Notes: generated from the sequence alone by a model not told the origin. A stretch of DNA of 64,000 bases from an uncultured bacterium (GCA_963718575.1 OY970358.1:258172-322171); one strand, 5' to 3'; positions 1 to 64,000 are shown, numbered from the stretch's first letter. Made by a program: numbers and translations.

Positions 1-297
1 CGGGCAGACCTTCACGTCCACCACGACGCCCGTCGCGATCCGGTCACCGAGTATCCGCTCCGCATATGCGCCGGCCTCGGCGCTGCACTTCCCGATGGCG
101 ACAAACACGATTTTTCCGACCGCACCAAGGTCGATCTTCTGATCGGCAAGGGTGAGCATATCCCCCTCGAGGCGCATCGCTTTTGCAAGCACCGCTTCCG
201 TATCGATCGTTTCATATCCCGCCTCGGCGATCGCGAGCAACGCCCGGCGCGCATCGGTCAGTGCAATCTCATCAAAGTTTTTGATCTTCATCATCAT
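1..297 (-). CDS. Partial N-terminus of a glycerate kinase (MOFRL/DUF4147 family) protein. The start (ATG at 297) overlaps the stop region of the upstream pyrD remnant, and the gene runs off the left edge.
   Basis: Reverse-strand translation from 297 gives MMMKIKNFDEIALTDARRALLAIAEAGYETIDTEAVLAKAMRLEGDMLTLADQKIDLGAVGKIVFVAIGKCSAEAGAYAERILGDRIATGVVVDVKV with no stops. The pattern resembles the N-terminal domain of MOFRL-type glycerate kinases. Confidence 0.45.
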   Translation of the reverse strand, partial: MMMKIKNFDEIALTDARRALLAIAEAGYETIDTEAVLAKAMRLEGDMLTLADQKIDLGAVGKIVFVAIGKCSAEAGAYAERILGDRIATGVVVDVKVCP

Positions 298-310
298 AAT
301 CTTAGCATGG

Positions 311-1402
311 TTATCGTTGGCCTTTTCCCACGGCATCCGCGATCGTGGCGTATCCGTCGCGTGCGAGGAGCTTCACGAGCCCGCGGTTGATCCGCTTGAC
401 CGCCATCGGGCCTCCATAGATAAGGCCGGTCACCATCTGCACGAGTGACGCGCCCGCTTTGATCTTTTCGTATGCATCCTCCGCGGTAAAGACCCCGCCA
501 AGGCCGACGAGGATATACTTCCCGGCGGTCGCTCTTATAGATATGCCGGACCATCTCCGTCGAAAGATGCTTTACCGGCGCGCCCGAGATGCCGCCGGCA
601 GGGATCACGTCGAGTTTTTCCTGCGGCGATCGCAGATGCAACTATCGTGCGATCTTTCGAGAGATTTCCCAGAACGAACCCGTCAACGACGTGGTGCTTT
701 TCAACGACCGCAATGATCGCGTCCACTTCGTCCATTGAAAGATGCGTGGAAAGCTTGAGGAATACCGGCACGGGCTTGGGCTCCTTTCCGATCGCGGCGA
801 GCAGCGAGTCGAGCATCGCCGGATCCTGAAACGTGCAACCGTCCTGCGCGTTCGGACACGAGACATTCAGCGTGACGTAGGAAAAATAATGCGCGAGCAT
901 GCTTGTACGTCGCGACATAGTCCTCCACCGACCTGTCTCCCTTGATGTCCGCACGGTTCGTCTTTGCGATATTGATGCCCACCGGGAACGTAAACTTCAG
1001 TTTCTTTAGTTTTTTCTCTATCGCTTCCGCGCCGTAGTTCTTCAACCCGTAATAGACGATGAGCGATGTGTCATCAGGCAGCCGCGCGAGGCGCGGCTTT
1101 GGATTTCCTTCGTATGGAAAGTGCGTGATCGCGCCGACCTCCATGAATCCGAATCCCACCGCCGGCATGATCTTCGTCAGTCGCACGTCCTTGTCGAATC
1201 CCGCGCCGAGCCCGATCGGATTCTTGAAGTCGATCCCCACCACGCGCGTCGCGAGCGCCGGATGTTCGTAATCGCACGACGCGCGCACGATCCACCGCGT
1301 GAGCGCGGACGCGCCGAGCATCGCTCCGACCGCCGTGAAGAAATCATGGACGAATTCCGGGTCGAATCGGAATAATATCGGTTTTAGGATTTTTTCATAC
1401 AT
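311..1402 (-). pseudogene. pyrD: Dihydroorotate dehydrogenase (quinone, class 2) reading frame broken into four frames by about three frameshifts (near 940, 630 and 530).
   Basis: DHODH motifs are spread over the ORFs 701..1456 (MYEKILKPILFRFDPEF...GIDFKNPIGLGAGFDKD), 535..954 (NVSCPNAQDG...FLKLSTHLSMDEVD) and 294..641 (AGGISGAPVKHLSTEMV). A fourth frame ending at 311 carries the C-terminus (YILVGLGGVFTAEDAYEKIKAGASLVQ...GKGQR*). No single frame is continuous. Confidence 0.7.
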
Positions 1403-1418
1403 TGGATACGTGCTACCG

Positions 1419-3720
1419 TCAGTTCTTTGCGATGGCGGATTCGACGACCGAGGCATCGGTATGCACGTCGTCGATCTCGCACACGCCGCTCACGCACGCC
1501 AGCTCCTTTTTGACGTCGGTCGAATCCGTCTTTTCGTAGAGCAAGATCTGCGAGAAATCGATCGCCGGAAGCGCGGCCGCCATTTCCTCATAGCGCTCCT
1601 TCGTGATCTCCTCGTACGGCGCGAGTAGGTACGCATGGCTCTCCCGCGGAAGGAATGACAGCCCGCCGAGCATGTCCCAGTGCTCGTAGAGCCAGTTCGC
1701 CACCGCGATCCACTCGTTCTCGCCGACCGAGATCGTCACCGACGGATTGTGTTCGGTGAAGCTCACTTTCACCTTGCGCCAATACTCCAGCTGGTCGATC
1801 GCCGAGAGATCATCCTTGAGCACCGCACCCTCCGGCGCCTTGACGGGAAATTCAAAGACGAACGTGGAGGCCGAAGAGATCGATTGCCCGACCTCCGGGA
1901 AGTATGGCACTTTTTGGTCTTTCATCATATGGAACAACGCATCGGTGGCCGAGATGCGCACGCGACGGATGTAATATGCGGCATGCCGCGCGTGCAGGCC
2001 GGACGCGGCGTCCACCGTCTGCGACACCGTGCCCGACGGCTTCACGCACGTGACGGACGACGACGGCGCCACGCCAAATCGCTTCGCGTATTCCTTATTG
2101 ACGGCGATGGCGCGGTCGCGCAAGCGCGGCGAGCATCGCTTCGTTGCGCACCGCAGGGCAATCCCACTGGCCCGTGATCGAGACGCCGAGCAGGCGCTCC
2201 TTCTCGCAGTTCTTTTTCCAGTCCTTTGAAAGATACGGGAACTTCGTGAGCGTCGACTGATAGGTGCCGAGGATCGCCGCAATGCGGATCTTCTTCATCA
2301 GCGTCTCTTCCGTATCATCCACGCGGGCCACCACCTCCGAAAGATTGCAGAACTGTTTCGGCTGGAGCAGGATCTCGCCGCACGGATTGGTGCCGACCTT
2401 CAATATCTTTTGCCCAAGCAATCGCTTGCGCCGATTCGGGATCTGATAGACCAAGCTGCCGCGGTTGAATATCCCCCGCTCGCCGGTGTGGCTCTTTGCG
2501 AGCGCGAGCCACTCATCCATGAATTGCTCCGCATCGGGCTTTCGCGTGTAGACGGCAGAATTGTTCGCCATCGAGCGTTGCGGATCGGCAAAATAGAATT
2601 GTCCGGTCTTCGCCGCCCGCATCTCGCTGTCATCAAGGTCCGAAAGCGAGATCATCGCACTGCGCCGCACGCCGCCCGCCACCACCACCTCGCCGATCTT
2701 GCAACAGATGTCGTGCACGTCGATGTTCGATAAACGGCGCCCCTGCTTGGCCAGTATCTTCGCGCGGGCGAACGCGAGGAGCGAGCGCAGCGGCTCCGGG
2801 CCGGAACTCTTGCCGCCCATCGTTTTCAACCGGGCGCCGGCCGGCCGGAGCAGGGAGAGGTCGAAGTCGATATCCTTGCCCTCGAACCATGTGCGAAGGC
2901 CGAGCGTGAGCGCGTCCGCCCATCCCTCCTTGCTGTCCGCCACCACGTGCGTCTTCAGCTTTTTTCCGTGCTGGCGCTTGATCTGGGGAAGCTTCTGCAC
3001 GTTCTGGCTCTCGACGGAAAATCCGACGCCCGTGCCGCACATCGAGATGTACATGATCTCCGCAAAGTCCTCCAGCTTCTGCGGCGCGGTGAACGAGCAG
3101 TTGTACGCGCACACGTTCGTGGCCCGCGCCGCAGTCCCCGCGAACTGCAGAAGACGCATTGATGGCATCGCTTCCTGATGCATGATCGCGTCCTGGATCT
3201 CCGCGTATTCCTCTTCCGTCAGTTTGTCGCCAAGATTCTCGCGCATGAACGCCACATATCGCTCCACCGTTTCGATCCACGTCTCGCGGCGGCCTTCCTC
3301 CGGGATCCAGTTCGCATAAGTGCGATAGTAGACGAATTCCGCCAGCTGATTATGAAAATAATGCTTGCTCGCCGTCGCAAGCTTCCGTACATATTCCGGA
3401 ATCTCCTTCTTGTTCTCACGCAATTGCGAACGGTCATTGCGATATAAAATATAGGCCTTCGCGGTCTTCTGGAAATCCATCAAAATCAGCTGCGTCTCCA
3501 CCACGTCCTGGATCTCCTCGATCGTCGGAATGTGGCCGGCGGGATACTTCTTCATGAGCGAGGCGACCACCTGCTCCGATACTTTTTCCGCCGCCTGCGC
3601 CGACCCGTCATTCGCCGCCGCCATCGCGCGCGCGATCGCGCTTGTGATCCTGTCCTGATCGAACGGCACAATCCGACCATCCCGCTTCCGCACTTCCGCA
3701 AAGCTGTTGTTTTTTGTCAT
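1419..3720 (-). pseudogene. nrdJ: Class II (adenosylcobalamin-dependent) ribonucleotide reductase with an N-terminal ATP-cone. It is split by one frameshift near 2100-2130 into ORFs 2095..3777 and 1419..2282.
   Basis: The N-terminal ORF has an ATP-cone and the RNR catalytic core (VFDQDRITSAI..., NPCGEILLQPKQFCNLSEV..., GVSITGQWD). The C-terminal ORF has the conserved VTCVKPSGTVSQ block. The two frames overlap by about 10 codons. Confidence 0.75.
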
Positions 3721-3898
3721 GGTACATTCAGTGTCACACCGAAGTCGTGAACCGTATAGCAAGAGCCCCTTGTGCATAACCGGAACGCATTGTCATTTGG
3801 AGAACGAATATCGGGAAATCCTTTATTTTTTATTAACAAATCGCTCTTAAAAAATGACAACATTCTTGTCATCTATTTCTCAAAATGTGCTATAATTT

Positions 3899-4651
3899 TT
3901 GAAAATAAGCAAAATGCATATAAAAGGCGTCATAGAACAGCTCGGGTACAGCTCTCAGGAGGCCGCAGTGTACCTCGCCGCCCTCGAATTGGGGGGTAGC
4001 ACGGCCACGGACATCGCCGTGAAGGCGCGCCTCCCGCGCACCACGGTCAACCTCATCATCACCGCGCTCAACAAGAAGGGGCTTCTGAACGCGTACATCC
4101 AACGCAAGCGCAAGCTCTGGGCGGCGGAGAATCCCGAGCGGCTGATGATCACGCTCAAAGAGCGCGAGGCGGCGCTCAAGCTCGTACTCCCCGAACTGCA
4201 ATCGCTCCGGCACGACACGGGCGTCAAGCCCACCGTGCGTGCATACGCAGGCGTGGACGAGATCCGCCAGATCATGAACGACATCCTCGAGACAAAGCAT
4301 CACATCTCCGCCATCCTTTCATGGGACGAATGGAAAGAGCTCCTTGGCGAAACATATATGGATGATTTCATCGAGAGCCGCTACCGGCAGTATCTCCGCA
4401 TCCGCATCCTCACGCCAAAGTCAAAAGCGGCGGCGGCGCTCAAGGCGCGCGACGGCGAAGAGCTCCGCACGACGCAATATCTCCCCTCCTCGATCGCCAT
4501 CAACAACTGCAATTTCATCTATGCCAACAAGGTCGCGATCATCTCGCTCAACAAAAAACGCCCGGTGGGCATTTTGATCGAGGATCAGGATATTCACCAC
4601 ACGATGGAGGTCATGTTCGAAAGCCTGTGGCGTGAAAGCGGCGGGGCGTGA
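3899..4651 (+). CDS. TrmB-family transcriptional regulator (N-terminal winged HTH).
   Basis: The N-terminus (GYSSQEAAVYLAALELGGSTATDIAVKARLPRTTVNLIITALNKKGLL) matches the TrmB HTH pattern. The gene is divergent from nrdJ. Confidence 0.6.
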   Translation: MKISKMHIKGVIEQLGYSSQEAAVYLAALELGGSTATDIAVKARLPRTTVNLIITALNKKGLLNAYIQRKRKLWAAENPERLMITLKEREAALKLVLPELQSLRHDTGVKPTVRAYAGVDEIRQIMNDILETKHHISAILSWDEWKELLGETYMDDFIESRYRQYLRIRILTPKSKAAAALKARDGEELRTTQYLPSSIAINNCNFIYANKVAIISLNKKRPVGILIEDQDIHHTMEVMFESLWRESGGA

Positions 4652-4910
4652 AATCTGGGTATTCCCTTTTTCCCACGAAGTGTCATACTGAACAATAGAA
4701 AGCGTCCACTGGAGGTTGCGATGCCCACCCCGCCAAACCATCCGCCTGAGTCATCCATGCACTCCGGTGATGACGGCCGCTGCCAGTTACCACCCTCGAG
4801 TAGCATCGCCTATTTACGCTACGAAACCAAAAAAAGCAACGAAAGAGATCCCGAAAAACCCGGCCTTCTCTTTCTCCGTATCTGCAAGACGCAACAATAG
4901 AACCACCACC

Positions 4911-4950
4911 GGCGCGAAAACCCGAACACTTTCGCGCCGCCTTTTTTATT
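4911..4950 (+). terminator. Intrinsic terminator: GGCGCGAAA-loop-UUUCGCGCC followed by a U6 run.
   Basis: The sequence ggcgcgaaaacccgaacactttcgcgccgcctttttt is a perfect 9-bp stem with a T-run. It ends a roughly 250-nt ORF-less stretch downstream of the TrmB-family gene. Confidence 0.6.
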
Positions 4951-5191
4951 TCAATGCGATTTCCACGATCTTTTCCTTCGCCGTAACTCCGGAAACGATC
5001 CGCACGCCCGACGGCGCGACATTAAAATGTTCCGCGAGCGCGCGTTCGATCGCACGGTTCGCCTTCCCGTCCACCGCCCGCTCATTAACAGCCACCACAA
5101 AACGCCGCTCGCCGCTCTTTTCAAAGAGATCGGTCGTTTCCTTCACATAGGCCCTTTTAACACCCGGCTTTGCGCGCACAGCGATCCTCAT
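4946..5191 (-). CDS. DUF167/YggU-family (UPF0235) small protein.
   Basis: The 81-aa sequence (RIAVRAKPGVKRAYVKE...AVNERAVDGKANRAIERALAEHFNVAPSGVRIVSGVTAKEKIVEI) fits the YggU family pattern. Confidence 0.6.
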   Translation of the reverse strand: MRIAVRAKPGVKRAYVKETTDLFEKSGERRFVVAVNERAVDGKANRAIERALAEHFNVAPSGVRIVSGVTAKEKIVEIALK

Positions 5192-5418
5192 CTGCGCTAT
5201 TCCTTGGCGTCGCCGTTATCGTCCGTCGGAGTGTTGTCCGTGTTGGCCTCAATATCCTCCGCTTCGATATCGTGCTCCAAATCTTCGTTGAGATCCACAT
5301 CCGGCATATCTGCGTCCTCGTCTTGTGCCATAAAATTATTTTATTGTTTTTTTTGGGGAGGTTCAACGACCTTTCCTTATTATTGTTGACGTGTTTATAT
5401 CATACCTTATTACACGTT

Positions 5419-5466
5419 AAATCTTTATTAAAAAAGATTTGACGGGAAAGGCTCTTCGGCTACAAT
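5419..5466 (+). promoter_or_regulatory. Sigma-70-like promoter (TTGACG, 16 nt, TACAAT) preceded by an 8-bp palindrome (AAATCTTT/AAAGATTT) that may be an operator.
   Basis: -35 at 5439-5444, -10 at 5461-5466, and the inverted repeat at 5419-5440. Confidence 0.5.
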
Positions 5467-5472
5467 AATATC

Positions 5473-5566
5473 AGGATCGAAAGATCCATTAATGGCTTCG
5501 GCCTCGCCCTCGTGCAAACGAGGGCAAACAATCAATTAAAAAGCGTCCGCTGAAGGACGTTTTTTA
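5473..5566 (+). ncRNA. Candidate small structured RNA of about 95 nt. It has four hairpins, including GAAA and UUCG tetraloops, and ends in an intrinsic terminator. No known family is recognised.
   Basis: Hairpins ggatcGAAAgatcc, ggcTTCGgcc, gccctcg-tgcaaa-cgagggc and gcgtcc-gctgaa-ggacgt followed by tttttt. There is no ORF on this strand, and a promoter lies immediately upstream. Confidence 0.4.
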
Positions 5567-5800
5567 ATTCCTCAAAAGCGGCCTCATCGTGTCAAGAGCG
5601 TGGCTCATTTGATTGGTTGGGACCTGGCCGTTAGTGGCATTAGTCCCCCACTTCATCTCCCAAATCTCGCTGGACTCTCCCAAGGCCCGGGATTTCCAAA
5701 TCTGACTAGTCTGGGAGAACTTTCGGATCGAGTCTTGGGTGCGCACATCTCCCGGTGAGATTTCGTCGCAGTTGACAACGCACATCCTCAAGGGTACGAT

Positions 5801-5830
5801 ACATATGTACATATGTACATATGTACGTAT
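5801..5830. repeat. Tandem repeat (ATATGTAC)x3 inside an AT-rich stretch. Further short direct and inverted repeats (ATCTCCC, CCAAATCT, TACGTATAG) lie nearby at 5640-5890.
   Basis: The sequence acatatgtacatatgtacatatgtacgtat is seen directly. It lies in a roughly 340-bp non-coding stretch before the RHH gene. Confidence 0.8.
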
Positions 5831-5904
5831 AGCCGATATACATTGGTGCTTGCATCCAAATGTGTGGATGGTCAATCATACGTATGTATAGGCAAAGGAG
5901 GATT

Positions 5905-6189
5905 ATGACATCTCGCACTCAGAAGGAACTCGGAGTGAAGAAACCCACCAAAGGCGCAACTATAACGGGCCGGAAGCGCGGCAGCAGGCACAGCTTTGTG
6001 GCTCCCGCCCCCAACTTGCTCGGAGAAGAGGGACAAGAATACATGGTATTGCGAACAATGTATTTGACTCCTGCCTTGGATAACACTCTGAAGGCTATTG
6101 CTGCTCGACAGGGAAAGAGCAAGAACCAATTGCTTCGAGAGATCCTGACAGCGGGCGTGCAAAAAGAGAGTTTGGCGCTCTCCCGATAG
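5905..6189 (+). CDS. Ribbon-helix-helix (CopG/Arc/ParG-like) DNA-binding protein.
   Basis: A GGAGG ribosome-binding site sits 5 nt upstream. The C-terminal part (MYLTPALDNTLKAIAARQGKSKNQLLREIL) is a typical RHH strand-helix-helix, and the N-terminus is basic. Confidence 0.55.
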   Translation: MTSRTQKELGVKKPTKGATITGRKRGSRHSFVAPAPNLLGEEGQEYMVLRTMYLTPALDNTLKAIAARQGKSKNQLLREILTAGVQKESLALSR

Positions 6190-6283
6190 TTCGGAATTCA
6201 TTCAAGAAGGTCATCCCATTATAGTTGACCTTCTTATTTTTGTCCGACGTTCAATTGTATTGACGACATACAAATAAACGTCT

Positions 6284-6724
6284 ATGATCTCCCCGGCTCC
6301 AAGATCGGAGGATTTCGTGGAACAAAAACTATATCGCATGGCGGAGATGGAAGAGATTATTGGCTTGGATCGACAAGCCCTCTACAAATATGTGGACACG
6401 TATGACCTCTCTTCGGATGGGCCGAATCTTCATAAGCGTGGTAGCACTCCGCATTATCAACTTACGGAAGCGAATCTTGAACGCCTAAGACTCATCGTGG
6501 CTCTGGATCGTGACGTCGTTTTTGAGAAGAAGGAAATCAAGGGAATCATTAAGAAACTAGATGTCGCCGAATTCGTAAATCTGTTTGAAACGCTCCCGTT
6601 TCCCAGCCTCCTCAAGGAGTTGGACGCTCGTGGAGTACCAATAGTTGAAATTAGTTTCTTGAAGCCGCTTCTCGACAAATCAGGCCGCTCTAGCAAGCGT
6701 CAACGAGTCACTGAAAAGCCATAA
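6284..6724 (+). CDS. MerR-family-like transcriptional regulator.
   Basis: LYRMAEMEEIIGLDRQALYKYV...HYQLTEANLERLRLIVALDR-DVVFEKKEIKGII follows the MerR HTH and wing pattern. Confidence 0.45.
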   Translation: MISPAPRSEDFVEQKLYRMAEMEEIIGLDRQALYKYVDTYDLSSDGPNLHKRGSTPHYQLTEANLERLRLIVALDRDVVFEKKEIKGIIKKLDVAEFVNLFETLPFPSLLKELDARGVPIVEISFLKPLLDKSGRSSKRQRVTEKP

Positions 6725-7303
6725 TCATTCTCTCCTTCCGAATCGCACCTCCCCCAGAGCCTTCCAGAGGCCCTCCTCAAATGCTTTGGTCGGAATGCTC
6801 ACAAATGCTGACATTTGCGTTTGAAGTGGTCGTAGGAGTTCAACTTCAGCGGTTCTCGCAAGATCGAGCCAATCTGGGCCTGCATCAAATATCTTGTCGG
6901 GACATGTCGTGTATACAATCCAAGTCAACTGACTATCTATTAGTTTTATGTCCAAAGGATAGAGCCTGCAATCGATGGGGCGGGAATTATAAATCTGGCA
7001 ACCATCTGTTGAGCTATGAAACATGCAGCTTCCACCCATGCTTTTGCGGACTGACTTCACATAGACATGAGGTTCAATCTCACTCATATCCGCAAATTCG
7101 GTCGGTGTTAAACCCGTTTCCGCGCTGATCCTGGCGATATCAAAACTCGTCAAAAACGGAGCTTCTATCTCGCAACAATTTGGACTGCTGCAACTGGCAC
7201 ATGCGTGACCGAGAATAGTCGTTGCAAGGTGGCCTCGACTAGCCATTTCTCCAATTTGAACCAACAGAGGCCGCGCAGCCATCTTCCGCCCTTCAGGCAG
7301 CAA
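6725..7303 (-). CDS. YkgJ/UPF0153-family protein with a putative Zn/Fe-binding CxxCxxCC domain.
   Basis: The CASCSSPNCCE motif plus additional Cys/His residues, in the typical YkgJ layout. Confidence 0.55.
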   Translation of the reverse strand: MLPEGRKMAARPLLVQIGEMASRGHLATTILGHACASCSSPNCCEIEAPFLTSFDIARISAETGLTPTEFADMSEIEPHVYVKSVRKSMGGSCMFHSSTDGCQIYNSRPIDCRLYPLDIKLIDSQLTWIVYTTCPDKIFDAGPDWLDLARTAEVELLRPLQTQMSAFVSIPTKAFEEGLWKALGEVRFGRRE

Positions 7304-7377
7304 TTATCAAGCTCCGCCGCACCAAAATCAATTGCTCTCTTCGTTGTGCCTCACCAAGATTCCGATCTTCTGTCGAA

Positions 7378-7668
7378 TCAAGAACATAAACTAGGCGTCT
7401 TCTGATTATCTGGTTGCTTCAGCAGACCGCAAGCATCCTCAGCCGCGGATTCTGGACCCACTGCAGCGCGGCCGGCACAAATGAACACATCGCGCCCACG
7501 GGAACAGCCGTTTTCGGTGAGGCCGATGGCATTCACGCCTGCCGCAAGCGTTTCGCGGAGAAACATTGTCACGAGTCTTTTTGGAGTCGCGTTGGCTTTG
7601 TGGAATTGGGATCTGGGCATTCCAATGGGTAAAGGTTTAGTGCGGCCTTTCGCGTAATCGTACCGCAA
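7378..7668 (-). CDS. Hypothetical protein of 96 aa.
   Basis: ORF only, with no recognisable motif. Confidence 0.25.
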   Translation of the reverse strand: MRYDYAKGRTKPLPIGMPRSQFHKANATPKRLVTMFLRETLAAGVNAIGLTENGCSRGRDVFICAGRAAVGPESAAEDACGLLKQPDNQKTPSLCS

Positions 7669-7798
7669 AAAACGAATTCATTTCCATGCTTGGTGTTCTA
7701 TGGAGCGATGGGACATTGAATACTCTGGTCAGCAGCGCCGGTTGATCGGAGTTCGAGAGGCTGGCGTATTGGAGGAATCATATCCCGCAAGAGAATGA

Positions 7799-7830
7799 GC
7801 CAAACGGGGAGCCGAAGAGCCCCGTTTGGC
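7799..7830 (-). terminator. Possible terminator hairpin with an 11-bp stem (gccaaacgggg-agccgaag-agccccgtttggc).
   Basis: A perfect inverted repeat. Downstream of it on the minus strand the sequence is only weakly U-rich. Confidence 0.3.
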
Positions 7831-7887
7831 CGATTGCAAAAACTGGTCTTGCTGATGAGCCGGTCAGTTAGACTCGCAGAGATTTGC

Positions 7888-8130
7888 TTAACTGAGGGCT
7901 TCAAGGTCCTTCTCTAACTGTTTACGCCTTTCAGAGAGCTCTGCAATCGCATCCTTTGCAGCCTCATCCCACTTCTCCATCTTCTCTCGAGACAGAGATA
8001 GATTCATTTGGCCTTGTATTCTCTCTATATTCAAAATGTATTCCCTCAGATGCTCCAATTCCTCCTCGATCTGCACCTTTCTATCTTGATTTTGGTCAAC
8101 CTCGTGGGAGCCAATTAGTTCTTTAGGCAT
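7888..8130 (-). CDS. Small coiled-coil protein of 80 aa.
   Basis: Heptad-like E/K/L-rich sequence (LEHLREYILNIERIQGQMN...ELSERRKQLEKDLEALS). Confidence 0.4.
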   Translation of the reverse strand: MPKELIGSHEVDQNQDRKVQIEEELEHLREYILNIERIQGQMNLSLSREKMEKWDEAAKDAIAELSERRKQLEKDLEALS

Positions 8131-8241
8131 TGGTTAATTAGAATGTTTGATTATATTTCTCAGTATAAGCCGGATGTAAGTAGTGTCAAGCCCTCTGTGG
8201 GATGGATGTCTGACGAAAGATTCCCCTCACCTCATCTCTCT

Positions 8242-8580
8242 TCATATCGTGCGACGAAACAGCATAATGATGCTCATACATGCACCCCAATTCCAGCTTG
8301 CGGCAGAGGGTTTTGATTGTGCGCGAGGGATGCTGATTAGCCAACTCTTTATTGGGATTTCCTGGAGTAGTACGGCTTGCTGATCATTGAAAATCCCGAT
8401 CTCCAATGCTGCTGCCTCGGCGATCTCGGGGGCAATCATATCGAGTTCAATGACCATGCTCTTCTCGGGCGCGAGGTGGTATCCACCCACCCCAAAGAAG
8501 ATTGTGTAGTCAACTCCAAGTCGCACCATCGCCTTCATAACCAGATCAACGTTCTTCCGTTCTGTCAGAATGCGATACAT
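8242..8580 (-). CDS. Small protein predicted to have a P-II/GlnB-like ferredoxin fold.
   Basis: A beta-alpha-beta-beta-alpha pattern (MYRILTERKNVDLVMKAMVRLGVDYTIFFGVGGYHLAPEKSMVIELDMIAPEIAEAAALEIGIF). The call rests on pattern resemblance only. Confidence 0.3.
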   Translation of the reverse strand: MYRILTERKNVDLVMKAMVRLGVDYTIFFGVGGYHLAPEKSMVIELDMIAPEIAEAAALEIGIFNDQQAVLLQEIPIKSWLISIPRAQSKPSAASWNWGACMSIIMLFRRTI

Positions 8581-8898
8581 AAGAAAACTCCGCCTTTGGC
8601 GTCCTCGTCCCGGAATCTGTAATTCAGGCGCATTTCATAGTTACTCAAGCACGCGCCTGAATGCGCGGATGGGGCAATGACGTGGGAACAGTGATTGCAT
8701 GATCGACATCAATGCGTTCGACCCGGAGCGAACGCATTGTCATGCATATTAATTTCACGCCTTCGGAGGTCTCGAAAGCGTACCTCATCTTATAGCGGGG
8801 GCTGAAGAATAAAAGGTTGCATAATTTTTCTCCCAGCAATAGCGCGCGCCATGGGTGGTTCCTTGACGGAATGACTATAGTCTCTATGCTGAAGGGGC

Positions 8899-9600
8899 AT
8901 GCTCCGGCACGAAGGAGGAGAGAATCAAGAAGAACTCAGGCGTCAGGAAAGGACGAAGGCCTGGAACGAGAGACTCGAGACAATCGGGCGCATCAGAGAT
9001 GCACTTGGTTTTCCCGTTGACGAGACCATTCGTGAACCTGTTGCCGCACTCCATTGCTTCGGAATTCCGACCTCGGCATCGTGCGAAGGGCACCTGGATC
9101 GCGGTAAGGCGGCCCCCTGGATCAAAATAGAAGGTCCGAACCAACCACGAGACCGATTCACGGGCCAGAGCGCAATCTTCGCAGCGACTGCTGAGAAGTA
9201 TCATATCTCCGAGGACGATGTGAGGACTGCCCGCAGTTGGGAAGCATGGAAGGAAGCAACCGGGCTCGCGGCAGTGAACGAGGAGACGAGCGATTATCAC
9301 ATCTGGCGGAAAGAGAATGAAGCCCTCCAAGTGAAGCTCGCAGCGTTGCTCGCGGAGTTCTATCGAGATAGAGTGGCGAGCCCATCCTTGCATCTCGAAA
9401 TCGAGCCCGATCCCGAAGGAACGGCGAGACTTCACAACGGCGGAGATGACTACAAGGTAAGACATCTATCTCTTTCCGAGGACGAGCGCCAGGATCTCGC
9501 CGGGCGCCTCGTGGAATACCAGACAGAAATGAAAGAGTTTGCCGATTTTCTCAAAGAGAAATATGTTTCGTCTCAAGACGTGGAAACCGCGGTAGAGTAG
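8899..9600 (+). CDS. Hypothetical protein of 233 aa.
   Basis: ORF with no recognisable domain. It is immediately followed by the zinc-finger gene on the same strand. Confidence 0.35.
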   Translation: MLRHEGGENQEELRRQERTKAWNERLETIGRIRDALGFPVDETIREPVAALHCFGIPTSASCEGHLDRGKAAPWIKIEGPNQPRDRFTGQSAIFAATAEKYHISEDDVRTARSWEAWKEATGLAAVNEETSDYHIWRKENEALQVKLAALLAEFYRDRVASPSLHLEIEPDPEGTARLHNGGDDYKVRHLSLSEDERQDLAGRLVEYQTEMKEFADFLKEKYVSSQDVETAVE

Positions 9601-9620
9601 TGCATAAGAAAGGACGGCAT

Positions 9621-9788
9621 ATGGCAGAGTGTTCTGAGTGCGACGGAACGGGGAAGGTCGAGTGTCCACGGTGCGATGGACAGGGGTGTGAGCTTTCAAT
9701 GATTCCCGGACTCACCGACGAATGTCCGCAATGCTATGGCCACTGCGAGATAGATTGTCCATGTTGTCACGGGAGCGGAGAACATTAG
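9621..9788 (+). CDS. Small stand-alone DnaJ-type (CR-domain) zinc-finger protein with four CxxCxGxG repeats.
   Basis: CSECDGTG, CPRCDGQG, CPQCYGHC and CPCCHGSG. Four repeats is the same count as the DnaJ cysteine-rich domain. Confidence 0.55.
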   Translation: MAECSECDGTGKVECPRCDGQGCELSMIPGLTDECPQCYGHCEIDCPCCHGSGEH

Positions 9789-10024
9789 TAACACGCCGCA
9801 CCGAAGATTATCCTTTCGGTCTCTGTCTCTAGACCATCCATTGGTGAAAACTTTGCTAAACGCAAACTTACCCCACCTTTTCACCGTGGGTGGATTGCGA
9901 TAGAGTGAAGCGGAGATACTCAAGCGGCGCGCGAGAGATCTTCTGCCGGATCGGGCAGGAGCGGGATCACAAAATCCGGTTCTCGCCGGAAAAAGGTTCT
10001 AACGTCGCGGACGATGGTCCACCG

Positions 10025-10064
10025 CAGAAAGGAAAAGGGCCACGATGCTTTTGCACCATGGCCC
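10025..10064 (-). terminator. Intrinsic terminator for the 10101..10634 gene.
   Basis: On the minus strand, gggccauggugc-aaaa-gcaucguggccc (a 12-bp stem with 2 mismatches) is followed by UUUUCCUUUC. Confidence 0.4.
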
Positions 10065-10100
10065 TCGGTAAAAATGTTTGTCTTTTAAAATTAGATAGAA

Positions 10101-10634
10101 TTAGAATATCACCGTGGGCTGCCGCAAAAGGACCATCCCGGGACGCTTATCCAGCCGGATCATGCCTTTGTTATCGGGCAGATATCCGATCTGCGTATCG
10201 CCATAGTCTGCGGCCGCTTTCGCCCCTTTGCGAATCGCCTTCAGCACGTCAATGACCCATCCTTCGGGAACAAATAGCTCCCTTGGATAGGGTGCCCCGA
10301 TACCGAGGGTAAATGGATTGTGAGGGGGAAATCCCGGATCGGTTTGCTTCGTCGGGACATCGGTGACCATGATGGATTTCCCGCCAACAGAATAGCGGAA
10401 TTTCTTTTCCTTGCTCGGAGGCCTGTTCGGCCGCGCCAATCCGGCAAAGTTACGCACGAGATCCTCCGGCGTCAGGGTGAACTGGTTTCCCGCGAGCAAT
10501 GCCACGCCCGGGACCACACTGCATACTTCCACAAGCTTGCACCATCGCCACATGCTAAGCGGTAGTTCGTATACCCGCGGCATGATCACAATTGGAAAGT
10601 TCGGACGCTCCATATTACCATCCTCCTGCCGCAT
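10101..10634 (-). CDS. Hypothetical protein of about 170 aa.
   Basis: ORF with no recognisable domain. Confidence 0.3.
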   Translation of the reverse strand: MRQEDGNMERPNFPIVIMPRVYELPLSMWRWCKLVEVCSVVPGVALLAGNQFTLTPEDLVRNFAGLARPNRPPSKEKKFRYSVGGKSIMVTDVPTKQTDPGFPPHNPFTLGIGAPYPRELFVPEGWVIDVLKAIRKGAKAAADYGDTQIGYLPDNKGMIRLDKRPGMVLLRQPTVIF

Positions 10635-10752
10635 ATTGCGGCCCTAGCAGAGTTTTACTACTGGCTTAAATGTAGAGCAAAGGTCGTGCGATTGTCAAAA
10701 GAAAAAGCGCACCCCTGGAGGAATGCGCCTGTGCATAAAACACGAAACATTA

Positions 10753-11304
10753 TCAGTAGTCGGGCTGCAAGGAGGCGGGGTTCACCCATACCCCAAAATT
10801 GACGGCGATGGGGTTGGGGTTCGTTCTGAAGATGCAGTAGGCGCCGTTCGCGTGGGAGTCCTCCGAGAGCGTGTACGCCTTGCGTACCGCAAGCGGAACA
10901 GGCGGAAAGGTTTGTACGGATCCAAGGCCGTCCTCGGTGACCGAACCGATGCCGATGAGATTCCCCTTCGTGTTGAATCGGAGCGCGACGCCGCAATTTT
11001 GACCGGTGACGGTGATGCCATCGCCGTCTATCCTCTCTTTACCGACCAGACTCCACGCCAATATGTCGGCTGAAGGTTCCGAGACATCTTCATTCCGTTC
11101 CGGTTGGTATAACGTGTAGAAGTGCCGGCCGTGAACGCTCGAGAAATGCTTCGTGAAAAGCACCTTGATGCTTTGCCCCTGGCCGTCCCCCAGGCGTAAT
11201 TGGAACATATTCTGATACAGCGGGAGAAGAAACACAGGACTGACCGCGGCCACGACGAGCAGACTATACAATCCCACCAAAGCCTTTACCCTTTTTGCTT
11301 GCAT
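10753..11304 (-). CDS. Secreted hypothetical protein with a signal peptide.
   Basis: A GGAGG ribosome-binding site before ATG at 11304. The N-terminus (MQAKRVKALVGLYSLLVVAAVSPVFL) is hydrophobic. Confidence 0.45.
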   Translation of the reverse strand: MQAKRVKALVGLYSLLVVAAVSPVFLLPLYQNMFQLRLGDGQGQSIKVLFTKHFSSVHGRHFYTLYQPERNEDVSEPSADILAWSLVGKERIDGDGITVTGQNCGVALRFNTKGNLIGIGSVTEDGLGSVQTFPPVPLAVRKAYTLSEDSHANGAYCIFRTNPNPIAVNFGVWVNPASLQPDY

Positions 11305-11409
11305 CGTCGATCCTCCTTCAACTTCCAAGAATGGAAGGCTGGAAAAAATTTATCAGATTTTTGGCGATGCGTCAAATAAAGAAAATGGCCGGGCGGAAAA
11401 CAAAATATT

Positions 11410-11775
11410 TTACTTCGGCTCCACCACCACCGCCGTGCCGTATGCCAGGACTTCCGTGACGCCGCGCATGATCTCCGTCGCATCGTAGCGGGCGCCGATG
11501 ACCGCGTTCGCGCCCATCTCCCCCGCATGCTCGAGCATCAGGTCGAACGCATGCTCGCGCGTCTTTTCGCAAAGATTGGTGTAGAGCGTGATGTTGCCGC
11601 CGACGAGCGTCTGGAGGCCGGCGCCGATCGTGCCGAAGATATTTCGCGACCGCACGATGATCCCGCGCGCGACGCCCAGGTTTTTGACGATGCGGTAATT
11701 ATCCAGCTCGAAGCCGGTGGTCACCATGGTATGCTCGACTGCCCGGCTCTGCCCTGCGGTTTGGGTATTGTTCAT
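11410..11775 (-). CDS. YbjQ/UPF0145 (DUF74) family protein.
   Basis: [26 protein letters not shown]...[44 protein letters not shown]...GTAVVV matches the YbjQ pattern. Confidence 0.6.
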
Positions 11776-11827
11776 ATGATAAGCATATACCTCAGCGATA
11801 GCATGAGCAAATTGGTTTCAACACTAT

Positions 11828-11860
11828 AAAAGCCCCGGCACAAACCGGGGCTTTTATTTT
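11828..11860. terminator. Bidirectional intrinsic terminator (agccccgg-cacaaa-ccggggct flanked by A/T runs).
   Basis: An 8-bp GC stem followed by tttt on the plus strand, and preceded by aaaa, which reads as UUUU on the minus strand. Confidence 0.6.
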
Positions 11861-11880
11861 CTTTAGACAAGCTTAATTTT

Positions 11881-12108
11881 CTATGCAACCGCCGGCTCCT
11901 CCGGCAACGCATCGAACTTCCCGTGGAACTCGGTTGTCCACTTGGCCATGTCTTCCGGGGACATCTTGGCGATATCTGCCGCCATCTCGGGGTGAGCTGC
12001 CTGGACGTGCTTCATGCCATCCGCCATCATCTCCTCGACCGTGTTGCCCTTGATAACTCCTGTGCACGTTGCCGGTCCGCCTGCCGCCGGACATGTCATT
12101 TGCTTCAT
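11881..12108 (-). CDS. DUF1059-family small metal-binding protein.
   Basis: MKQMTCPAAGGPATCTGVIKGNTVEEMMADGMKHVQAAHPEM has the DUF1059 layout. Confidence 0.5.
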   Translation of the reverse strand: MKQMTCPAAGGPATCTGVIKGNTVEEMMADGMKHVQAAHPEMAADIAKMSPEDMAKWTTEFHGKFDALPEEPAVA

Positions 12109-12253
12109 ATTGTTGTGTAATATTGTTATTTTTTGTTGGTTCGCTCTCGTTCGACCTGCCCTAAGAATACCATAGTTATTTCATAGTTAAGATAGTTTTA
12201 ATGGCTCTTTTGCTATAGTGCGGTCGGTTCTTTAGAGCCAGAAGGGGTTTCCC

Positions 12254-12745
12254 ATGAAACGATCCGCAACGTTGCTCGTCGCCGTGTGTTTTTGCTTCCT
12301 CACCCTTGCAACTCTCACGCCGAGAGGAGCGGCGCAGGTCAAATATCGTAACCCATTAGCTGGTAGTCCGCCATTCAAAGCATGGATGGATCATTGGCAC
12401 ACCCCCTACGTTACGAATTCCAATGCCCGGTATGACGATGCCTTTATCTCTTCGACATCGCCATATTACTACGACCCAACCTATGGAAGACACCGCGGAA
12501 CAGATTTTGGCGTTTCGACTGGTACTGCCGTTTACGCAGGGGCAGGCGGAACGGTCGCATATAGAAGTAGCGGGCTGCATTTACACTTCGAACTTCGCTA
12601 TGGGTTGGGTTCCGGCGACACCAGTCGAGATCCCTTTGCAGGTAGCTTGACACAATCAACCGAATATTGGAATCAGTACACGCTGATTACTGATCCACTG
12701 AACCCAAGTCATCAGATTCACTATCCAACAACTGCATGCCAATAG
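12254..12745 (+). CDS. Secreted M23-family (LytM-like) metallopeptidase.
   Basis: A signal peptide, plus HRGTDFGVSTGTAVYAGAGGTV...GLHLHFELR, which gives the HxxxD and HxH motifs. Confidence 0.7.
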   Translation: MKRSATLLVAVCFCFLTLATLTPRGAAQVKYRNPLAGSPPFKAWMDHWHTPYVTNSNARYDDAFISSTSPYYYDPTYGRHRGTDFGVSTGTAVYAGAGGTVAYRSSGLHLHFELRYGLGSGDTSRDPFAGSLTQSTEYWNQYTLITDPLNPSHQIHYPTTACQ

Positions 12746-12773
12746 CCAGAAAATAGTACCTTGATGATCTCCT

Positions 12774-12803
12774 CCGGCACTCGAAAGGGTGCCGGATTTT
12801 TTA
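12774..12803 (+). terminator. Intrinsic terminator (ccggcac-ucgaaag-ggugccgg followed by UUUUUUAUU).
   Basis: Seen directly downstream of the M23 peptidase gene. Confidence 0.65.
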
Positions 12804-12835
12804 TTATGTCAAATTTTATTTAATCTTTTTTTAAT

Positions 12836-13402
12836 GTGGACGTGTTATGCTTTTTTGTGGCCATAAAAAAATTACTATTTCTCTATATTCTTCCCGCCAT
12901 GATTCTTGCCGGTGTAATTGGTGATTTCGTCGGGCTACAGTTTCATAACCAACCCGCTCCCACCGATGAAGCATCGCCGGTGCCGCCGGGCTGGTATGCG
13001 CATAATCTGAACATTCCAGACGCAGACCCGCAGATTTTGGATAATGTAGTCCTCACTAAAATAAAAGATCTTCTGCCACCTAAGGATAACGATGCTCCGA
13101 GGACCAATGACGATATCAATATCACTATTACAACTATAACATCCACGCCCGAGCAATATATCGCCAAGGAAGATCTGTCAGGGCCGGATGCCCAAATGTT
13201 GGGCATTCAAGGCACGTGGGGTCAATTCTTTTCCTACAAAACATTTTCAGTTGGTACACTCCTGGAAGGACCGGAAAATGTTTTTATATTTTTCAACGGA
13301 AACAAAGTTGAATCTTTCGACTATAATAACTCTGCGGACGCAATCGATTTTTGGAAAGTCGTTACATACTACGCACAGCATCCGACATACTACGGACAAT
13401 AG
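12836..13402 (+). CDS. Membrane-anchored hypothetical protein with lower GC than its surroundings.
   Basis: An N-terminal transmembrane helix and no recognisable domain. Confidence 0.35.
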   Translation: MDVLCFFVAIKKLLFLYILPAMILAGVIGDFVGLQFHNQPAPTDEASPVPPGWYAHNLNIPDADPQILDNVVLTKIKDLLPPKDNDAPRTNDDINITITTITSTPEQYIAKEDLSGPDAQMLGIQGTWGQFFSYKTFSVGTLLEGPENVFIFFNGNKVESFDYNNSADAIDFWKVVTYYAQHPTYYGQ

Positions 13403-14263
13403 TTACCTCATCCCTTTCCTTAACTCACAGTATTTGCAATCCGGTTCGTGACAGCCTTTGTTCCAGAAACTTAGGTCTAAAATTTCTCGCGCCACATCCA
13501 TCACGAGCTTCTCGAGCACCTTCACTTCGCCCGGCGTGATCTCGAACTCCTCGCGATGCATCTTGCCACGATCGTCGGGCTCGATGAACTGGATGACGCC
13601 GTCCTTCATGTCGCGCTTACCCTCCTTGTCGAGCAAGAGTTTATAGAAGACAAGTTGGCGTTTGTAGTTGCCATCGCTTGATGCGGTGTTGCCTTCGATA
13701 TCGTTGCGCGACTTTGGCTTGCCGGTCTTGTAATCGATCACGCGGACGGACTCGAGCGCGGCGGGATTCGCGCCCGCACCCAGGAATTCTATCCGATCCA
13801 GCTTACCATTGATCAACGTCCCGTCTTCGAGCGGCAACGCCTCGACGCGCGCTTCGTTCACCGCGCGCGGCGACCATGTCGCGTGATATGTGTCGTAGAA
13901 GATCGGCAATGCGCGGCGGCCTTTTTCGAGCGCCTCCTCATACTCGCTTTCTTTGATCGGCTCATGCGCGAGCGATTCCTCGAAGCGCCGGATTAAATAT
14001 TCTTTGCCGCGATCTTCGCCCGGCGTACCGTCGACGCCGCTGCCGCTCAGAGCATCGAAATAACTCTTGAGCGCGGCGTGCACGGCATTGCCGAACGATA
14101 GATTCTTATTCGGCGCCTCCGGGATGCGCACGAGGTTGCGATAGAAATACGCCCACGGGCACTCCAGATAATTGTTGAGTGCCGTCACGGAGATCCCCTG
14201 TGCGCGGAAAAGCTCGTTCAGGAATTCCTTGTCTTCGAGCTCCGGCACGTTCGGATCGTTCAC
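13403..14263 (-). CDS. PD-(D/E)xK nuclease of the Cas4/AddB type with a predicted 4-Cys Fe-S cluster. It has a GTG start overlapping the stop of the upstream helicase (GTGA).
   Basis: An N-terminal Cys (CPWAYFY) plus a C-terminal CHEPDCKYC (Cx4CxxC) cluster. The DYKTGKPK motif and the E/K nuclease core match the RecB/Cas4-family layout. Confidence 0.6.
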   Translation of the reverse strand: MNDPNVPELEDKEFLNELFRAQGISVTALNNYLECPWAYFYRNLVRIPEAPNKNLSFGNAVHAALKSYFDALSGSGVDGTPGEDRGKEYLIRRFEESLAHEPIKESEYEEALEKGRRALPIFYDTYHATWSPRAVNEARVEALPLEDGTLINGKLDRIEFLGAGANPAALESVRVIDYKTGKPKSRNDIEGNTASSDGNYKRQLVFYKLLLDKEGKRDMKDGVIQFIEPDDRGKMHREEFEITPGEVKVLEKLVMDVAREILDLSFWNKGCHEPDCKYCELRKGMR

Positions 14264-16542
14264 ATGCGCCGGCGGGAATTCGATGTCGATGCGATGTTCA
14301 GAAAATCGTTTTCATACGCCGACACGTCAAGCGGTGCCAGGATCTTTTCATCGAGCGCGGCGATGAACTGCGTCGGCAGTTGCTCCTTCGCACCCTGGTC
14401 AGCTTTCGGCATCGTGACAAATACCTCCTTCCGCGCGCGGGTGAGGGCCACATAGAACACATTCCGCTCATCGACGTTGTCGCTCGCGGCCGCCGCGTCC
14501 TCTTCGTCGTCGCCCGCCGCGAGCGCAGGCTCCTGCGCTCCTCTATAGATCTTCGCCGGCAGCTTTATTGATTCCCTGTGCGTGCGCGATCCCCACTTGC
14601 GATCGACCGCATTCGAAATAAAAACGTAATCGAACTCCAATCCCTTCGAGCCGTGCGCGGTCATGAGGCGCACGCGTCCCGGCAGGCGCACGACGTCCTT
14701 GCCGCGGATCGCGATGTCGTGTTCTTCCATCAGGTCGAGGTACGCAAAAAAGTCATCCAGCGTGTAATTTCTTTGCTTCTCTATGAACGATTTCAAAAGA
14801 TCGAACAGCGCATGGAGCTTTGCCAGTTTTTCCGTCGCAGAGGGATGATTGAGCACCGCCTGGATGAACCCGGATTGATAGACGATCATCTCGAACGCCT
14901 CCGCCGCGCCGCGATTCTTGGACGCCCGCCGCCAGTCGGAAAGGTGTGCAAAGAGCGTTTGATAAGCCTGCTTTGAGGCGTCGCTTATTCCTGCGGCATC
15001 CAACCCCGCCGGATACTGCATCACTTCGTACATCTTTCGCCGCTCCCTAAAGGCGTACGCGGAAAGCTTGTACACATCGATCGGCGGGATGCCCAAAAAA
15101 TCCACGTGGAGCGCTTCCGCGAGCCAGACGTCATTGCCAAAATGCTGGACGGCGCGGAGCAGGCGCACCAGTTTTTTTATCTCCTCGTCCCCCAGCACAT
15201 CCTGATTCGACTCTATAGTGAAAGGCACGCCCTGCTTTTCGAGCATCGCCGCGAGCGGGACGACGTCCTTGTTATTGTGATAGAGTACCGCGATCTCCTC
15301 CGGCTTCACGGGCGTTTTGCCGCTCGTCAGCTCTTTTATTTTCCGCGCGATGAAATAATATTCCACGGCGGGCGAGGAAAGCACCGCCAGATGCGCCGGC
15401 GCCTCCGTGTGCGCGGCACGAGCCGCGACCGCATGCCCCGCCTTTGCCACAAGCGCGACCTCCCGCGGCGAGACGCCCTGCGCGGCGTCAAGGATCGCTT
15501 GCGTGGAACGATAATTGTTGCGCAATGTGATCAATACAACATCTTTATAGTGATCGCGGAAGTAGTGGAAGTTCTCGAGCGACGCGCCCTGAAACCGATA
15601 GATCGCCTGCTTCTCGTCGCCCACCACGAAGAGATTGGGCCGGTCAGTCGCGCCGGCGATATATTCTATGATCTTGTTCTGCGCATCATTCGTGTCCTGA
15701 TGCTCGTCCACAAGAAAATGGTCGTATGCGCGCTGGAGCACCTGCGTGAGCTCCGGATCGTGCTCGAGCGCGAGCGCGACATGCATGATCATATCGCTGT
15801 AGTCATATTGCCGCGCGGCGGCGAGCGCCTTTTGATATTCCGCATAGATCAGCGCCACTTCGATGTTCCGCTCCGCCTGTTTGGACGCCGTCACATATTT
15901 CCCCTTCATCTTTCCCTCGAACTTGCCGGACTGGTTCATCAAATCCGGATTCGTATAAAAATCTTTCTTCGCATCCGCGGCGATCGTGCTGAAAAGCTCC
16001 GGCGAGATTCCCTGCTGTTTCAGCTCGTTGATCGCGCCGAGGATGGCGCGCAGATGATAGTAGCGGTCGCCGAACGGACGCAGGTCCTTCAATGGAAGCG
16101 CATCGAGCAATCGCCGCAGGATGCTCACCTGCTCGATCTCGGTGATGCTCGACGCCCCGATGATCGTCGGGAAATGATCGGGGTAGTCGCGGATGATGCG
16201 GTTGGCAAATCCGTGGAACGTGGAGATTTCCACGCGATAGGCGTCGGCGCCGATCAGTTCCACGAGCCGGCGGCGCATCGAGATCGCGCCGGATTCGGTA
16301 AAGGTGAGCGCAAGGATCTTCTCGGGCGCAACTGCATGCTTCGCGCTGCGCGCGTGCGCTGCGGGATCCCCGGTGCTTCGCAATATATGCGCAATGCGCA
16401 TGGTGAGCACCTCCGTCTTCCCCGTCCCCGGACCGGCGACCACCATCACCGGCCCGTCGAGCGTGTCCACCGCCTGCCGCTGTTCGGGGTTGAGCGATGC
16501 ATAGCGTTCTTCAAACATGGCTGACGTTCCGGGCGTTGGCAT
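14260..16542 (-). CDS. UvrD/PcrA-family superfamily 1 DNA helicase.
   Basis: Walker A (AGPGTGKT), motif II (DEHQDT), FVVGDEKQAIYRFQGA, motif VI (VALTRAR) and others. Its 760 aa is a full-length PcrA-like size. Confidence 0.85.
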   Translation of the reverse strand: MPTPGTSAMFEERYASLNPEQRQAVDTLDGPVMVVAGPGTGKTEVLTMRIAHILRSTGDPAAHARSAKHAVAPEKILALTFTESGAISMRRRLVELIGADAYRVEISTFHGFANRIIRDYPDHFPTIIGASSITEIEQVSILRRLLDALPLKDLRPFGDRYYHLRAILGAINELKQQGISPELFSTIAADAKKDFYTNPDLMNQSGKFEGKMKGKYVTASKQAERNIEVALIYAEYQKALAAARQYDYSDMIMHVALALEHDPELTQVLQRAYDHFLVDEHQDTNDAQNKIIEYIAGATDRPNLFVVGDEKQAIYRFQGASLENFHYFRDHYKDVVLITLRNNYRSTQAILDAAQGVSPREVALVAKAGHAVAARAAHTEAPAHLAVLSSPAVEYYFIARKIKELTSGKTPVKPEEIAVLYHNNKDVVPLAAMLEKQGVPFTIESNQDVLGDEEIKKLVRLLRAVQHFGNDVWLAEALHVDFLGIPPIDVYKLSAYAFRERRKMYEVMQYPAGLDAAGISDASKQAYQTLFAHLSDWRRASKNRGAAEAFEMIVYQSGFIQAVLNHPSATEKLAKLHALFDLLKSFIEKQRNYTLDDFFAYLDLMEEHDIAIRGKDVVRLPGRVRLMTAHGSKGLEFDYVFISNAVDRKWGSRTHRESIKLPAKIYRGAQEPALAAGDDEEDAAAASDNVDERNVFYVALTRARKEVFVTMPKADQGAKEQLPTQFIAALDEKILAPLDVSAYENDFLNIASTSNSRRRM

Positions 16543-16644
16543 CCCACAAGCTTACCGCCAAACCGCGTGGCGCTCAACGGGCAAAGCGGCGTGCCGTTAT
16601 CTTGCGAAATCTCGTAAATTTAGGTATACTATGAGACGGTAAAA

Positions 16645-17058
16645 TTGACATCACCCAGAGGAGGATCTACCCCGATGATAAAAACCGCTGACTCCACGAA
16701 CGCGATAATCGTCGTAGTGGAAAGCATGAAGATAGCAGATGGCGTAATCCAGGAGTTTCAAATACCCCCGCATTTAATCGATGAGTTCTATCTGCGCTTG
16801 ATCAATTACTGCGCAGGAAAATCCATCACTTCGATCAACGCGCCCTGCTTCTCGCTGGTCGCTGCAAAAAATTTCGTGCTGGCGGGCGCCATACGTCAGG
16901 CCACTGACAAGATCGAGAGGTTGATACAACGGTACAGCCTCGGAGCCCAAACGGAAAGACCCTTAATCTATCGGAGGCTCCTCTTTATGTTTTCTCAGCA
17001 CTTGGAAGCTTTGGAACCTAAAGAAGAAGAATTGTTACCTCACGCCTGCGCCAAATAG
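16645..17058 (+). CDS. Hypothetical protein. A TTGCGA-17-TATACT promoter lies upstream.
   Basis: ORF with a plausible promoter. It has no known domain. Confidence 0.35.
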   Translation: MTSPRGGSTPMIKTADSTNAIIVVVESMKIADGVIQEFQIPPHLIDEFYLRLINYCAGKSITSINAPCFSLVAAKNFVLAGAIRQATDKIERLIQRYSLGAQTERPLIYRRLLFMFSQHLEALEPKEEELLPHACAK

Positions 17059-17082
17059 ATCCCCCGAACTTCCCCGACACTA

Positions 17083-17117
17083 AAAAGACCCCGATCGCTC
17101 GGGGTCTTTCTTTTTCT
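17083..17117. terminator. Bidirectional intrinsic terminator (gaccccga-tcgc-tcggggtc flanked by A and T runs).
   Basis: aaaaagaccccgatcgctcggggtctttctttttc sits between convergent genes. Confidence 0.65.
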
Positions 17118-17148
17118 CTATTACTTCGCGGCTAGACCGGAGACACTC

Positions 17149-18075
17149 CTAGAACCCGAAGAGGTGCTGGAAGAATCCGCCGATGGCGCCAACGATGCCT
17201 TTGAAGCCAAAGTCGCCGGCACTGCCAAAGCCCTTCATGCCGACCGAGGAAGAAGCACTCGCTCCCTGATCGATGATCGAGGATGCCGTCACCGATGTGC
17301 CGTTCACCACGCCCTGCACGATGACGTTATCGCCCACCGCGATATTGCCGATCGCCGTGCTCGTGCCGTTCTTTACGATCGTGGTGCTTGCCGCGTCGAT
17401 CGAGTACGTGACATTGCTCGCGTTTGTCACGGTGACCGTCGTGCCGCTGATCGCGGTGACATTGCCGCCGATGACCGGTTCGCCGTTCCCCTGGACGATC
17501 GGCGTGCCTGACGGAGTCGAAGAGCCCGCGCCGCGCGGACCAAAGCCCCTGCCCGGCATGCCGGGCATCCTTCCCGCGCCCACGCCGTCACGAATGACGG
17601 TCGCGGTGACGTTTGTTCCGCTCACCGTTCCCTGCACCACCACCATATCGCCCACTGCGATATCCGAGAAAGGAACCGTCGTCGTTGCACCGCCTTTATA
17701 GATCGTCGCGTTGCTCGCGTTCACATTATAGGTGGCCGACGGCGCCGGCGAAGGAGCCGGCATGCTGCTCGTTGCCATATTCACCATCGGCATCGGGCGT
17801 GCCCATGTCTTTGAGGTGACCGTCAATGTATCGCCGCTCTCGTTCACCGCACTCACCGTACCAACGACCGCCGGAGGTACCATCCCGCCTATCGGACCCT
17901 GGTGCCGCACCACACTGCCATTCGCACCATCACGGATGCCTCCCTGCACGTTGACGCCGGGAACGCCTGCGCCCATGCTACCGCTCGTCTGCGCAAACGC
18001 AGGCATAACGACCGCCAAGCTTGAAGCGATTACGATCGCCGCCGCCCACGAGATTGTGTTTATTGCTTTCATCAT
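17149..18075 (-). CDS. Secreted Gly/Thr-rich protein with two internal repeats.
   Basis: A signal peptide, and the block ...GGATTTVPFSDIAVGDMVVVQGTVSGTNVTATVI repeated as ...NGTSTAIGNIAVGDNVIVQGVVNGTSVTASSII. Confidence 0.5.
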   Translation of the reverse strand: MMKAINTISWAAAIVIASSLAVVMPAFAQTSGSMGAGVPGVNVQGGIRDGANGSVVRHQGPIGGMVPPAVVGTVSAVNESGDTLTVTSKTWARPMPMVNMATSSMPAPSPAPSATYNVNASNATIYKGGATTTVPFSDIAVGDMVVVQGTVSGTNVTATVIRDGVGAGRMPGMPGRGFGPRGAGSSTPSGTPIVQGNGEPVIGGNVTAISGTTVTVTNASNVTYSIDAASTTIVKNGTSTAIGNIAVGDNVIVQGVVNGTSVTASSIIDQGASASSSVGMKGFGSAGDFGFKGIVGAIGGFFQHLFGF

Positions 18076-18211
18076 AATTTTAATATTTTTAAAGTATCGT
18101 TATTGTTTATTTATGTGCGCATCGTCCTGCTTCGACCGCCAAGCCCAATGCGCATTCAATATATTGTACGCCCTGCGGGCGCAAAAGGGTTCAGCCGCTA
18201 TCTACTCCGGC

Positions 18212-19417
18212 TTACCGGGGAAAACTAGGCGCTCCGCAGGCCTGCAGGTCCTGGAGCGTCAGCGGTTCCCCTGCCGCGGCACGCACCGCCATGATGGGAC
18301 ACGGCAGTTTGAGCGGCGGCGGCCGCATCCCCGCCGCGAACTGATCGGTGGTCAGGCCTCCGCGATATTCAAAATGCGGCTCATCCCCCGGCCCGCCATT
18401 TCCCAATCCGCAATACGCGCCGATCGCGATGAGCTGAGGCCAGTCGATGTTGTATCCGTTGATCCTGTCCACGATATCCACGGCAAATCCATAGTTGTGC
18501 AAGCTGTGTCCCGGCGGCGCCTCGCTCACGATCGTGCCGTCTTCCAGCCGGCCCTCGTCGTATATCTGCTGCTGCTGTTCCATTGTCCGAAATCCCGACG
18601 TGATCCGAAGATCGAATCTGTACACCGCGGCGGTCGGCAGAAAACAATCGTCCACCTGGGTGATGAAGTTCGGATCAAGCCCGGTGGGGACCGGCGCCGC
18701 CTTCACCGCATACGTCGCGCGCCAAAAAAGAATGACAATGATCGCAACGATGATAACCGCCGCCGCGATCCCCACCACGCGCGAGCGGCTGAGCAGAAAC
18801 GCGAGCAGAATGACAATGAGTTGTAATATAATATTCGCCAATATCAAACCGAGCGCGGCAAGCCCCATCGCCGCGAGCGGCGGATAATTGACGAATAGAA
18901 GAACGATGAGCACCGGCCACACGTTTTTGAGGTCCTGCGTGGACGGTCCGAGCATCGCGCCGGCATTGAAGAGCAGGAGGATCATCACCCAGCTCTGCCA
19001 CTGCAAAAGATTTATTTGCGATAAGAATATGAACGGCGCGGCAAGGACATTTTCCCAATCGTACCAATTGGCCACTTGAGGCGGCATAAAATAATTTCCC
19101 AGGAGGTAGCGGTTGATGAGGAATAAAAAGAGCAGGCCGCCGGCGATCGGCGCGGCGGAGATAAGCAGCTCGCCAAGGAACGGGATCTTCGACTTTCGAT
19201 GCACCACGCGCGGCTGGTCGGAAAACACAGTGAACTCCTCTATTGTTGCGCCGGTCAATACGCAAAGCATCGCGTGCGACGTCTCGTGCACCAGTGCCCC
19301 GATGTAATATAAAAAACGAATGACGCCATTGTTCAAATAGCGCCAGTTCAACATATTACTCACGTAGCCGAAGGCGGTGATGAGGACAATGACGATTCCG
19401 AGACTTATGATCACCAT
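18212..19417 (-). CDS. Polytopic membrane protein with an HExxH (M50-like) motif in a transmembrane segment, fused to a C-terminal M15/VanY-type D,D-peptidase domain.
   Basis: LVHETSHAML near the N-terminus and several transmembrane helices. The C-terminus carries GHSLHNYGFAVDIV and DEPHFEY, the SxHxxGxAxD and DxxHxE signatures of peptidase M15. Confidence 0.55.
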   Translation of the reverse strand: MVIISLGIVIVLITAFGYVSNMLNWRYLNNGVIRFLYYIGALVHETSHAMLCVLTGATIEEFTVFSDQPRVVHRKSKIPFLGELLISAAPIAGGLLFLFLINRYLLGNYFMPPQVANWYDWENVLAAPFIFLSQINLLQWQSWVMILLLFNAGAMLGPSTQDLKNVWPVLIVLLFVNYPPLAAMGLAALGLILANIILQLIVILLAFLLSRSRVVGIAAAVIIVAIIVILFWRATYAVKAAPVPTGLDPNFITQVDDCFLPTAAVYRFDLRITSGFRTMEQQQQIYDEGRLEDGTIVSEAPPGHSLHNYGFAVDIVDRINGYNIDWPQLIAIGAYCGLGNGGPGDEPHFEYRGGLTTDQFAAGMRPPPLKLPCPIMAVRAAAGEPLTLQDLQACGAPSFPR

Positions 19418-19426
19418 TGAATCTTA

Positions 19427-19696
19427 TCACCCAATGCGAAACCCCGTAAACGTTCCCGGCGTGTCAGACCATGCTTCTTCAACGCGGGCCACCCTGGCCG
19501 TGACCGGCCCTTTCTTGCACCACGCCAAAAATTCCTTGAGCGCGGCTTCATCCCCTTCCGCTTCAATATATACCGGCCCGTCAGGGTCGTTCATCACAAA
19601 ACCGGCGACGTGCATCTTCCTCGCCGTCCAATATGCCGCGTCGCGAAACCCCACGCCCTGCACGTCGCCGTAAATCTTTATGATGAGATGTTTCAC
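19427..19696 (-). CDS. acyP: Acylphosphatase.
   Basis: VQGVGFRDAAYWTARKMHVAGFVMNDPDGPVYIEAEGDEAALKEFLAWCKKGP is the classic acylphosphatase signature. Confidence 0.8.
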   Translation of the reverse strand: MKHLIIKIYGDVQGVGFRDAAYWTARKMHVAGFVMNDPDGPVYIEAEGDEAALKEFLAWCKKGPVTARVARVEEAWSDTPGTFTGFRIG

Positions 19697-19699
19697 GCT

Positions 19700-20071
19700 T
19701 TACCAATACAACAGAACAATGCCGAGCACGAGCGCGACAGCCCCGCAGAACACGAGCATCCCGCTCTTGCCGAACTTCTTATAGAACGACGCAGCTGCCG
19801 CCGAGAAAATAAGGATGAACGCGCCCTTGATAAGAGCCAGCCATCCGAGGATGGTGATGAGCAACGGCAAACCGCTTGTCCACGCATTATTGAATACCAC
19901 GATCACCGCGCCGGTCCCCAGCGCAAGCAGGCCCCACACGAACAAGACTCCTTTATTCTGCACCGATTCTTCTATTGCAACGGCAACCGCCTTGCTGTTT
20001 ACCACCATCGCGATGCCCGCCACGACAAGGAAAATCCCGACTACTTGAGCAATGATAACGGAAATATCCAT
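19700..20071 (-). CDS. Small integral membrane protein with four transmembrane helices.
   Basis: Hydrophobic segments with no known family. Confidence 0.4.
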   Translation of the reverse strand: MDISVIIAQVVGIFLVVAGIAMVVNSKAVAVAIEESVQNKGVLFVWGLLALGTGAVIVVFNNAWTSGLPLLITILGWLALIKGAFILIFSAAAASFYKKFGKSGMLVFCGAVALVLGIVLLYW

Positions 20072-20264
20072 AAATAGAGATTTTTATTATTAATTAATGA
20101 TGCATATCCGGAATCGGCCTTTACTATAATGATAGCAAATCCACGTTTGTATAATAAAAAGCCGGACAGAACCGCTATCTATAAAGGAAATAACGTCGGG
20201 GCTTCGTCATTGTCGGCCGACAGCGACTCTCTTTCACTCTCGACATGATTTATCCCGTGAGATC

Positions 20265-20702
20265 CTATAAGTGCTTTTTTATAACTTCTGCCAATTCGCT
20301 CAAAGAATAAACAGGGTGTATCTCAGGGCGGCGCAACTTCATTTGAATTTCAACATCGACCCTCCGTTTGTAGAGAGGATCTATCCCGACGACAAGCGGC
20401 GCGGCACGCTCCATGGCCGCGCCGAACTCGAATAAGGTAACGGGATTGAGCGTTTCCTCCGGGAACCAAAACGAGAGGACATCCGAACTTCTCAAGCGCT
20501 CGAATTCCCATCGTATCTGTTCTTCGATGGCCTTCGGCTCGCTCGGAAATACATCTCTCCGAGGATTGAAAATACTAACCGAACATTCCTTCAAGGCCGA
20601 GCTTACCTCGCTCTGCCAATCCGGACAATTCGATATTCCGCCCGCGAGAAAGACGGTTTTAAACTTCGGCGATTCACTGCTCGGGGCTTTTATGAGCTGC
20701 AT
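20265..20702 (-). CDS. Nucleoside 2-deoxyribosyltransferase-like protein (Nuc_deoxyri_tr2/MilB-YtoQ-like). Its GC is lower than the surrounding genes.
   Basis: FLAGGISNCPDWQSEV...FNPRRDVFPSEPKAIEEQIRWEFERLRSSDVLSFWF matches the family pattern. Confidence 0.5.
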   Translation of the reverse strand: MQLIKAPSSESPKFKTVFLAGGISNCPDWQSEVSSALKECSVSIFNPRRDVFPSEPKAIEEQIRWEFERLRSSDVLSFWFPEETLNPVTLFEFGAAMERAAPLVVGIDPLYKRRVDVEIQMKLRRPEIHPVYSLSELAEVIKKHL

Positions 20703-20814
20703 CGGGTCATTATACCCTCGACGTAATTATTGTCCAAAACTATCCGTGAAACCTACTTAGCGCTTCGCCCATCCCTCTTTATTTGATATAATTTCGAAAG
20801 AAGGAGGTGTACTC

Positions 20815-21084
20815 TTGCTCACAATAAGACGCTGGTATGATTTGGAAAAGCGGAATCCAAGCGAGGGACTATCGTGGTGGATGATCACACAAGTGGTGGG
20901 CCAGGTGCCACCTGCTCCGGTCATCAGGAGGGTTTTTGATCGGACAGTCGATGCCGGCATAAAGCTCAAAACCCGCCGGCATAGAGGGCACTACGTATTC
21001 GTGGGAATGCAGGTTGGACTCACCCGTCAAGATAGGGAAAATTTTCTGAAAACCTTGGACAGTTGGCGTCCGAAAAGAAAATAG
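20815..21084 (+). CDS. Hypothetical protein of 89 aa with a TTG start and a strong AAGGAGG ribosome-binding site.
   Basis: The ribosome-binding site is 6 nt upstream of TTG. It has no known domain. Confidence 0.35.
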   Translation: MLTIRRWYDLEKRNPSEGLSWWMITQVVGQVPPAPVIRRVFDRTVDAGIKLKTRRHRGHYVFVGMQVGLTRQDRENFLKTLDSWRPKRK

Positions 21085-21099
21085 CATGGATATCGAATC

Positions 21100-21135
21100 A
21101 AAAGCCCCGAGTAACATCGGGGCCTTTTCTTTATC
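21100..21135. terminator. Bidirectional terminator (gccccga-gtaaca-tcggggc flanked by A/T runs) between convergent genes.
   Basis: aaaagccccgagtaacatcggggccttttcttt. Confidence 0.6.
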
Positions 21136-21154
21136 TTTCGCCTGCGATGTCAGC

Positions 21155-21640
21155 CTACCGCTTCGCCCATTGAGGAGCGCGGCGGGCCTTGTTGAGGCCG
21201 TACTTCTTGCGCTCCACCATGCGGGAGTCGCGAGTGAGGAAGCCCATGGTGCGGAGACGGGGCTTCCAGTCCGGAGATTTTGCAATGATCGCGCGGGAGA
21301 GGCCAAGGCGCACGGCGCCAGCCTGCGCATGGATACCGCCGCCGGACACGACGACCGTCACGTCATACTCAGTGAGCTTGAGAGTCTCGAGTGGAGAGCG
21401 CGCATCCTGCACCAGGCGCGGAAGCGTGAAGTACTGGGCAGGGGTCTTGCCGTTCACCGTCATCTTGCCGGTGCCCGGCATGATGCGCACGCGCGCGATC
21501 GCGGTCTTGCGGCGGCCGACGGCCTCCGTGTAGCGATGGCTCTTTGCCGCAACGGGTTTATGCGCAGGCGCCGCAACGGCGTGATGCGCCGGCTTTGCCG
21601 CTATTAGCTCGCTCTTTTCCATTTCTTGTGTCGTTGCCAT
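21155..21640 (-). CDS. rpsI: 30S ribosomal protein S9, with an Ala/Pro/His-rich N-terminal extension.
   Basis: The C-terminal GGGIHAQAGAVRLGLSRAI...PRLRTMGFLTRDSRMVERKKYGLNKARRAPQWAKR is canonical S9. Confidence 0.9.
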   Translation of the reverse strand: MATTQEMEKSELIAAKPAHHAVAAPAHKPVAAKSHRYTEAVGRRKTAIARVRIMPGTGKMTVNGKTPAQYFTLPRLVQDARSPLETLKLTEYDVTVVVSGGGIHAQAGAVRLGLSRAIIAKSPDWKPRLRTMGFLTRDSRMVERKKYGLNKARRAPQWAKR

Positions 21641-21644
21641 AATA

Positions 21645-22082
21645 TTATTTTGCCGCTTTTACCGTTACTGCCGCCTTGCCCGGCTTCGTGCTCATCGGGC
21701 GCACTCGCCTGCCCGCGTTCTTTATGCCGGCGGTCGCTGTCGGTTCTACGAATATCAAATTCTTGATCCTCTGCTGGGTGAGGAAGTTGCGCGGGAGCAT
21801 CTTGCGCACCGCATGGCGCAGAACAAAACGCGGATCCTTTGCCATATGTTGCTCGAATGATTTCTCTTTAAGATGACCAACGTAGCCGGTGTGCTTGTAA
21901 TAGACCTTGTCCGTCGCCTTCTTGCCGGTGACGACGATCGAATCGTAGTTCGAAACATAGACCTTGTCCGCGCTCACGCGATTGCGCTCGAACGCCGCCG
22001 ACTTCTTGCCCTGCAAGATGAGGGAAATGTCGGTCGCTACGCGGCCCAATACTTTGTTTTTTGCGTCTATGTGATAGTCCAT
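21645..22082 (-). CDS. rplM: 50S ribosomal protein L13.
   Basis: DAKNKVLGRVAT...KVYYKHTGYVGHLKE...RHAVRKMLP matches L13. Confidence 0.9.
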   Translation of the reverse strand: MDYHIDAKNKVLGRVATDISLILQGKKSAAFERNRVSADKVYVSNYDSIVVTGKKATDKVYYKHTGYVGHLKEKSFEQHMAKDPRFVLRHAVRKMLPRNFLTQQRIKNLIFVEPTATAGIKNAGRRVRPMSTKPGKAAVTVKAAK

Positions 22083-22106
22083 TGCCGGGTAAGTGTACTC
22101 TATATA

Positions 22107-22463
22107 TTAAACGAATTCAATGCGGGCCATGCGGGTGCCGTCGCGCTTGCGGCTCTCGGCCAACTTTATGATGCGCAGATAGCCTCCTTTCCGCTCGGCG
22201 TACTTCGGTCCGTAATCGCTGAACAACTTCTTTACGATTTTGTCGTTGCCGACGCGGCTCGCGACGAGACGGCGATTGGCGACGGTCGGGTTCTTTGCGA
22301 ACGTGACGAGGCTCTCCACGCGAGGGCGGATCGCTTTCGCGCGCGTTTCGGTCGTCTCGATCTTACCTGCACGGATCAGGTCATTGCCGAGATTGCGCAT
22401 AAAAGACACGCGCGCGCCGCGCAATCTTCCGAATTTGGTATTGTTTTTCTTTCCGTGTGTCAT
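22107..22463 (-). CDS. rplQ: 50S ribosomal protein L17.
   Basis: LVTFAKNPTVANRRL...GGYLRIIKLAESRKRDGTRMARIEFV matches L17. Confidence 0.9.
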   Translation of the reverse strand: MTHGKKNNTKFGRLRGARVSFMRNLGNDLIRAGKIETTETRAKAIRPRVESLVTFAKNPTVANRRLVASRVGNDKIVKKLFSDYGPKYAERKGGYLRIIKLAESRKRDGTRMARIEFV

Positions 22464-22481
22464 GGGAATATATCGAACGTA

Positions 22482-23249
22482 TTATTTCTCTTTCTTTTTA
22501 GAAGCGGCTTTCTTTTTTGCGCCGCCCTCGCCCTTCACCGCGTCGAATTCCTTCACTTCAACCACCCCGACCTTCTCGAAGTGATCCTTTAAGATGCTCG
22601 ATGCCTTATGCAATGCGGATGACGGGCTGATCGTGCCGTTCGTCGTGATCTCCAGGCGCAAGCGGTTGTAATCCGTGCGATCGCCGACGCGCATGTCCTC
22701 GATCGTGTAGTTCACTTTGATCACCGGGGTGAAGATCGAATCGATCGCGATGGTGCCGATCGGAAGGCGGCCCTCCGACTTGCGCGCATCCACCGGCACG
22801 TATCCGAGGCCGCGCTCTACCTTGACCTCGATATCGATCTCTGCGTCCTTGGCGGTAAGGTGACCCAATACCACTTCCGGGTTGATGATCTCGACGTCAG
22901 AATTGAGCTCGATGTCGCCGGCCGTAATCTCCTGCTCCCCTTTCAATTTGAGCGCGAGCACCTGCGGCTCGTCGGTGTGCGAGCGAAAATAGATCTTCTT
23001 GAAGTTGAGCGCGAGCTCAACGATATCTTCCTTTAATCCCGGCAGGGTCGAAAATTCGTGCGGAACGTTCTTTATCTTGATCTCGGTGACCGCTGCACCC
23101 GGCAAGGAAGACAACAGTGCGCGGCGCAACGCCGTACCGACCGTCAAACCGTATCCCGCGTACAATCCCTCGATCTCGAACACGCCCTCTCGCGCATCCT
23201 CGGAGATGGTCTTTATGGAAACACTGGAGCTGACATATGCAAATTCCAT
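22482..23249 (-). CDS. rpoA: DNA-directed RNA polymerase alpha subunit. Only the N-terminal assembly domain is present, and it ends in a short Lys-rich tail with no alpha C-terminal domain.
   Basis: The NTD motifs are conserved and the gene sits in the canonical rpsD-rpoA-rplQ position. The protein is 255 aa and ends ...EVKEFDAVKGEGGAKKKAASKKKEK. The next gene is rplQ. Confidence 0.85.
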   Translation of the reverse strand: MEFAYVSSSVSIKTISEDAREGVFEIEGLYAGYGLTVGTALRRALLSSLPGAAVTEIKIKNVPHEFSTLPGLKEDIVELALNFKKIYFRSHTDEPQVLALKLKGEQEITAGDIELNSDVEIINPEVVLGHLTAKDAEIDIEVKVERGLGYVPVDARKSEGRLPIGTIAIDSIFTPVIKVNYTIEDMRVGDRTDYNRLRLEITTNGTISPSSALHKASSILKDHFEKVGVVEVKEFDAVKGEGGAKKKAASKKKEK

Positions 23250-23273
23250 GTGATGATAAAATGATTAAAATTT

Positions 23274-23897
23274 TTATTTAGAGAATGAATCGACCAAAAG
23301 GTTAATTTCGAAAGGCGGGGTAAGATCCGTCGGCGTGGAGAGCATCTCGCCTTCCAGCTTGTCCGCATCCATGCGGAGCCACGAAGGCGCATCGTATTTC
23401 TTGATGAGCTCCAGGCGGTCGGTGAACGTCTTGTTCTCCTTGGACGCGGCGCGGACGCCGATCACGTCACCCTTGCGGAGCTGATATCCCGGCGAGACCA
23501 CTTTCTTCTTGTTCACCGTGATGTGGCCCTGCACCACGAGCTGTCGTGCCGCCGCCCGCGACACCGCCCAGCCGAGCAGAAATACCACCGAATCGACGCG
23601 CGATTCGAGTAATTCCAGCACGCGCATGCCCGACGCGCCCTTCGCCGCCTGCGCCATCGTGAAGAGACGCTTCATGTTGTTCTCGTTCACGCCATACGCG
23701 ATCTTGAACTTCGCCTTCTCGCGGAGCTGGAGACCGAACTCGGAAAGCGCCTTCGCGCGCGAACGCGGGCCGTGCACGCCGGGCTTATAATCCTTGCGGA
23801 CATACGATGATTTCGGAGACATTGCGCGATCGCCCTTTAGTCCAAGGCGCGCACGCAACGCTCGTTCTTTCTTTTCTTTAGGTCCTTTTACGCTCAT
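23274..23897 (-). CDS. rpsD: 30S ribosomal protein S4.
   Basis: Canonical S4 sequence and position. Confidence 0.9.
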   Translation of the reverse strand: MSVKGPKEKKERALRARLGLKGDRAMSPKSSYVRKDYKPGVHGPRSRAKALSEFGLQLREKAKFKIAYGVNENNMKRLFTMAQAAKGASGMRVLELLESRVDSVVFLLGWAVSRAAARQLVVQGHITVNKKKVVSPGYQLRKGDVIGVRAASKENKTFTDRLELIKKYDAPSWLRMDADKLEGEMLSTPTDLTPPFEINLLVDSFSK

Positions 23898-23930
23898 GGT
23901 AGTGGTTAACGTAGTTGATAGAATAACATA

Positions 23931-24392
23931 TTAAACGCGCCGTGTCTTGGGTGCGCGTGGACCGTTATGCGGGATCGGCGTGGCGTCTTTGATGGAAAGG
24001 ATATTGAAGCCGTTATTGATAAGTGAGCGGATCGCGGAATCGCGGCCGGAGCCGATGCCCTTCACGATCACCGAGATGTCCTTCGGACCGCTTGCCTGGA
24101 TCTTTTCCGTGATGGCGGCGATCACCTTGGACGACGCGAACGGCGTCGCTTTCTTGGGGCCGGAGAAACCGAGCGAGCCGGCGGATGCCCACGCGAGCAC
24201 GTTCCCCTGGTTATCCGTCACCGTGACGACGGTGTTGTTATACGTGGCGTTCACATAGACCTTGCCCTCCTGCACGTGCTTGGCTTTGCGCTTCGCCGAA
24301 GAGGCGGCTTTCGTGGCGGCATCAGCAACGGCGCCCGCCACCGGCTTGGCCACCTTATCCCCTTCTTGAGTTTTTACGGTTTTCTTTCCCAT
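23931..24392 (-). CDS. rpsK: 30S ribosomal protein S11, with an N-terminal extension.
   Basis: The C-terminal ...VIVKGIGSGRDSAIRSLINNGFNILSIKDATPIPHNGPRAPKTRRV is canonical S11. Confidence 0.9.
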   Translation of the reverse strand: MGKKTVKTQEGDKVAKPVAGAVADAATKAASSAKRKAKHVQEGKVYVNATYNNTVVTVTDNQGNVLAWASAGSLGFSGPKKATPFASSKVIAAITEKIQASGPKDISVIVKGIGSGRDSAIRSLINNGFNILSIKDATPIPHNGPRAPKTRRV

Positions 24393-24412
24393 TTTTTTGG
24401 ATCGTTTAACGA

Positions 24413-24796
24413 TTACTTAAGATCAACCTTACGCTTTCCGGAACCGGCCGTCTTACGGACGTTGCCGCGTACGGTGCGGGAATTCGTGCGGGTGCGCTGG
24501 CCGCGGACCGGCAAGCGACGCGCGTGGCGATTGCCACGGTACGAGCCGAGGTCCTTGAGGCGCGTAATGTTGCGCTTGATGAGCTGGCGCAATTCTCCTT
24601 CCACCGGATAGGTCGTTTCCAAAAAGTTCTGCACGCGAAGCACTTCGTCGGCGGTGAGGTCCTTTGCTTTCTTGCTCACCTCGATCTTCGCCGCCGCGAG
24701 CGCACGCTTCGCGACCGCCGGACCCACGCCGTATAAGTACGTGAGCGAGATCTCGATCCTCTTGTTGTCTGGAATGTTTACGCCGAAAATACGCAT
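24413..24796 (-). CDS. rpsM: 30S ribosomal protein S13.
   Basis: MRIFGVNIPDNKRIEISLTYLYGVG... is canonical S13. Confidence 0.9.
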   Translation of the reverse strand: MRIFGVNIPDNKRIEISLTYLYGVGPAVAKRALAAAKIEVSKKAKDLTADEVLRVQNFLETTYPVEGELRQLIKRNITRLKDLGSYRGNRHARRLPVRGQRTRTNSRTVRGNVRKTAGSGKRKVDLK

Positions 24797-24805
24797 GATA
24801 GTAGT

Positions 24806-24919
24806 TTAGCCTTGGCGCTGTTTATGTTTGGGATTTTTGCAGCGGACAAAAAGTTTGCCATTTCGCTTTACGATCTGGCAACTTGAGCAAATCTTCTTTA
24901 TGGAACTTCGTACTTTCAT
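24806..24919 (-). CDS. rpmJ: 50S ribosomal protein L36. It was not in the supplied ORF track because it is 37 aa.
   Basis: Reverse translation gives [37 protein letters not shown], compared with E. coli [38 protein letters not shown]. Confidence 0.85.
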
Positions 24920-24956
24920 ATCTTTATGTATAGTGGCCGCAGACAGCGGCGAAAAA

Positions 24957-25169
24957 CTACAACCTGCGCACGATCCTTCCTTTCTCGCCGTCGGGGCTCA
25001 ATTCAACAAGCACCCGGTCGCCGGGCAATACCCGAATATTGTGCATCTTCATCTTTCCGGCGAGATGCGCGAGAATCTCGGTCTCTAAGCCGTTGATCTT
25101 GACCCGAAACATCAAACCTGGCAGGGCCTCGTACACCTTGCCCTCTTTCGCGGCTTCAGTTTCCATCAC
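24957..25169 (-). CDS. infA: Translation initiation factor IF-1.
   Basis: [57 protein letters not shown] matches IF-1. Confidence 0.9.
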
Positions 25170-25204
25170 GTAAAATCAAGGTAAGACTCATAAACCAATG
25201 AGAC

Positions 25205-25234
25205 GATTATATACGAGGGGCTGGCACTTTGTCA
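25205..25234 (-). promoter_or_regulatory. Strong sigma-70-type promoter for the infA-rpmJ-rpsM... operon (TTGACA, about 17-18 nt, TATAAT).
   Basis: On the minus strand the sequence is ttgacaaagtgccagcccctcgtatataat. It is followed by a roughly 35-nt leader before the infA ATG. Confidence 0.6.
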
Positions 25235-25565
25235 AACATCCCTGCTTTCTCCGCCTCCCTTTGAAAGGACAGCATTCTCCCACGGGACTCCTAAGAGTCG
25301 CGTCTGCTGACCGGTCGCCTTGGCTCTCAGCGCCTTCGCGCTTCCGAGACACCTTTCAAAACATGGGATAATCCAGGTCCGCAGGACCACCCGCACCCCC
25401 TCGACTAAATCTATGGTTATCTTAAAATGCGTTTTTTGAGGTTCTTCATATATTCATCCTTCAATATTCGATAGGTCGCATAATCGTCGGGATATTTTTG
25501 AAAAAGCTTATTTTTAATATTGGAATACGCTTTCACCTCCTCGGGATGCGATCTAAGATAATCCC

Positions 25566-26120
25566 TCAGAGGGAGAAGCCGAGATCGGGAAAGATGAGGT
25601 CTCTTAAATAAAGGCCGCCGACCAAAAAAACTAGGTCCAGGCTCGCGCCAGATTGGAAAGCGCCCACCTTTAGCTCATCGATGATTGAGGGATACCGTCT
25701 TGGTAATTCCCTGACCACGGCTAGAACAACCTGTTCGGCGTCATAGGGGTTCTTTACATGCTTCGCTTTAACGGCGGCGAGCAGCTCGTCTTTCTTTGCA
25801 TCTATTATCTGCTTAATGCCGCTTTTATCTAATACATCATTTCCATATCCATTCAGCACCCTCGGAGAATGCGAGGGTGCCGCTCGATTTACCCATAAAT
25901 CCCCGACTCGGGACTCCACGACCGCCAAACGTTTTTCTATAGCTGCAAATCGCTTACCCATGTCTATTTTCATATCCACAAATTCCTTCTTTATATCTCT
26001 CATATCGACTTTAACATCCTCGATGATCTGTAATTTTCCACCAATAAAAACCGCCGCGCCTAATATAGTAGGAAGGCCAACAATAATCACAATCGTGTTA
26101 ATGACTTCGATCAGATTCAT
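25566..26120 (-). CDS. Membrane-anchored coiled-coil hypothetical protein with low GC.
   Basis: An N-terminal transmembrane helix, a charged coiled-coil region, and no known domain. Confidence 0.35.
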   Translation of the reverse strand: MNLIEVINTIVIIVGLPTILGAAVFIGGKLQIIEDVKVDMRDIKKEFVDMKIDMGKRFAAIEKRLAVVESRVGDLWVNRAAPSHSPRVLNGYGNDVLDKSGIKQIIDAKKDELLAAVKAKHVKNPYDAEQVVLAVVRELPRRYPSIIDELKVGAFQSGASLDLVFLVGGLYLRDLIFPDLGFSL

Positions 26121-26181
26121 GCCTCTATTTTGGCAATTCGCTATCTCGAAGTCAAAAAACTTTTAATAACCTTTTAATCTC

Positions 26182-27888
26182 TTAATTGACGGTGACGTGG
26201 ATCTTTGAGGGATCGGATGGGATGCTCCAAAGCCATGAAGGCCACATGGAGATCTCGCCGTCGGCGAGGTTGGGAAGCGCGGCGATAGTGCTGCGCGCGG
26301 AAGCGATGCTCTGCCCTTCAATGCTCGTGGCGAACTCCGCCGCGATGAATGCCGGCTCAAGCTCGGCCTGCACGGAAAGCGCGAACTGCACCTGGCCGGT
26401 GGTAAAGTTCGGCGTCACGTCACTATAGCTCAGACTGATCGTTTTGAACGTTGAGCTTGCCTCCTGCGTCTGCGCGAGCGTGAGGAGATAGTTCTGCAAT
26501 CCCGTCTGGTCGAATCCGATCGCCTGGAGCGTCGCCACGCCGAAGACGGTGAAGTCGCCGTTCTCATCCGTACTCGTGTTCACGGTGAGCGTCGTGACCT
26601 GTATCTGGGTCGCGCCCGGCGCGATCTCAAAGTTGTTCGGATAGGTGCCGGAGAAACTGCTCGACACGCTTTGCGTGAGCATCGCAGTCGTGGACGCCTT
26701 CGCGCTCGCGATATCCGCCGCGGTGGGCGTTGCCCGTTGTCCTATAAAACCGCCGGTGGTGGATGCCGTGATCGCGCCGTAAAATCCCGCTTCGCGTCCG
26801 GGATCCTTGGCAAATCCCGGAATGGTAAGTTTTGCCACGGGGCCGACGTTATAATCCGGTCCGGCCTGGTCGGCAACGATCGGTGCGGTGATGGAGGACG
26901 GTGTAAGCGTTCCGCCGCTGTTCGTCTCTCCCGGGACGGTTACGTTTTGCGTAAGGCGGAAAATCTTCCCGTCCGGCGTGAGAAAGCGCGTCGTCGCCAC
27001 AAGCTCCTGGGATGCGGCGCTGTAATCGTTATATATAGTGATGCTCCCCTGCGCCTTCTGCGCGACCTGTTGCACTGACGACCCGGGGAATGACAGGGTG
27101 ACGTTCTTTGTGGCGGTAAATATCTGCGCGGGGATCGTATTGGTGGTGGGATCGATGCCAACCGCGCTCTTGCTCGCGGTAAAGTTTTCCTGATAGCTCC
27201 ATGGCATCTGTTTGAAGTTGATCGCAATGTCGGCATGGTCAAAGAACACGCTCGTCACATAGACCGCGACGGCCCCAAGAATGATGATGAGGATGATCGC
27301 CGTGACGGTTTTCCTGGGAAAGCCCCGGGGCTCGCGATCGTCGTCGAGATCGGGGGTCGCGTCAAAGAATCGATTGTGAATGGACGTCTCCTTTGCTCCG
27401 GTCATCTCCTCCGGTTCTTCTTCATCATCCTCATCATCGAGCGGACGCTCGGCGACGGGAGCCGCTTTTTTCCCATGCTTGTTCATCCTGACCGGCGTTG
27501 CTTTGGAATGCTGTTCTTTTTCTTCGTCGTCCTCCTCATCCTGGGCATCGTCGATGTCCGCGCGCAACGGCGTTGCTGCGTCTTCCTCGCGCCGCGGAAC
27601 GATATCTGAAAAACCGCCTGTTCCCCGGACGCCCTTCCATAACGGATGACTTGATTCGATCTTGCTCTCCTTGGCGAACGCAAGGATCGTATCGTCAACC
27701 GATTCAATGACGATACTGCGCCCGGCGGAATCCGCCTCACGCTTTAAAAGATGAAAATTGCTGACCGATCTGCCAAGCGCCGATCCTTTCGGAATGACGA
27801 TCGATATATCGCCGTCCGGTTCGTTCAATAATCGGTCGATGACCTCTGCGATCCCTTCGCTCTTATCTACAATGATCTTCTTCATTCC
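26182..27888 (-). CDS. Large single-pass membrane protein. It has a cytoplasmic N-terminal domain, an acidic linker, one transmembrane helix and a roughly 380-aa Thr/Ser/Ala-rich extracellular domain. The likely start is ATG at 27888 (MKKIIVDKSEG), not the longer ORF start.
   Basis: An AGGA ribosome-binding site before the 27888 ATG, a DDEDDEEE acidic stretch, and the transmembrane helix TAIILIIILGAVAVYVTSVFF. The gene immediately follows the actin-like ATPase gene. Confidence 0.45.
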   Translation of the reverse strand, partial: GMKKIIVDKSEGIAEVIDRLLNEPDGDISIVIPKGSALGRSVSNFHLLKREADSAGRSIVIESVDDTILAFAKESKIESSHPLWKGVRGTGGFSDIVPRREEDAATPLRADIDDAQDEEDDEEKEQHSKATPVRMNKHGKKAAPVAERPLDDEDDEEEPEEMTGAKETSIHNRFFDATPDLDDDREPRGFPRKTVTAIILIIILGAVAVYVTSVFFDHADIAINFKQMPWSYQENFTASKSAVGIDPTTNTIPAQIFTATKNVTLSFPGSSVQQVAQKAQGSITIYNDYSAASQELVATTRFLTPDGKIFRLTQNVTVPGETNSGGTLTPSSITAPIVADQAGPDYNVGPVAKLTIPGFAKDPGREAGFYGAITASTTGGFIGQRATPTAADIASAKASTTAMLTQSVSSSFSGTYPNNFEIAPGATQIQVTTLTVNTSTDENGDFTVFGVATLQAIGFDQTGLQNYLLTLAQTQEASSTFKTISLSYSDVTPNFTTGQVQFALSVQAELEPAFIAAEFATSIEGQSIASARSTIAALPNLADGEISMWPSWLWSIPSDPSKIHVTVN

Positions 27889-27904
27889 TAAAATTATATC
27901 ACAC

Positions 27905-29089
27905 TCAGTCCGCAAGCCAGTGCAGGCGCCGACGAAGCTTTTGGTTGATCTCCGAATTGCTCTTATCAAAATATGCCTCGATGAACGGCAGTATGTGGCG
28001 CGAGATGATCGCATCCGAACCGCACTGCTTCCCTTCCCGATCCGCAAAACCGAGCTGGGCCAATATTTCATTCAGCGGAAATCCTTCGAAGGTGGCAGAG
28101 CCGTGCTTATGCGGCAAAGCAAACGGCATATCATGTTCGGCATCCACATAGACGAAGCCCTTCAATTTCCCCCTCCCTACCTCTTTTAGAAACTCCTCGA
28201 CCGCAGGATCGATGAACTTCTTGAACGCGCGAGCAGCGGTCCCGGACATGGCTCCGCCAAGGTACGCGCGGTACATCTCCCGCGCGGCGCGGTCGCTCAC
28301 GCCAAGCTCCGCAGCGATGCGCACAAAGAGAACGTCGAAGCTCCACTGCATCTTTTCCCGATACAACACCGGATGCCCGTCCTTCGTTTTATCAAGCACG
28401 AAGAGCGCCGCGCCGCGCGGCCCTTCATCCACGATGAGGTTCAGCGGCAGCTTCCGGGCGCGCGCCAAAGAGGCCAGGCGCGCCTGCGCCGACTCGGCAA
28501 AGAAGAAATCCTCCGGCGCGTTGAAGAACTGCTTGAGGTCCTCGAAGAGCGCGCGCCCGGCGAACGTAAGCTCAAGCAATAATGAAATTTTCTTTCCGGT
28601 GAAGCCGACCGGATTCACCACCAGGTGCCCGTCCACTTTGAAGTTGCGCGCCTTCGCCCCGACCATGATCGTGTCGATCTCATGGATGCCGAGACGCTTC
28701 GCCGCTTCGCTCCGGCACTGGTTGAAAATCTTCCCCATCGCCTGAGCGATCAAATTTTCGAGCTCCGGCAGGATCACTTCGCTCGCCACCACGTCGTGTT
28801 CGCGCGACAGGTCAAGCGGGATCGGGATCGTCGTCGCAAGCGCGGAGTCCACGGCGGCGACCACCTTGCGGTGTGCCTTAAAAAAATAATTTCCTTCCCA
28901 TGATTTCTGCGTCACGCTCCGCATCGGCGACGCGAAGAACTTCTTGAGATCGATGTTCCTTACCCTTTTTTCAAAAATGATGTTCTTATCTTCGTCAACG
29001 CTTAAAAATAATCCGTCCGTGCCCGCGGGAGCTATCGCAAGTATCAAAAACTTTTCCCGGGGTTTGAAGAGAATTGGCTTCTTCACCAT
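27905..29089 (-). CDS. Actin-fold ATPase of the FtsA/PilM family.
   Basis: An N-terminal phosphate-1-like LAIAPAGTDGLFLSV, KVDGHLVVNPVGFTGKK (compare FtsA IKNPVG), and a phosphate-2-like LNLIVDEGPRGAALFVLD. Confidence 0.4.
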   Translation of the reverse strand: MVKKPILFKPREKFLILAIAPAGTDGLFLSVDEDKNIIFEKRVRNIDLKKFFASPMRSVTQKSWEGNYFFKAHRKVVAAVDSALATTIPIPLDLSREHDVVASEVILPELENLIAQAMGKIFNQCRSEAAKRLGIHEIDTIMVGAKARNFKVDGHLVVNPVGFTGKKISLLLELTFAGRALFEDLKQFFNAPEDFFFAESAQARLASLARARKLPLNLIVDEGPRGAALFVLDKTKDGHPVLYREKMQWSFDVLFVRIAAELGVSDRAAREMYRAYLGGAMSGTAARAFKKFIDPAVEEFLKEVGRGKLKGFVYVDAEHDMPFALPHKHGSATFEGFPLNEILAQLGFADREGKQCGSDAIISRHILPFIEAYFDKSNSEINQKLRRRLHWLAD

Positions 29090-29107
29090 TTCAGTTTAGC
29101 ACAAAAA

Positions 29108-31006
29108 TCATTCGATCACCCCGCGAATGCGCCGGATCCCCGCCGCGACCGCCTCCTCTTTTGCGATTTTGAAATGCCCGATCTCACCGGTATGCGATAC
29201 ATGCGGCCCGCCGCAGAATTCGATGGAGAATGCTTTGTCGAATTGCGGATGCTCAAGTGTGGCATCCTTCGGTCCGATGGAATAGACCGACACCCGCGCC
29301 GGATATTTCTGCCCGAACTCGTGTTCGGCGCCAAGCTTCTCGGCATCCTCGAGCGCCATCTCGCTCCGGATCACCGGCAGATCCTCCGCGATCTTTTCAT
29401 TCACGATCTTCTCGACGGCTGCTTTCTGCTCATCCGTCAGTTTTGCGTCATGCAAGTAGTCGAGGCGCAAGCGCTCGCTCGTAATGTTGCTTCCCCGCTG
29501 CTTAACCCTCGGGCCGAGCACCTGCTGAAGCGCTCTTAATAATAGATGATGCGTGGTGTGCAACCGCACGGTCTTCTCGGACGTATCCGCCAGACCGCCC
29601 TTGAACGTGCCGGCTGCAGCCGTGCGGGAAAGATCGCGATGTTTAGTGAACTCGCGTTCGAACTCTTCTTTGTTGATCTTGATCCCCTTTTCCGTCGCCA
29701 TCTCTTGCGTAAGTTCCCATGGAAATCCATAGCTTTGATAAAGATCGAACGCGTCCTTGCCGGTGATTGTGCCGCTCGTCTCGCGTTTTTTAAATTCTTT
29801 TAATCCTTCATCCACCGCCGCCATGAACTTCGCGAACTCTTCGGCGATAATCTTTGTGATGCTGTCCGCGTCATCGGCGATATTGCTATAGCTATCCTTA
29901 TAAAGACCGGCTAAAACACCAACGGTCTTTTTTACCCATCCATACTCCGGCTTTAGCGACATCGAAAAAAGTGCGGCACGACGGAGCAAACGACGTAGCA
30001 CGTATCCCTGTCCTTTATTGGACGGCAACACGCCGTCGCCGATCAAGAATACCGATGCGCGCATGTGATCCAAAATGACGCGTATCTTACGCACGCCTTC
30101 TTCCGTCTCCATGAATGCGGGATCGAGAGTAAAGACCTCCGCCATCTTCCTGAAAACGTCGATATGAAAAATATCCGAGTCGCCGTTCGTTGCCGCAGTG
30201 ATGCGCTCCAGCCCTCCACCGAAATCCACGTTGCGCTGGGCGAGCTTTTCGAACGAACCATCGGTGCGCTTTTTGTATTCCATAAACACGCTGTTGCCGA
30301 TCTCGAGGAAGCGGCCGCAGTCGCAGTTCGGATGGCATTGCGCCCCGAACTTCGTGTCATGAGGCGTCCCAAAATCATAGAATACTTCCGAGTCCGGACC
30401 ACCAGGTTCGCCTGCGGGCATTTTTGACGGCACGCCCGCCCGTGACCACCAGTTCTTTTTTACGTCGTATGAAAAAATGCGGCCGCCTTGCATGCCGATG
30501 GCACTGCCGTTAGCCTCGGAACCGAGCTGAACATATTTTGCGTCGATGTCTTTGGAGAGGAAGAGTTCCTTCCAGATCTTCACTGACTCGTCGTCGGCGG
30601 GAATTTCCATCTCCGAATCCCCCGCGAACACCGTCACATATAAGTTCATCGGATCGAGGCCGACGCCTGCCTTTGGGTCCGCTAAAAACTCAAAGAACCA
30701 GGTAAGCTGATTCTGTTTGAAATAATCGCCGAGCGACCAGTTACCGAGCATCTCGAAAAACGTGGTGTGGCGATTGTCGCCTACTTCGTCGATATCGTCG
30801 GCGCGGAAGCTCTTTTGCGAGTTCGTGATGCGCTTGCCTTCCGGATGCGGCTGGCCGAGCAGGTATGGCACGAGCGGCTGCATGCCCGAGCTCGTGAATA
30901 GTGTCGTCGGATCGTTCTCCGGCACGAGCGACGCCGAAGGCACCACCACGTGTCCGCGGGCTTTGAAAAACGCCAGATATCGGGAACGGACTTCGGATAA
31001 GGTCAT
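29108..31006 (-). CDS. alaS: Alanine--tRNA ligase, short form of 632 aa. It has the aminoacylation and editing domains and lacks the C-terminal C-Ala domain.
   Basis: N-terminal class II core motifs, the editing-domain zinc motifs HTTHHLL and CGGPHV, and a C-terminus that ends soon after them. Confidence 0.85.
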   Translation of the reverse strand: MTLSEVRSRYLAFFKARGHVVVPSASLVPENDPTTLFTSSGMQPLVPYLLGQPHPEGKRITNSQKSFRADDIDEVGDNRHTTFFEMLGNWSLGDYFKQNQLTWFFEFLADPKAGVGLDPMNLYVTVFAGDSEMEIPADDESVKIWKELFLSKDIDAKYVQLGSEANGSAIGMQGGRIFSYDVKKNWWSRAGVPSKMPAGEPGGPDSEVFYDFGTPHDTKFGAQCHPNCDCGRFLEIGNSVFMEYKKRTDGSFEKLAQRNVDFGGGLERITAATNGDSDIFHIDVFRKMAEVFTLDPAFMETEEGVRKIRVILDHMRASVFLIGDGVLPSNKGQGYVLRRLLRRAALFSMSLKPEYGWVKKTVGVLAGLYKDSYSNIADDADSITKIIAEEFAKFMAAVDEGLKEFKKRETSGTITGKDAFDLYQSYGFPWELTQEMATEKGIKINKEEFEREFTKHRDLSRTAAAGTFKGGLADTSEKTVRLHTTHHLLLRALQQVLGPRVKQRGSNITSERLRLDYLHDAKLTDEQKAAVEKIVNEKIAEDLPVIRSEMALEDAEKLGAEHEFGQKYPARVSVYSIGPKDATLEHPQFDKAFSIEFCGGPHVSHTGEIGHFKIAKEEAVAAGIRRIRGVIE

Positions 31007-31137
31007 AAGGCCTATATTAATTGATTTCGGGATGTTCTGCCAGATACGCGTCGCGGATGTAGACGCCGAGCGTCAGAGCCATTTCAGTACAAACGTAAAT
31101 TGCTCCGCGGAGATGTAGGGATTTGAATAATTCCGCG

Positions 31138-31208
31138 TAGCCAAAATACCCTTTTCTTTTTGGACCTAGATATAAGAACAACAGTCCAAAAAGAAAAGGG
31201 TATTTTGG

Positions 31209-31211
<3 letters not shown>
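31138..31211. repeat. Perfect 28-bp inverted repeat with an 18-nt spacer. The right arm contains the rpoD stop codon.
   Basis: tagccaaaatacccttttctttttggac ...18 nt... gtccaaaaagaaaagggtattttggcta. It lies between the rpoD stop and the alaS promoter region. Confidence 0.85.
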
Positions 31212-32519
<1,308 letters not shown>

Positions 32520-32614
32520 AGGAATATATACGCCATTATGCGCTCTTTATTACTAATTTGCAAGGGAAGAGACGGCAGATTGGCGGGATCGCTGCAACAT
32601 GTCGCACCGGATTT

Positions 32615-33895
32615 TTATTGCCCGGAATTATAAAGGGCTTGGATTTCTGTGGCAGAAAGGGCGCTATTATAAATACGAACATCGTCGATGAGACCGAGAA
32701 ACTGATCGCTTGAAGGAAATGAAATGGTCGTACTGCGACCTAATTGCACGTTATCAGCGTTTGTTGTGATGCTCCCCGAAAATGCTACAGAATTTATAAG
32801 CGAGCCATCTATATAGATGTATAAATTTGAACCATCCCAAACCCCTACTGCCTGATGCCAGATCCCGTTGTTATAGGTTCCGCTGGTTACGGCTTGCGTC
32901 CATCCACTGGCATTTTTTGCCCTGAACGATACTATCCCCACCGCGTTTGTGTCTCCCCCGATATCAAGCTGCCATCCGCCGGCCGACGAACTTCCCGTAT
33001 CTTTACCCTTGATCACCAGGGGGCCAGACTGTGTCGCCGAAGATGAATTGAACCAGCAACTGACCGTGATAGCGCTAAATCCATTGGTGAACGATGAACT
33101 GCTTATGTAGACATATGTGCTTGCCCCATCAAATGTTCCGGCCCATGTCTGATCATGTCCGGCAGAGTAGTATCCGCTCGTCCCAACTTGAGAACCAGCC
33201 CATGTTCCCGTTGCATTGTTTACGCTCAAATCAATCGCCGAGCTTCCGCTTCCCTCGTTAAGCTTATACCATCCTACAAGCCCCGTATTATAACTTGGCA
33301 CGGCAAGTGATATATTGCTCCCTTGCGTGAAATATCCGGGAATGGAATTCGCCTGAGCGCTTTGTGCATACTTTGAGCTTTCCGGTATTGCCCACATCTC
33401 CCATTGCGTCCCGTTCGTGGCATACTCGTAATAGAGACCGGAACTTGTGCTATTGATGGGATCGATGGGCAGCGTGGAAAGCGTTGAACCGATGCTTTGC
33501 CCCGCAAAATTCACCGGAACCCATCCCGTACCGTTCACGGCCGTATACGTGGACGGCGGAGCGCATCCATACGTCAGTCCGGAAGGCAGGATGGGAAGCC
33601 CCAAGTCAGAGCAGGTGGGCGAACTATCGGGGATGGAAATATAAACGACCGATGAGCTTCCAAGCGAGAGTCCGTTCGTCTGCAAGAGGGCAATGGATTC
33701 ATTGAGGGAGTTCAGGGCGGCGACACGATTGGAATCCCTTGATTGGCGCAGTAATTCGGCGGGGTTCAGGGTAAGCACGATAACCACCGCCAAAACTGCG
33801 ATGATGGCAATGACAACCAGAAGCTCGATGAGGGTGAACCCCGCGATGAGCCTTCCTTTATAATTTTTTTGTTGTTTCTTCGTTTTCTGCTTCAT
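32615..33895 (-). CDS. Type IV pilin-like protein (prepilin N-terminal methylation domain) with a C-terminal LamG/concanavalin-A-like lectin domain.
   Basis: GFTLIELLVVIAIIAVLA, the class III signal, lies at the N-terminus. The C-terminus carries ...FLGLIDDVRIYNSALSATEIQALY, a LamG-type motif. Confidence 0.7.
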   Translation of the reverse strand: MKQKTKKQQKNYKGRLIAGFTLIELLVVIAIIAVLAVVIVLTLNPAELLRQSRDSNRVAALNSLNESIALLQTNGLSLGSSSVVYISIPDSSPTCSDLGLPILPSGLTYGCAPPSTYTAVNGTGWVPVNFAGQSIGSTLSTLPIDPINSTSSGLYYEYATNGTQWEMWAIPESSKYAQSAQANSIPGYFTQGSNISLAVPSYNTGLVGWYKLNEGSGSSAIDLSVNNATGTWAGSQVGTSGYYSAGHDQTWAGTFDGASTYVYISSSSFTNGFSAITVSCWFNSSSATQSGPLVIKGKDTGSSSAGGWQLDIGGDTNAVGIVSFRAKNASGWTQAVTSGTYNNGIWHQAVGVWDGSNLYIYIDGSLINSVAFSGSITTNADNVQLGRSTTISFPSSDQFLGLIDDVRIYNSALSATEIQALYNSGQ

Positions 33896-34006
33896 AGGCG
33901 AAAACCGCTGGACAATATTTCTTCTTTTTCCTATCCGATCGCGGATACCTTTTTTATGTTGAGGCTGAATGTTTATTTACAATGTTTAGCATCTCATTAT
34001 TCCGGC

Positions 34007-34624
34007 TTAGTTTGGCCCGATGTTCACCGTATCCCCCACTTTTATATGGTATTCTGCAACGGTACCGGAGTTCACCTCAAGAACCTTGTCCACGTTCAGC
34101 GGTGAAGTATAGATGGTCAGATCCCAGGGCTGCGTGCCGGATGCAGGCGCCGGGATGTCCGTCGTAACCCCGGCGATAGTGTTGCCACTGATCCAGATCA
34201 TGTCCAACGGGAAATTCATATCCTTCATCCAGAACGTCTGGACCGATCCCTTTCCAAAAACGAACAGCATTCCATCGTCCACGCCGAGCGACGGGCGGAA
34301 TGAAAGTCCGCGCGTCTGCTCGATCGTCGTGGATGCCACCTCAACACTGAAGGTAACCCCGTCAATACCGAGCGGTTCGGTCTCGAGCAGAGGATTTTCT
34401 CCATTATTGTCCGCGGCATCCGAATCGATGGTATTCGAAGAATCGGCGCCGCTCGATGAAGAAACACTCTGTATTGAAACGTTCACACGGGGCAATGGCG
34501 GGTTCGCCCGACCAAAGAACGCGTACCACCAGATGCCCACAATGAACGCGAACACGAGCAGTGCGATAGCGATGGTGAGCGTGGTCATTTTTTTATCGGG
34601 TGACATTACTCTATATATTAACAT
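34007..34624 (-). CDS. DUF192 (COG1430) family secreted or membrane protein.
   Basis: GLSFRPSLGVDDGMLFVFGKGSVQTFWMKDMNFPLDMIWI matches the DUF192 signature. Confidence 0.55.
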   Translation of the reverse strand: MLIYRVMSPDKKMTTLTIAIALLVFAFIVGIWWYAFFGRANPPLPRVNVSIQSVSSSSGADSSNTIDSDAADNNGENPLLETEPLGIDGVTFSVEVASTTIEQTRGLSFRPSLGVDDGMLFVFGKGSVQTFWMKDMNFPLDMIWISGNTIAGVTTDIPAPASGTQPWDLTIYTSPLNVDKVLEVNSGTVAEYHIKVGDTVNIGPN

Positions 34625-35135
34625 CTGACGGGCGGGCGGCGCTATTTAGGGCGGCCCTCCCAAACCGCAGACCGAACGCCACGATGCCGAACGCGACGGC
34701 GACGTTCAGCGATTCCTTCTTCCCTAACATCGGAATCTCGAGGATGCGATCCACGGCGCGCAGGATGGACGGCGGCAATCCCTTCACTTCATTACCCACG
34801 ATGACGGCCACGCGCGCATCGGCGCGCAACCTCCGCGCGGCGTCGTAGTACGGCACCGATCGCCTGGATTGCTCAAGTGCAAATATTTCATAGTCGTCCT
34901 TTTTTAACCGCCTGACCACCTCCGCCGTCGTCTCCGCAGATTCCCAGGGAATATAGCTCTCCGCACCGAGCGCGACCTTCGCAAAATCCGCGCGCACTTC
35001 CTTAAAGCGGTCGAGCGGCGCGGGCGTGATCCCGCAGAGGAATATCTTCGTGACGCCGGCGGCATCCGCAGTGCGGAAGATCGAGCCCACATTGTGGACG
35101 CTCCGGATGTCGTGCGCGATGACGGCGAGTTCCAT
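34611..35135 (-). CDS. SpoU/TrmH-family RNA 2'-O-methyltransferase.
   Basis: VIAHDIRSVHNVGSIFRTADAAG...VAVIVGNEVKGLPPSIL...LEIPMLGKKESLNVAVAFGIVAF fits the SPOUT fold. Confidence 0.7.
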   Translation of the reverse strand: MELAVIAHDIRSVHNVGSIFRTADAAGVTKIFLCGITPAPLDRFKEVRADFAKVALGAESYIPWESAETTAEVVRRLKKDDYEIFALEQSRRSVPYYDAARRLRADARVAVIVGNEVKGLPPSILRAVDRILEIPMLGKKESLNVAVAFGIVAFGLRFGRAALNSAARPSDVNI

Positions 35136-35170
35136 TCCTCTATGATATCACGCGGTGCGCGCCGAAAACG

Positions 35171-37246
35171 TTAGTTCGAGAGCAACACTCCCGTGTCGCC
35201 CGTCACCGTAAACCTTGCATTGACGAGCGACGGGTCGCCGAACAAACCTCCGACAGTATCCGTTGCCGTTCCATAGAACTGCACGCTTGCGTCGGTGGAA
35301 GGGTTCCCCGTGCTCATATTGAATACCCAATGGTATTGATGATCCGGATGCAATACAAGCGGCGACGATGCAAATGTGAATATAGGAGTACCCGCACACG
35401 AATAGCCGCTGAAATCATTATCGCTCGGTGTCATGCCAAGGGAAGATAACGCATATTCATCGAACACCTGCAGGCCGCATTCCACCACTTCGGGACTCCG
35501 GGCGCCCGTTCCAAAATTTGCAGTGAACAATTCAATCGACCGGAGGGTGGAGGTGGCGGACACGGTAAAATATTGGTGCGCATAACTGAGCCCCGGGCTG
35601 AGAATATACGGGACAAACCCCGGAGGGAAATTCCATGTGGTGGTTGCTATGGCGGAGACGCCGCCATAATTGTCCTTGGCGCGGATGCCGATAAGATACG
35701 AGTTTCCCGTTATTACCGGAATCGAACCTGGCGTGGTCCAACCATCGTCAGAAAGCGATGTCGATGTGGAATAATTCATTTCGTAGCGGAGCGGGTTACC
35801 CGGCCAATCCGGATCGGTGGACGTTGACCAGGAAGGGTTCAGTTGCATGCCGAGCTCATCAAAATTCGCCGTGAGGTTCGTCGGTGTTGTGAGAGGCGGC
35901 GGAGTGAGCGTTGATGTAGCGGGGACACCATCCATTTCCATGAAAGGGAAAAATGGCATGGTGTATCCCACATCGCCGGCGCCGTAAATGAATCTATCCC
36001 ACATCGCCACGCCGGTGGTGGTTGTCGCCGTGCCGGCAAGGATCACGCTGCAATTCTGGAACCCCTGCAAAGTGGTAATACGATAATAAAAGTAGGGCTT
36101 GAGCTGGATGGAGAGTCCGGAAAACGTCGTCGTTACCATGGCAGATGTAAATGACGTATTGATCGAAATCGGAAATTCCTGCACTAGTACGGCATAGTTT
36201 TTATCTTTGAATTCCTGAAGGGTGACTTGCGATGCAGAGTAACGCGAACAATTTACATTGCCTTCGAGTATGAGGGAATCCAGCGTACCCGAGAATCCAC
36301 TGCCCAGCTCAAACCAATTATCGCCATACCAGCTCCACGGGGAGGCGGTACTGTCGTCGGATTGTTGGAAAAGAATACCGCTTGAGGTCGCTGTCGAAGC
36401 GTCCGCGGGGTCGCTTGATGTGCTTGTCGATATGGTACTGGTGGCAGTACTTGTCTGAGCAGGAGCGTCCGATATTTCGATCGTTGAGGTTGATGGCGAA
36501 GGCGGCGCTGCCGGGACGGACGACCCGCCGCTATTGCCATTGCCAACGATTACGGAAACACCGCCCGACGGAACATGGCTGCTGCTCGATGCGGGGATAT
36601 CCACATTGATGCTCGCGATCGTGGTTGTGGTCACGCTCGCGACGATATCGGTGGCGGTAGCGTCCTCATCATCGCCATTGTCCGAAAGATACCACTTCCC
36701 CGCCGTCATGTTCGTATATCCAGAGATCGGCTCGGGGTCGTACGCAGAAAAAGTTCCGTCGGCATTCATGGTGTCCATGGCAAAATGGAGATGCGTGCCG
36801 GGATGATCCGCGCATGCAAAACCGGCAACCAGCCCGGTATCGCCAATGAGTCCGATCGCCTGACCCTGCCGAATAATCGTGCCGGTCGCGACGATGGTGA
36901 TGCTGTCCGGTATGAGATGCGCATATCGGCTCACGATATTCCCGCCGTGATCGATAATCAGCTCCGTGCCGTATCCCCCGTTATAGCCTTCCTGGCTCAG
37001 AAACATCACCCTCCCCGAAGCAGCCGCGACCGCCTGCATCCCGTATGCATCGCAACCGTTCCGGGTAAGATCCAACGCGTAGCTGTCTTTTTTTATATGA
37101 GTAGGCGGAGTCTCATATCCTTGCGTCACCACAAAGCTCTGCCCTTTTGCATAGGGAAGCTTGACGGAAGCCACTGCGGCAAGCGAATGCCCGGGAACAA
37201 CGAGCGTAGCGCATACCGCCATGATAATGATGGACGATTTTTTCAT
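35171..37246 (-). CDS. Secreted M23 peptidase fused to a roughly 500-aa Ser/Thr-rich extracellular domain.
   Basis: A signal peptide, then YGTELIIDHGGNIVSRYAHL...GDTGLVAGFACADHPGTHLHFAM with the HxxxD and HxH motifs. The long C-terminal part has low complexity. Confidence 0.65.
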   Translation of the reverse strand: MKKSSIIIMAVCATLVVPGHSLAAVASVKLPYAKGQSFVVTQGYETPPTHIKKDSYALDLTRNGCDAYGMQAVAAASGRVMFLSQEGYNGGYGTELIIDHGGNIVSRYAHLIPDSITIVATGTIIRQGQAIGLIGDTGLVAGFACADHPGTHLHFAMDTMNADGTFSAYDPEPISGYTNMTAGKWYLSDNGDDEDATATDIVASVTTTTIASINVDIPASSSSHVPSGGVSVIVGNGNSGGSSVPAAPPSPSTSTIEISDAPAQTSTATSTISTSTSSDPADASTATSSGILFQQSDDSTASPWSWYGDNWFELGSGFSGTLDSLILEGNVNCSRYSASQVTLQEFKDKNYAVLVQEFPISINTSFTSAMVTTTFSGLSIQLKPYFYYRITTLQGFQNCSVILAGTATTTTGVAMWDRFIYGAGDVGYTMPFFPFMEMDGVPATSTLTPPPLTTPTNLTANFDELGMQLNPSWSTSTDPDWPGNPLRYEMNYSTSTSLSDDGWTTPGSIPVITGNSYLIGIRAKDNYGGVSAIATTTWNFPPGFVPYILSPGLSYAHQYFTVSATSTLRSIELFTANFGTGARSPEVVECGLQVFDEYALSSLGMTPSDNDFSGYSCAGTPIFTFASSPLVLHPDHQYHWVFNMSTGNPSTDASVQFYGTATDTVGGLFGDPSLVNARFTVTGDTGVLLSN

Positions 37247-37262
37247 AGGATGACAAGAAAGA

Positions 37263-37889
37263 TCAGATTTTTAATCCCGATAAAAATGCTTGGAGCATAT
37301 CGCTGCAGGGTGCGGATCCGTCGGCGCCTTCGCCCACTACCGACGGCGCGATCTCGTACGCATGGCTCGCGTTGAATACATAGACGAGCGTCGTCGGAAT
37401 ACCGTCGATCGTTCCCGTCCATTGCACTCCGGTGCCCCCGTTCGGCGAAATATCCTCGCTTGATTGTTCGACGACGGTCAGGCTCGGATCGGCGCCGATT
37501 CGATGCGATATCCAATCCGCCATATCGGTATCCGGCGGGAACGGAAACGCCGACACTTCTATCTTGCACGGTGCATACGCCGATGACGTGTCGGGGTGCA
37601 CCGCAACAGTGTCCGTTGCTGTTTGCTCGACGCTCCAGCTCGCGGGAATGTCCATCGTGTATCCGTCGTGAGAAAATGTTTGCATTGCGACATCGGGCGA
37701 TACCGTTTCACTCGCAGAATTATCCTGCTGTGCACTCACATCCTCCGGCTGTGCCATCGCATTCGATCCCGTCCCGGATGCCTGCATACTTCCCGCGCCG
37801 AGATGTTCGGTGACGAGAAACGTCCCGCCCGCGACCGTCGCGGCGATGAGCCCCCAGAGAACAATGATCCCTCGTGATTGTTTTTTCAT
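37263..37889 (-). CDS. Secreted hypothetical protein, likely starting at ATG 37889 (MKKQSRGIIVLWGLIAATVAGG).
   Basis: A signal-peptide-like N-terminus and no known domain. The supplied ORF (37263..38165) has a long, implausible N-terminal extension. Confidence 0.4.
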   Translation of the reverse strand: MKKQSRGIIVLWGLIAATVAGGTFLVTEHLGAGSMQASGTGSNAMAQPEDVSAQQDNSASETVSPDVAMQTFSHDGYTMDIPASWSVEQTATDTVAVHPDTSSAYAPCKIEVSAFPFPPDTDMADWISHRIGADPSLTVVEQSSEDISPNGGTGVQWTGTIDGIPTTLVYVFNASHAYEIAPSVVGEGADGSAPCSDMLQAFLSGLKI

Positions 37890-37897
37890 ATCGTTTT

Positions 37898-39673
37898 TTA
37901 TTGAAGAATAAAATCGTTTGTATTGTTGTCCGTATCCACCATCGCGCCACCCGACGAGCGGCGCGAAAGCAATTGGTTCGCGCCGGGACTCGTCGGATAC
38001 GGCGGGCCTTCGCCATACTGGTTCACGCCCGCCCCCCATGCGACCGCGTCGACGATATTCCCCGTCGCGTCCATGAGCGCCACACTGTTGTCCGCCGCCA
38101 ACGTCTCGGTGCTCGACACATCCGCGCCGACGGTCTCGGAAAATCCGCCGGTGGCATTTGCCCACACAAACGACTGCCCCGGTGCGATCGCGCTTCCCGC
38201 AGGGAACTCTTTTAATGAATAATCGGCTCCCGTCTGGGACTTTTTATGCAATTTCCATCCGGTCATATCAACCGGGACGCCGGTCGGGTTGTAAAGCTCC
38301 ACAAGATCGTTCGTCGAGGAAGCGCCGGCGATCTGCACTGCAGAGATAAGGATATGGGCCGGGGAAGAGCCGCTTTCGCTGATATTTCCCGCATTTGTAT
38401 CACCGCCTCCTCCTCCATCGGTGGACGTTGAAGACGTGACAGGAGAGTCCACGTCCCCGATCGTGCTTGATGCGAATGCCGCCGGCGGAAGCGCCGAATC
38501 GAATTGCGCGGTGATGGACGTGTTCGCGGCAATCCTGAAGGAGCACACTGTTTCGCCATAACACAACCCGGACCATCCGTTGAACGTCGTGCTTGCCCCG
38601 GCGATCGGCATCAGCGCGATCTGCGTTCCGGACGCAAAACTTCCGGTGCAACTCGCGGCGCATATGAGCCCCGCAGGATCGCTCGTGATCGTCGCGCCCG
38701 CCGCGTTTCCTTCGAACGCAACGATGAGCTTGTACTGCGTTGGCGGTGGTCCTGCGGAATTTTCTGCGCCGGGAGTTCCGCCGGGCAATGCGCTCGTGTG
38801 CCATCCGATACCATCCGCATCGCGTTCAAGCGTGGCCTTCGTCGAATTATTCCCGCCCGGCCATCCGCTTGATGCGTCGAGATAATCCGATATACCGCAT
38901 TGCGGATCGACGAGCGCGAGCACATCGCCGGTATTCGCAAGATCGCCGGAATATATTTTTGCGGTGGAGGTGATTCCATCGCCAGGCGCGGAAGCGTCAC
39001 CGGTCCCGCGCACGAGCGTCAAAAAATCTCCCTGCGCGATCGCGTCTCCCGCGGAAAAGGATATTTTTATTTTCTTAGCCCCGTCCATCAATTCCCATCC
39101 CGAAAGATCGACGGTATCCGTAGAAATATTTTTCAACTCCATCCACTCAGCATCGGACGACGACAGCGACCCCATCCACGCGATCTCGTTAAAAATGATC
39201 TTTCGCGTGGCTGTTGGTGCAGCATCGGGAAACGAGCATGGTGCCGGGGTCGCGCTGGCAGAAAAATCTCCGCTGTCGCTCGAACTTTCATTCAAAGCCT
39301 TTTCATTTTCGCTCTCCGATGACAACGGAACGGTCGTCGTCGCCTGTAGCCCCTCGCCTTGTCCCTGCGTCATATCCGTTTGCGGTGCAGACGTACCGGA
39401 TTCCATGAGATCATCTTTCTTCTCCGCAGGTTTTTTTCTCAACGACAGCGAAGATGTCGCCGTGTCAATGCCTGTCCCCTGATCAAATGGTGGCGATAAG
39501 GATGAAACGCCGTCTATCGAAGAACGATCGACATCGGAGATCGCAGCGATCGGGACTCGCGCAATGCCAATGAGAGCGTTTATCTCTGCCGGGTCAAAAT
39601 AATATGCGACACCTCCCGCTATGGCAACGACAACAACGAAAAAAATGATGCTTATATATTTTTTATTGTTCAT
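37898..39673 (-). CDS. Secreted protein with two lamin-tail domains (LTD).
   Basis: IIFNEIAWMG...AEWMELKN...DLSGWEL, and again ILISAVQIAG...DLVELYNPT...DMTGWKL. These are LTD signature blocks. Confidence 0.6.
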   Translation of the reverse strand: MNNKKYISIIFFVVVVAIAGGVAYYFDPAEINALIGIARVPIAAISDVDRSSIDGVSSLSPPFDQGTGIDTATSSLSLRKKPAEKKDDLMESGTSAPQTDMTQGQGEGLQATTTVPLSSESENEKALNESSSDSGDFSASATPAPCSFPDAAPTATRKIIFNEIAWMGSLSSSDAEWMELKNISTDTVDLSGWELMDGAKKIKISFSAGDAIAQGDFLTLVRGTGDASAPGDGITSTAKIYSGDLANTGDVLALVDPQCGISDYLDASSGWPGGNNSTKATLERDADGIGWHTSALPGGTPGAENSAGPPPTQYKLIVAFEGNAAGATITSDPAGLICAASCTGSFASGTQIALMPIAGASTTFNGWSGLCYGETVCSFRIAANTSITAQFDSALPPAAFASSTIGDVDSPVTSSTSTDGGGGGDTNAGNISESGSSPAHILISAVQIAGASSTNDLVELYNPTGVPVDMTGWKLHKKSQTGADYSLKEFPAGSAIAPGQSFVWANATGGFSETVGADVSSTETLAADNSVALMDATGNIVDAVAWGAGVNQYGEGPPYPTSPGANQLLSRRSSGGAMVDTDNNTNDFILQ

Positions 39674-40373
39674 GCAAAAAAAGTACCATAATGCCCATTA
39701 AAAGGATCTTAAAGAAAATGCCGTCAAGTCCCCGAACCCCGGCCAGCCGAAAGAACCCCCTTTGCAAGGATGTATCTATATAGAGGGGCCTGGCTTATGG
39801 GAAAACCACCTCCAAGATCGGCCCCAAAAAGAGAGCTGTTTTAAGACAAAATTTCGCTTATAGCGGGGTTTTCCCTTAAAAAATTCTTTTCCAGGATTGA
39901 AGATTAAAAAAGTGTTATACTTTTATTCCACCCGACCGCGGGTCGCCCCGATTTCTTAAAAATCTGTTATAAAAAATTTCGATTTTTAAGGGGTTTTTAA
40001 AAACTAAGGGATGGAACAGGGGGTGCGGGCGGGGAATTCCATCAAAAAGACCGTGTCCAAAAACGGCCCGTGGCGGATCGCCTCCGCGCCGCCATTTTTA
40101 AAAAAATTTGTCCATTTTTTATCCGCCGATCCCCCGTCGTTATCCACAGCCCGCAGCCGTTTTTCAAACCCTGATGCTACACTATTTTTACATCAAAAAA
40201 ACAGGCGCCTCATCTTCATCCCTTCCCATGATGTTCATCGTGAATCACCTTATTAAAAAACGATACAGAGAAGAACGTATCCCGATCGGAGAACGGTCGG
40301 GCAAAAAACGTTTAGACGAAGAAGGTTTCATGCAGAGCGAGGCGAGCGGAAGAAAAAATAATCATTTACCATC

Positions 40374-43118
40374 ATGGAGCTGACCATAACCAAGCGAGAC
40401 GGCACGAAAGAACCATTTAACGCGGACAAAATCAATCGTTCCATCGAACGCGCGTGCGCGGGCCTGCAGGATCCCATCGGCATGGTCACGCAGATCGCCA
40501 CCGAGACGCGGCTCACGCTCTATGACGGCATCACGACGGAGGAAATGGACCAGGCGACGATCAACGCCGCCGTGCAGAACATAAAAGAGGACATCGAATA
40601 CGACAGAGTCGCGGTGCGATTGTTGTTGAAGACCATCTATCGAAAGGTTGTCGGCGATTATGAAGACAACCAGGAAATTCTGCGCAAGAAGCATCGTGAC
40701 GGATTCGCGGCGTGGATCACAAAAGGGATCGAAAACGGAATTCTGGATCCGCGCATGGCGGAAAAATTCGATCTCAAGGAATTGGCAGCGGCGCTCGACA
40801 TCCGCCGCGACGAATTGTTCGTGTACTCGGGCCTCGACACACTGCTCCACCGCTACGCGATCAAAGACAAGAACAACGATGCCGCAGAGACGCCGCAATA
40901 TCTTTTTATGCGCATCGCGATGGGACTCACCTTCAACGAGGCCGACCCCACGCTCTGGGCAAAGCGCTTCTATCAGAAGATGTCGCAGATGAAATACATC
41001 GCCGGCGGCTCCACGAATCTCGGCGCAGGCACCACGCGCCCGTCGCTCTCGAATTGTTTTTTGATCCAGATCGAAGATGACATGGAGCACATCGCAAAAT
41101 CGGTGGGCGACGTGATGATGCTCTCGAAGGCTTCGGGCGGCATCGGCGCAAACGTCACGAAGCTGCGCGCGACGGGTTCGCCATTGAAATCCAATAACAC
41201 TCCTTCTTCCGGTCCCACGCCATTCGCAAAAATAATAGATACCGCGATCCGCGCCGTACAGCGCGGCGGAAAGAAAAAAGGCGCGTTGTGTTTCTATATG
41301 GAAAATTGGCATATCGACTTCCCGGAATTTTTGGACTGGAAACACAATGCCGGCGACGACTATATGCGCATGCGCACCGCCGACACTGCGGCGTTCATCT
41401 CCGACGAGTTCATGAATCGCGTCGCGAATCATGACCTCTGGTATATGTTCGACCCCAAGGAGACCCAGGACCTCATCGAACTCTACGGCAAGGAATTCAG
41501 CGCCCGCTACGCACAATATATAGAGATGGCGGAAAGGGGCCAATTGCGGGTGTTTAAGAAGGTTCCGGCCGAGGAATTATACAGGCAGATGCTCACCGCC
41601 CTGCAGGCCACCGGCCACCCGTGGCTCACCTGGAAGGATCCGATGAACCTTAGGGCGCTGAACAACAACACCGGCACGATCCACATGTCGAACCTTTGCA
41701 CGGAGATCTGTCTTCCGCAGGACCGCGAGAACATCGCCGTCTGCAACCTTGCGTCATTGAATCTCGCGACCCACGTCCACAACAAGCAGATCGACTGGGA
41801 AAACCTGGAAGAGAGCATCCGCTTCGCGATCCATCAGCTCGACAACCTGATCGACATCAACGTGCTCCCCATCGCGGAGGCCACCCACTCGGACCAGGCG
41901 AACCGCGCGGTCGGACTCGGCGTGATGGGATTCTCGGACATGCTTGAACAGATCGGGCTTTCCTATGAGAGTGAACACGCGCATAACTTTGCGGACAAAG
42001 TGTTCGAGTTCGTGAGCTACGTCGCGATCGACGAAAGCGCGAACCTCGCCGCCGCGCGCGGCGCATATTCCAACTTCAAAGGTTCGGGGTGGTCAAAAGG
42101 TATGGTGCCGATCGACACGGTGAAGACCCTGGAAGAAGGCCGTGGCATGACGCTCACCGTCGCGCACGAACATCGCTATCGCGGGTTGAACTGGGATGCG
42201 CTCCGCGAGAAAGTAAAGAAGGGTATGCGCAACGCGACGCTTATGGCCACCGCGCCGAACGCGAACATCGGTCTCGTCGCGGGAACTACGCCGGGCATCG
42301 ATCCCCGCTTCGCGCAGGTCTTCTCGCGCAACAAGATCTCCGGAAAATATCTCGATCTCAATCACAATCTCGTGAACGATTTGAAGAACATGGGCATCTG
42401 GGAAAAAGTGAAGGACCGGATCATCGCCGACCAGGGAGACGTCTCCGCGATCGACGAGATCCCTCAGCACATCCGCGACATCTACAAGACATCGTTCAGC
42501 ACGTCGCCGTACGCGTTCATCGAAGTCGCCGCGCGCGCGCAGAAGTGGATGGACCAGTCGCTCTCGCGCAACATGTATCTCGAGACGCGCGACATCAACG
42601 AGATGATGGATATCTATGCGACCGCGTGGAAGAAGGGATTGAAGTCCACGTACTACCTGCACATGAAGCCGCGCCACACCGCAGAACAGTCGACGGTGCG
42701 CGTGAACAAAGCCGAGCAGATGGGCAAGCGCGGATTTGCCGCGGTGATGGAAGCCGCAGCCGAAGCGCCGGCAGTCGCGAACGAACAAGTGACCGTCGCC
42801 GAAGCCATCTCGAACGGCGAATCCATTGAGCAGCCAGTGAAGGTTGTCCAAGCGGTCGCCTCGTTCGGATTCGAACCGGAAGCGAAGGCGACGACCCCTG
42901 CCGAAATAACGCCAGCCAAGGCGGTCTCGGCAGGCCCGTTTGCCGCAGTGTCCGCAATAAAAGAAGAGTCTGCCTCCTCGGATCACATTCACACGCATAG
43001 CCCGCAGGCGCAGGCAAGACCGGAGGCTGTGCAGGCATCCGCACCCCACGCAAACGCCCCCCGCATCATGCCGCCAAGCGACCCGATGGAGCAGTTCCTC
43101 TGCGACAGCTGCCAGTAG
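40374..43118 (+). CDS. nrdA: Class Ia ribonucleotide reductase alpha subunit. It has an N-terminal ATP-cone and a long C-terminal extension ending in a CxxC tail.
   Basis: The ATP-cone (TKRDGTKEPFNADKINRSIERA), the catalytic core (NLCTEICLP, GLGVMGF), and a C-terminus ending ...FLCDSCQ. Confidence 0.9.
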   Translation: MELTITKRDGTKEPFNADKINRSIERACAGLQDPIGMVTQIATETRLTLYDGITTEEMDQATINAAVQNIKEDIEYDRVAVRLLLKTIYRKVVGDYEDNQEILRKKHRDGFAAWITKGIENGILDPRMAEKFDLKELAAALDIRRDELFVYSGLDTLLHRYAIKDKNNDAAETPQYLFMRIAMGLTFNEADPTLWAKRFYQKMSQMKYIAGGSTNLGAGTTRPSLSNCFLIQIEDDMEHIAKSVGDVMMLSKASGGIGANVTKLRATGSPLKSNNTPSSGPTPFAKIIDTAIRAVQRGGKKKGALCFYMENWHIDFPEFLDWKHNAGDDYMRMRTADTAAFISDEFMNRVANHDLWYMFDPKETQDLIELYGKEFSARYAQYIEMAERGQLRVFKKVPAEELYRQMLTALQATGHPWLTWKDPMNLRALNNNTGTIHMSNLCTEICLPQDRENIAVCNLASLNLATHVHNKQIDWENLEESIRFAIHQLDNLIDINVLPIAEATHSDQANRAVGLGVMGFSDMLEQIGLSYESEHAHNFADKVFEFVSYVAIDESANLAAARGAYSNFKGSGWSKGMVPIDTVKTLEEGRGMTLTVAHEHRYRGLNWDALREKVKKGMRNATLMATAPNANIGLVAGTTPGIDPRFAQVFSRNKISGKYLDLNHNLVNDLKNMGIWEKVKDRIIADQGDVSAIDEIPQHIRDIYKTSFSTSPYAFIEVAARAQKWMDQSLSRNMYLETRDINEMMDIYATAWKKGLKSTYYLHMKPRHTAEQSTVRVNKAEQMGKRGFAAVMEAAAEAPAVANEQVTVAEAISNGESIEQPVKVVQAVASFGFEPEAKATTPAEITPAKAVSAGPFAAVSAIKEESASSDHIHTHSPQAQARPEAVQASAPHANAPRIMPPSDPMEQFLCDSCQ

Positions 43119-43173
43119 CGCCCCGTCGCTTGTTTTTAAAAAAAGATTAAGATAACATAAATCAACTAAAACC

Positions 43174-44169
43174 ATGTTGATCGGCAAAGCATCCCCGGAG
43201 GATATGAACCTCCATCCAATTCAATACCAGTGGGCATACGACCTCTACCAGCAGGCGGTGCGCAACACGTGGTTCCCGCACGAGATCGCGCTCAAGGAGG
43301 ATCTGTACGACTGGGAAAAGATGACGGACGACGAGCGTCACGCGGTGAAGTTCCTGATGGCATTCTTCAATCCGGGCGAGTTGATCGTCAATCGCTCGAT
43401 CGCGCTCGGCATCTATCCGTATTTAAAATCGCCGGAGTGCCATCTCTATCTTGCAAAGCAGATGTGGGAGGAAGCGAACCACTGCGTTGCTTTTGAATAT
43501 GTATTGGAAACATTCCCGCTCGACCGATCGAACGTTTTCAATCTTCACCTCGACACGCCGTCCATGAAGGCAAAGGAGGATTACATCAACAAGTACATGC
43601 GCCGCATGACGGAAGACACGCTCGACGTCACGACGCCCGACGGCAAGAAGGATTTCATCCGCAACCTCGTGGCGACGAACATCGTGATGGAAGGCATCTG
43701 GTTCTACAGCGGCTTCATGGTGGTGCTCTCGTTCCGCCAGCGCAACCAGCTCCGCAACTTCGGTTCGATGATCAACTGGGTGATCCGCGACGAGTCGCTC
43801 CATCTCAAGTTCGGCATGAACCTCATCCAGAATATTTTGGAAGAGAACGCAGAATTGTTGACGAAAGAATTTGCCGACGAGATCAAGAATATTGTCGTCG
43901 AAGGCGTGAACCTTGAGGTTGATTACAACCGCGATCTTTTCCCGCGCGGCATCCTCGGCTTGAACGCAGATTACGTGAATCAATACGTGCAATACGTCGC
44001 GGACCGCCGCCTCGAAGAACTCGGCATCGGCGCGCACTATGGCGCAAAGAACCCGGCCAAGTGGATGGCAGGCGCAACCGACGTACTTGAGCTCGTAAAC
44101 TTCTTTGAAGCGCAAAACACATCGTACGAAGTGGACGGCCACGCCGCTGACAAAAAGAAGGCAGAATAA
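43174..44169 (+). CDS. nrdB: Class Ia ribonucleotide reductase beta subunit.
   Basis: A ferritin-like fold with the di-iron ligands (EANHCVAFEY..., RDESLHLKFG). Confidence 0.85.
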   Translation: MLIGKASPEDMNLHPIQYQWAYDLYQQAVRNTWFPHEIALKEDLYDWEKMTDDERHAVKFLMAFFNPGELIVNRSIALGIYPYLKSPECHLYLAKQMWEEANHCVAFEYVLETFPLDRSNVFNLHLDTPSMKAKEDYINKYMRRMTEDTLDVTTPDGKKDFIRNLVATNIVMEGIWFYSGFMVVLSFRQRNQLRNFGSMINWVIRDESLHLKFGMNLIQNILEENAELLTKEFADEIKNIVVEGVNLEVDYNRDLFPRGILGLNADYVNQYVQYVADRRLEELGIGAHYGAKNPAKWMAGATDVLELVNFFEAQNTSYEVDGHAADKKKAE

Positions 44170-44180
44170 GGAAACGAAAA

Positions 44181-44240
44181 AGGATGTGCTTCTCGACCCA
44201 AGTGAGCGGACTCAACGGTCTTCGAAGCACATCCTTTTTC
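44181..44240 (+). terminator. Intrinsic terminator after nrdB (an 11-bp stem, aggatgtgcttc...gaagcacatcct, followed by a U run).
   Basis: Seen directly. Confidence 0.6.
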
Positions 44241-44291
44241 ATTTCCATTCCTTCTTTTTATCGGCAGTCGAGGTGTATAATATAAGAATCC

Positions 44292-44927
44292 ATGAATTTG
44301 AAGACTGTTCTCGTCACCCTTTGCTGCGTCGCGGTCGCGCTCGGCCTCGTCACGTTCTACGTGGTGTTTTATAGCGGCGGCGGAACATATGTGGTGAGCT
44401 CGGCGCTCGGGCCCGATGCGGGGATTTTTGCGACGAGCACTCCCCCGCCGGCGACAGCGGACTCCACCCCGTCATCCACGCTTGCGCTCGCATCATCCTC
44501 CGCCAGTTCCACCACCTCATCGACACTGCCTTCAACACAGATCGGCGCGGCCCCCGTCGCGTGGACACAGGGCAATGAAACTCTTTCCGTCACCGATGCT
44601 ACGGTCTCCGGTTCCCAATTGACGCTTGGCGTGCAAGTGGCGATGGGTTCCGTCTCGGAATGCGTGCCGCTCAATATGCGGATGATCGCAGATGAGCAAG
44701 GCGATCTTTCCCCGCCCATCACGCCGCAATTCACCTTCCCCGACACCGGCACATGCAACGGTACGCCAGGCGAAACATACAGTGCGCAACCGATCGTCTT
44801 CACCCTTGATACTCCCGTCACGTTCCCCATCATCCTCACGACCGGCGGCACCGCGAATGTTTTATTCGAAGTCGTTCAGAACTCCGACGGGAGCTTGACC
44901 GTGCAGCTACCGCCAAACTCGGATTAA
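44292..44927 (+). CDS. Secreted Ser/Thr-rich hypothetical protein.
   Basis: A signal or transmembrane N-terminus, a TonB-independent low-complexity linker, and no known domain. Confidence 0.4.
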   Translation: MNLKTVLVTLCCVAVALGLVTFYVVFYSGGGTYVVSSALGPDAGIFATSTPPPATADSTPSSTLALASSSASSTTSSTLPSTQIGAAPVAWTQGNETLSVTDATVSGSQLTLGVQVAMGSVSECVPLNMRMIADEQGDLSPPITPQFTFPDTGTCNGTPGETYSAQPIVFTLDTPVTFPIILTTGGTANVLFEVVQNSDGSLTVQLPPNSD

Positions 44928-46521
44928 AAATAATCAAAGCGTGCACCATTGAAAATATTCCCCTGTCTGCTACAATAGTATGCGTATTCCGCGATAGCTC
45001 AATGGTAGAGCGGCGCCCTGTTAAGGCGATGGTTCCAGGTTCGAGTCCTGGTCGCGGAGCCAAGTTGGATGATAGTGCTAAATCGAGCACTGCATCGAAT
45101 GGTTTACGTAAGGAATACTTGAGTTTTCTGTCGGTTACCGATAGGTTCGATAGTACGAAATTGATAATTGCGTGTTTTTCGCTTACTTCCGAACCTTCAA
45201 AGATGATGCGGATGCGGCGGCATAGATTTATTACCGTAGATACGTGGATGTGGTACTCGTGATCTGCTTTCGTATGCTCGTCGAGTTCGAGATTGAGCCG
45301 GTACTGTCGATCCTTGAGATCTTGCAGCTTTTTGTCATACTCGTCTTTGGTAATACTCGTGCCGTCGAGGTAAAGATCGGTCAGCCGGTCGATCCGGCGC
45401 TGGGTTTGGTCAAACTCGGCCCGCACCCTCGTAAGCTCGCGGTTGCGGAACTCAATCTCGGCCTCGTTTGATTTGCGAAGCTCCTCGACCAGCCGTTCCT
45501 GCACGTCGCGGGATATGCCCTCGAAGGCCTTAAAGAGCTCGTAGATGGGCTCAAGAAGGATGCGCTCGGACACGTACACGCGCTTGCAGTTCCCTTTGCC
45601 GTTCGTGCAGGCATACGTGACATACTTTCCCTTTTTGAGCTCGGGCGTATAAAGGCAACCACATTTCGGGCAGCGGATGAGGCCCTTGAAAATACGATCG
45701 GCCGAAACCATCTTCGCTGGCATTTTATTCTTCATCAGCAGAATTGCTTGGCACTTTTCGAAAAGCTCGCGCGTAATGAGGTGTGGGTAACGATGGGCAA
45801 ACAGCATATCGTATTTTTTTGAATATGCCATGCCGTGATAGAAATGATCCTTGAGGATTGCCTCGATGTTGCTGCGCGAGAGCGGCTTACCATCCTTGCT
45901 ACGCAATCCGAGCTTGGTCATCTGCTGCCAAAGTGTCGTGATCGAATAATTGCCGCTCGCGTAGAGCTCAAAGAGGCGCACAATGAGATGCGCTCGCTCG
46001 GGATCGGGTTCGATGTCTTTTTTGCCATCTTCCCGTGTAACATTGACATATCCGATGATGGCTCTGCCGTTTACTTCTCCACTCCGGCGACGTTGTTCGT
46101 TCTTGCGCTTCACGTTATCGCCCAGCTGCAATACGTAGCTCCGCGCAAACATCACACCCATATCCCAGCGAATGAGGTCAGCGCTGTTCGAGTTTTTATT
46201 GATCACGAGGTTCTCTCGGTAAAAGTGGATCTCGAGTTTGCCCTGCTTTCGTAGTTCGTCCAAGACGACGGAGTCGCGGAAACTGCGCTGGAGCCGGTCG
46301 ATCGTATCTACGATGAGCGCGACGGGTTCTTTCGATTGCTCGATGTCGTGGATGACCTGCTGAAACCGCTTGCGATCTCCTCGCGTCGACGACTCTTCAA
46401 TCTCGTAGGTCTTCCATACCTCAAGCTGTTTGTTCTTGATGTAATCCCCGAGACGTGTCAGCTGGGCTTCGTTGGAGTCCTGTTTTTCATCTGATACCCG
46501 GGCGAGAATAATTGCTTTCAT
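44836..46521 (-). CDS. Large serine recombinase (integrase). The ORF reads through the tRNA-Asn gene, so the last roughly 75 codons are probably fusion into host sequence.
   Basis: An N-terminal resolvase domain (IILARVSDEKQD with the catalytic Ser, DTIDRLQRS), a recombinase domain, a zinc ribbon (CPKCGCLYTPE...YACTNGKGNC) and a coiled-coil. Confidence 0.8.
   Translation of the reverse strand: MKAIILARVSDEKQDSNEAQLTRLGDYIKNKQLEVWKTYEIEESSTRGDRKRFQQVIHDIEQSKEPVALIVDTIDRLQRSFRDSVVLDELRKQGKLEIHFYRENLVINKNSNSADLIRWDMGVMFARSYVLQLGDNVKRKNEQRRRSGEVNGRAIIGYVNVTREDGKKDIEPDPERAHLIVRLFELYASGNYSITTLWQQMTKLGLRSKDGKPLSRSNIEAILKDHFYHGMAYSKKYDMLFAHRYPHLITRELFEKCQAILLMKNKMPAKMVSADRIFKGLIRCPKCGCLYTPELKKGKYVTYACTNGKGNCKRVYVSERILLEPIYELFKAFEGISRDVQERLVEELRKSNEAEIEFRNRELTRVRAEFDQTQRRIDRLTDLYLDGTSITKDEYDKKLQDLKDRQYRLNLELDEHTKADHEYHIHVSTVINLCRRIRIIFEGSEVSEKHAIINFVLSNLSVTDRKLKYSLRKPFDAVLDLALSSNLAPRPGLEPGTIALTGRRSTIELSRNTHTIVADRGIFSMVHALIIFNPSLAVAARSSSRRSSERLRIKHSRCRRS
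44988..45062 (+). tRNA. tRNA-Asn (anticodon GTT).
   Basis: A 75-nt cloverleaf. The acceptor stem is tccgcga/tcgcgga and the D-arm is gctcaatggtagagc. The anticodon loop CUGUUAA resembles E. coli tRNA-Asn. The T-arm is ccagg-ttcgagt-cctgg, followed by the discriminator G and CCA. Confidence 0.8.
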
Positions 46522-46523
46522 GA

Positions 46524-46706
46524 TTACTTGGTCCTCGTTTTTTTAAGAAAGCGATCGAACTCGGCCTTTTCGACGCGAAACTCTTTTCCTATCTTGTGCG
46601 CCGCAAGCCGCTTCGCTTTTATATAGCGGTAAATCGTCATGATGTTCACGCGAAGCGCGGCGGCGAGTTCCTCTGCGGTATAGAACTGTTTGTGGTTTTT
46701 AGTCAT
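46524..46706 (-). CDS. Excisionase-family HTH DNA-binding protein, a possible recombination directionality factor.
   Basis: YTAEELAAALRVNIMTIYRYIKAKRLAAHKIGKEFRVEKAEFDRFL is a typical excisionase-type HTH. It lies 3 nt upstream of the recombinase. Confidence 0.6.
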   Translation of the reverse strand: MTKNHKQFYTAEELAAALRVNIMTIYRYIKAKRLAAHKIGKEFRVEKAEFDRFLKKTRTK

Positions 46707-46776
46707 GGTGTTGTTATTATCATACTTTACATTGGTTTACATAGCAAGCTGGCACTTTATGCTTGTTTTATTGCGC

Positions 46777-47991
46777 TCACGGCCCGCTTAAGGTGTTCCG
46801 AAGGTCTTTATTCGGCTTGTTCTTCGCTCGGTTCTGAATGCGAAATGGCTGGTATTGCACAATCGAGGACTTCACTTGATCGTACCAATCGCGAGGTTTG
46901 ATCGCTCCGAGATCTGCCGCAACACGTTTCAAATCTGCAACGAGACGATACCATGTGCGGCTGTTCATCTTGCGTCCGAAGGCACTGCGAAGCTCTCTCA
47001 TGCCCTTACCGTCACGGGCTGTGATAATAAGGCCCGTGAGATAAAGCGCGTGGTTCGGCTTGGTCTTCTTGCGTGAGAGGATTACCTGCCGGAGCAAATC
47101 CTTTGGAGTAAGCGCGTGAGCAAAGAGCAGCACGCTATTCCCCTCAATCATCGTATTCCAGTAGTGCGTCATAACCTTCACGCTCCGCTCTTCAGAAAAA
47201 ACATCACGGAACGTCGGGTTTTGCCCAAGACCAAGAGTGTCGAACACTGCGTTCATTTTTTTCTTCTGACTCAACCTCACTTCGAAGCGAACTATCTCTT
47301 TTCGCTTTTCGAGCGAAGGAAAGAGTGCAAGCTGTTTTTTAGTTTGATCGCGGTCGACTGCTTTCCGGCCCCGCACGAGATCGGCTATTTTGTCGTAAAC
47401 GACGAACGCATGCGCGAATGTGTGGGCGTGTAAGCTCTGTCCGTCATTTTGATACCGCTCTCGCGCGAGATCAAAACGCTTATTGAGGTCGATTTTTCCC
47501 AACTCGCTAATGACGTACTGGGCCGTGTAGCCATTTCGCAAATCAATGTTTCGCGAGTAGTGAACGGCGGTCACGGTTGCATTGGAGAGGTCACGCACGG
47601 AAACGTAAGCAGACATTCGATCCATACGATCCTTGAGTGCCGCAACGACGTCATTGAATTGCGATGCCTCGAGCTCGTCGAGATTATTTCCGTAGATAAG
47701 TTTTGGTGCGGAAAACTCGATGCGGATTGTCGATCCCTCAAACCGGCGGCGGTAGCCGGTCAAGCGCGGAAAATACAATCCAGTTTTTTCATCCGCTGCC
47801 GTAGCGTTGTGAACATACTTGTCGTATGCCCCCGTACGCGCCTGAAGATCCCATGTCTTACCACCATTGGCTACCGGGCCCAAAATAACTTTTTCTCGCG
47901 GGATTGAAAGAATGATGGTGTCAATCATGGTTTTGGGGGTTTTGGGACGCGACATTTTTATCATCATTTTGGGCGTTAAGCCGTCGATCAA
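46777..47991 (-). CDS. Putative HUH-endonuclease-type replication initiator or relaxase.
   Basis: A YxxxY motif (NGYTAQYVISELGK) followed by an HUH-like LHAHTFAHAF motif. The overall layout is that of a rolling-circle Rep or Mob protein. The true start is probably internal, about 47928-47967. Confidence 0.4.
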   Translation of the reverse strand: MIDGLTPKMMIKMSRPKTPKTMIDTIILSIPREKVILGPVANGGKTWDLQARTGAYDKYVHNATAADEKTGLYFPRLTGYRRRFEGSTIRIEFSAPKLIYGNNLDELEASQFNDVVAALKDRMDRMSAYVSVRDLSNATVTAVHYSRNIDLRNGYTAQYVISELGKIDLNKRFDLARERYQNDGQSLHAHTFAHAFVVYDKIADLVRGRKAVDRDQTKKQLALFPSLEKRKEIVRFEVRLSQKKKMNAVFDTLGLGQNPTFRDVFSEERSVKVMTHYWNTMIEGNSVLLFAHALTPKDLLRQVILSRKKTKPNHALYLTGLIITARDGKGMRELRSAFGRKMNSRTWYRLVADLKRVAADLGAIKPRDWYDQVKSSIVQYQPFRIQNRAKNKPNKDLRNTLSGP

Positions 47992-48142
47992 TTTTTAGTA
48001 AGAGATCGAAAAGGCCCACGATGTTACGGCGCGACTCGGGATCATCAAAAACGGCCCCGCTATTGATCTCTGCCGACGAGGTATCTGGCTTTTTTATTGA
48101 GTTGTGTTTATTTTGACCAGACATAAAAATAACCCGATGCAA
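47921..48142 (-). CDS. Small hypothetical protein of 73 aa.
   Basis: ORF only. Confidence 0.25.
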   Translation of the reverse strand: MHRVIFMSGQNKHNSIKKPDTSSAEINSGAVFDDPESRRNIVGLFDLLLKIDRRLNAQNDDKNVASQNPQNHD

Positions 48143-48179
48143 TCAGGTTATTCGATGACTGGTTTAAGACCGCTTACTC

Positions 48180-49439
48180 CTATCTTAAATACTTTGGGTT
48201 GATGCGAACTGATTGAGCTGTCGTCAGTAATAAATCCTGTAGGCCAGTATCCCGAATGATTTTCTGCTTAACTTGATAGGCAGCGTTGTAGAACTTTTTA
48301 TCGTCAAACCTTGCGGCATAGTCGTATTTTTCAGCGATTGCGGAATAAAACCACTCCTGCCCAATCTGTGCAGGATCTTCAAAAATTATTCGCAGGAGAT
48401 GATACTGGTCGCTGTTTTTTCGGATCTTCACGATCTTATCGCTTACCGAAAGAACTGCTTTTACATGGTCAAAGCTTAAGTTTGCCTTAAATGGCTCCGT
48501 GCTCTCATTCGTCTGGGTCGAGCGAATGAGGCCATTCGGCGTTATCGGCAGTTTATTAAACTTCACTTTCCAGGACCCCTCATCCGACCAGCGCATTTGA
48601 ATTGCTCCGTTCAGCTGAAGGTATTTGAGTATTTTCACGGCCTCAAACTCTCTCTCGGTTAAGATAGTGAAAGGTATGTTGATGGTGTCGCCAATAAGGG
48701 TTTGTTTGCTGATATAGCGGTAAAAACTTTCGATCTGCTTCGTAAAATACTGACGCTTCTCTTGGTATAGCGACTGCTCGGAAACAAACTCATCTTTTTC
48801 GAACTTTTCGAGGAAGGAAGCTATTTCTTTTTCGATCGCACGGATACCTTTTTCGTCATACGCGACCCTTATCAAAATATGGCCCGGCAGATGCACGACG
48901 ATGGGTTGCATCGCTCGAAAGTACCCGTGCTCATCGTTAGGAAAGAAAACGCTTCTATCGCCAAAACGCAGTATCTCTTTGTATTTTTCGGGCTGCTTCT
49001 CTGCTTCAGCTTGCCGTCGACCTTGCTCTTGCCTTTCCAAGAAGCAAACGTGTTCAACGGCTTCGGTAAAATAAGGGGCTTCCTCTTTGGCGCGGTCTTG
49101 CCCGATTTTAGCGACTTCGATGAGTAGATCCCTTAATGCCGTACTGGTGTCGTCAATCCCGACCTCCAAGATCTTACCCAGCTTCAGATCTTCAAATAAA
49201 AACGTGGCCTGTTCCAAGACCATGTCGGGTACGGAATAAAAATCATTGGTATCGTAGACCTCGTTTTTGATGTCATCAATGTCCCAGTAATTGCCCTTAA
49301 AGAACTCCCCGAAATTGAGTTGTGTTTTCCCTTCCTTGTAGGCCTCAAGAAAAATGAGGATAAACAAAAGATCCAAGTCCTTATTGATGTAATCGAAGGG
49401 GGTATGATACGGCCCGCTTTCGTCTTCAATGTAGGTCAT
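48180..49439 (-). CDS. Hypothetical protein of 419 aa in low-GC cargo, divergent from the HEPN gene.
   Basis: No recognisable motifs. Confidence 0.4.
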   Translation of the reverse strand: MTYIEDESGPYHTPFDYINKDLDLLFILIFLEAYKEGKTQLNFGEFFKGNYWDIDDIKNEVYDTNDFYSVPDMVLEQATFLFEDLKLGKILEVGIDDTSTALRDLLIEVAKIGQDRAKEEAPYFTEAVEHVCFLERQEQGRRQAEAEKQPEKYKEILRFGDRSVFFPNDEHGYFRAMQPIVVHLPGHILIRVAYDEKGIRAIEKEIASFLEKFEKDEFVSEQSLYQEKRQYFTKQIESFYRYISKQTLIGDTINIPFTILTEREFEAVKILKYLQLNGAIQMRWSDEGSWKVKFNKLPITPNGLIRSTQTNESTEPFKANLSFDHVKAVLSVSDKIVKIRKNSDQYHLLRIIFEDPAQIGQEWFYSAIAEKYDYAARFDDKKFYNAAYQVKQKIIRDTGLQDLLLTTAQSVRINPKYLR

Positions 49440-49498
49440 TGTTTTATGGCTGCCAATTTTTCTTTACTTTAGTTTACATTTATCGGAAACTAAGAACA

Positions 49499-50200
49499 AT
49501 GCTCAACCTCAAGAAGCTGGAGGATATAGCATATCTCGCATTCAAAAACGCCCTTCGTTTGCACAAAGACGCTATAACTTTATATAAGGCCCGGAGCTAT
49601 CCCTCGGCTTTTTACCTGTCCGTTTTGGCGCAGGAGGAAATAGGCAAAATGCACATCGTTAGCGACTTCGTTTTTTATACTCGCACAGGCGAGCCACGGA
49701 AAAATATAATCGGCATAGAAAAGTTTGAGGAGGAATGGCTCGGCGTGCTTTATAAACATCCTCGCAAACAATATGCGTTCATTCGGAATAGCCCGCTTCA
49801 CGATGGCCTATTATTTCGCAACGGCAAGCTGGCCGTTCGGAAAATAGCGCAAGAAGCATCGGATGGAACATTTGAACTGAAGAAGCAAGAAGCCGTCTAT
49901 GTTGGGCTAAAAAGAAGCAGAGGCAAAATCGACTCGAAGGGCAAAATCAGCCATCCTTTCAAATTAAGCAAGAAAACAGCTCAAGATCAGATAACGAAAA
50001 TAAACGACTATTTTTTGGTAATGGGCATGGGCATCAAGTGCGGTTCGTATTCACTGGATGATCCGTCCATAGAAAACGAACTTAAAAGCAAGCGTTTTTT
50101 AGCAGCTTTATTTTCTCGTTGGCCCCATCAAAGTGGCTCTGCTATCCGACAAGTGCGAAGCATGCAAAAATTGTTGCGCGGAAAGGTTATACCTGTGTAA
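49499..50200 (+). CDS. HEPN-domain protein, AbiV-like; a candidate abortive-infection or RNase effector.
   Basis: An N-terminal helical HEPN-like region (AYLAFKNALRLHKDAITLYKARSYPSAFYLSVLAQEEIGKMH) and an Rx4H motif (FIRNSPLHDG). Confidence 0.45.
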   Translation: MLNLKKLEDIAYLAFKNALRLHKDAITLYKARSYPSAFYLSVLAQEEIGKMHIVSDFVFYTRTGEPRKNIIGIEKFEEEWLGVLYKHPRKQYAFIRNSPLHDGLLFRNGKLAVRKIAQEASDGTFELKKQEAVYVGLKRSRGKIDSKGKISHPFKLSKKTAQDQITKINDYFLVMGMGIKCGSYSLDDPSIENELKSKRFLAALFSRWPHQSGSAIRQVRSMQKLLRGKVIPV

Positions 50201-50296
50201 GCGAGACAAAAAGCAAAGAGTTTTAATTCCAAGACCCGAAAATAGAAGAATGCCCGCTGGTTTCCCAACGGGCATTAAAAGTTGTGACGTTCCGCG

Positions 50297-50872
50297 TCAC
50301 TCGGTACTGGGCGGATCGAGCAGGAGGTCAAGGAGCGACTTCCAGTCCTTTGCACGAACCGTGTCGGATCTGTCTTTGTACTGATCATATTCCAACGGTT
50401 CAGCGAGGTTGGAAGGATCGTACCGACAGACCAGATTTCGGTCGTTGCAGAGGATGACCTTCGCGCCCGCGACCATGAACGGCGTCGGCGAACCTTCGTG
50501 CTTATTGAAAGCATCGAAGCACGCAGAAGCCGGATGGTCGTGGTGGCTGCTGTCGGTCAGAACGGCGACATACTTCGCGCCCTTCTGTGCCGCAAGCAGC
50601 GCAAGGAAAATCCCAACTGGCATTTCCTTGCCGACATGCTCGTATCCCTCGGGCCCTTGGCTCTCATTACTCGCAGGCATCAAGAGGTCAACCAGCACTG
50701 CATCGAACTGCCCAGCATTCTCGTACTCCCACGGCTTCGCCCGGTTTCTTGTACCCCGGATCGCTGCGAGGCCGTCGTCGTAGCTTTGCGCTGTGGTCAG
50801 TTCGTGGTCGCCTAATTGCGCTTTCGCTGCTGCAAGATGAGTCGCCTTGTCGTCGATTACCAAAATCTTCAT
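50297..50872 (-). CDS. Receiver (CheY-like)-fold protein, divergent and stand-alone.
   Basis: MKILVIDD (beta1 with an acidic pair), FDAVLVDLLMP (phospho-acceptor Asp position), VAVLTDS (Thr) and AGAKV (Lys) lie at the expected positions. Confidence 0.4.
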   Translation of the reverse strand: MKILVIDDKATHLAAAKAQLGDHELTTAQSYDDGLAAIRGTRNRAKPWEYENAGQFDAVLVDLLMPASNESQGPEGYEHVGKEMPVGIFLALLAAQKGAKYVAVLTDSSHHDHPASACFDAFNKHEGSPTPFMVAGAKVILCNDRNLVCRYDPSNLAEPLEYDQYKDRSDTVRAKDWKSLLDLLLDPPSTE

Positions 50873-51008
50873 GTTATTCTCCTTTTTGCCTTTTTACCTG
50901 CTGCGCCTTTGGCTACAGCGCATACCCTGCAATTTATGTAGGTTATACGCTGTATCCAAGGGCTCGATAAGGCCAATTTAAGGTTCTGAACGTATTATAC
51001 CATATCTA

Positions 51009-51021
51009 TTGACATTGTCAA
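51009..51021. promoter_or_regulatory. Perfect palindrome TTGACA-T-TGTCAA, doubling as a -35 element and possible operator upstream of the 51096 operon.
   Basis: ttgacattgtcaa is seen directly, about 75 nt upstream of the ATG. Confidence 0.45.
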
Positions 51022-51095
51022 GCACCTATGCTATCGTTTAGACAGCTAATCCCACAAGGGTTTTGGCAGGTAAATAAGGCAGAAAGGAGTCCGAT

Positions 51096-51587
51096 ATGGA
51101 GACAAAAGGACGCGTGAAGGGATATGTTCTCGGGCAGGATTATGCCGAGGGCATTCCTACATGGAAAGTCCGCGTGACCGATGAGTCATCTCCTTTTGTG
51201 GGCGACAAGCTATTTGTAGCTTCCGTTCATGATGAGATAGCACTCGCAAACGGTCTTGAAGTCACCTTCTTGATCGGCGCTTTCACTGGACGTGGCAAAG
51301 AGACCTATCACAAGGCGCTCGATGTCGCACCGCCAGTGGTCATTCCAAAATGCGACTTCTGTGATCACATCGCAGAGATCGGCATTGAAGTGAGCGGCTA
51401 TAACGAGCGCGGGCAAGTCGATGAAGGCGGGGCCACAGAATACATTCGCTGCTGTATTGCGGATGTTTTCCAAGGAGTACGACAGGGACAAACATCGCGG
51501 ATCGTAAGCGGAAAAACAAAACATTTCCGCTGCACGAACTTCAGTGCCAAGGAACAAGGATGGCGCAAGATGAACTCGATCTACTAA
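51096..51587 (+). CDS. Hypothetical protein of 163 aa with CxxC and CC motifs.
   Basis: ORF with an AGGAG ribosome-binding site and no known domain. Confidence 0.4.
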   Translation: METKGRVKGYVLGQDYAEGIPTWKVRVTDESSPFVGDKLFVASVHDEIALANGLEVTFLIGAFTGRGKETYHKALDVAPPVVIPKCDFCDHIAEIGIEVSGYNERGQVDEGGATEYIRCCIADVFQGVRQGQTSRIVSGKTKHFRCTNFSAKEQGWRKMNSIY

Positions 51588-51623
51588 CCCCTAACAGGCA
51601 TCACGGCACAAAGGAGAATTGCC

Positions 51624-52067
51624 ATGCTGGTTATCAATACGAAAAAAGGCGCGGTTGTCTCTGTTGAAGAAAAGAACATGGGAACCGCACGTAACGTCAT
51701 TGAGCGGGTCGATCGTATGTTCGACATGATGTTCGGATTTGGGGAGCTCAAACACCCCGCTTCCGAGAGTGCTACGCTGGTAAAAGAGGCAGCGAAGGAA
51801 GTGGTCAAGATCCATCACGATCGCCACTTACAGGCAGAGCAAGCGATCAAGGATTATCGCAGTCGTTTCTTCTTGGTTCGCTGGTTCATCAAGACGCCCC
51901 AGCCCTACGCCGACGTGACCGAAGAGCAAGTGCTCAACGCATATCGGGAGAAGTTCAACAAGTTCTATCGGTGGCTGGTCGACAAGAACCAGAACTCCAA
52001 CTTCTACTTCGGCCAGATCGAAGAAGAAATCACTGCATGCGCCGAGTTGATAGAGGCGCTGAAGTAA
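51624..52067 (+). CDS. Hypothetical protein of 147 aa.
   Basis: ORF with an AGGAG ribosome-binding site and no known domain. Confidence 0.4.
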   Translation: MLVINTKKGAVVSVEEKNMGTARNVIERVDRMFDMMFGFGELKHPASESATLVKEAAKEVVKIHHDRHLQAEQAIKDYRSRFFLVRWFIKTPQPYADVTEEQVLNAYREKFNKFYRWLVDKNQNSNFYFGQIEEEITACAELIEALK

Positions 52068-52094
52068 CGAACACCAAATCCAGCCAACGCTGGT

Positions 52095-52125
52095 GGCCCG
52101 CTCTTTCGAGAGTGGGCCTTTTTCA
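52095..52125 (+). terminator. Intrinsic terminator (ggcccgcuc-uuuc-gagagugggcc followed by UUUUU).
   Basis: Seen directly. Confidence 0.6.
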
Positions 52126-52285
52126 TATTTAATGCCGCGCAATGAGATTGTGCCTTTGTAAATAACGCAGGCGTTTTTATTTTCATTTCATCTTTAGTTT
52201 TTATATCTATTGACGACTATGCCATTTATATGGTATAAGTCGCACAGCTGTCTTGATAGTAGTAATCAGAAAGTGAGGTGGGCAA

Positions 52286-52597
52286 ATGCCTCGAGACGGA
52301 ACAAAAAACCGGGTCGAGGAATTACAGCATGAAGCTCAAGGAGCTATCGGCTACCCCGAACTGGTTGCACTCGCATCGGATGTCAGCATGACTCCGAATC
52401 GGGCGCAAAGCGTTGCAGCATCCCGGTGGCCACGCCGTCAGGCACGGGCCACATACTTCCTTGCCAAGCTCCGAAGGGATTTCCCTGAAGAGTTTGCGCA
52501 ACTGGCAAGTATAACCATAACCCCTACAGAGCACGCTCGGCCCCAGCGGTCAGAGCACGCACGAGGAGATAATCATGGTGACGACAAGCGTTCATGA
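52286..52597 (+). CDS. Hypothetical protein of 103 aa. A TTGACG-18-TATAAG promoter lies upstream.
   Basis: ORF with a GTGAGGTGG ribosome-binding site. It overlaps the next gene by 23 nt. Confidence 0.35.
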   Translation: MPRDGTKNRVEELQHEAQGAIGYPELVALASDVSMTPNRAQSVAASRWPRRQARATYFLAKLRRDFPEEFAQLASITITPTEHARPQRSEHARGDNHGDDKRS

Positions 52598-53873
52598 AAA
52601 AAGACGTCAACTGGCCTTCGTCGAAGATCCGACAGAACGCCTTCGGCTGATGCTGGTAAACAACCTGAAGGATGATGCCCTCGAGAACTTGAACAAGATG
52701 ATTGAGGCAGGCATCTACTTCCAAGACGCGAGCCGCGGTAGTGGCATCAAGCAGATCGATGACGGCAAGCGTTCGAAAGAGCAAGAAGAGCCGATCGTCT
52801 GCTCACTTGACCACAAAGCGTGCTTTACCCTTTCGGGTATCGCAAAGTTCTTTGGCTGGAAAAAGAAGCAGATGGCGGATTTCGTCATCCGGCTTCTCGA
52901 AAAAGCCATTACGATCCATCCGTGGAATATGCGGAAGGAGATTGAAAGCTGGGCTGGTTCATGGGAAACGTGGGCGACGTATCGGGCGTACAAGTTGTAT
53001 GTCCCTGCGAAGCATCCGATCCGTCCGGCGGTTGAACGCTGGCTGCTCGAAGCATGGTTTCAGGAAGCGTACTTCTTTAGCTACCTTGGTGACGAATGGG
53101 ATCAGGAGTGGCTCGGACAGATATTTGAGGAGAGGAGTCTCGGCTTACACCATCCCTACCACCAAGAAGCCACCGTCAACCACTGGTCAGCACGAGCCGA
53201 TGCACTCGCAAAAAAGTTTCGCGAACTCGGCGCAACCAAGGAGGAGACGAAAGAAGTCTTCTATCGCTGGCTCGAACACTGGGGGCCGGGCAGTCTCAAC
53301 CCCGATTTTGTTCTTGCCGTCGCCAACATGGAGATTTTTTCATGGAGGGACGAACGCAGAGCGAAGGCGATCCAACCGCGGCTCAAAAAGGCGCTCGAAT
53401 ACGTCTTCGAGGGAAGCAATCTCTATTCTCCTTACATCGTTATCGGCCTTCATTCGGCTGGTATGAAAGTGGAGGGTGAAGGGAGGAAGCTTTACTGCGA
53501 TCGCCTTGCTTCTGTACTTGCCGAAGGAAAGATCGGCTACGCACACACCGTCAACGAACTCATCGGCAAGGCATTACTCGATAGAGACAAGCCCGAGTTA
53601 AGGGAGGTCGTAGCGCAGGCCTTCGATGGCGCGGTGCAGAAGGGCGAGTTCGGCATTGCTGCCGCCCTTGTCCAACAGTTTGGCGAAGATGCCTGCTTCA
53701 ATGCAGATATTCTCCAAGCCCGTGCCAAGAAGGAAGCAAAGAAGTGGAAGTCGGCCCATGCTCAACTGGTAGCAGAACGTCGGACGCAAATCCGTGAAGC
53801 GATTGGGATTGCGCAAGCAGCCCAGAAGCCCATCAGGTTCGACTACACTGTCCCCTTTCTGACGCAGGACTAA
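52575..53873 (+). CDS. Hypothetical protein of 432 aa, alpha-helical and Trp-rich.
   Basis: ORF with no known domain. Confidence 0.4.
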   Translation: MVTTSVHEKRRQLAFVEDPTERLRLMLVNNLKDDALENLNKMIEAGIYFQDASRGSGIKQIDDGKRSKEQEEPIVCSLDHKACFTLSGIAKFFGWKKKQMADFVIRLLEKAITIHPWNMRKEIESWAGSWETWATYRAYKLYVPAKHPIRPAVERWLLEAWFQEAYFFSYLGDEWDQEWLGQIFEERSLGLHHPYHQEATVNHWSARADALAKKFRELGATKEETKEVFYRWLEHWGPGSLNPDFVLAVANMEIFSWRDERRAKAIQPRLKKALEYVFEGSNLYSPYIVIGLHSAGMKVEGEGRKLYCDRLASVLAEGKIGYAHTVNELIGKALLDRDKPELREVVAQAFDGAVQKGEFGIAAALVQQFGEDACFNADILQARAKKEAKKWKSAHAQLVAERRTQIREAIGIAQAAQKPIRFDYTVPFLTQD

Positions 53874-53883
53874 ACAACAAACA

Positions 53884-53920
53884 AGACCCGGGATGCGAAA
53901 GCACCCGGGTCAATTTTTTT
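53884..53920 (+). terminator. Intrinsic terminator (gacccggg-atgcgaaagca-cccgggtc followed by AAUUUUUUU).
   Basis: Seen directly. Confidence 0.65.
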
Positions 53921-54128
53921 ATACTATCACTTTCGGCGCAATCTCGAGAATGCCGGAGTATCGCAACTCCTTCTCAAAATCCGTCCAGTTTATCGCTCGA
54001 AAAGCATCCAAAGGCAGTGTCGTTACTTGTCCATTCTGCGGAGCAGTCAACATTTAGTATCGGACAGACCGAGATCCTTAATTGTAAGAGGGTTCAAATT
54101 CCTGTATATTCAATGAAACGCCGAGCAA

Positions 54129-54542
54129 ATGAAAAAACGCATTTCCAAATACACCCCACGAGGGTATAGCCTTTCCGTGCGCCGTTCGCTGACCGGCAAA
54201 GGGCTTTTCACCAAAGAAGATATCCCGAGCGGCGTCTGCATCATCGAATACACCGGCCGCGTCCTTAGCAAAAAAGACGCGGAGAATAGTGACGGCAAAT
54301 ATCTCTTTGATGTGAGCGCAGGGAAAACGATCGACGGGAATATCCCCTCCAATCGGGCGCGGTACATCAATCACTCCTGCAGGCCGAACTGCGAAGCCAT
54401 CGGCCCGGACGGTAAGGTATTTATCTTTTCCCGTAAACGTATCAAAGCCGGGACCGAGCTCACGTATGACTATGGAAAGGAATATTTCGACGGGTTCATC
54501 AAGCCGAAGGGGTGTCGGTGCGAGAAACATCGGGGAAAATAG
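54129..54542 (+). CDS. Minimal SET-domain protein, a putative lysine methyltransferase.
   Basis: RYINHSCRPNCE (the NHSCxPN signature), ELTYDYG, and a post-SET-like CRCEKH. Confidence 0.7.
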   Translation: MKKRISKYTPRGYSLSVRRSLTGKGLFTKEDIPSGVCIIEYTGRVLSKKDAENSDGKYLFDVSAGKTIDGNIPSNRARYINHSCRPNCEAIGPDGKVFIFSRKRIKAGTELTYDYGKEYFDGFIKPKGCRCEKHRGK

Positions 54543-54650
54543 AGCGCATGATATTAATCTCTTTTATAGGATAAGAACTTCGCCACCCTTTGCATTCATC
54601 ACCCCCAGTGCTACAGTGGAATAAGAGTTTTTGATTTAGGAAGGGAACAT

Positions 54651-55094
54651 ATGAAACGTTTTTTACGCATCGCACGTAGCGGTGTTCTTGCGGCCATCTG
54701 CTACTTCGCCTCCGGAACTGTAATCCTCGGTCTGGAAAAAATAGAGAAGAAGGCATGTCTTCCTGCTGAACTTGCAGGAAAAACCCATAATGATTATCCG
54801 CTGTATGCCCGCTCGATACCACGCGAAATAACTTCGTGGTGCATGGCGGGGCCACCGATCATGATCATCGGAAATCAGAAAGCGTTTCGTCCGGGGACCA
54901 AAGATCCACTCCCTATCCCATCACCCGAAGAACGACAAATAAGTGTCGTCCAGGTCCGGAAGAATTGGCCATTGGTACTTCCCTATCTCGCGATGACCAC
55001 CAAGCATAAATGGCATCTGCGAATAGGAGCCCGATGGAACCCTACGGAGGGATACTACACCTTTCCAAGCATTACGATAAAACAGTTACAGTAA
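54651..55094 (+). CDS. Secreted hypothetical protein of 147 aa.
   Basis: A signal-peptide-like N-terminus and no known domain. Confidence 0.35.
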   Translation: MKRFLRIARSGVLAAICYFASGTVILGLEKIEKKACLPAELAGKTHNDYPLYARSIPREITSWCMAGPPIMIIGNQKAFRPGTKDPLPIPSPEERQISVVQVRKNWPLVLPYLAMTTKHKWHLRIGARWNPTEGYYTFPSITIKQLQ

Positions 55095-55143
55095 GGGGCA
55101 ACGCTACCAGCGTTGCCCCTTTTTTACTGCGCTACGCCATTGA

Positions 55144-55554
55144 CTAGCGCTCTTCGGCATTCAAAATTCTTTGCAGATCGACGATGCTGATCGGTTTTGT
55201 GAGATGATGATCGAATCCGGCGGTGTAAGCCTTTTGCTTGTCTTCATCCTGACCGTATCCCGTGAGGGCGATCAACGTCCCCGAAAACATCAGCTTGCCC
55301 CGGATGGTGTCGGCGGTTTCATATCCATCCATATCCGGCAGGCCGATGTCGAGGATGATACTGTCGGGTTTTTGCCGCGGGATCTTCTGCACCGCCTGGG
55401 CTCCGGTGTATGCGTAATCAACGGAGCACCCCATGAGCGATAAAAGTTTTCCGACGCCATGCGCCGCCGCAGTATTGTCGTCGACGGCAAGCACGCTCCC
55501 GACCTCCACAAACTTGACGATTTTCATTCCTCCGTTGAACGTAGTCGGCCGCAT
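55144..55554 (-). CDS. Stand-alone response-regulator receiver domain (CheY-like).
   Basis: VLAVDDN, ILDIGLPDMDGYE, LTGYGQ and HHLTKP are the canonical REC motifs. Confidence 0.7.
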   Translation of the reverse strand: MRPTTFNGGMKIVKFVEVGSVLAVDDNTAAAHGVGKLLSLMGCSVDYAYTGAQAVQKIPRQKPDSIILDIGLPDMDGYETADTIRGKLMFSGTLIALTGYGQDEDKQKAYTAGFDHHLTKPISIVDLQRILNAEER

Positions 55555-55627
55555 ACCCGCTCCGCTCCAAGCCTTTTTTAAGGGATTCCGCCAGTTTTAT
55601 CTGGTCTTCAATAATAAGTACTCTCAT
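55538..55627 (-). pseudogene. A 5' fragment (about 30 codons) of an OmpR-type response-regulator gene. It is out of frame with the downstream receiver gene.
   Basis: MRVLIIEDQIKLAESLKKGLERSGYAADYV, which spans beta1-alpha1-beta2 of a receiver. It is then followed by nonsense in the same frame. Confidence 0.4.
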
Positions 55628-55684
55628 GATATCTCTGTATTGGTATTACACCATAGAGAATATGAAAATATCATGAACATCGTT

Positions 55685-55948
55685 TCACCGATGCACACAC
55701 CCGGCCCAGCAACACGGCCGACGCATTCCTTCTTTTAGCTCCGAGCACACCCTGAGGACATGCTCCCTTCTTGTTTCCGCCTTCACGACGGAGATGGTCC
55801 AGCAGATCCATTCGTTGCGCGCGAGCGGAGTGATATCCTCCCATTTCGCCCGCGCCGCCGGGTCGGAAAGGAGCGCCTTTCGCAGGTCTGCAGGCATTGT
55901 ATGCACCACGCCGCCGGAAAGTTTCTTTTGAGGTGACGCAGAATTCAT
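55685..55948 (-). CDS. YdeI/OmpD-associated family (DUF1905-like) protein.
   Basis: MPADLRKALLSDPAARAKWEDITPLARNEWICWTISVVKAETRREHVLRVCSELKEG matches the family pattern. Confidence 0.5.
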   Translation of the reverse strand: MNSASPQKKLSGGVVHTMPADLRKALLSDPAARAKWEDITPLARNEWICWTISVVKAETRREHVLRVCSELKEGMRRPCCWAGCVHR

Positions 55949-55959
55949 TCGCGTATATA

Positions 55960-56442
55960 TTATTTTTTAGCGGACAGAAAATTAGTTAACTTTTTCAACT
56001 GCTGAGTAAAACCGGCTTCCATGCCCTGAACGGCCATCCCTGCCTTAGGGCCTGTCCTATAGATGACCGCCCTTACGGTTACTTTAGTTTTTCCCTGCTC
56101 TTCGGCAAAGGCAACTTCCGTGATTTGGTCGATGGTGGTCTCTTCTTTGTCGCCCTCAACCCACGCCTGCACGCTATAAGAAAGCCGTGAGTCCGGCTCA
56201 ACGACGGTGAACGTTCCCAGCATCGGCCACTGCGTGCCCTTATATGGACCCATCGCCTCCCCCGCTTCCATGACTATATAAATTTTACCGCCGACCCGCA
56301 GGTCGATTTCACATTCAGGGATGGTGACGTTATCAGGTCCCCACCACTGCTTTATCATTGCCGGATCCGTCCACGCGTTCCACACCAGTTCGCGCGGAGC
56401 GTCGTACACTCTCTCAATGGTCACTTCTTTAATGCTTTCCAT
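55960..56442 (-). CDS. SRPBCC-superfamily protein (AHSA1 / activator of Hsp90 ATPase homologue-like).
   Basis: ERVYDAPRELVWNAWTDPAMIKQWWGP. Confidence 0.65.
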   Translation of the reverse strand: MESIKEVTIERVYDAPRELVWNAWTDPAMIKQWWGPDNVTIPECEIDLRVGGKIYIVMEAGEAMGPYKGTQWPMLGTFTVVEPDSRLSYSVQAWVEGDKEETTIDQITEVAFAEEQGKTKVTVRAVIYRTGPKAGMAVQGMEAGFTQQLKKLTNFLSAKK

Positions 56443-56761
56443 ATTTTTTTGATTTATTTTTTTCTGTCTTTAAAACCGCATCCAGCCTGTCAAGCCGCCG
56501 CTGCCAAAGTTCCGTCGTATGCCTTGCCCACCGCTCAAGTTCATTCATTGCGCCTGCATCGATCGTATAGATCCTCTGCCGCGACCTTTTTTCCATGTGC
56601 ACAAGCCCTGCCTCGCGCAACACCTTGAGGTGCTGGGATATCGCCGGTGGACTGGAATTGAACTTGCCGGATATATCCGTCGCCGACAGCTCGCCATTTT
56701 CGGCCAGCAACTCTATGATGCTGCGCCGGGTCGGCTCTGCGACTGCGGTGAATATATCCAT
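56429..56761 (-). CDS. ArsR/SmtB-family transcriptional regulator.
   Basis: VAEPTRRSIIELLAENGELSATDISGKFNSSPPAISQHLKVLREAGLV. It forms a classic arsR-AHSA1 operon pair. Confidence 0.8.
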   Translation of the reverse strand: MDIFTAVAEPTRRSIIELLAENGELSATDISGKFNSSPPAISQHLKVLREAGLVHMEKRSRQRIYTIDAGAMNELERWARHTTELWQRRLDRLDAVLKTEKNKSKKYGKH

Positions 56762-56890
56762 AGTTCAAAGATACGCCGCTTCATTAATTAAGTCAATACT
56801 TAATTAATGAAGCATCCGTCCATTGACATGGCCGCGCTCTATCTCCTATTGTATCAGAAGAACAAAGCCGCTTAGGCGGGAGGGGGTCGC

Positions 56891-57331
56891 ATGAAAAAAT
56901 TGCTGAAGAGCTTCGTTTTCTCGTGTATGGTCGTTGGTTTGATACCGTGCATTCCTCGCGATCTGCAGGGACAATCGCCGGAAAAACAAAAAGTTGGGCA
57001 AAAAACCGAAAGAGACTACGCAAACGAGGCGTGGATGGATGGCTATAAACATCTTTACAAGGACGAAGCGAGTCTCTGTCGTGAAGGCCTCATCCACTTC
57101 CCCGGCGATCCCGATCTTCGCGAGCTGCTTGCGGAAGGATTGAGCAACCTCGGCCAGTACGAGGAGGCTGAAATATTGTTCAAAGGGATTCTCAATTCCG
57201 AAAAGGGGGCGGATAAAGCTATTTACGTATGGGCACGTCCGCCGTATGTGGCTATGCTGAGAAAACAAAACAGGAACGCCGAGGCCGATGCGGTTGCACA
57301 GAACTCCGAAGATGTCGCCAGAAATCATTAA
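56891..57331 (+). CDS. Secreted TPR-like hypothetical protein.
   Basis: A signal peptide, and a helical repeat region (LAEGLSNLGQYEEAEILFKGIL). Confidence 0.4.
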   Translation: MKKLLKSFVFSCMVVGLIPCIPRDLQGQSPEKQKVGQKTERDYANEAWMDGYKHLYKDEASLCREGLIHFPGDPDLRELLAEGLSNLGQYEEAEILFKGILNSEKGADKAIYVWARPPYVAMLRKQNRNAEADAVAQNSEDVARNH

Positions 57332-57417
57332 GGTTCTTCCCATGAATCACCGTGGCGCGATCGATTTCAACGATCGCGCCTTTTTATTGGCAGAGTTTCT
57401 TTGTTACACTTAAGTGA

Positions 57418-57912
57418 ATGGCGAAAGGCAAAAGTAATTTCTTCGAGGTAAACTCGCACAAGGCGTCGGTACGGGTGACCGTGAATTCCATCATGATGGG
57501 CGGCCTGTTCCTTATCCTCAGCTTGATCTGGACGGGCGGATCCGGAAAATTTAATGTTTTCATCATAAGCCAATTGATCCTGGCAGTACCGCTCTTATAT
57601 GTCTCCGCGCTGGCGTATTTGAAGATCGGGTATTCAGAGAAAGTTATCATGTGGGATACGCTTGGATGGTTTACGAGCAGTATCGGCGGCATTCTTATTT
57701 TAAATGCGATCGGCTTGATGACCGTTCCGATCGACGCTACCGTAACCTTCCTCTATTTCTTTCTCCTCATAGCGCTCATGTTGATATACTCGCTCATCAA
57801 CATTATCTATAACCCGCATGAAACGGCCGAAAAGCTGTTTAAATTTTTCTTCTTTTTGGTCGTGGTGGCAGCAGGAGGATTGTTGCCGTTATTGCTCGGG
57901 CTGGTACATTGA
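57418..57912 (+). CDS. Integral membrane hypothetical protein.
   Basis: Four to five transmembrane helices and no known domain. Confidence 0.4.
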   Translation: MAKGKSNFFEVNSHKASVRVTVNSIMMGGLFLILSLIWTGGSGKFNVFIISQLILAVPLLYVSALAYLKIGYSEKVIMWDTLGWFTSSIGGILILNAIGLMTVPIDATVTFLYFFLLIALMLIYSLINIIYNPHETAEKLFKFFFFLVVVAAGGLLPLLLGLVH

Positions 57913-57978
57913 TAAAGCTTGGACAATTTTCATAATCTGGAGTAGAATATAAAAATTAACTAAACATTATATATACCC

Positions 57979-58104
57979 ATGGCAAAGCGAGGACACTGGA
58001 TAAACCGCCAGAAATCGAGTTCCAAGAAGACCAAAAAGCGGCTTGCCGCAAAGAAGGTCATGCTCGAGGCAAAGAAGAGCAAACGCCGCAATAAGGGCAA
58101 ATAA
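57979..58104 (+). CDS. Small, very basic 41-aa protein (MAKRGHWINRQKSSSKKTKKRLAAKKVMLEAKKSKRRNKGK). It was not in the supplied ORF track.
   Basis: An ORF seen in the sequence, with a promoter-like TTGATA...TAGAAT upstream. It does not match any ribosomal protein I recognise. Confidence 0.25.
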   Translation: MAKRGHWINRQKSSSKKTKKRLAAKKVMLEAKKSKRRNKGK

Positions 58105-58224
58105 GATCACAGAACAAATTCATTCGGCAAAAAAGGGTCATAGCAATCGCGCTTGACTCCCCTTTTTTATCTGGCGTTACGGTTCTGAAAGGCCAAAATT
58201 ACTGTATAATAGATAGTATCGCTC

Positions 58225-59523
58225 ATGGAAAATCGATATAAGCCCCTAAAAAAGCTTTTTACTCCCGCCCGCGCGGCTTTTTGTGCCGCCCTTGTCGCGA
58301 CCCTCGCAATAACGGCCGGTACCGCGGCGGCGCAAAACATCACGCCAACCGCCACAAGCACGGCCGCGAGCAGCAGTTCCCTGCAGGCCGAGCTTGATGC
58401 CAACAATCAGGAGATGGCCAGCCTGAACCAGCAGATCGCGACATACCAGGCCGAGCTCCAGCAGGTCGGTGCCAATAAGAAAACACTCCAGGCCGCGATC
58501 AACTCGCTCGATCTGCAAAAGAATAAGGTACAGACGCAGATCTCGCTCACGCAGACGCAGATCCAGAACACCCAGATCCAGATACAACAGCTGGGCGGCG
58601 AGATCACAAATGCACAGCAAACGATTGCGCAGGATCAAACGGCGCTCGGAGCATACCTCCAAAGCCTTCAAGTGCAGGAGAGCCAGCCTCTTATCGTACA
58701 GATGCTTTCGTCCGGCGGCCTCGTACAATCATGGAGCGACCTGAACCAGACCCTGGAGATTCAAAATGGCATCCAAAACGAGATGCAGGCACTTAAAACG
58801 GAGGAAGGCACGCTCACCTCCTCCCAGGTCGCATCACAAGAGAAGCAGACCACGCTGACCGCTCAGCAACAAGCGCTCGCGGCGCAGCAGCAATCGCTTA
58901 TTTCGACCGAACAATCCAAGAGCCAATTACTTGTCGAGACGAACTCGCAAGAAGCGACCTACGAGAAACTCCTCGCCCAGGCGACCGCGGAGCTGAACAG
59001 TTTCTCCGCGTTCGCCGCGAACGCCGGCGGCACCAAGATCCTTGGCAATCAAACCATTTGCGACTCGTGGGGTTGTTACTACAATCAACGTGACGCCTTA
59101 TGGGGCAACCTCCCGCTCGACGGGACAAAATACACCATGGCCGCAGACGGTTGCCTTGTGAGCGCCATGGCGATGGTGTTGACCCATTATGGCTACAAGG
59201 ATGTGACGCCCGAGACCATCAACGCAGACCCGAATGATTTTGCGGCATACGCTCCGGCCTATCTTTTAACGTCAATCAGTGTTGATGGCGTCACCGCCTC
59301 ACGTAAGACGGCGGCGATCGATGCCACGCTCACGACCGGCAGCCCCGTGATCGTCGGCATCAATGCCTACGGCGGCACGCACTTCGTGGTGCTCGTAAGC
59401 GGCAGTAAAGGCAATTACATCATGAAGGATCCGTACATCACGGACGGGGACGATATCAGCTTCTCCGCGAATTACTCATTGAGAAGCATCTTCGCCATTG
59501 CGAAGGTGGTGATCACGAGCTAG
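58225..59523 (+). CDS. Secreted coiled-coil protein with a C-terminal papain-like (C39-like) cysteine peptidase domain.
   Basis: A signal peptide and a long Q/L-rich coiled-coil. The C-terminal AADGCLVSAMAMVLTHYGY (Cys) ... GGTHFVVLV (His) fits a C39-like peptidase. Confidence 0.55.
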   Translation: MENRYKPLKKLFTPARAAFCAALVATLAITAGTAAAQNITPTATSTAASSSSLQAELDANNQEMASLNQQIATYQAELQQVGANKKTLQAAINSLDLQKNKVQTQISLTQTQIQNTQIQIQQLGGEITNAQQTIAQDQTALGAYLQSLQVQESQPLIVQMLSSGGLVQSWSDLNQTLEIQNGIQNEMQALKTEEGTLTSSQVASQEKQTTLTAQQQALAAQQQSLISTEQSKSQLLVETNSQEATYEKLLAQATAELNSFSAFAANAGGTKILGNQTICDSWGCYYNQRDALWGNLPLDGTKYTMAADGCLVSAMAMVLTHYGYKDVTPETINADPNDFAAYAPAYLLTSISVDGVTASRKTAAIDATLTTGSPVIVGINAYGGTHFVVLVSGSKGNYIMKDPYITDGDDISFSANYSLRSIFAIAKVVITS

Positions 59524-59545
59524 GCCCGCGCGTGCCGCCATCGCA

Positions 59546-60445
59546 CTAGACCATCGCCCCGACGGCGATGGTGATAAAAAGTGCGAGCATGACAAAGAGC
59601 GAAAGAAAGAACATCTGCCGCGCCCAGTTCCTATTGGCGGCCACGGCGCGCGCGGAGAGATCGTTCCGGATCCAAAACCCGCGCACGCAAAGCGTGAGCC
59701 AGATGACGCCAAGGATAAGCGCGATCGTAAGATATAACGACCCGGCATAGCCGAAAAGCGGAAGGAGTGACGCCGCAACGATGAACTCTATGATGTAAAT
59801 CGCCATACTGATCTTCGTGCGCGCGACGCCCCGCGCGACGGGCATCACCGGGATCTTCGCGGCGGCGTAATCCTCCTCGCGCCGGATGGCAATCGCAAAA
59901 AAATGCGGCATCTGCCAGGCAAGCATGATCAAAAATAATATGAGCGCCACCACATCGATCCGCCCGCTCGCGGCGACGTAGCCCACGACCGGCGGCGTGG
60001 CTCCGGCGATCGCGCCGATGAATGTGCCGTACACCGTGCGGCGCTTTCCCCATAAGCTATACGCGCATACATAAAAAATAAATCCGGTGACCGCGGTAAG
60101 TGTGGCCAGGATATTCGTGAAAAAAATGAGGGTAAAAAATCCGACAACGCCGAGCGCGCTCGCAAATATGAGCGCCGAGCGCGCCGAAACGCGATGAGTG
60201 ACGAGCGCACGATGCCTCGTGCGCTCCATCCTTGCATCAATGTGCCGGTCGATATAATTATTGAACACGCAGCCCGAGGCCATGACGAGGCAAATGCCCG
60301 CGACCGTGGCGATGAGAAGCCAGACGCTCACGGGCACCGCGGTCGCATTTCGCAAAACCTGAGCTCCCAATAAGAACCCCGCGAGTACCGTAATGATATT
60401 CCCGAACACGAGTCCCGACTTGGTCAGCTCGTAGTAATATTTCAT
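59546..60445 (-). CDS. cyoE: Protoheme IX farnesyltransferase (heme O synthase).
   Basis: A UbiA-family polytopic prenyltransferase in the canonical position after cyoD. Confidence 0.85.
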   Translation of the reverse strand: MKYYYELTKSGLVFGNIITVLAGFLLGAQVLRNATAVPVSVWLLIATVAGICLVMASGCVFNNYIDRHIDARMERTRHRALVTHRVSARSALIFASALGVVGFFTLIFFTNILATLTAVTGFIFYVCAYSLWGKRRTVYGTFIGAIAGATPPVVGYVAASGRIDVVALILFLIMLAWQMPHFFAIAIRREEDYAAAKIPVMPVARGVARTKISMAIYIIEFIVAASLLPLFGYAGSLYLTIALILGVIWLTLCVRGFWIRNDLSARAVAANRNWARQMFFLSLFVMLALFITIAVGAMV

Positions 60446-60446
60446 C

Positions 60447-60806
60447 TTAAAATCCGTCCTGACTTTGGATGTAGGCGTTCATGTCGGCCGGGGATGCCAT
60501 CATGTTGTAATTCAAGTGATTCATGATCCAGATTGAACCGGCGACCACGATAAAGATGATGCCGACGACCGAGACGAGCGCGCCAAGCTTCCAACGCGGC
60601 CCGGATTCATCCGCCAGATGCATAAAAAAGATGAGCTGGACGAACAGCTGTGCGATGGCAAGGATAAGGATCGCGCCGATGAGGAAATTGGTCGAAAAAA
60701 CCGTACGGCCGGAACTGACGTGAACCCACACAAGCCACGCCGCCGCAAGCGTGAGCAGCAGTGAAAGGATGAACCCGATAATGTATGACTTGAGCGAAGA
60801 TTTCAT
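60447..60806 (-). CDS. cyoD: Cytochrome bo3 ubiquinol oxidase subunit IV.
   Basis: Its size, three transmembrane helices and position in the operon. Confidence 0.8.
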   Translation of the reverse strand: MKSSLKSYIIGFILSLLLTLAAAWLVWVHVSSGRTVFSTNFLIGAILILAIAQLFVQLIFFMHLADESGPRWKLGALVSVVGIIFIVVAGSIWIMNHLNYNMMASPADMNAYIQSQDGF

Positions 60807-60810
60807 GTGA

Positions 60811-61425
60811 TTACATGATTCCCATTAAATAGACCGTCGCGAAAATGAATATCCAAACGATATCGAGAAAGTGCCAGAAGAGCGTGAATCGGTCGAGTTT
60901 GGAAACGACGGCGGGCGTGAGGCCTTTGAGTTTGAGCTGGATGATCGCGACGACGATCCAAAGCAATCCGACGGAGATATGGAGTCCGTGCGTGCCGACG
61001 AGCGTGAAAAACGCGGAGAGGAATGCGCTCCTCTGCCAGCTCGCCCCTATCGCAACAAAGCGCGAGAGCTCGGCGATCTCGAGCGTCAGAAACGTCGCGC
61101 CGAGCACGAATGTGACGGCGAGCCACGCGATCGTCTGATTCACCTTTCCCCGCCGGGCGGCAAGCGTGGCGAGCCCGCAGGTGAAGCTTGAAGTGAGCAG
61201 GACGAGCGTATTCGCGAGCGCCGTCGGCAAACTAAAGAGATCGTTCGATGACGGACCGCCGAACGTGTTCGGTTTTAACACGAAATATACCGCAAAGAGC
61301 ACGCCGAAAATAATGAGGTCGGTCATCAAGTAAACCCAGAAGCCGAATGCGTGCCGATCGGCCGCTGCCGCCGTAGCACTCGCTTCGCGCGGCATGTCTA
61401 CATTATTTTTCATTATCTTTTCCAT
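60811..61425 (-). CDS. cyoC: Cytochrome bo3 ubiquinol oxidase subunit III.
   Basis: The COX3-family pattern and its position in the operon. Confidence 0.85.
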   Translation of the reverse strand: MEKIMKNNVDMPREASATAAAADRHAFGFWVYLMTDLIIFGVLFAVYFVLKPNTFGGPSSNDLFSLPTALANTLVLLTSSFTCGLATLAARRGKVNQTIAWLAVTFVLGATFLTLEIAELSRFVAIGASWQRSAFLSAFFTLVGTHGLHISVGLLWIVVAIIQLKLKGLTPAVVSKLDRFTLFWHFLDIVWIFIFATVYLMGIM

Positions 61426-63419
61426 GCTATTTTTTCCATTTTCTCGATCTCGGCGGCCGGGATCACATATTCCGTATGCTCATCGAACGAACGAATGATC
61501 ACGCACGCGACGCATCCGACGAGGCCAAGCACCATGAGCCAGATGATGTGCCACACCGCGCCGAATGAGAATAAAAAGAAGAATCCGGAAAGATAGATCG
61601 CCATACCGGTGTTCTTCGTGAGCTCAATGTCCTCATACTCCGCACCGGCGGCGCCATGCGCCGGCACCTTCCCCTGTTTCTTCATCTCCCAAAATGCATC
61701 GCGACTATCGACCTCGGGCGCTTTCGCAAAGTTATAAAATGGCACGGGCGAGCTGGTCGCCCACTCGAGCGTATGTCCGTCCCACGGATCGCCCGTCGTG
61801 TCCATATGCTCTTTCCGCTCGCGAACGCTCACGATCACCTGCCATACCTGCATAAGCGCGCCTGCCGCAATGATGCAGACGCCGATCCCCGCCGCGATGA
61901 AGAACGGCTGATAGCCGGTGGATGCCGAATACGAATCCATGCGGCGCACCGCGCCCATGAATCCCAATATGTAGAGCGGCACGAAGGACATAAAGAATCC
62001 CACGATCCAAAGCCAGAACGCGCGGCGGCCGATCTTTTCGTTCAAAGTAAATCCAAATACTTTGGGGAACCAGTACGTGATGCCCGCGAAGATGCCAAAG
62101 AGCGCGGCGCTCACGATCATCGTGTGAAAGTGCGCTACGAGGAAGAGGCTGTTGTGCAATTCAAAGTCCGCGCCTGGAACCGAGAGCAGGATGCCCGCCA
62201 TGCCGCCGAAGGTAAACAAGCTCACAAATCCCATGAAGTACATCATCGGCGTCGTGAATCGGATGCGGCCGCGGAACATCGTCGCGATCCAGTTGAAGAT
62301 CTGCACCGCCGTCGGGATCGCGATGATCCCCGTCATGATGCCGAAGAACGCGTCCACGTCCGCGCCGGCGCCCATCGTAAAGAAGTGGTGCAGCCAGACG
62401 AGAAACGAGAGCATCGTGATGGCGATCGCGGCGCAGACCATGGAGACATAGCCGAATATCTTTTTGCCGGAGAACGTGGCCACGACCTCGGAGAAGATGC
62501 CGAACGCGGGGATGACGAGAATATACACCTCCGGATGACCCCACATCCAGATAAGATTCACATAGAGCATCGGATTTCCGCCGAAGGCGGTCGTAAAAAA
62601 ATGCATGCCAAAGAATCGGTCAAGCCAGAGCAACAGCGTCGTCGCGGTGAGCACCGGGAACGCGGCGATCACAAGCGCCATGCTGCAAAGCGAGGTCCAC
62701 GTGAAAAGCGGCATCATCATCAGTTTCATCCCCTTCACGCGCATCTTCAAAATAGTGACGATGAAGTTGATGCCGCCAAGCAACGATCCCAGTCCGGAGA
62801 TCTGCAGGCTCCATATCCAATAATCCACGCCGGTGCCCGGACTGAATTGCAGCTCCGAGAGCGGCGGGAGTGAGAGCCAGCCGCTCGCCGCGAACTCGCC
62901 GCCGACCACAAAGAACATATTGATGAACACGGCACCGGCGACGTAGAGCCAGAAGCCGAGCGAGTTGAGAAACGGGAATGCGAGATCGCGTGCGCCGATC
63001 TGCAACGGCACGATCAGGTTCATAAGCCCGAAGAAGAATCCCATCGTCACGAAGAACACCATGATATCGCCGTGCGCCGTAAAGATCTGCTGGAAGTGAC
63101 TCGCATCAAGGTAGCCATGCGTGGCGCCAAGAATCCCCGGCGCGTTGCCGGACGCGAGCGACTGCTGCAGCCAGATCATCGCCGCATCCAATCCCCCGCG
63201 GAAGAGCATGAGCGACGCCATCACGATGTACATGATCCCGATCTTCTTCGGGTCGGTGGACGTGAGCCACTCGCTCCACAGCCACTTCCAACGCTTGAGG
63301 TACGTCAGCACCGCCGCAACAGCTCCAAGCAACACAACGATCGCCGCCGTCCCGCCGATAGTGAACCATTGGTGAGGGAGCGCGGACCAGGTGAGATCGC
63401 CGATAAGGAAGTGAATCAT
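61413..63419 (-). CDS. cyoB: Cytochrome bo3 ubiquinol oxidase subunit I.
   Basis: A heme-copper oxidase subunit I of 668 aa with conserved His ligands. Confidence 0.9.
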   Translation of the reverse strand: MIHFLIGDLTWSALPHQWFTIGGTAAIVVLLGAVAAVLTYLKRWKWLWSEWLTSTDPKKIGIMYIVMASLMLFRGGLDAAMIWLQQSLASGNAPGILGATHGYLDASHFQQIFTAHGDIMVFFVTMGFFFGLMNLIVPLQIGARDLAFPFLNSLGFWLYVAGAVFINMFFVVGGEFAASGWLSLPPLSELQFSPGTGVDYWIWSLQISGLGSLLGGINFIVTILKMRVKGMKLMMMPLFTWTSLCSMALVIAAFPVLTATTLLLWLDRFFGMHFFTTAFGGNPMLYVNLIWMWGHPEVYILVIPAFGIFSEVVATFSGKKIFGYVSMVCAAIAITMLSFLVWLHHFFTMGAGADVDAFFGIMTGIIAIPTAVQIFNWIATMFRGRIRFTTPMMYFMGFVSLFTFGGMAGILLSVPGADFELHNSLFLVAHFHTMIVSAALFGIFAGITYWFPKVFGFTLNEKIGRRAFWLWIVGFFMSFVPLYILGFMGAVRRMDSYSASTGYQPFFIAAGIGVCIIAAGALMQVWQVIVSVRERKEHMDTTGDPWDGHTLEWATSSPVPFYNFAKAPEVDSRDAFWEMKKQGKVPAHGAAGAEYEDIELTKNTGMAIYLSGFFFLFSFGAVWHIIWLMVLGLVGCVACVIIRSFDEHTEYVIPAAEIEKMEKIAWKR

Positions 63420-63423
63420 AGTA

Positions 63424-64000
63424 TTACATCGTCATCCCCGGCATATTTGCAGGCATCGCCGTCGTGCCCGTCGCCTCAGGCACCATATACTTTATTAGAA
63501 TAGTATCATACAGGTCTTTGTCGTATGACGAGTAGTATGCGGCAGCGTTGTTCTCGCTCGGCTCGGCGAGCGTGTTGTAGGTGTTCATATCCAAAACGGG
63601 ATAGGCACTCGTCGAATTCTGTACCGACGCGACCCATGCATCAAAATCCGCCTGCGACGTGGACTTGGCGAGGAACGTCATCCCTGCGTATCCCGCACCG
63701 TTGATCTCTGTGTCTTTGCCGGTATACTCGCCGATCGAGCTAGCCTCGAGCTCAAGTTGGGTCTGCATCGCCGCCATCGCGTAGATCTGACTGCCAAGCT
63801 GCGGAATCCAAAACGAGCTCATTGGCCCGTCGGCCGTCAACTCAAAATGGAGCGGCGTGTCCACCGGGAACTGAATGTAGTTGACCGTCGCGATCCCTTG
63901 CGCCGGATAGATGAACAGCCACTTCCACTGGAGCGCCACCACCTGGATCGTGAGCGGCGGCACGTTCGACGGAATGGATCTATACGGATCGAGCGCGTGC
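63424..64000 (-). CDS. cyoA: Cytochrome bo3 ubiquinol oxidase subunit II. It is partial, and its N-terminus lies beyond the window edge.
   Basis: A quinol oxidase subunit II C-terminal domain, in the position upstream of cyoB. Confidence 0.8.
   Translation of the reverse strand, partial: HALDPYRSIPSNVPPLTIQVVALQWKWLFIYPAQGIATVNYIQFPVDTPLHFELTADGPMSSFWIPQLGSQIYAMAAMQTQLELEASSIGEYTGKDTEINGAGYAGMTFLAKSTSQADFDAWVASVQNSTSAYPVLDMNTYNTLAEPSENNAAAYYSSYDKDLYDTILIKYMVPEATGTTAMPANMPGMTM

Follow-up and report, generated by a model that had tools for sequence, protein, structure and literature searches.

In Firmicutes, integrative and mobilisable elements (IMEs) whose relaxases are of the MobT/Rep_trans type, IME_Sag2603_tRNAlys among them, are small elements that combine an integration/excision module with a Rep_trans-type initiator or relaxase; they lack mating-pore genes, carry variable cargo and target the 3' ends of tRNA genes (PMC5704250). 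Rep_trans-type proteins such as NicK of ICEBs1 and Orf20 of Tn916 serve both replication and transfer, tRNA-targeting IMEs use tyrosine integrases, and IMEs with serine recombinases insert into protein genes and disrupt them (PMC5704250). Archaeal viruses and plasmids use SSV-type ("suicidal") tyrosine integrases, which have attP within their coding sequence. Insertion at a tRNA gene cuts the integrase gene into two parts that are described as inactive, and its products therefore differ between the integrated and the excised state (PMC7253208, PMC8371274). The large serine integrases of phiC31, Bxb1, A118 and TndX/Tn4451 feature Resolvase, Recombinase and zinc ribbon domains followed by a long C-terminal region, act on att sites that are identical only over a short core, and are encoded near a small accessory protein. 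The 3' ends of tRNA genes are not usual targets of the large serine integrases of phages and ICEs. To our knowledge, none of the four named integrases has an ORF that crosses attP, and we know of no phage or ICE large serine integrase for which an HTH_17-type directionality factor has been established.

The locus described here lies in a 64,000-nt stretch of DNA from an uncultured bacterium (the window; GCA_963718575.1 OY970358.1:258172-322171). With Firmicutes IMEs it has in common the small size, the integration/excision module, the candidate Rep_trans-type initiator or relaxase, the lack of mating-pore genes, the variable cargo and the tRNA 3' end as target; with the SSV-type, an attP within the integrase ORF and a gene split by integration at a tRNA; and with the large serine integrases, the domain order with a long C-terminal region (up to the conserved end at residue ~486), the short att core and the small accessory protein encoded nearby. 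Unlike in Firmicutes IMEs, a large serine recombinase inserts at tRNA 3' ends and leaves them restored, the Rep protein is divergent and falls below the Pfam Rep_trans threshold, an OmpR-type winged-helix protein is added to the backbone, and the host phylum is Patescibacteria. Membership in the SSV-type group was rejected, as the recombinase has serine recombinase domains and no tyrosine catalytic domain. The likeness is a functional analogy: here, a serine recombinase operates in Bacteria, and only its last 40 codons are detached. Taken as a whole, the 8,984 bp between about 45057 and about 54042 are likely to be an element that integrated site-specifically into the chromosome of a Patescibacterium (Paceibacteria-like). 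Its features are listed in Table 1.

Table 1. Features of the integrative element and its flanks (positions are those of the window)
Feature	Position	Strand	Evidence or remark
Large serine recombinase, integrated form, 561 aa	44836-46521	-	Resolvase, Recombinase, Zn_ribbon_recom; antisense through the tRNA
tRNA-Asn(GTT), integration target	44988-45062	+	ARAGORN; Rfam RF00005, 68.8 bits
attL core GCGGAGC	45054-45060	+	7-nt block identical to attR
HTH_17 (excisionase/MerR-type) protein, 60 aa	46524-46706	-	Pfam PF12728, 8e-13
Second copy of TGTAAAC-N4-GTAAAG, upstream of HTH_17 gene	46725-46741	-	GTAAA direct repeat, 10-nt period
Rep_trans-fold candidate rolling-circle initiator or MOBT-like relaxase, 383 aa	46777-47928	-	Invariant Y199-D200-K201, R235/E237/R239
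Small backbone ORF, conserved; called as 67 aa in other contigs	47921-48124	-	57-69% identity in L091, L093, L100
419-aa backbone protein, first gene of backbone operon	48180-49439	-	C-terminal ~90 aa OmpR/PhoB-type winged helix
Conserved motif TGTAAACTAAAGTAAAG upstream of 419-aa gene	49462-49478	-	13-nt core identical across elements
AbiV-family HEPN protein, 233 aa, stand-alone cargo	49499-50200	+	Pfam, NCBIfam, PADLOC
Cargo protein, 191 aa, weak receiver-like N-terminus	50297-50872	-	Response_reg below cut-off
Divergent promoter pair	50994-51037		Palindrome TTGACATTGTCAA at 51009-51021
Cargo ORFs, 163 aa (51096-51587) and 147 aa (51624-52067)	51096-52067	+	ORF calls
Two-gene cassette, 103 aa (52286-52597) overlapping 432 aa (52575-53873)	52286-53873	+	Pair conserved elsewhere
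Detached recombinase 3' end, also holding the P arm	53916-54041	-	40 codons and stop (QNGQVTTLPLDAFRAINWTDFEKELRYSGILEIAPKVIV)
attR core GCGGAGC, element right end	54038-54044	+	Homology with L091 and L100 ends here
Host B' flank	54045-54074	+	19-mer AGTATCGGACAGACCGAGA (54056-54074) matches L012 empty site
SET domain gene	54129-54542		Domain confirmed; beyond right end, not part of element

The two ends of the element feature the same 7-nt block, GCGGAGC. Comparison shows attP joined to the extreme 3' end of tRNA-Asn, presumably by the large serine recombinase, with the crossover inside this block; GA at 45057-58 is the proposed crossover dinucleotide, as suggested by half-site symmetry. In the half-site comparison, GTCC occurs at -13 to -10 in the tRNA, P and E2 arms. 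The discriminator G and the CCA of tRNA-Asn (from about 45059) come from the element, and the tRNA stays intact because the element brings this new end. The left junctions at the tRNA, in the related element E2 and in L100 all diverge at one base, and three other contigs break off there, immediately left of 45056. On the right, a distal block (53934-54044) is conserved in L091 and L100, and conservation stops exactly at GCGGAGC. An empty site was found by alignment in a related genome (L012), where the flanking 19-mer is located directly 3' of the tRNA-Asn gene, and a second tRNA-Asn gene without an inserted element is present in L013. The short identity at both ends, the empty-site homologue and the conserved P arm are as expected if a large serine recombinase had joined short attP and attB sites, alike only in a small centre, into hybrid attL and attR. 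GC content ranges from 44 to 51% within the element, against 54-59% in the upstream host genes. A sequence-only reading of the window had placed a compact integrative element at the 3' end of tRNA-Asn, extending from 44988 to 54542, and had called for comparisons of att ends and empty sites. These comparisons bear out the element and the interval guessed for its right end (53880-54130). The SET gene, correctly recognised as such, was wrongly included, since the right end precedes it.

The backbone, consisting of the 419-aa protein, the small ORF, the Rep_trans-fold protein, the HTH_17 protein and the large serine recombinase, is common to relatives inserted at tRNA-Asn and tRNA-Gln genes. Rep and HTH_17 genes are found at tRNA-Asn in L091, L093 and E2 (a composite of L090 and L097, which overlap by 870 nt at 100% identity), and at tRNA-Gln in L094. 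In L036, for which the recombinase alone was compared, a related recombinase adjoins a tRNA-Ser gene. The HTH_17 gene is always immediately upstream of the recombinase gene (L091-L094, L097 and L100). As anticipated in the earlier reading, its product is of the excisionase type and is a candidate directionality factor or regulator; it could be a plain regulator. The motif upstream of the 419-aa gene, the 13-nt core of which is unchanged between elements with as little as 57% identity in Rep, may be an operator bound by the winged helix or may belong to an origin. The pattern TGTAAAC-N4-GTAAAG has two matches in the window, against 0.05 expected.

Structural comparison assigned the Rep protein, the span of which is based on a start codon at M22, to the Rep_trans fold, the closest matches being the plasmid replication initiators RepSTK1 and RepDE. 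Profile matches are weak: the protein scores 14.1 bits against Pfam Rep_trans (cut-off 29.6), and among 28 homologues Rep_trans is matched by 8 (best E 1.4e-3) and Phage_CRI (gpII of filamentous phages) by 3 (best E 1.4e-6). In PHROG, it matches phrog_702, "replication protein". Y199-D-K and R235-x-E237-x-R239 are invariant in the 28 homologues and are candidate catalytic residues; we take them to resemble the IYNK and RVEIE region of pT181 RepC. The protein had been read as a rolling-circle Rep or relaxase with HUH and YxxxY motifs. The functional class holds; the HUH identity is not supported, as neither HAHTFAH nor YxxxY is conserved among the 28 homologues. HAH aligns with YAY, YLY or TAF, the segment has no invariant His, and YTAQY can have Y, F or H at its first position; fold and weak profile matches point to Rep_trans/Phage_CRI instead. 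More than 557 Rep homologues were found, and the few with a source name derive from Patescibacteria-group MAGs.

Measured as an IME, the element has an integration module, and Rep would act as the relaxase. No transfer or capsid genes, mating-pore genes, coupling protein or oriT-like feature were identified in the element, and no T4SS genes were found among the annotated ORFs of the window, which makes mobilisation a conjecture. It is possible, if on balance doubtful, that the element is an integrative plasmid only, in which Rep ensures rolling-circle maintenance and spread occurs by natural transformation or vertical descent, without conjugative mobilisation. The kinship of Rep with plasmid initiators and the missing transfer functions favour this explanation, as does the natural competence of Patescibacteria (Wang et al. 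2023, as cited in PMC12857230). In contrast, the fold family of Rep serves both functions in Firmicutes ICEs and IMEs (PMC5704250), and the family has a very wide distribution in a phylum in which T4SS loci are without known relaxases (PMC12102498).

The recombinase, correctly described earlier as an ORF running through tRNA-Asn(GTT), exceeds all Pfam cut-offs (PF00239, 52.9 bits; PF07508, 51.6; PF13408, 32.8) and matches the PHROG integrase family phrog_95 (3e-65). Near its N-terminus, it features the catalytic serine motif MKAIILARVSDEKQ, presumably the canonical RVS type. Residues 1-486 are encoded by the element, and the last 75 by antisense tRNA and host flank. The recognised domains (residues 1-328) stay intact, as does the rest up to residue 486. 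Reconstruction from the sequence places attP inside the ORF, to which the detached tail is joined only in the excised attP form, yielding a protein of 528 aa. The tail thus changes on integration because the gene spans its own attachment site. The tail block is 84.7% identical in L091 and 86.7% in L100; 12 of 17 and 11 of 15 substitutions, respectively, fall at third codon positions, and synonymous to non-synonymous codon changes are 13:2 and 11:3. By this codon pattern, the 40-codon tail is evidently under purifying selection, although its innermost 48 nt or so may owe their conservation to DNA binding instead of to coding.

The exact 528-aa form was not found in a collection of 15 billion proteins; recombinases at least 90% identical to that of the window range from 500 to 561 aa, with seven lengths represented. 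The family was surveyed using the best 150 of 12,835 representatives. In near-full-length matches of this set, homology stops at query residues ~437-509, mostly at 476-490. Among the 134 that reach the homology end, 72 terminate in the antisense-T-loop peptide [DGE]SN, and another 29 carry long tails of other kinds, many with a phi-R-T motif like that of the reconstructed tail. The integrated-form signature is thus present in at least 54% of the 134.

These data make it unlikely that the locus is a decayed, immobile island inherited only vertically, with a dead fusion for a recombinase. An ORF that has exchanged its native tail for non-native residues would fit decay, and neither an excised circle nor a same-species empty site was recovered; the attP junction was also absent from the viral contigs searched. 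Against decay, every backbone ORF is intact, the detached tail is under purifying selection, and the fused state in more than half of the family argues for a normal stage of the life cycle. Moreover, the element occurs at 99.9-100% identity in at least two left-hand contexts from different samples; in contigs from several samples, it is found in tandem behind the 12.6-kb E2, which carries a Type III restriction-modification system.

Between backbone and right end, the cargo (AbiV, the receiver-like protein, the 163/147-aa pair and the 103/432-aa cassette) is interchangeable and, as noted before, mostly uncharacterised. Equivalent positions in relatives are occupied by Type III restriction-modification, Mrr-like or DUF4268 genes. 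The AbiV-like HEPN protein predicted earlier is assigned to the AbiV abortive-infection family by profile thresholds (PF18728 HEPN_AbiV, 63.8 bits, cut-off 27.1; TIGR04498, 62.2, cut-off 27; PADLOC AbiV, 3.9e-8) and by the Rx4H motif RNSPLH. Like lactococcal AbiV, it is a single gene; unlike it, it rides a Patescibacteria integrative element, and its defence role is putative. The 191-aa protein, read earlier as an atypical stand-alone receiver-fold protein, has a receiver-like match below the Response_reg cut-off (E 1e-3, 19.7 bits, cut-off 30.2) and no PDB sequence match. The palindrome already pointed out consists of two back-to-back -35 boxes, with promoter consensus matches of 12/12 on the minus and 10/12 on the plus strand. 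Four ORFs of the sizes reported follow, but they probably do not form the single operon proposed, because a terminator-like hairpin (52095-52118) is located 3' of the 147-aa ORF and only the 103/432-aa pair is conserved elsewhere. The 163- and 147-aa proteins matched no family in Pfam, NCBIfam, PADLOC or PHROG. Only 10 homologues of the 432-aa protein were found, and the pair recurs in L095, beside a tyrosine integrase, and in L096.

The earlier reading also put forward two candidates for a new defence module, the 419-aa protein paired with AbiV and the four-gene block; we regard both as improbable. The divergent arrangement of the first pair, with 59 bp between starts, was described accurately, AbiV is a bona fide defence family, and restriction-type genes are abundant in the cargo of relatives. 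However, the first gene of the backbone operon in L091, L093 and L094 encodes a member of the 419-aa family or a protein related to it at the C-terminus, and the divergent neighbour changes with every relative (AbiV, DUF4268, a 188-aa or a 113-aa protein). The sole recognisable domain of the 419-aa protein, beyond its N-terminal ~320 aa, is a DNA-binding winged helix with a Trans_reg_C-type fold. The four ORFs fall into two units, and in the defence libraries, including PADLOC, no element protein other than AbiV was matched. In the element, a defence function is indicated only for AbiV. It is very improbable that the element is an integrated ssDNA prophage or satellite, filamentous (inovirus-like) or of another type, with virion or morphogenesis proteins as cargo, despite the Phage_CRI matches, the small size and the many small uncharacterised ORFs. 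PHROG searches revealed no coat, Zot/pI or other virion matches, a Walker A motif is missing from the 432-aa protein, whose gene pair also occurs in chromosomal contexts without Rep, relatives differ completely outside the backbone, and searches of IMG/VR found no Rep or 419-aa homologues.

In the life cycle proposed for the integrative element, the excised circle would encode the 528-aa recombinase with its conserved 40-aa tail, and the integrated copy the 486 native residues fused to 75 of antisense-tRNA and flank origin. After excision, the Rep_trans-fold protein would nick an origin on the circle, acting in rolling-circle maintenance, as a MOBT-type relaxase through a helper secretion system, or in both. 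The winged helix of the 419-aa protein probably recognises the GTAAA direct repeats that precede the 419-aa and HTH_17 genes, which would place the backbone operon under the control of this protein. The recombinase would differ between integrated and excised states, and this tail switch, together with the HTH_17 protein as the likely directionality factor, could bias integration against excision. The element is one of a large and apparently undescribed family in which the recombinase gene spans its own attachment site.

Comparison with other contigs identifies the sequence between tRNA-Asn and position 54044 as a real, precisely bounded integrative element, as had been proposed from the sequence alone: the heptamer GCGGAGC is found at the tRNA 3' end (45054-45060) and again at 54038-54044 with a spacing of 8,984 bp, a related species features an empty site, and the element encodes a serine recombinase. 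The element represents a large Patescibacteria family that is apparently undescribed; a literature search found no description of it. The features discussed are listed in the table.

Features of the element and its target tRNA (window coordinates)
Feature	Position	Strand	Evidence
tRNA-Asn(GTT)	44988-45062	+	ARAGORN and Rfam
Large serine recombinase ORF, 561 aa	46521 down to 44836	-	Resolvase, Recombinase, Zn_ribbon_recom, all above Pfam thresholds
HTH_17 protein, 60 aa	upstream of recombinase	-	
Rep, 383 aa	same strand as and upstream of recombinase	-	404-aa ORF; conserved start M22
Small ORF	same strand as Rep	-	
419-aa protein	same strand as Rep	-	73 homologues
AbiV-family HEPN protein	divergent from 419-aa gene		Pfam 63.8 bits, NCBIfam 62.2 bits, PADLOC AbiV
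191-aa protein			receiver match below threshold
ORFs of 163, 147, 103 and 432 aa			no matches in Pfam, PADLOC, PHROGs, NCBIfam

No long direct or inverted att repeat was found across 44.7-56 kb, an absence that is expected for a serine recombinase and is thus uninformative. Pattern searches of the rest of the window with the tRNA 3' end or the L002 left arm revealed nothing above background, and neither did half-site scoring. The ends were fixed by comparison with other contigs, the right one via L091. On the left, L002 and L003, which carry the same element in other samples, are 99.9% identical to the window from 52552 down to the tRNA and then diverge, identity being limited to the sequence from 45056 (GGAGCCAAGTTGG...) rightwards. 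The related L100 (recombinase 96.5% identical) has a third, unrelated left flank and diverges at the same base. On the right, L091 carries a related element at another tRNA-Asn (recombinase 94% and Rep 88% identical, cargo different). Outside the backbone, it has exactly one block in common with the window, at 53934-54044 (84.7% identity, E 4e-29), which terminates at ...TTCTGCGGAGC; L100 carries the same block with the same terminus.

An empty-site homologue, suggested by the sequence-only reading as a check, was found in L012, a 913-kb contig from a related species. Here, tRNA-Asn runs directly into ...GCGGAGCA CTCAGTAAA AGTATCGGACAGACCGAGA, and the 19-mer following the tRNA corresponds to window positions 54056-54074, just past the right GCGGAGC. 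Synteny (tblastx) with L012 and L013, another genome with an unoccupied tRNA-Asn, is lost beyond the tRNA, and this 19-nt flank is the only surviving match. The reconstructed attB (...TCGCGGA followed by GCAGTCAAC) lacks an encoded CCA, as in L012 and L013, and the G-CCA of the occupied tRNA-Asn comes from the element. The predicted junction sequences are ...GTTACTTGTCCATTCTGCGGAGCCAAGTTGGATGATAG... for attP and ...GAGTCCTGGTCGCGGAGCAGTCAACATTTAGTATCGG... for attB. These alignments show that the insertion is site-specific, lies at the 3' end of tRNA-Asn and restores the tRNA. GC content is 44-51% between 45 and 54 kb, versus 54-59% in the upstream NrdAB region. The SET gene (54129-54542), earlier counted as part of the element, lies beyond its right end.

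As judged from the reconstructed junctions, integration splits the recombinase gene. The integrated ORF, which matches phrog_95 'integrase' at 3e-65, ends with 75 codons that are read antisense across the tRNA and on into host flank. Joining both ends of the element in silico yields a 528-aa ORF, the last 40 residues of which (QNGQVTTLPLDAFRAINWTDFEKELRYSGILEIAPKVIV) are encoded at 53916-54041 on the minus strand. L091 and L100 encode nearly the same tail peptide despite about 15% nucleotide divergence. Third codon positions account for 12/17 differences from L091 and 11/15 from L100, synonymous codon changes outnumber non-synonymous ones by 13 to 2 and 11 to 3, respectively, and conservation of the block is much lower in the other five reading frames; both the third-position and synonymous bias and the poorer conservation of the other frames argue that this native tail is coding. 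It is predicted to be translatable as part of the recombinase only when the element is circular, and we infer that the two tail forms differ in function. The innermost 48 nt or so of the tail block, identical in the window, L091 and L100, probably also serve as a binding site within the P arm, the element-side att arm. The exact 528-aa protein was absent from the protein collection searched, and the attP junction was not found in IMG/VR.

A family-wide search of 1.84 billion representatives returned 12,835 recombinase matches, 806 of them below 1e-30, and tails were analysed in the best 150 of the 12,835. Within this set, homology of near-full-length matches ends at query residues ~437-509, mostly 476-490, and 134/150 matches extend to that end point. 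A peptide with [DGE]SN, usually preceded by W, terminates 72 of these 134 recombinases (54%). [DGE]SN is the antisense reading of GGTTCGAATCC in the tRNA T-loop, and the preceding W is TGG, the antisense of CCA. Short tails are found in 33/134 proteins, most of those listed stopping within a few codons after the W at the anti-CCA position; 29/134 have long, alternative tails, many with a phi-R-T motif like the reconstructed tail. The distribution of tails indicates that a recombinase ORF spanning attP is a property of the family.

Alignment of the relatives also shows a conserved backbone, in the order 419-aa-type protein, small ORF, Rep, small ORF, HTH_17 protein, optional cargo slot, recombinase and tRNA. 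The target is tRNA-Asn in L091 and L093 and tRNA-Gln in L094, and the junctions of L092 and L100 lack a tRNA. In L036, a related recombinase lies against tRNA-Ser, an observation limited to these two features. Rep has more than 557 homologues; the few with a source name derive from MAGs of the Patescibacteria group, and every named one is annotated as 'hypothetical'. Invariant residues include Y199-D-K and R235/E237/R239. The HUH and YxxxY motifs previously assigned to Rep are not conserved among homologues, and the HUH assignment was rejected. Pfam matches within the family are weak (Rep_trans in 8/28 members; Phage_CRI in 3/28, best E 1.4e-6), and because of its structure, at a sequence score under threshold, Rep was filed as 'Rep_trans fold, rolling-circle initiator/MOBT-like'. 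Profiles of the Rep homologues and of the 419-aa family did not match PDB sequences, and neither protein had a match in IMG/VR scans. Neither morphogenesis nor coat genes were found, and an inovirus reading was rejected on this ground.

The 419-aa protein has a winged helix of the OmpR type, and domains of this type bind direct repeats that are spaced by one helical turn. The motif TGTAAAC-N4-GTAAAG, in which GTAAA recurs with a 10-nt period, is present twice in the element (0.05 expected), once upstream of the 419-aa gene and once upstream of that for HTH_17. A core of 13 nt is unchanged in L091 and L092, the Reps of which are only 57-88% identical to that of the window. The 419-aa protein may regulate the backbone operon, or mark an origin. 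In the mechanism that we propose, the recombinase would excise the element with the HTH_17 protein as directionality factor, Rep would act in rolling-circle replication and/or as a relaxase, and the winged-helix 419-aa protein would exert regulation.

The element is found in alternative contexts, as shown by contig overlaps. In L090, the same host flank and tRNA-Asn as in the window (95% identity over 44529-45137) are followed by a different family member, with a 569-aa recombinase (50% identical) and then a restriction-subunit gene. In L097, the recombinase end of the window's element (99.9% identity) is joined to a 10-kb stretch encoding SLFN_AlbA_2, a DnaA-type ATPase, a second Rep (29% identical), HARE-HTH, HTH_17, and Type III Mod and Res. 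Since L090 and L097 overlap over 870 nt at 100% identity, the order in those populations is tRNA-Asn, second element (E2, about 12.6 kb), window's element, host flank; in the window's genome, the element adjoins the tRNA directly, without E2. In the tandem array, the recombinase acquires the homologous tail of E2 (...VDWTSIGRELEPF). The L002/L003 junction was considered as an excised attP and rejected, since its arm is unlike the P arm common to the window, L091 and L100, and since L097 and L090 identify it as the tandem junction with the second element. The 90%-identity cluster of the recombinase includes proteins of 500, 511, 512, 524, 526, 532 and 561 aa, which differ only after residue ~486 and thus represent several different junctions. 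No excised circle was found, and the tandem junction had no match in IMG/VR.

E2 (L097 3349-13453 plus L090 533-3931) occupies the same tRNA-Asn in other samples, and its cargo consists of a Type III restriction-modification system, an SLFN_AlbA_2/HATPase_c_4 protein, a short DnaA-ATPase-domain protein and a HARE-HTH protein. Candidate serine-recombinase routes to such tandems are recombination of attP with attL or of attP with attR. The window's population is present in ENA ERZ25039484 and ERZ27250077/198, JGI 3300041431, and Logan ERR11563597 and SRR13781587. Assemblies of this population and of a sister population are interrupted within the element backbone or the tRNA (the 276-kb contig L001 ends at window position 48112, L010 at ~45038), as would fit strain heterogeneity or backbones that are repeated at the locus. 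Downstream of the L100 element, at 18158-21265, a shorter serine recombinase (443 aa, 32% identical) lies beside an Eco57I/TaqI_C-type N6 methyltransferase, which suggests arrays of recombinase-borne islands at this locus.

Cargo genes vary extensively. The gene divergent from the 419-aa family encodes AbiV in the window and DUF4268 in L093; in L094 and L091, its products are proteins of 188 and 113 aa, respectively. Because this neighbour differs in every relative, AbiV is a stand-alone cargo gene, and the two-gene module of AbiV and the 419-aa protein envisaged by the sequence-only reading is not supported. Nor is the four-gene operon (163, 147, 103 and 432 aa): a terminator-like hairpin lies 3' of the 147-aa ORF, and only the 103/432-aa pair recurs. 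The palindrome TTGACATTGTCAA consists of two back-to-back -35 boxes, with promoters matching the consensus at 12/12 positions toward the 191-aa gene and 10/12 toward the 163-aa gene. The 103- and 432-aa genes overlap and recur in L095 and L096 (70% identity for the small protein, 42-58% for the large one) without the 163- and 147-aa genes. In L095 (3415-6959) the pair immediately follows a tyrosine integrase gene and precedes an Exo_endo_phos nuclease; in L096 (9718-11338) the setting is chromosomal. Exact copies of the cargo proteins are present on an 881,652-bp NCBI contig.

None of the 191-, 163-, 147-, 103- and 432-aa proteins matched the PADLOC defence library, PDB sequence searches with the 191-, 163- and 432-aa proteins gave no informative match, and nothing in the element shows a new defence system. 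Defence-type cargo is common in the family, since relatives carry Type III R-M, Mrr_cat/NA-iREase and bAvd genes in cargo positions, which is no evidence for the uncharacterised proteins of the window. The bAvd gene, at L091 4089-4550, encodes an accessory protein of diversity-generating retroelements.

Beyond attR, the 54045-58200 region, which extends to a C39-peptidase-like gene (58225-59523), encodes SET, a 147-aa ORF, a response regulator, OmdA, AHSA1, ArsR and a TPR protein. The region is low in GC (47-52%), is not syntenic with L012 or L013 and looks like a second variable island beside the element, in which neither a recombinase nor an att remnant was found. The L100 equivalent carries AhpC, ADP-ribosylglycohydrolase and other genes. 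In L012, an insert of about 207 nt (11766-11972) interrupts tRNA-Asn in the anticodon loop, and ARAGORN makes no call of that tRNA. The insert has a full-length Rfam Intron_gpI match below threshold (22.5 bits versus 50) and probably represents a group I intron within a tRNA of Patescibacteria.

The window also features two ribonucleotide reductase systems (2095-3777 and 40374-44169), an ORF with ATP-cone, RNR_Alpha and B12-dependent RNR insertion domains and a class I NrdA/NrdB pair adjoining the tRNA. The host is assigned to the Patescibacteria, and the 80 closest NrdB loci are almost all from MAGs with the labels Paceibacterota, Parcubacteria or Saccharibacteria. On the minus strand, 59546-63963 is occupied by a complete operon of the haem-copper quinol-oxidase type with a host-like GC content (55-58%), which comprises COX2 with a COX_ARM motif, COX1, COX3, COX4_pro and a UbiA-family (CyoE-like) prenyltransferase. 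Patescibacteria are usually described as lacking respiratory chains (PMC12857230), and the host of this operon appears to be one of them.

The closest analogy known to us is provided by the SSV-type 'suicidal' tyrosine integrases of Archaea (PMC7253208), in which attP likewise lies inside the ORF. The present enzyme is a serine recombinase with a bacterial host, and only its C-terminal tail is displaced. The nearest described kind of element is represented by Firmicutes IMEs with a MobT/Rep_trans relaxase; according to a review of IMEs (PMC5704250), integration at tRNA ends there involves tyrosine integrases, and IMEs with a serine recombinase are disruptive to protein genes. In a survey of Patescibacteria T4SS, relaxases were found in only 103 genomes, one of them MOBT, almost all T4SS loci had no recognisable relaxase, and conjugation was said to need 'very different relaxases ... 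yet to be found' (PMC12102498). The Rep family is a candidate for these missing relaxases, transfer being a conjecture; no T4SS genes were seen among the annotated ORFs of the window.

A joint reading, which we regard as speculative and rather unlikely as a whole, combines Rep_trans-like proteins as the missing relaxases, T4SS-mobilised tRNA islands and the attP-straddling recombinase as a state switch. Small tRNA-integrated islands would be mobilised by the host's chromosomal MPF_FATA-like T4SS, spreading defence cargo; the native tail would be made only from the circle and favour integration, and the tRNA-antisense tail would be made in the chromosome. If this were true, Patescibacteria-wide Rep_trans-like proteins would account for the relaxase gap noted in PMC12102498.

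Few mobile elements have been described in Patescibacteria, and this one provides a dissectable example: its ends are defined to the base, it has an empty-site homologue and a tandem partner, and its relatives number in the hundreds. Its recombinase may represent a variation on serine integrases that targets tRNA 3' ends, regenerates the tRNA and changes its own C-terminus on integration, with predictable att sites. The cargo positions (AbiV, Type III R-M, Mrr-like, DUF4268 and the 103/432-aa cassette) indicate where defence genes might be sought in these bacteria, and the widespread, highly divergent Rep_trans family found on integrative elements is a concrete relaxase candidate to test.
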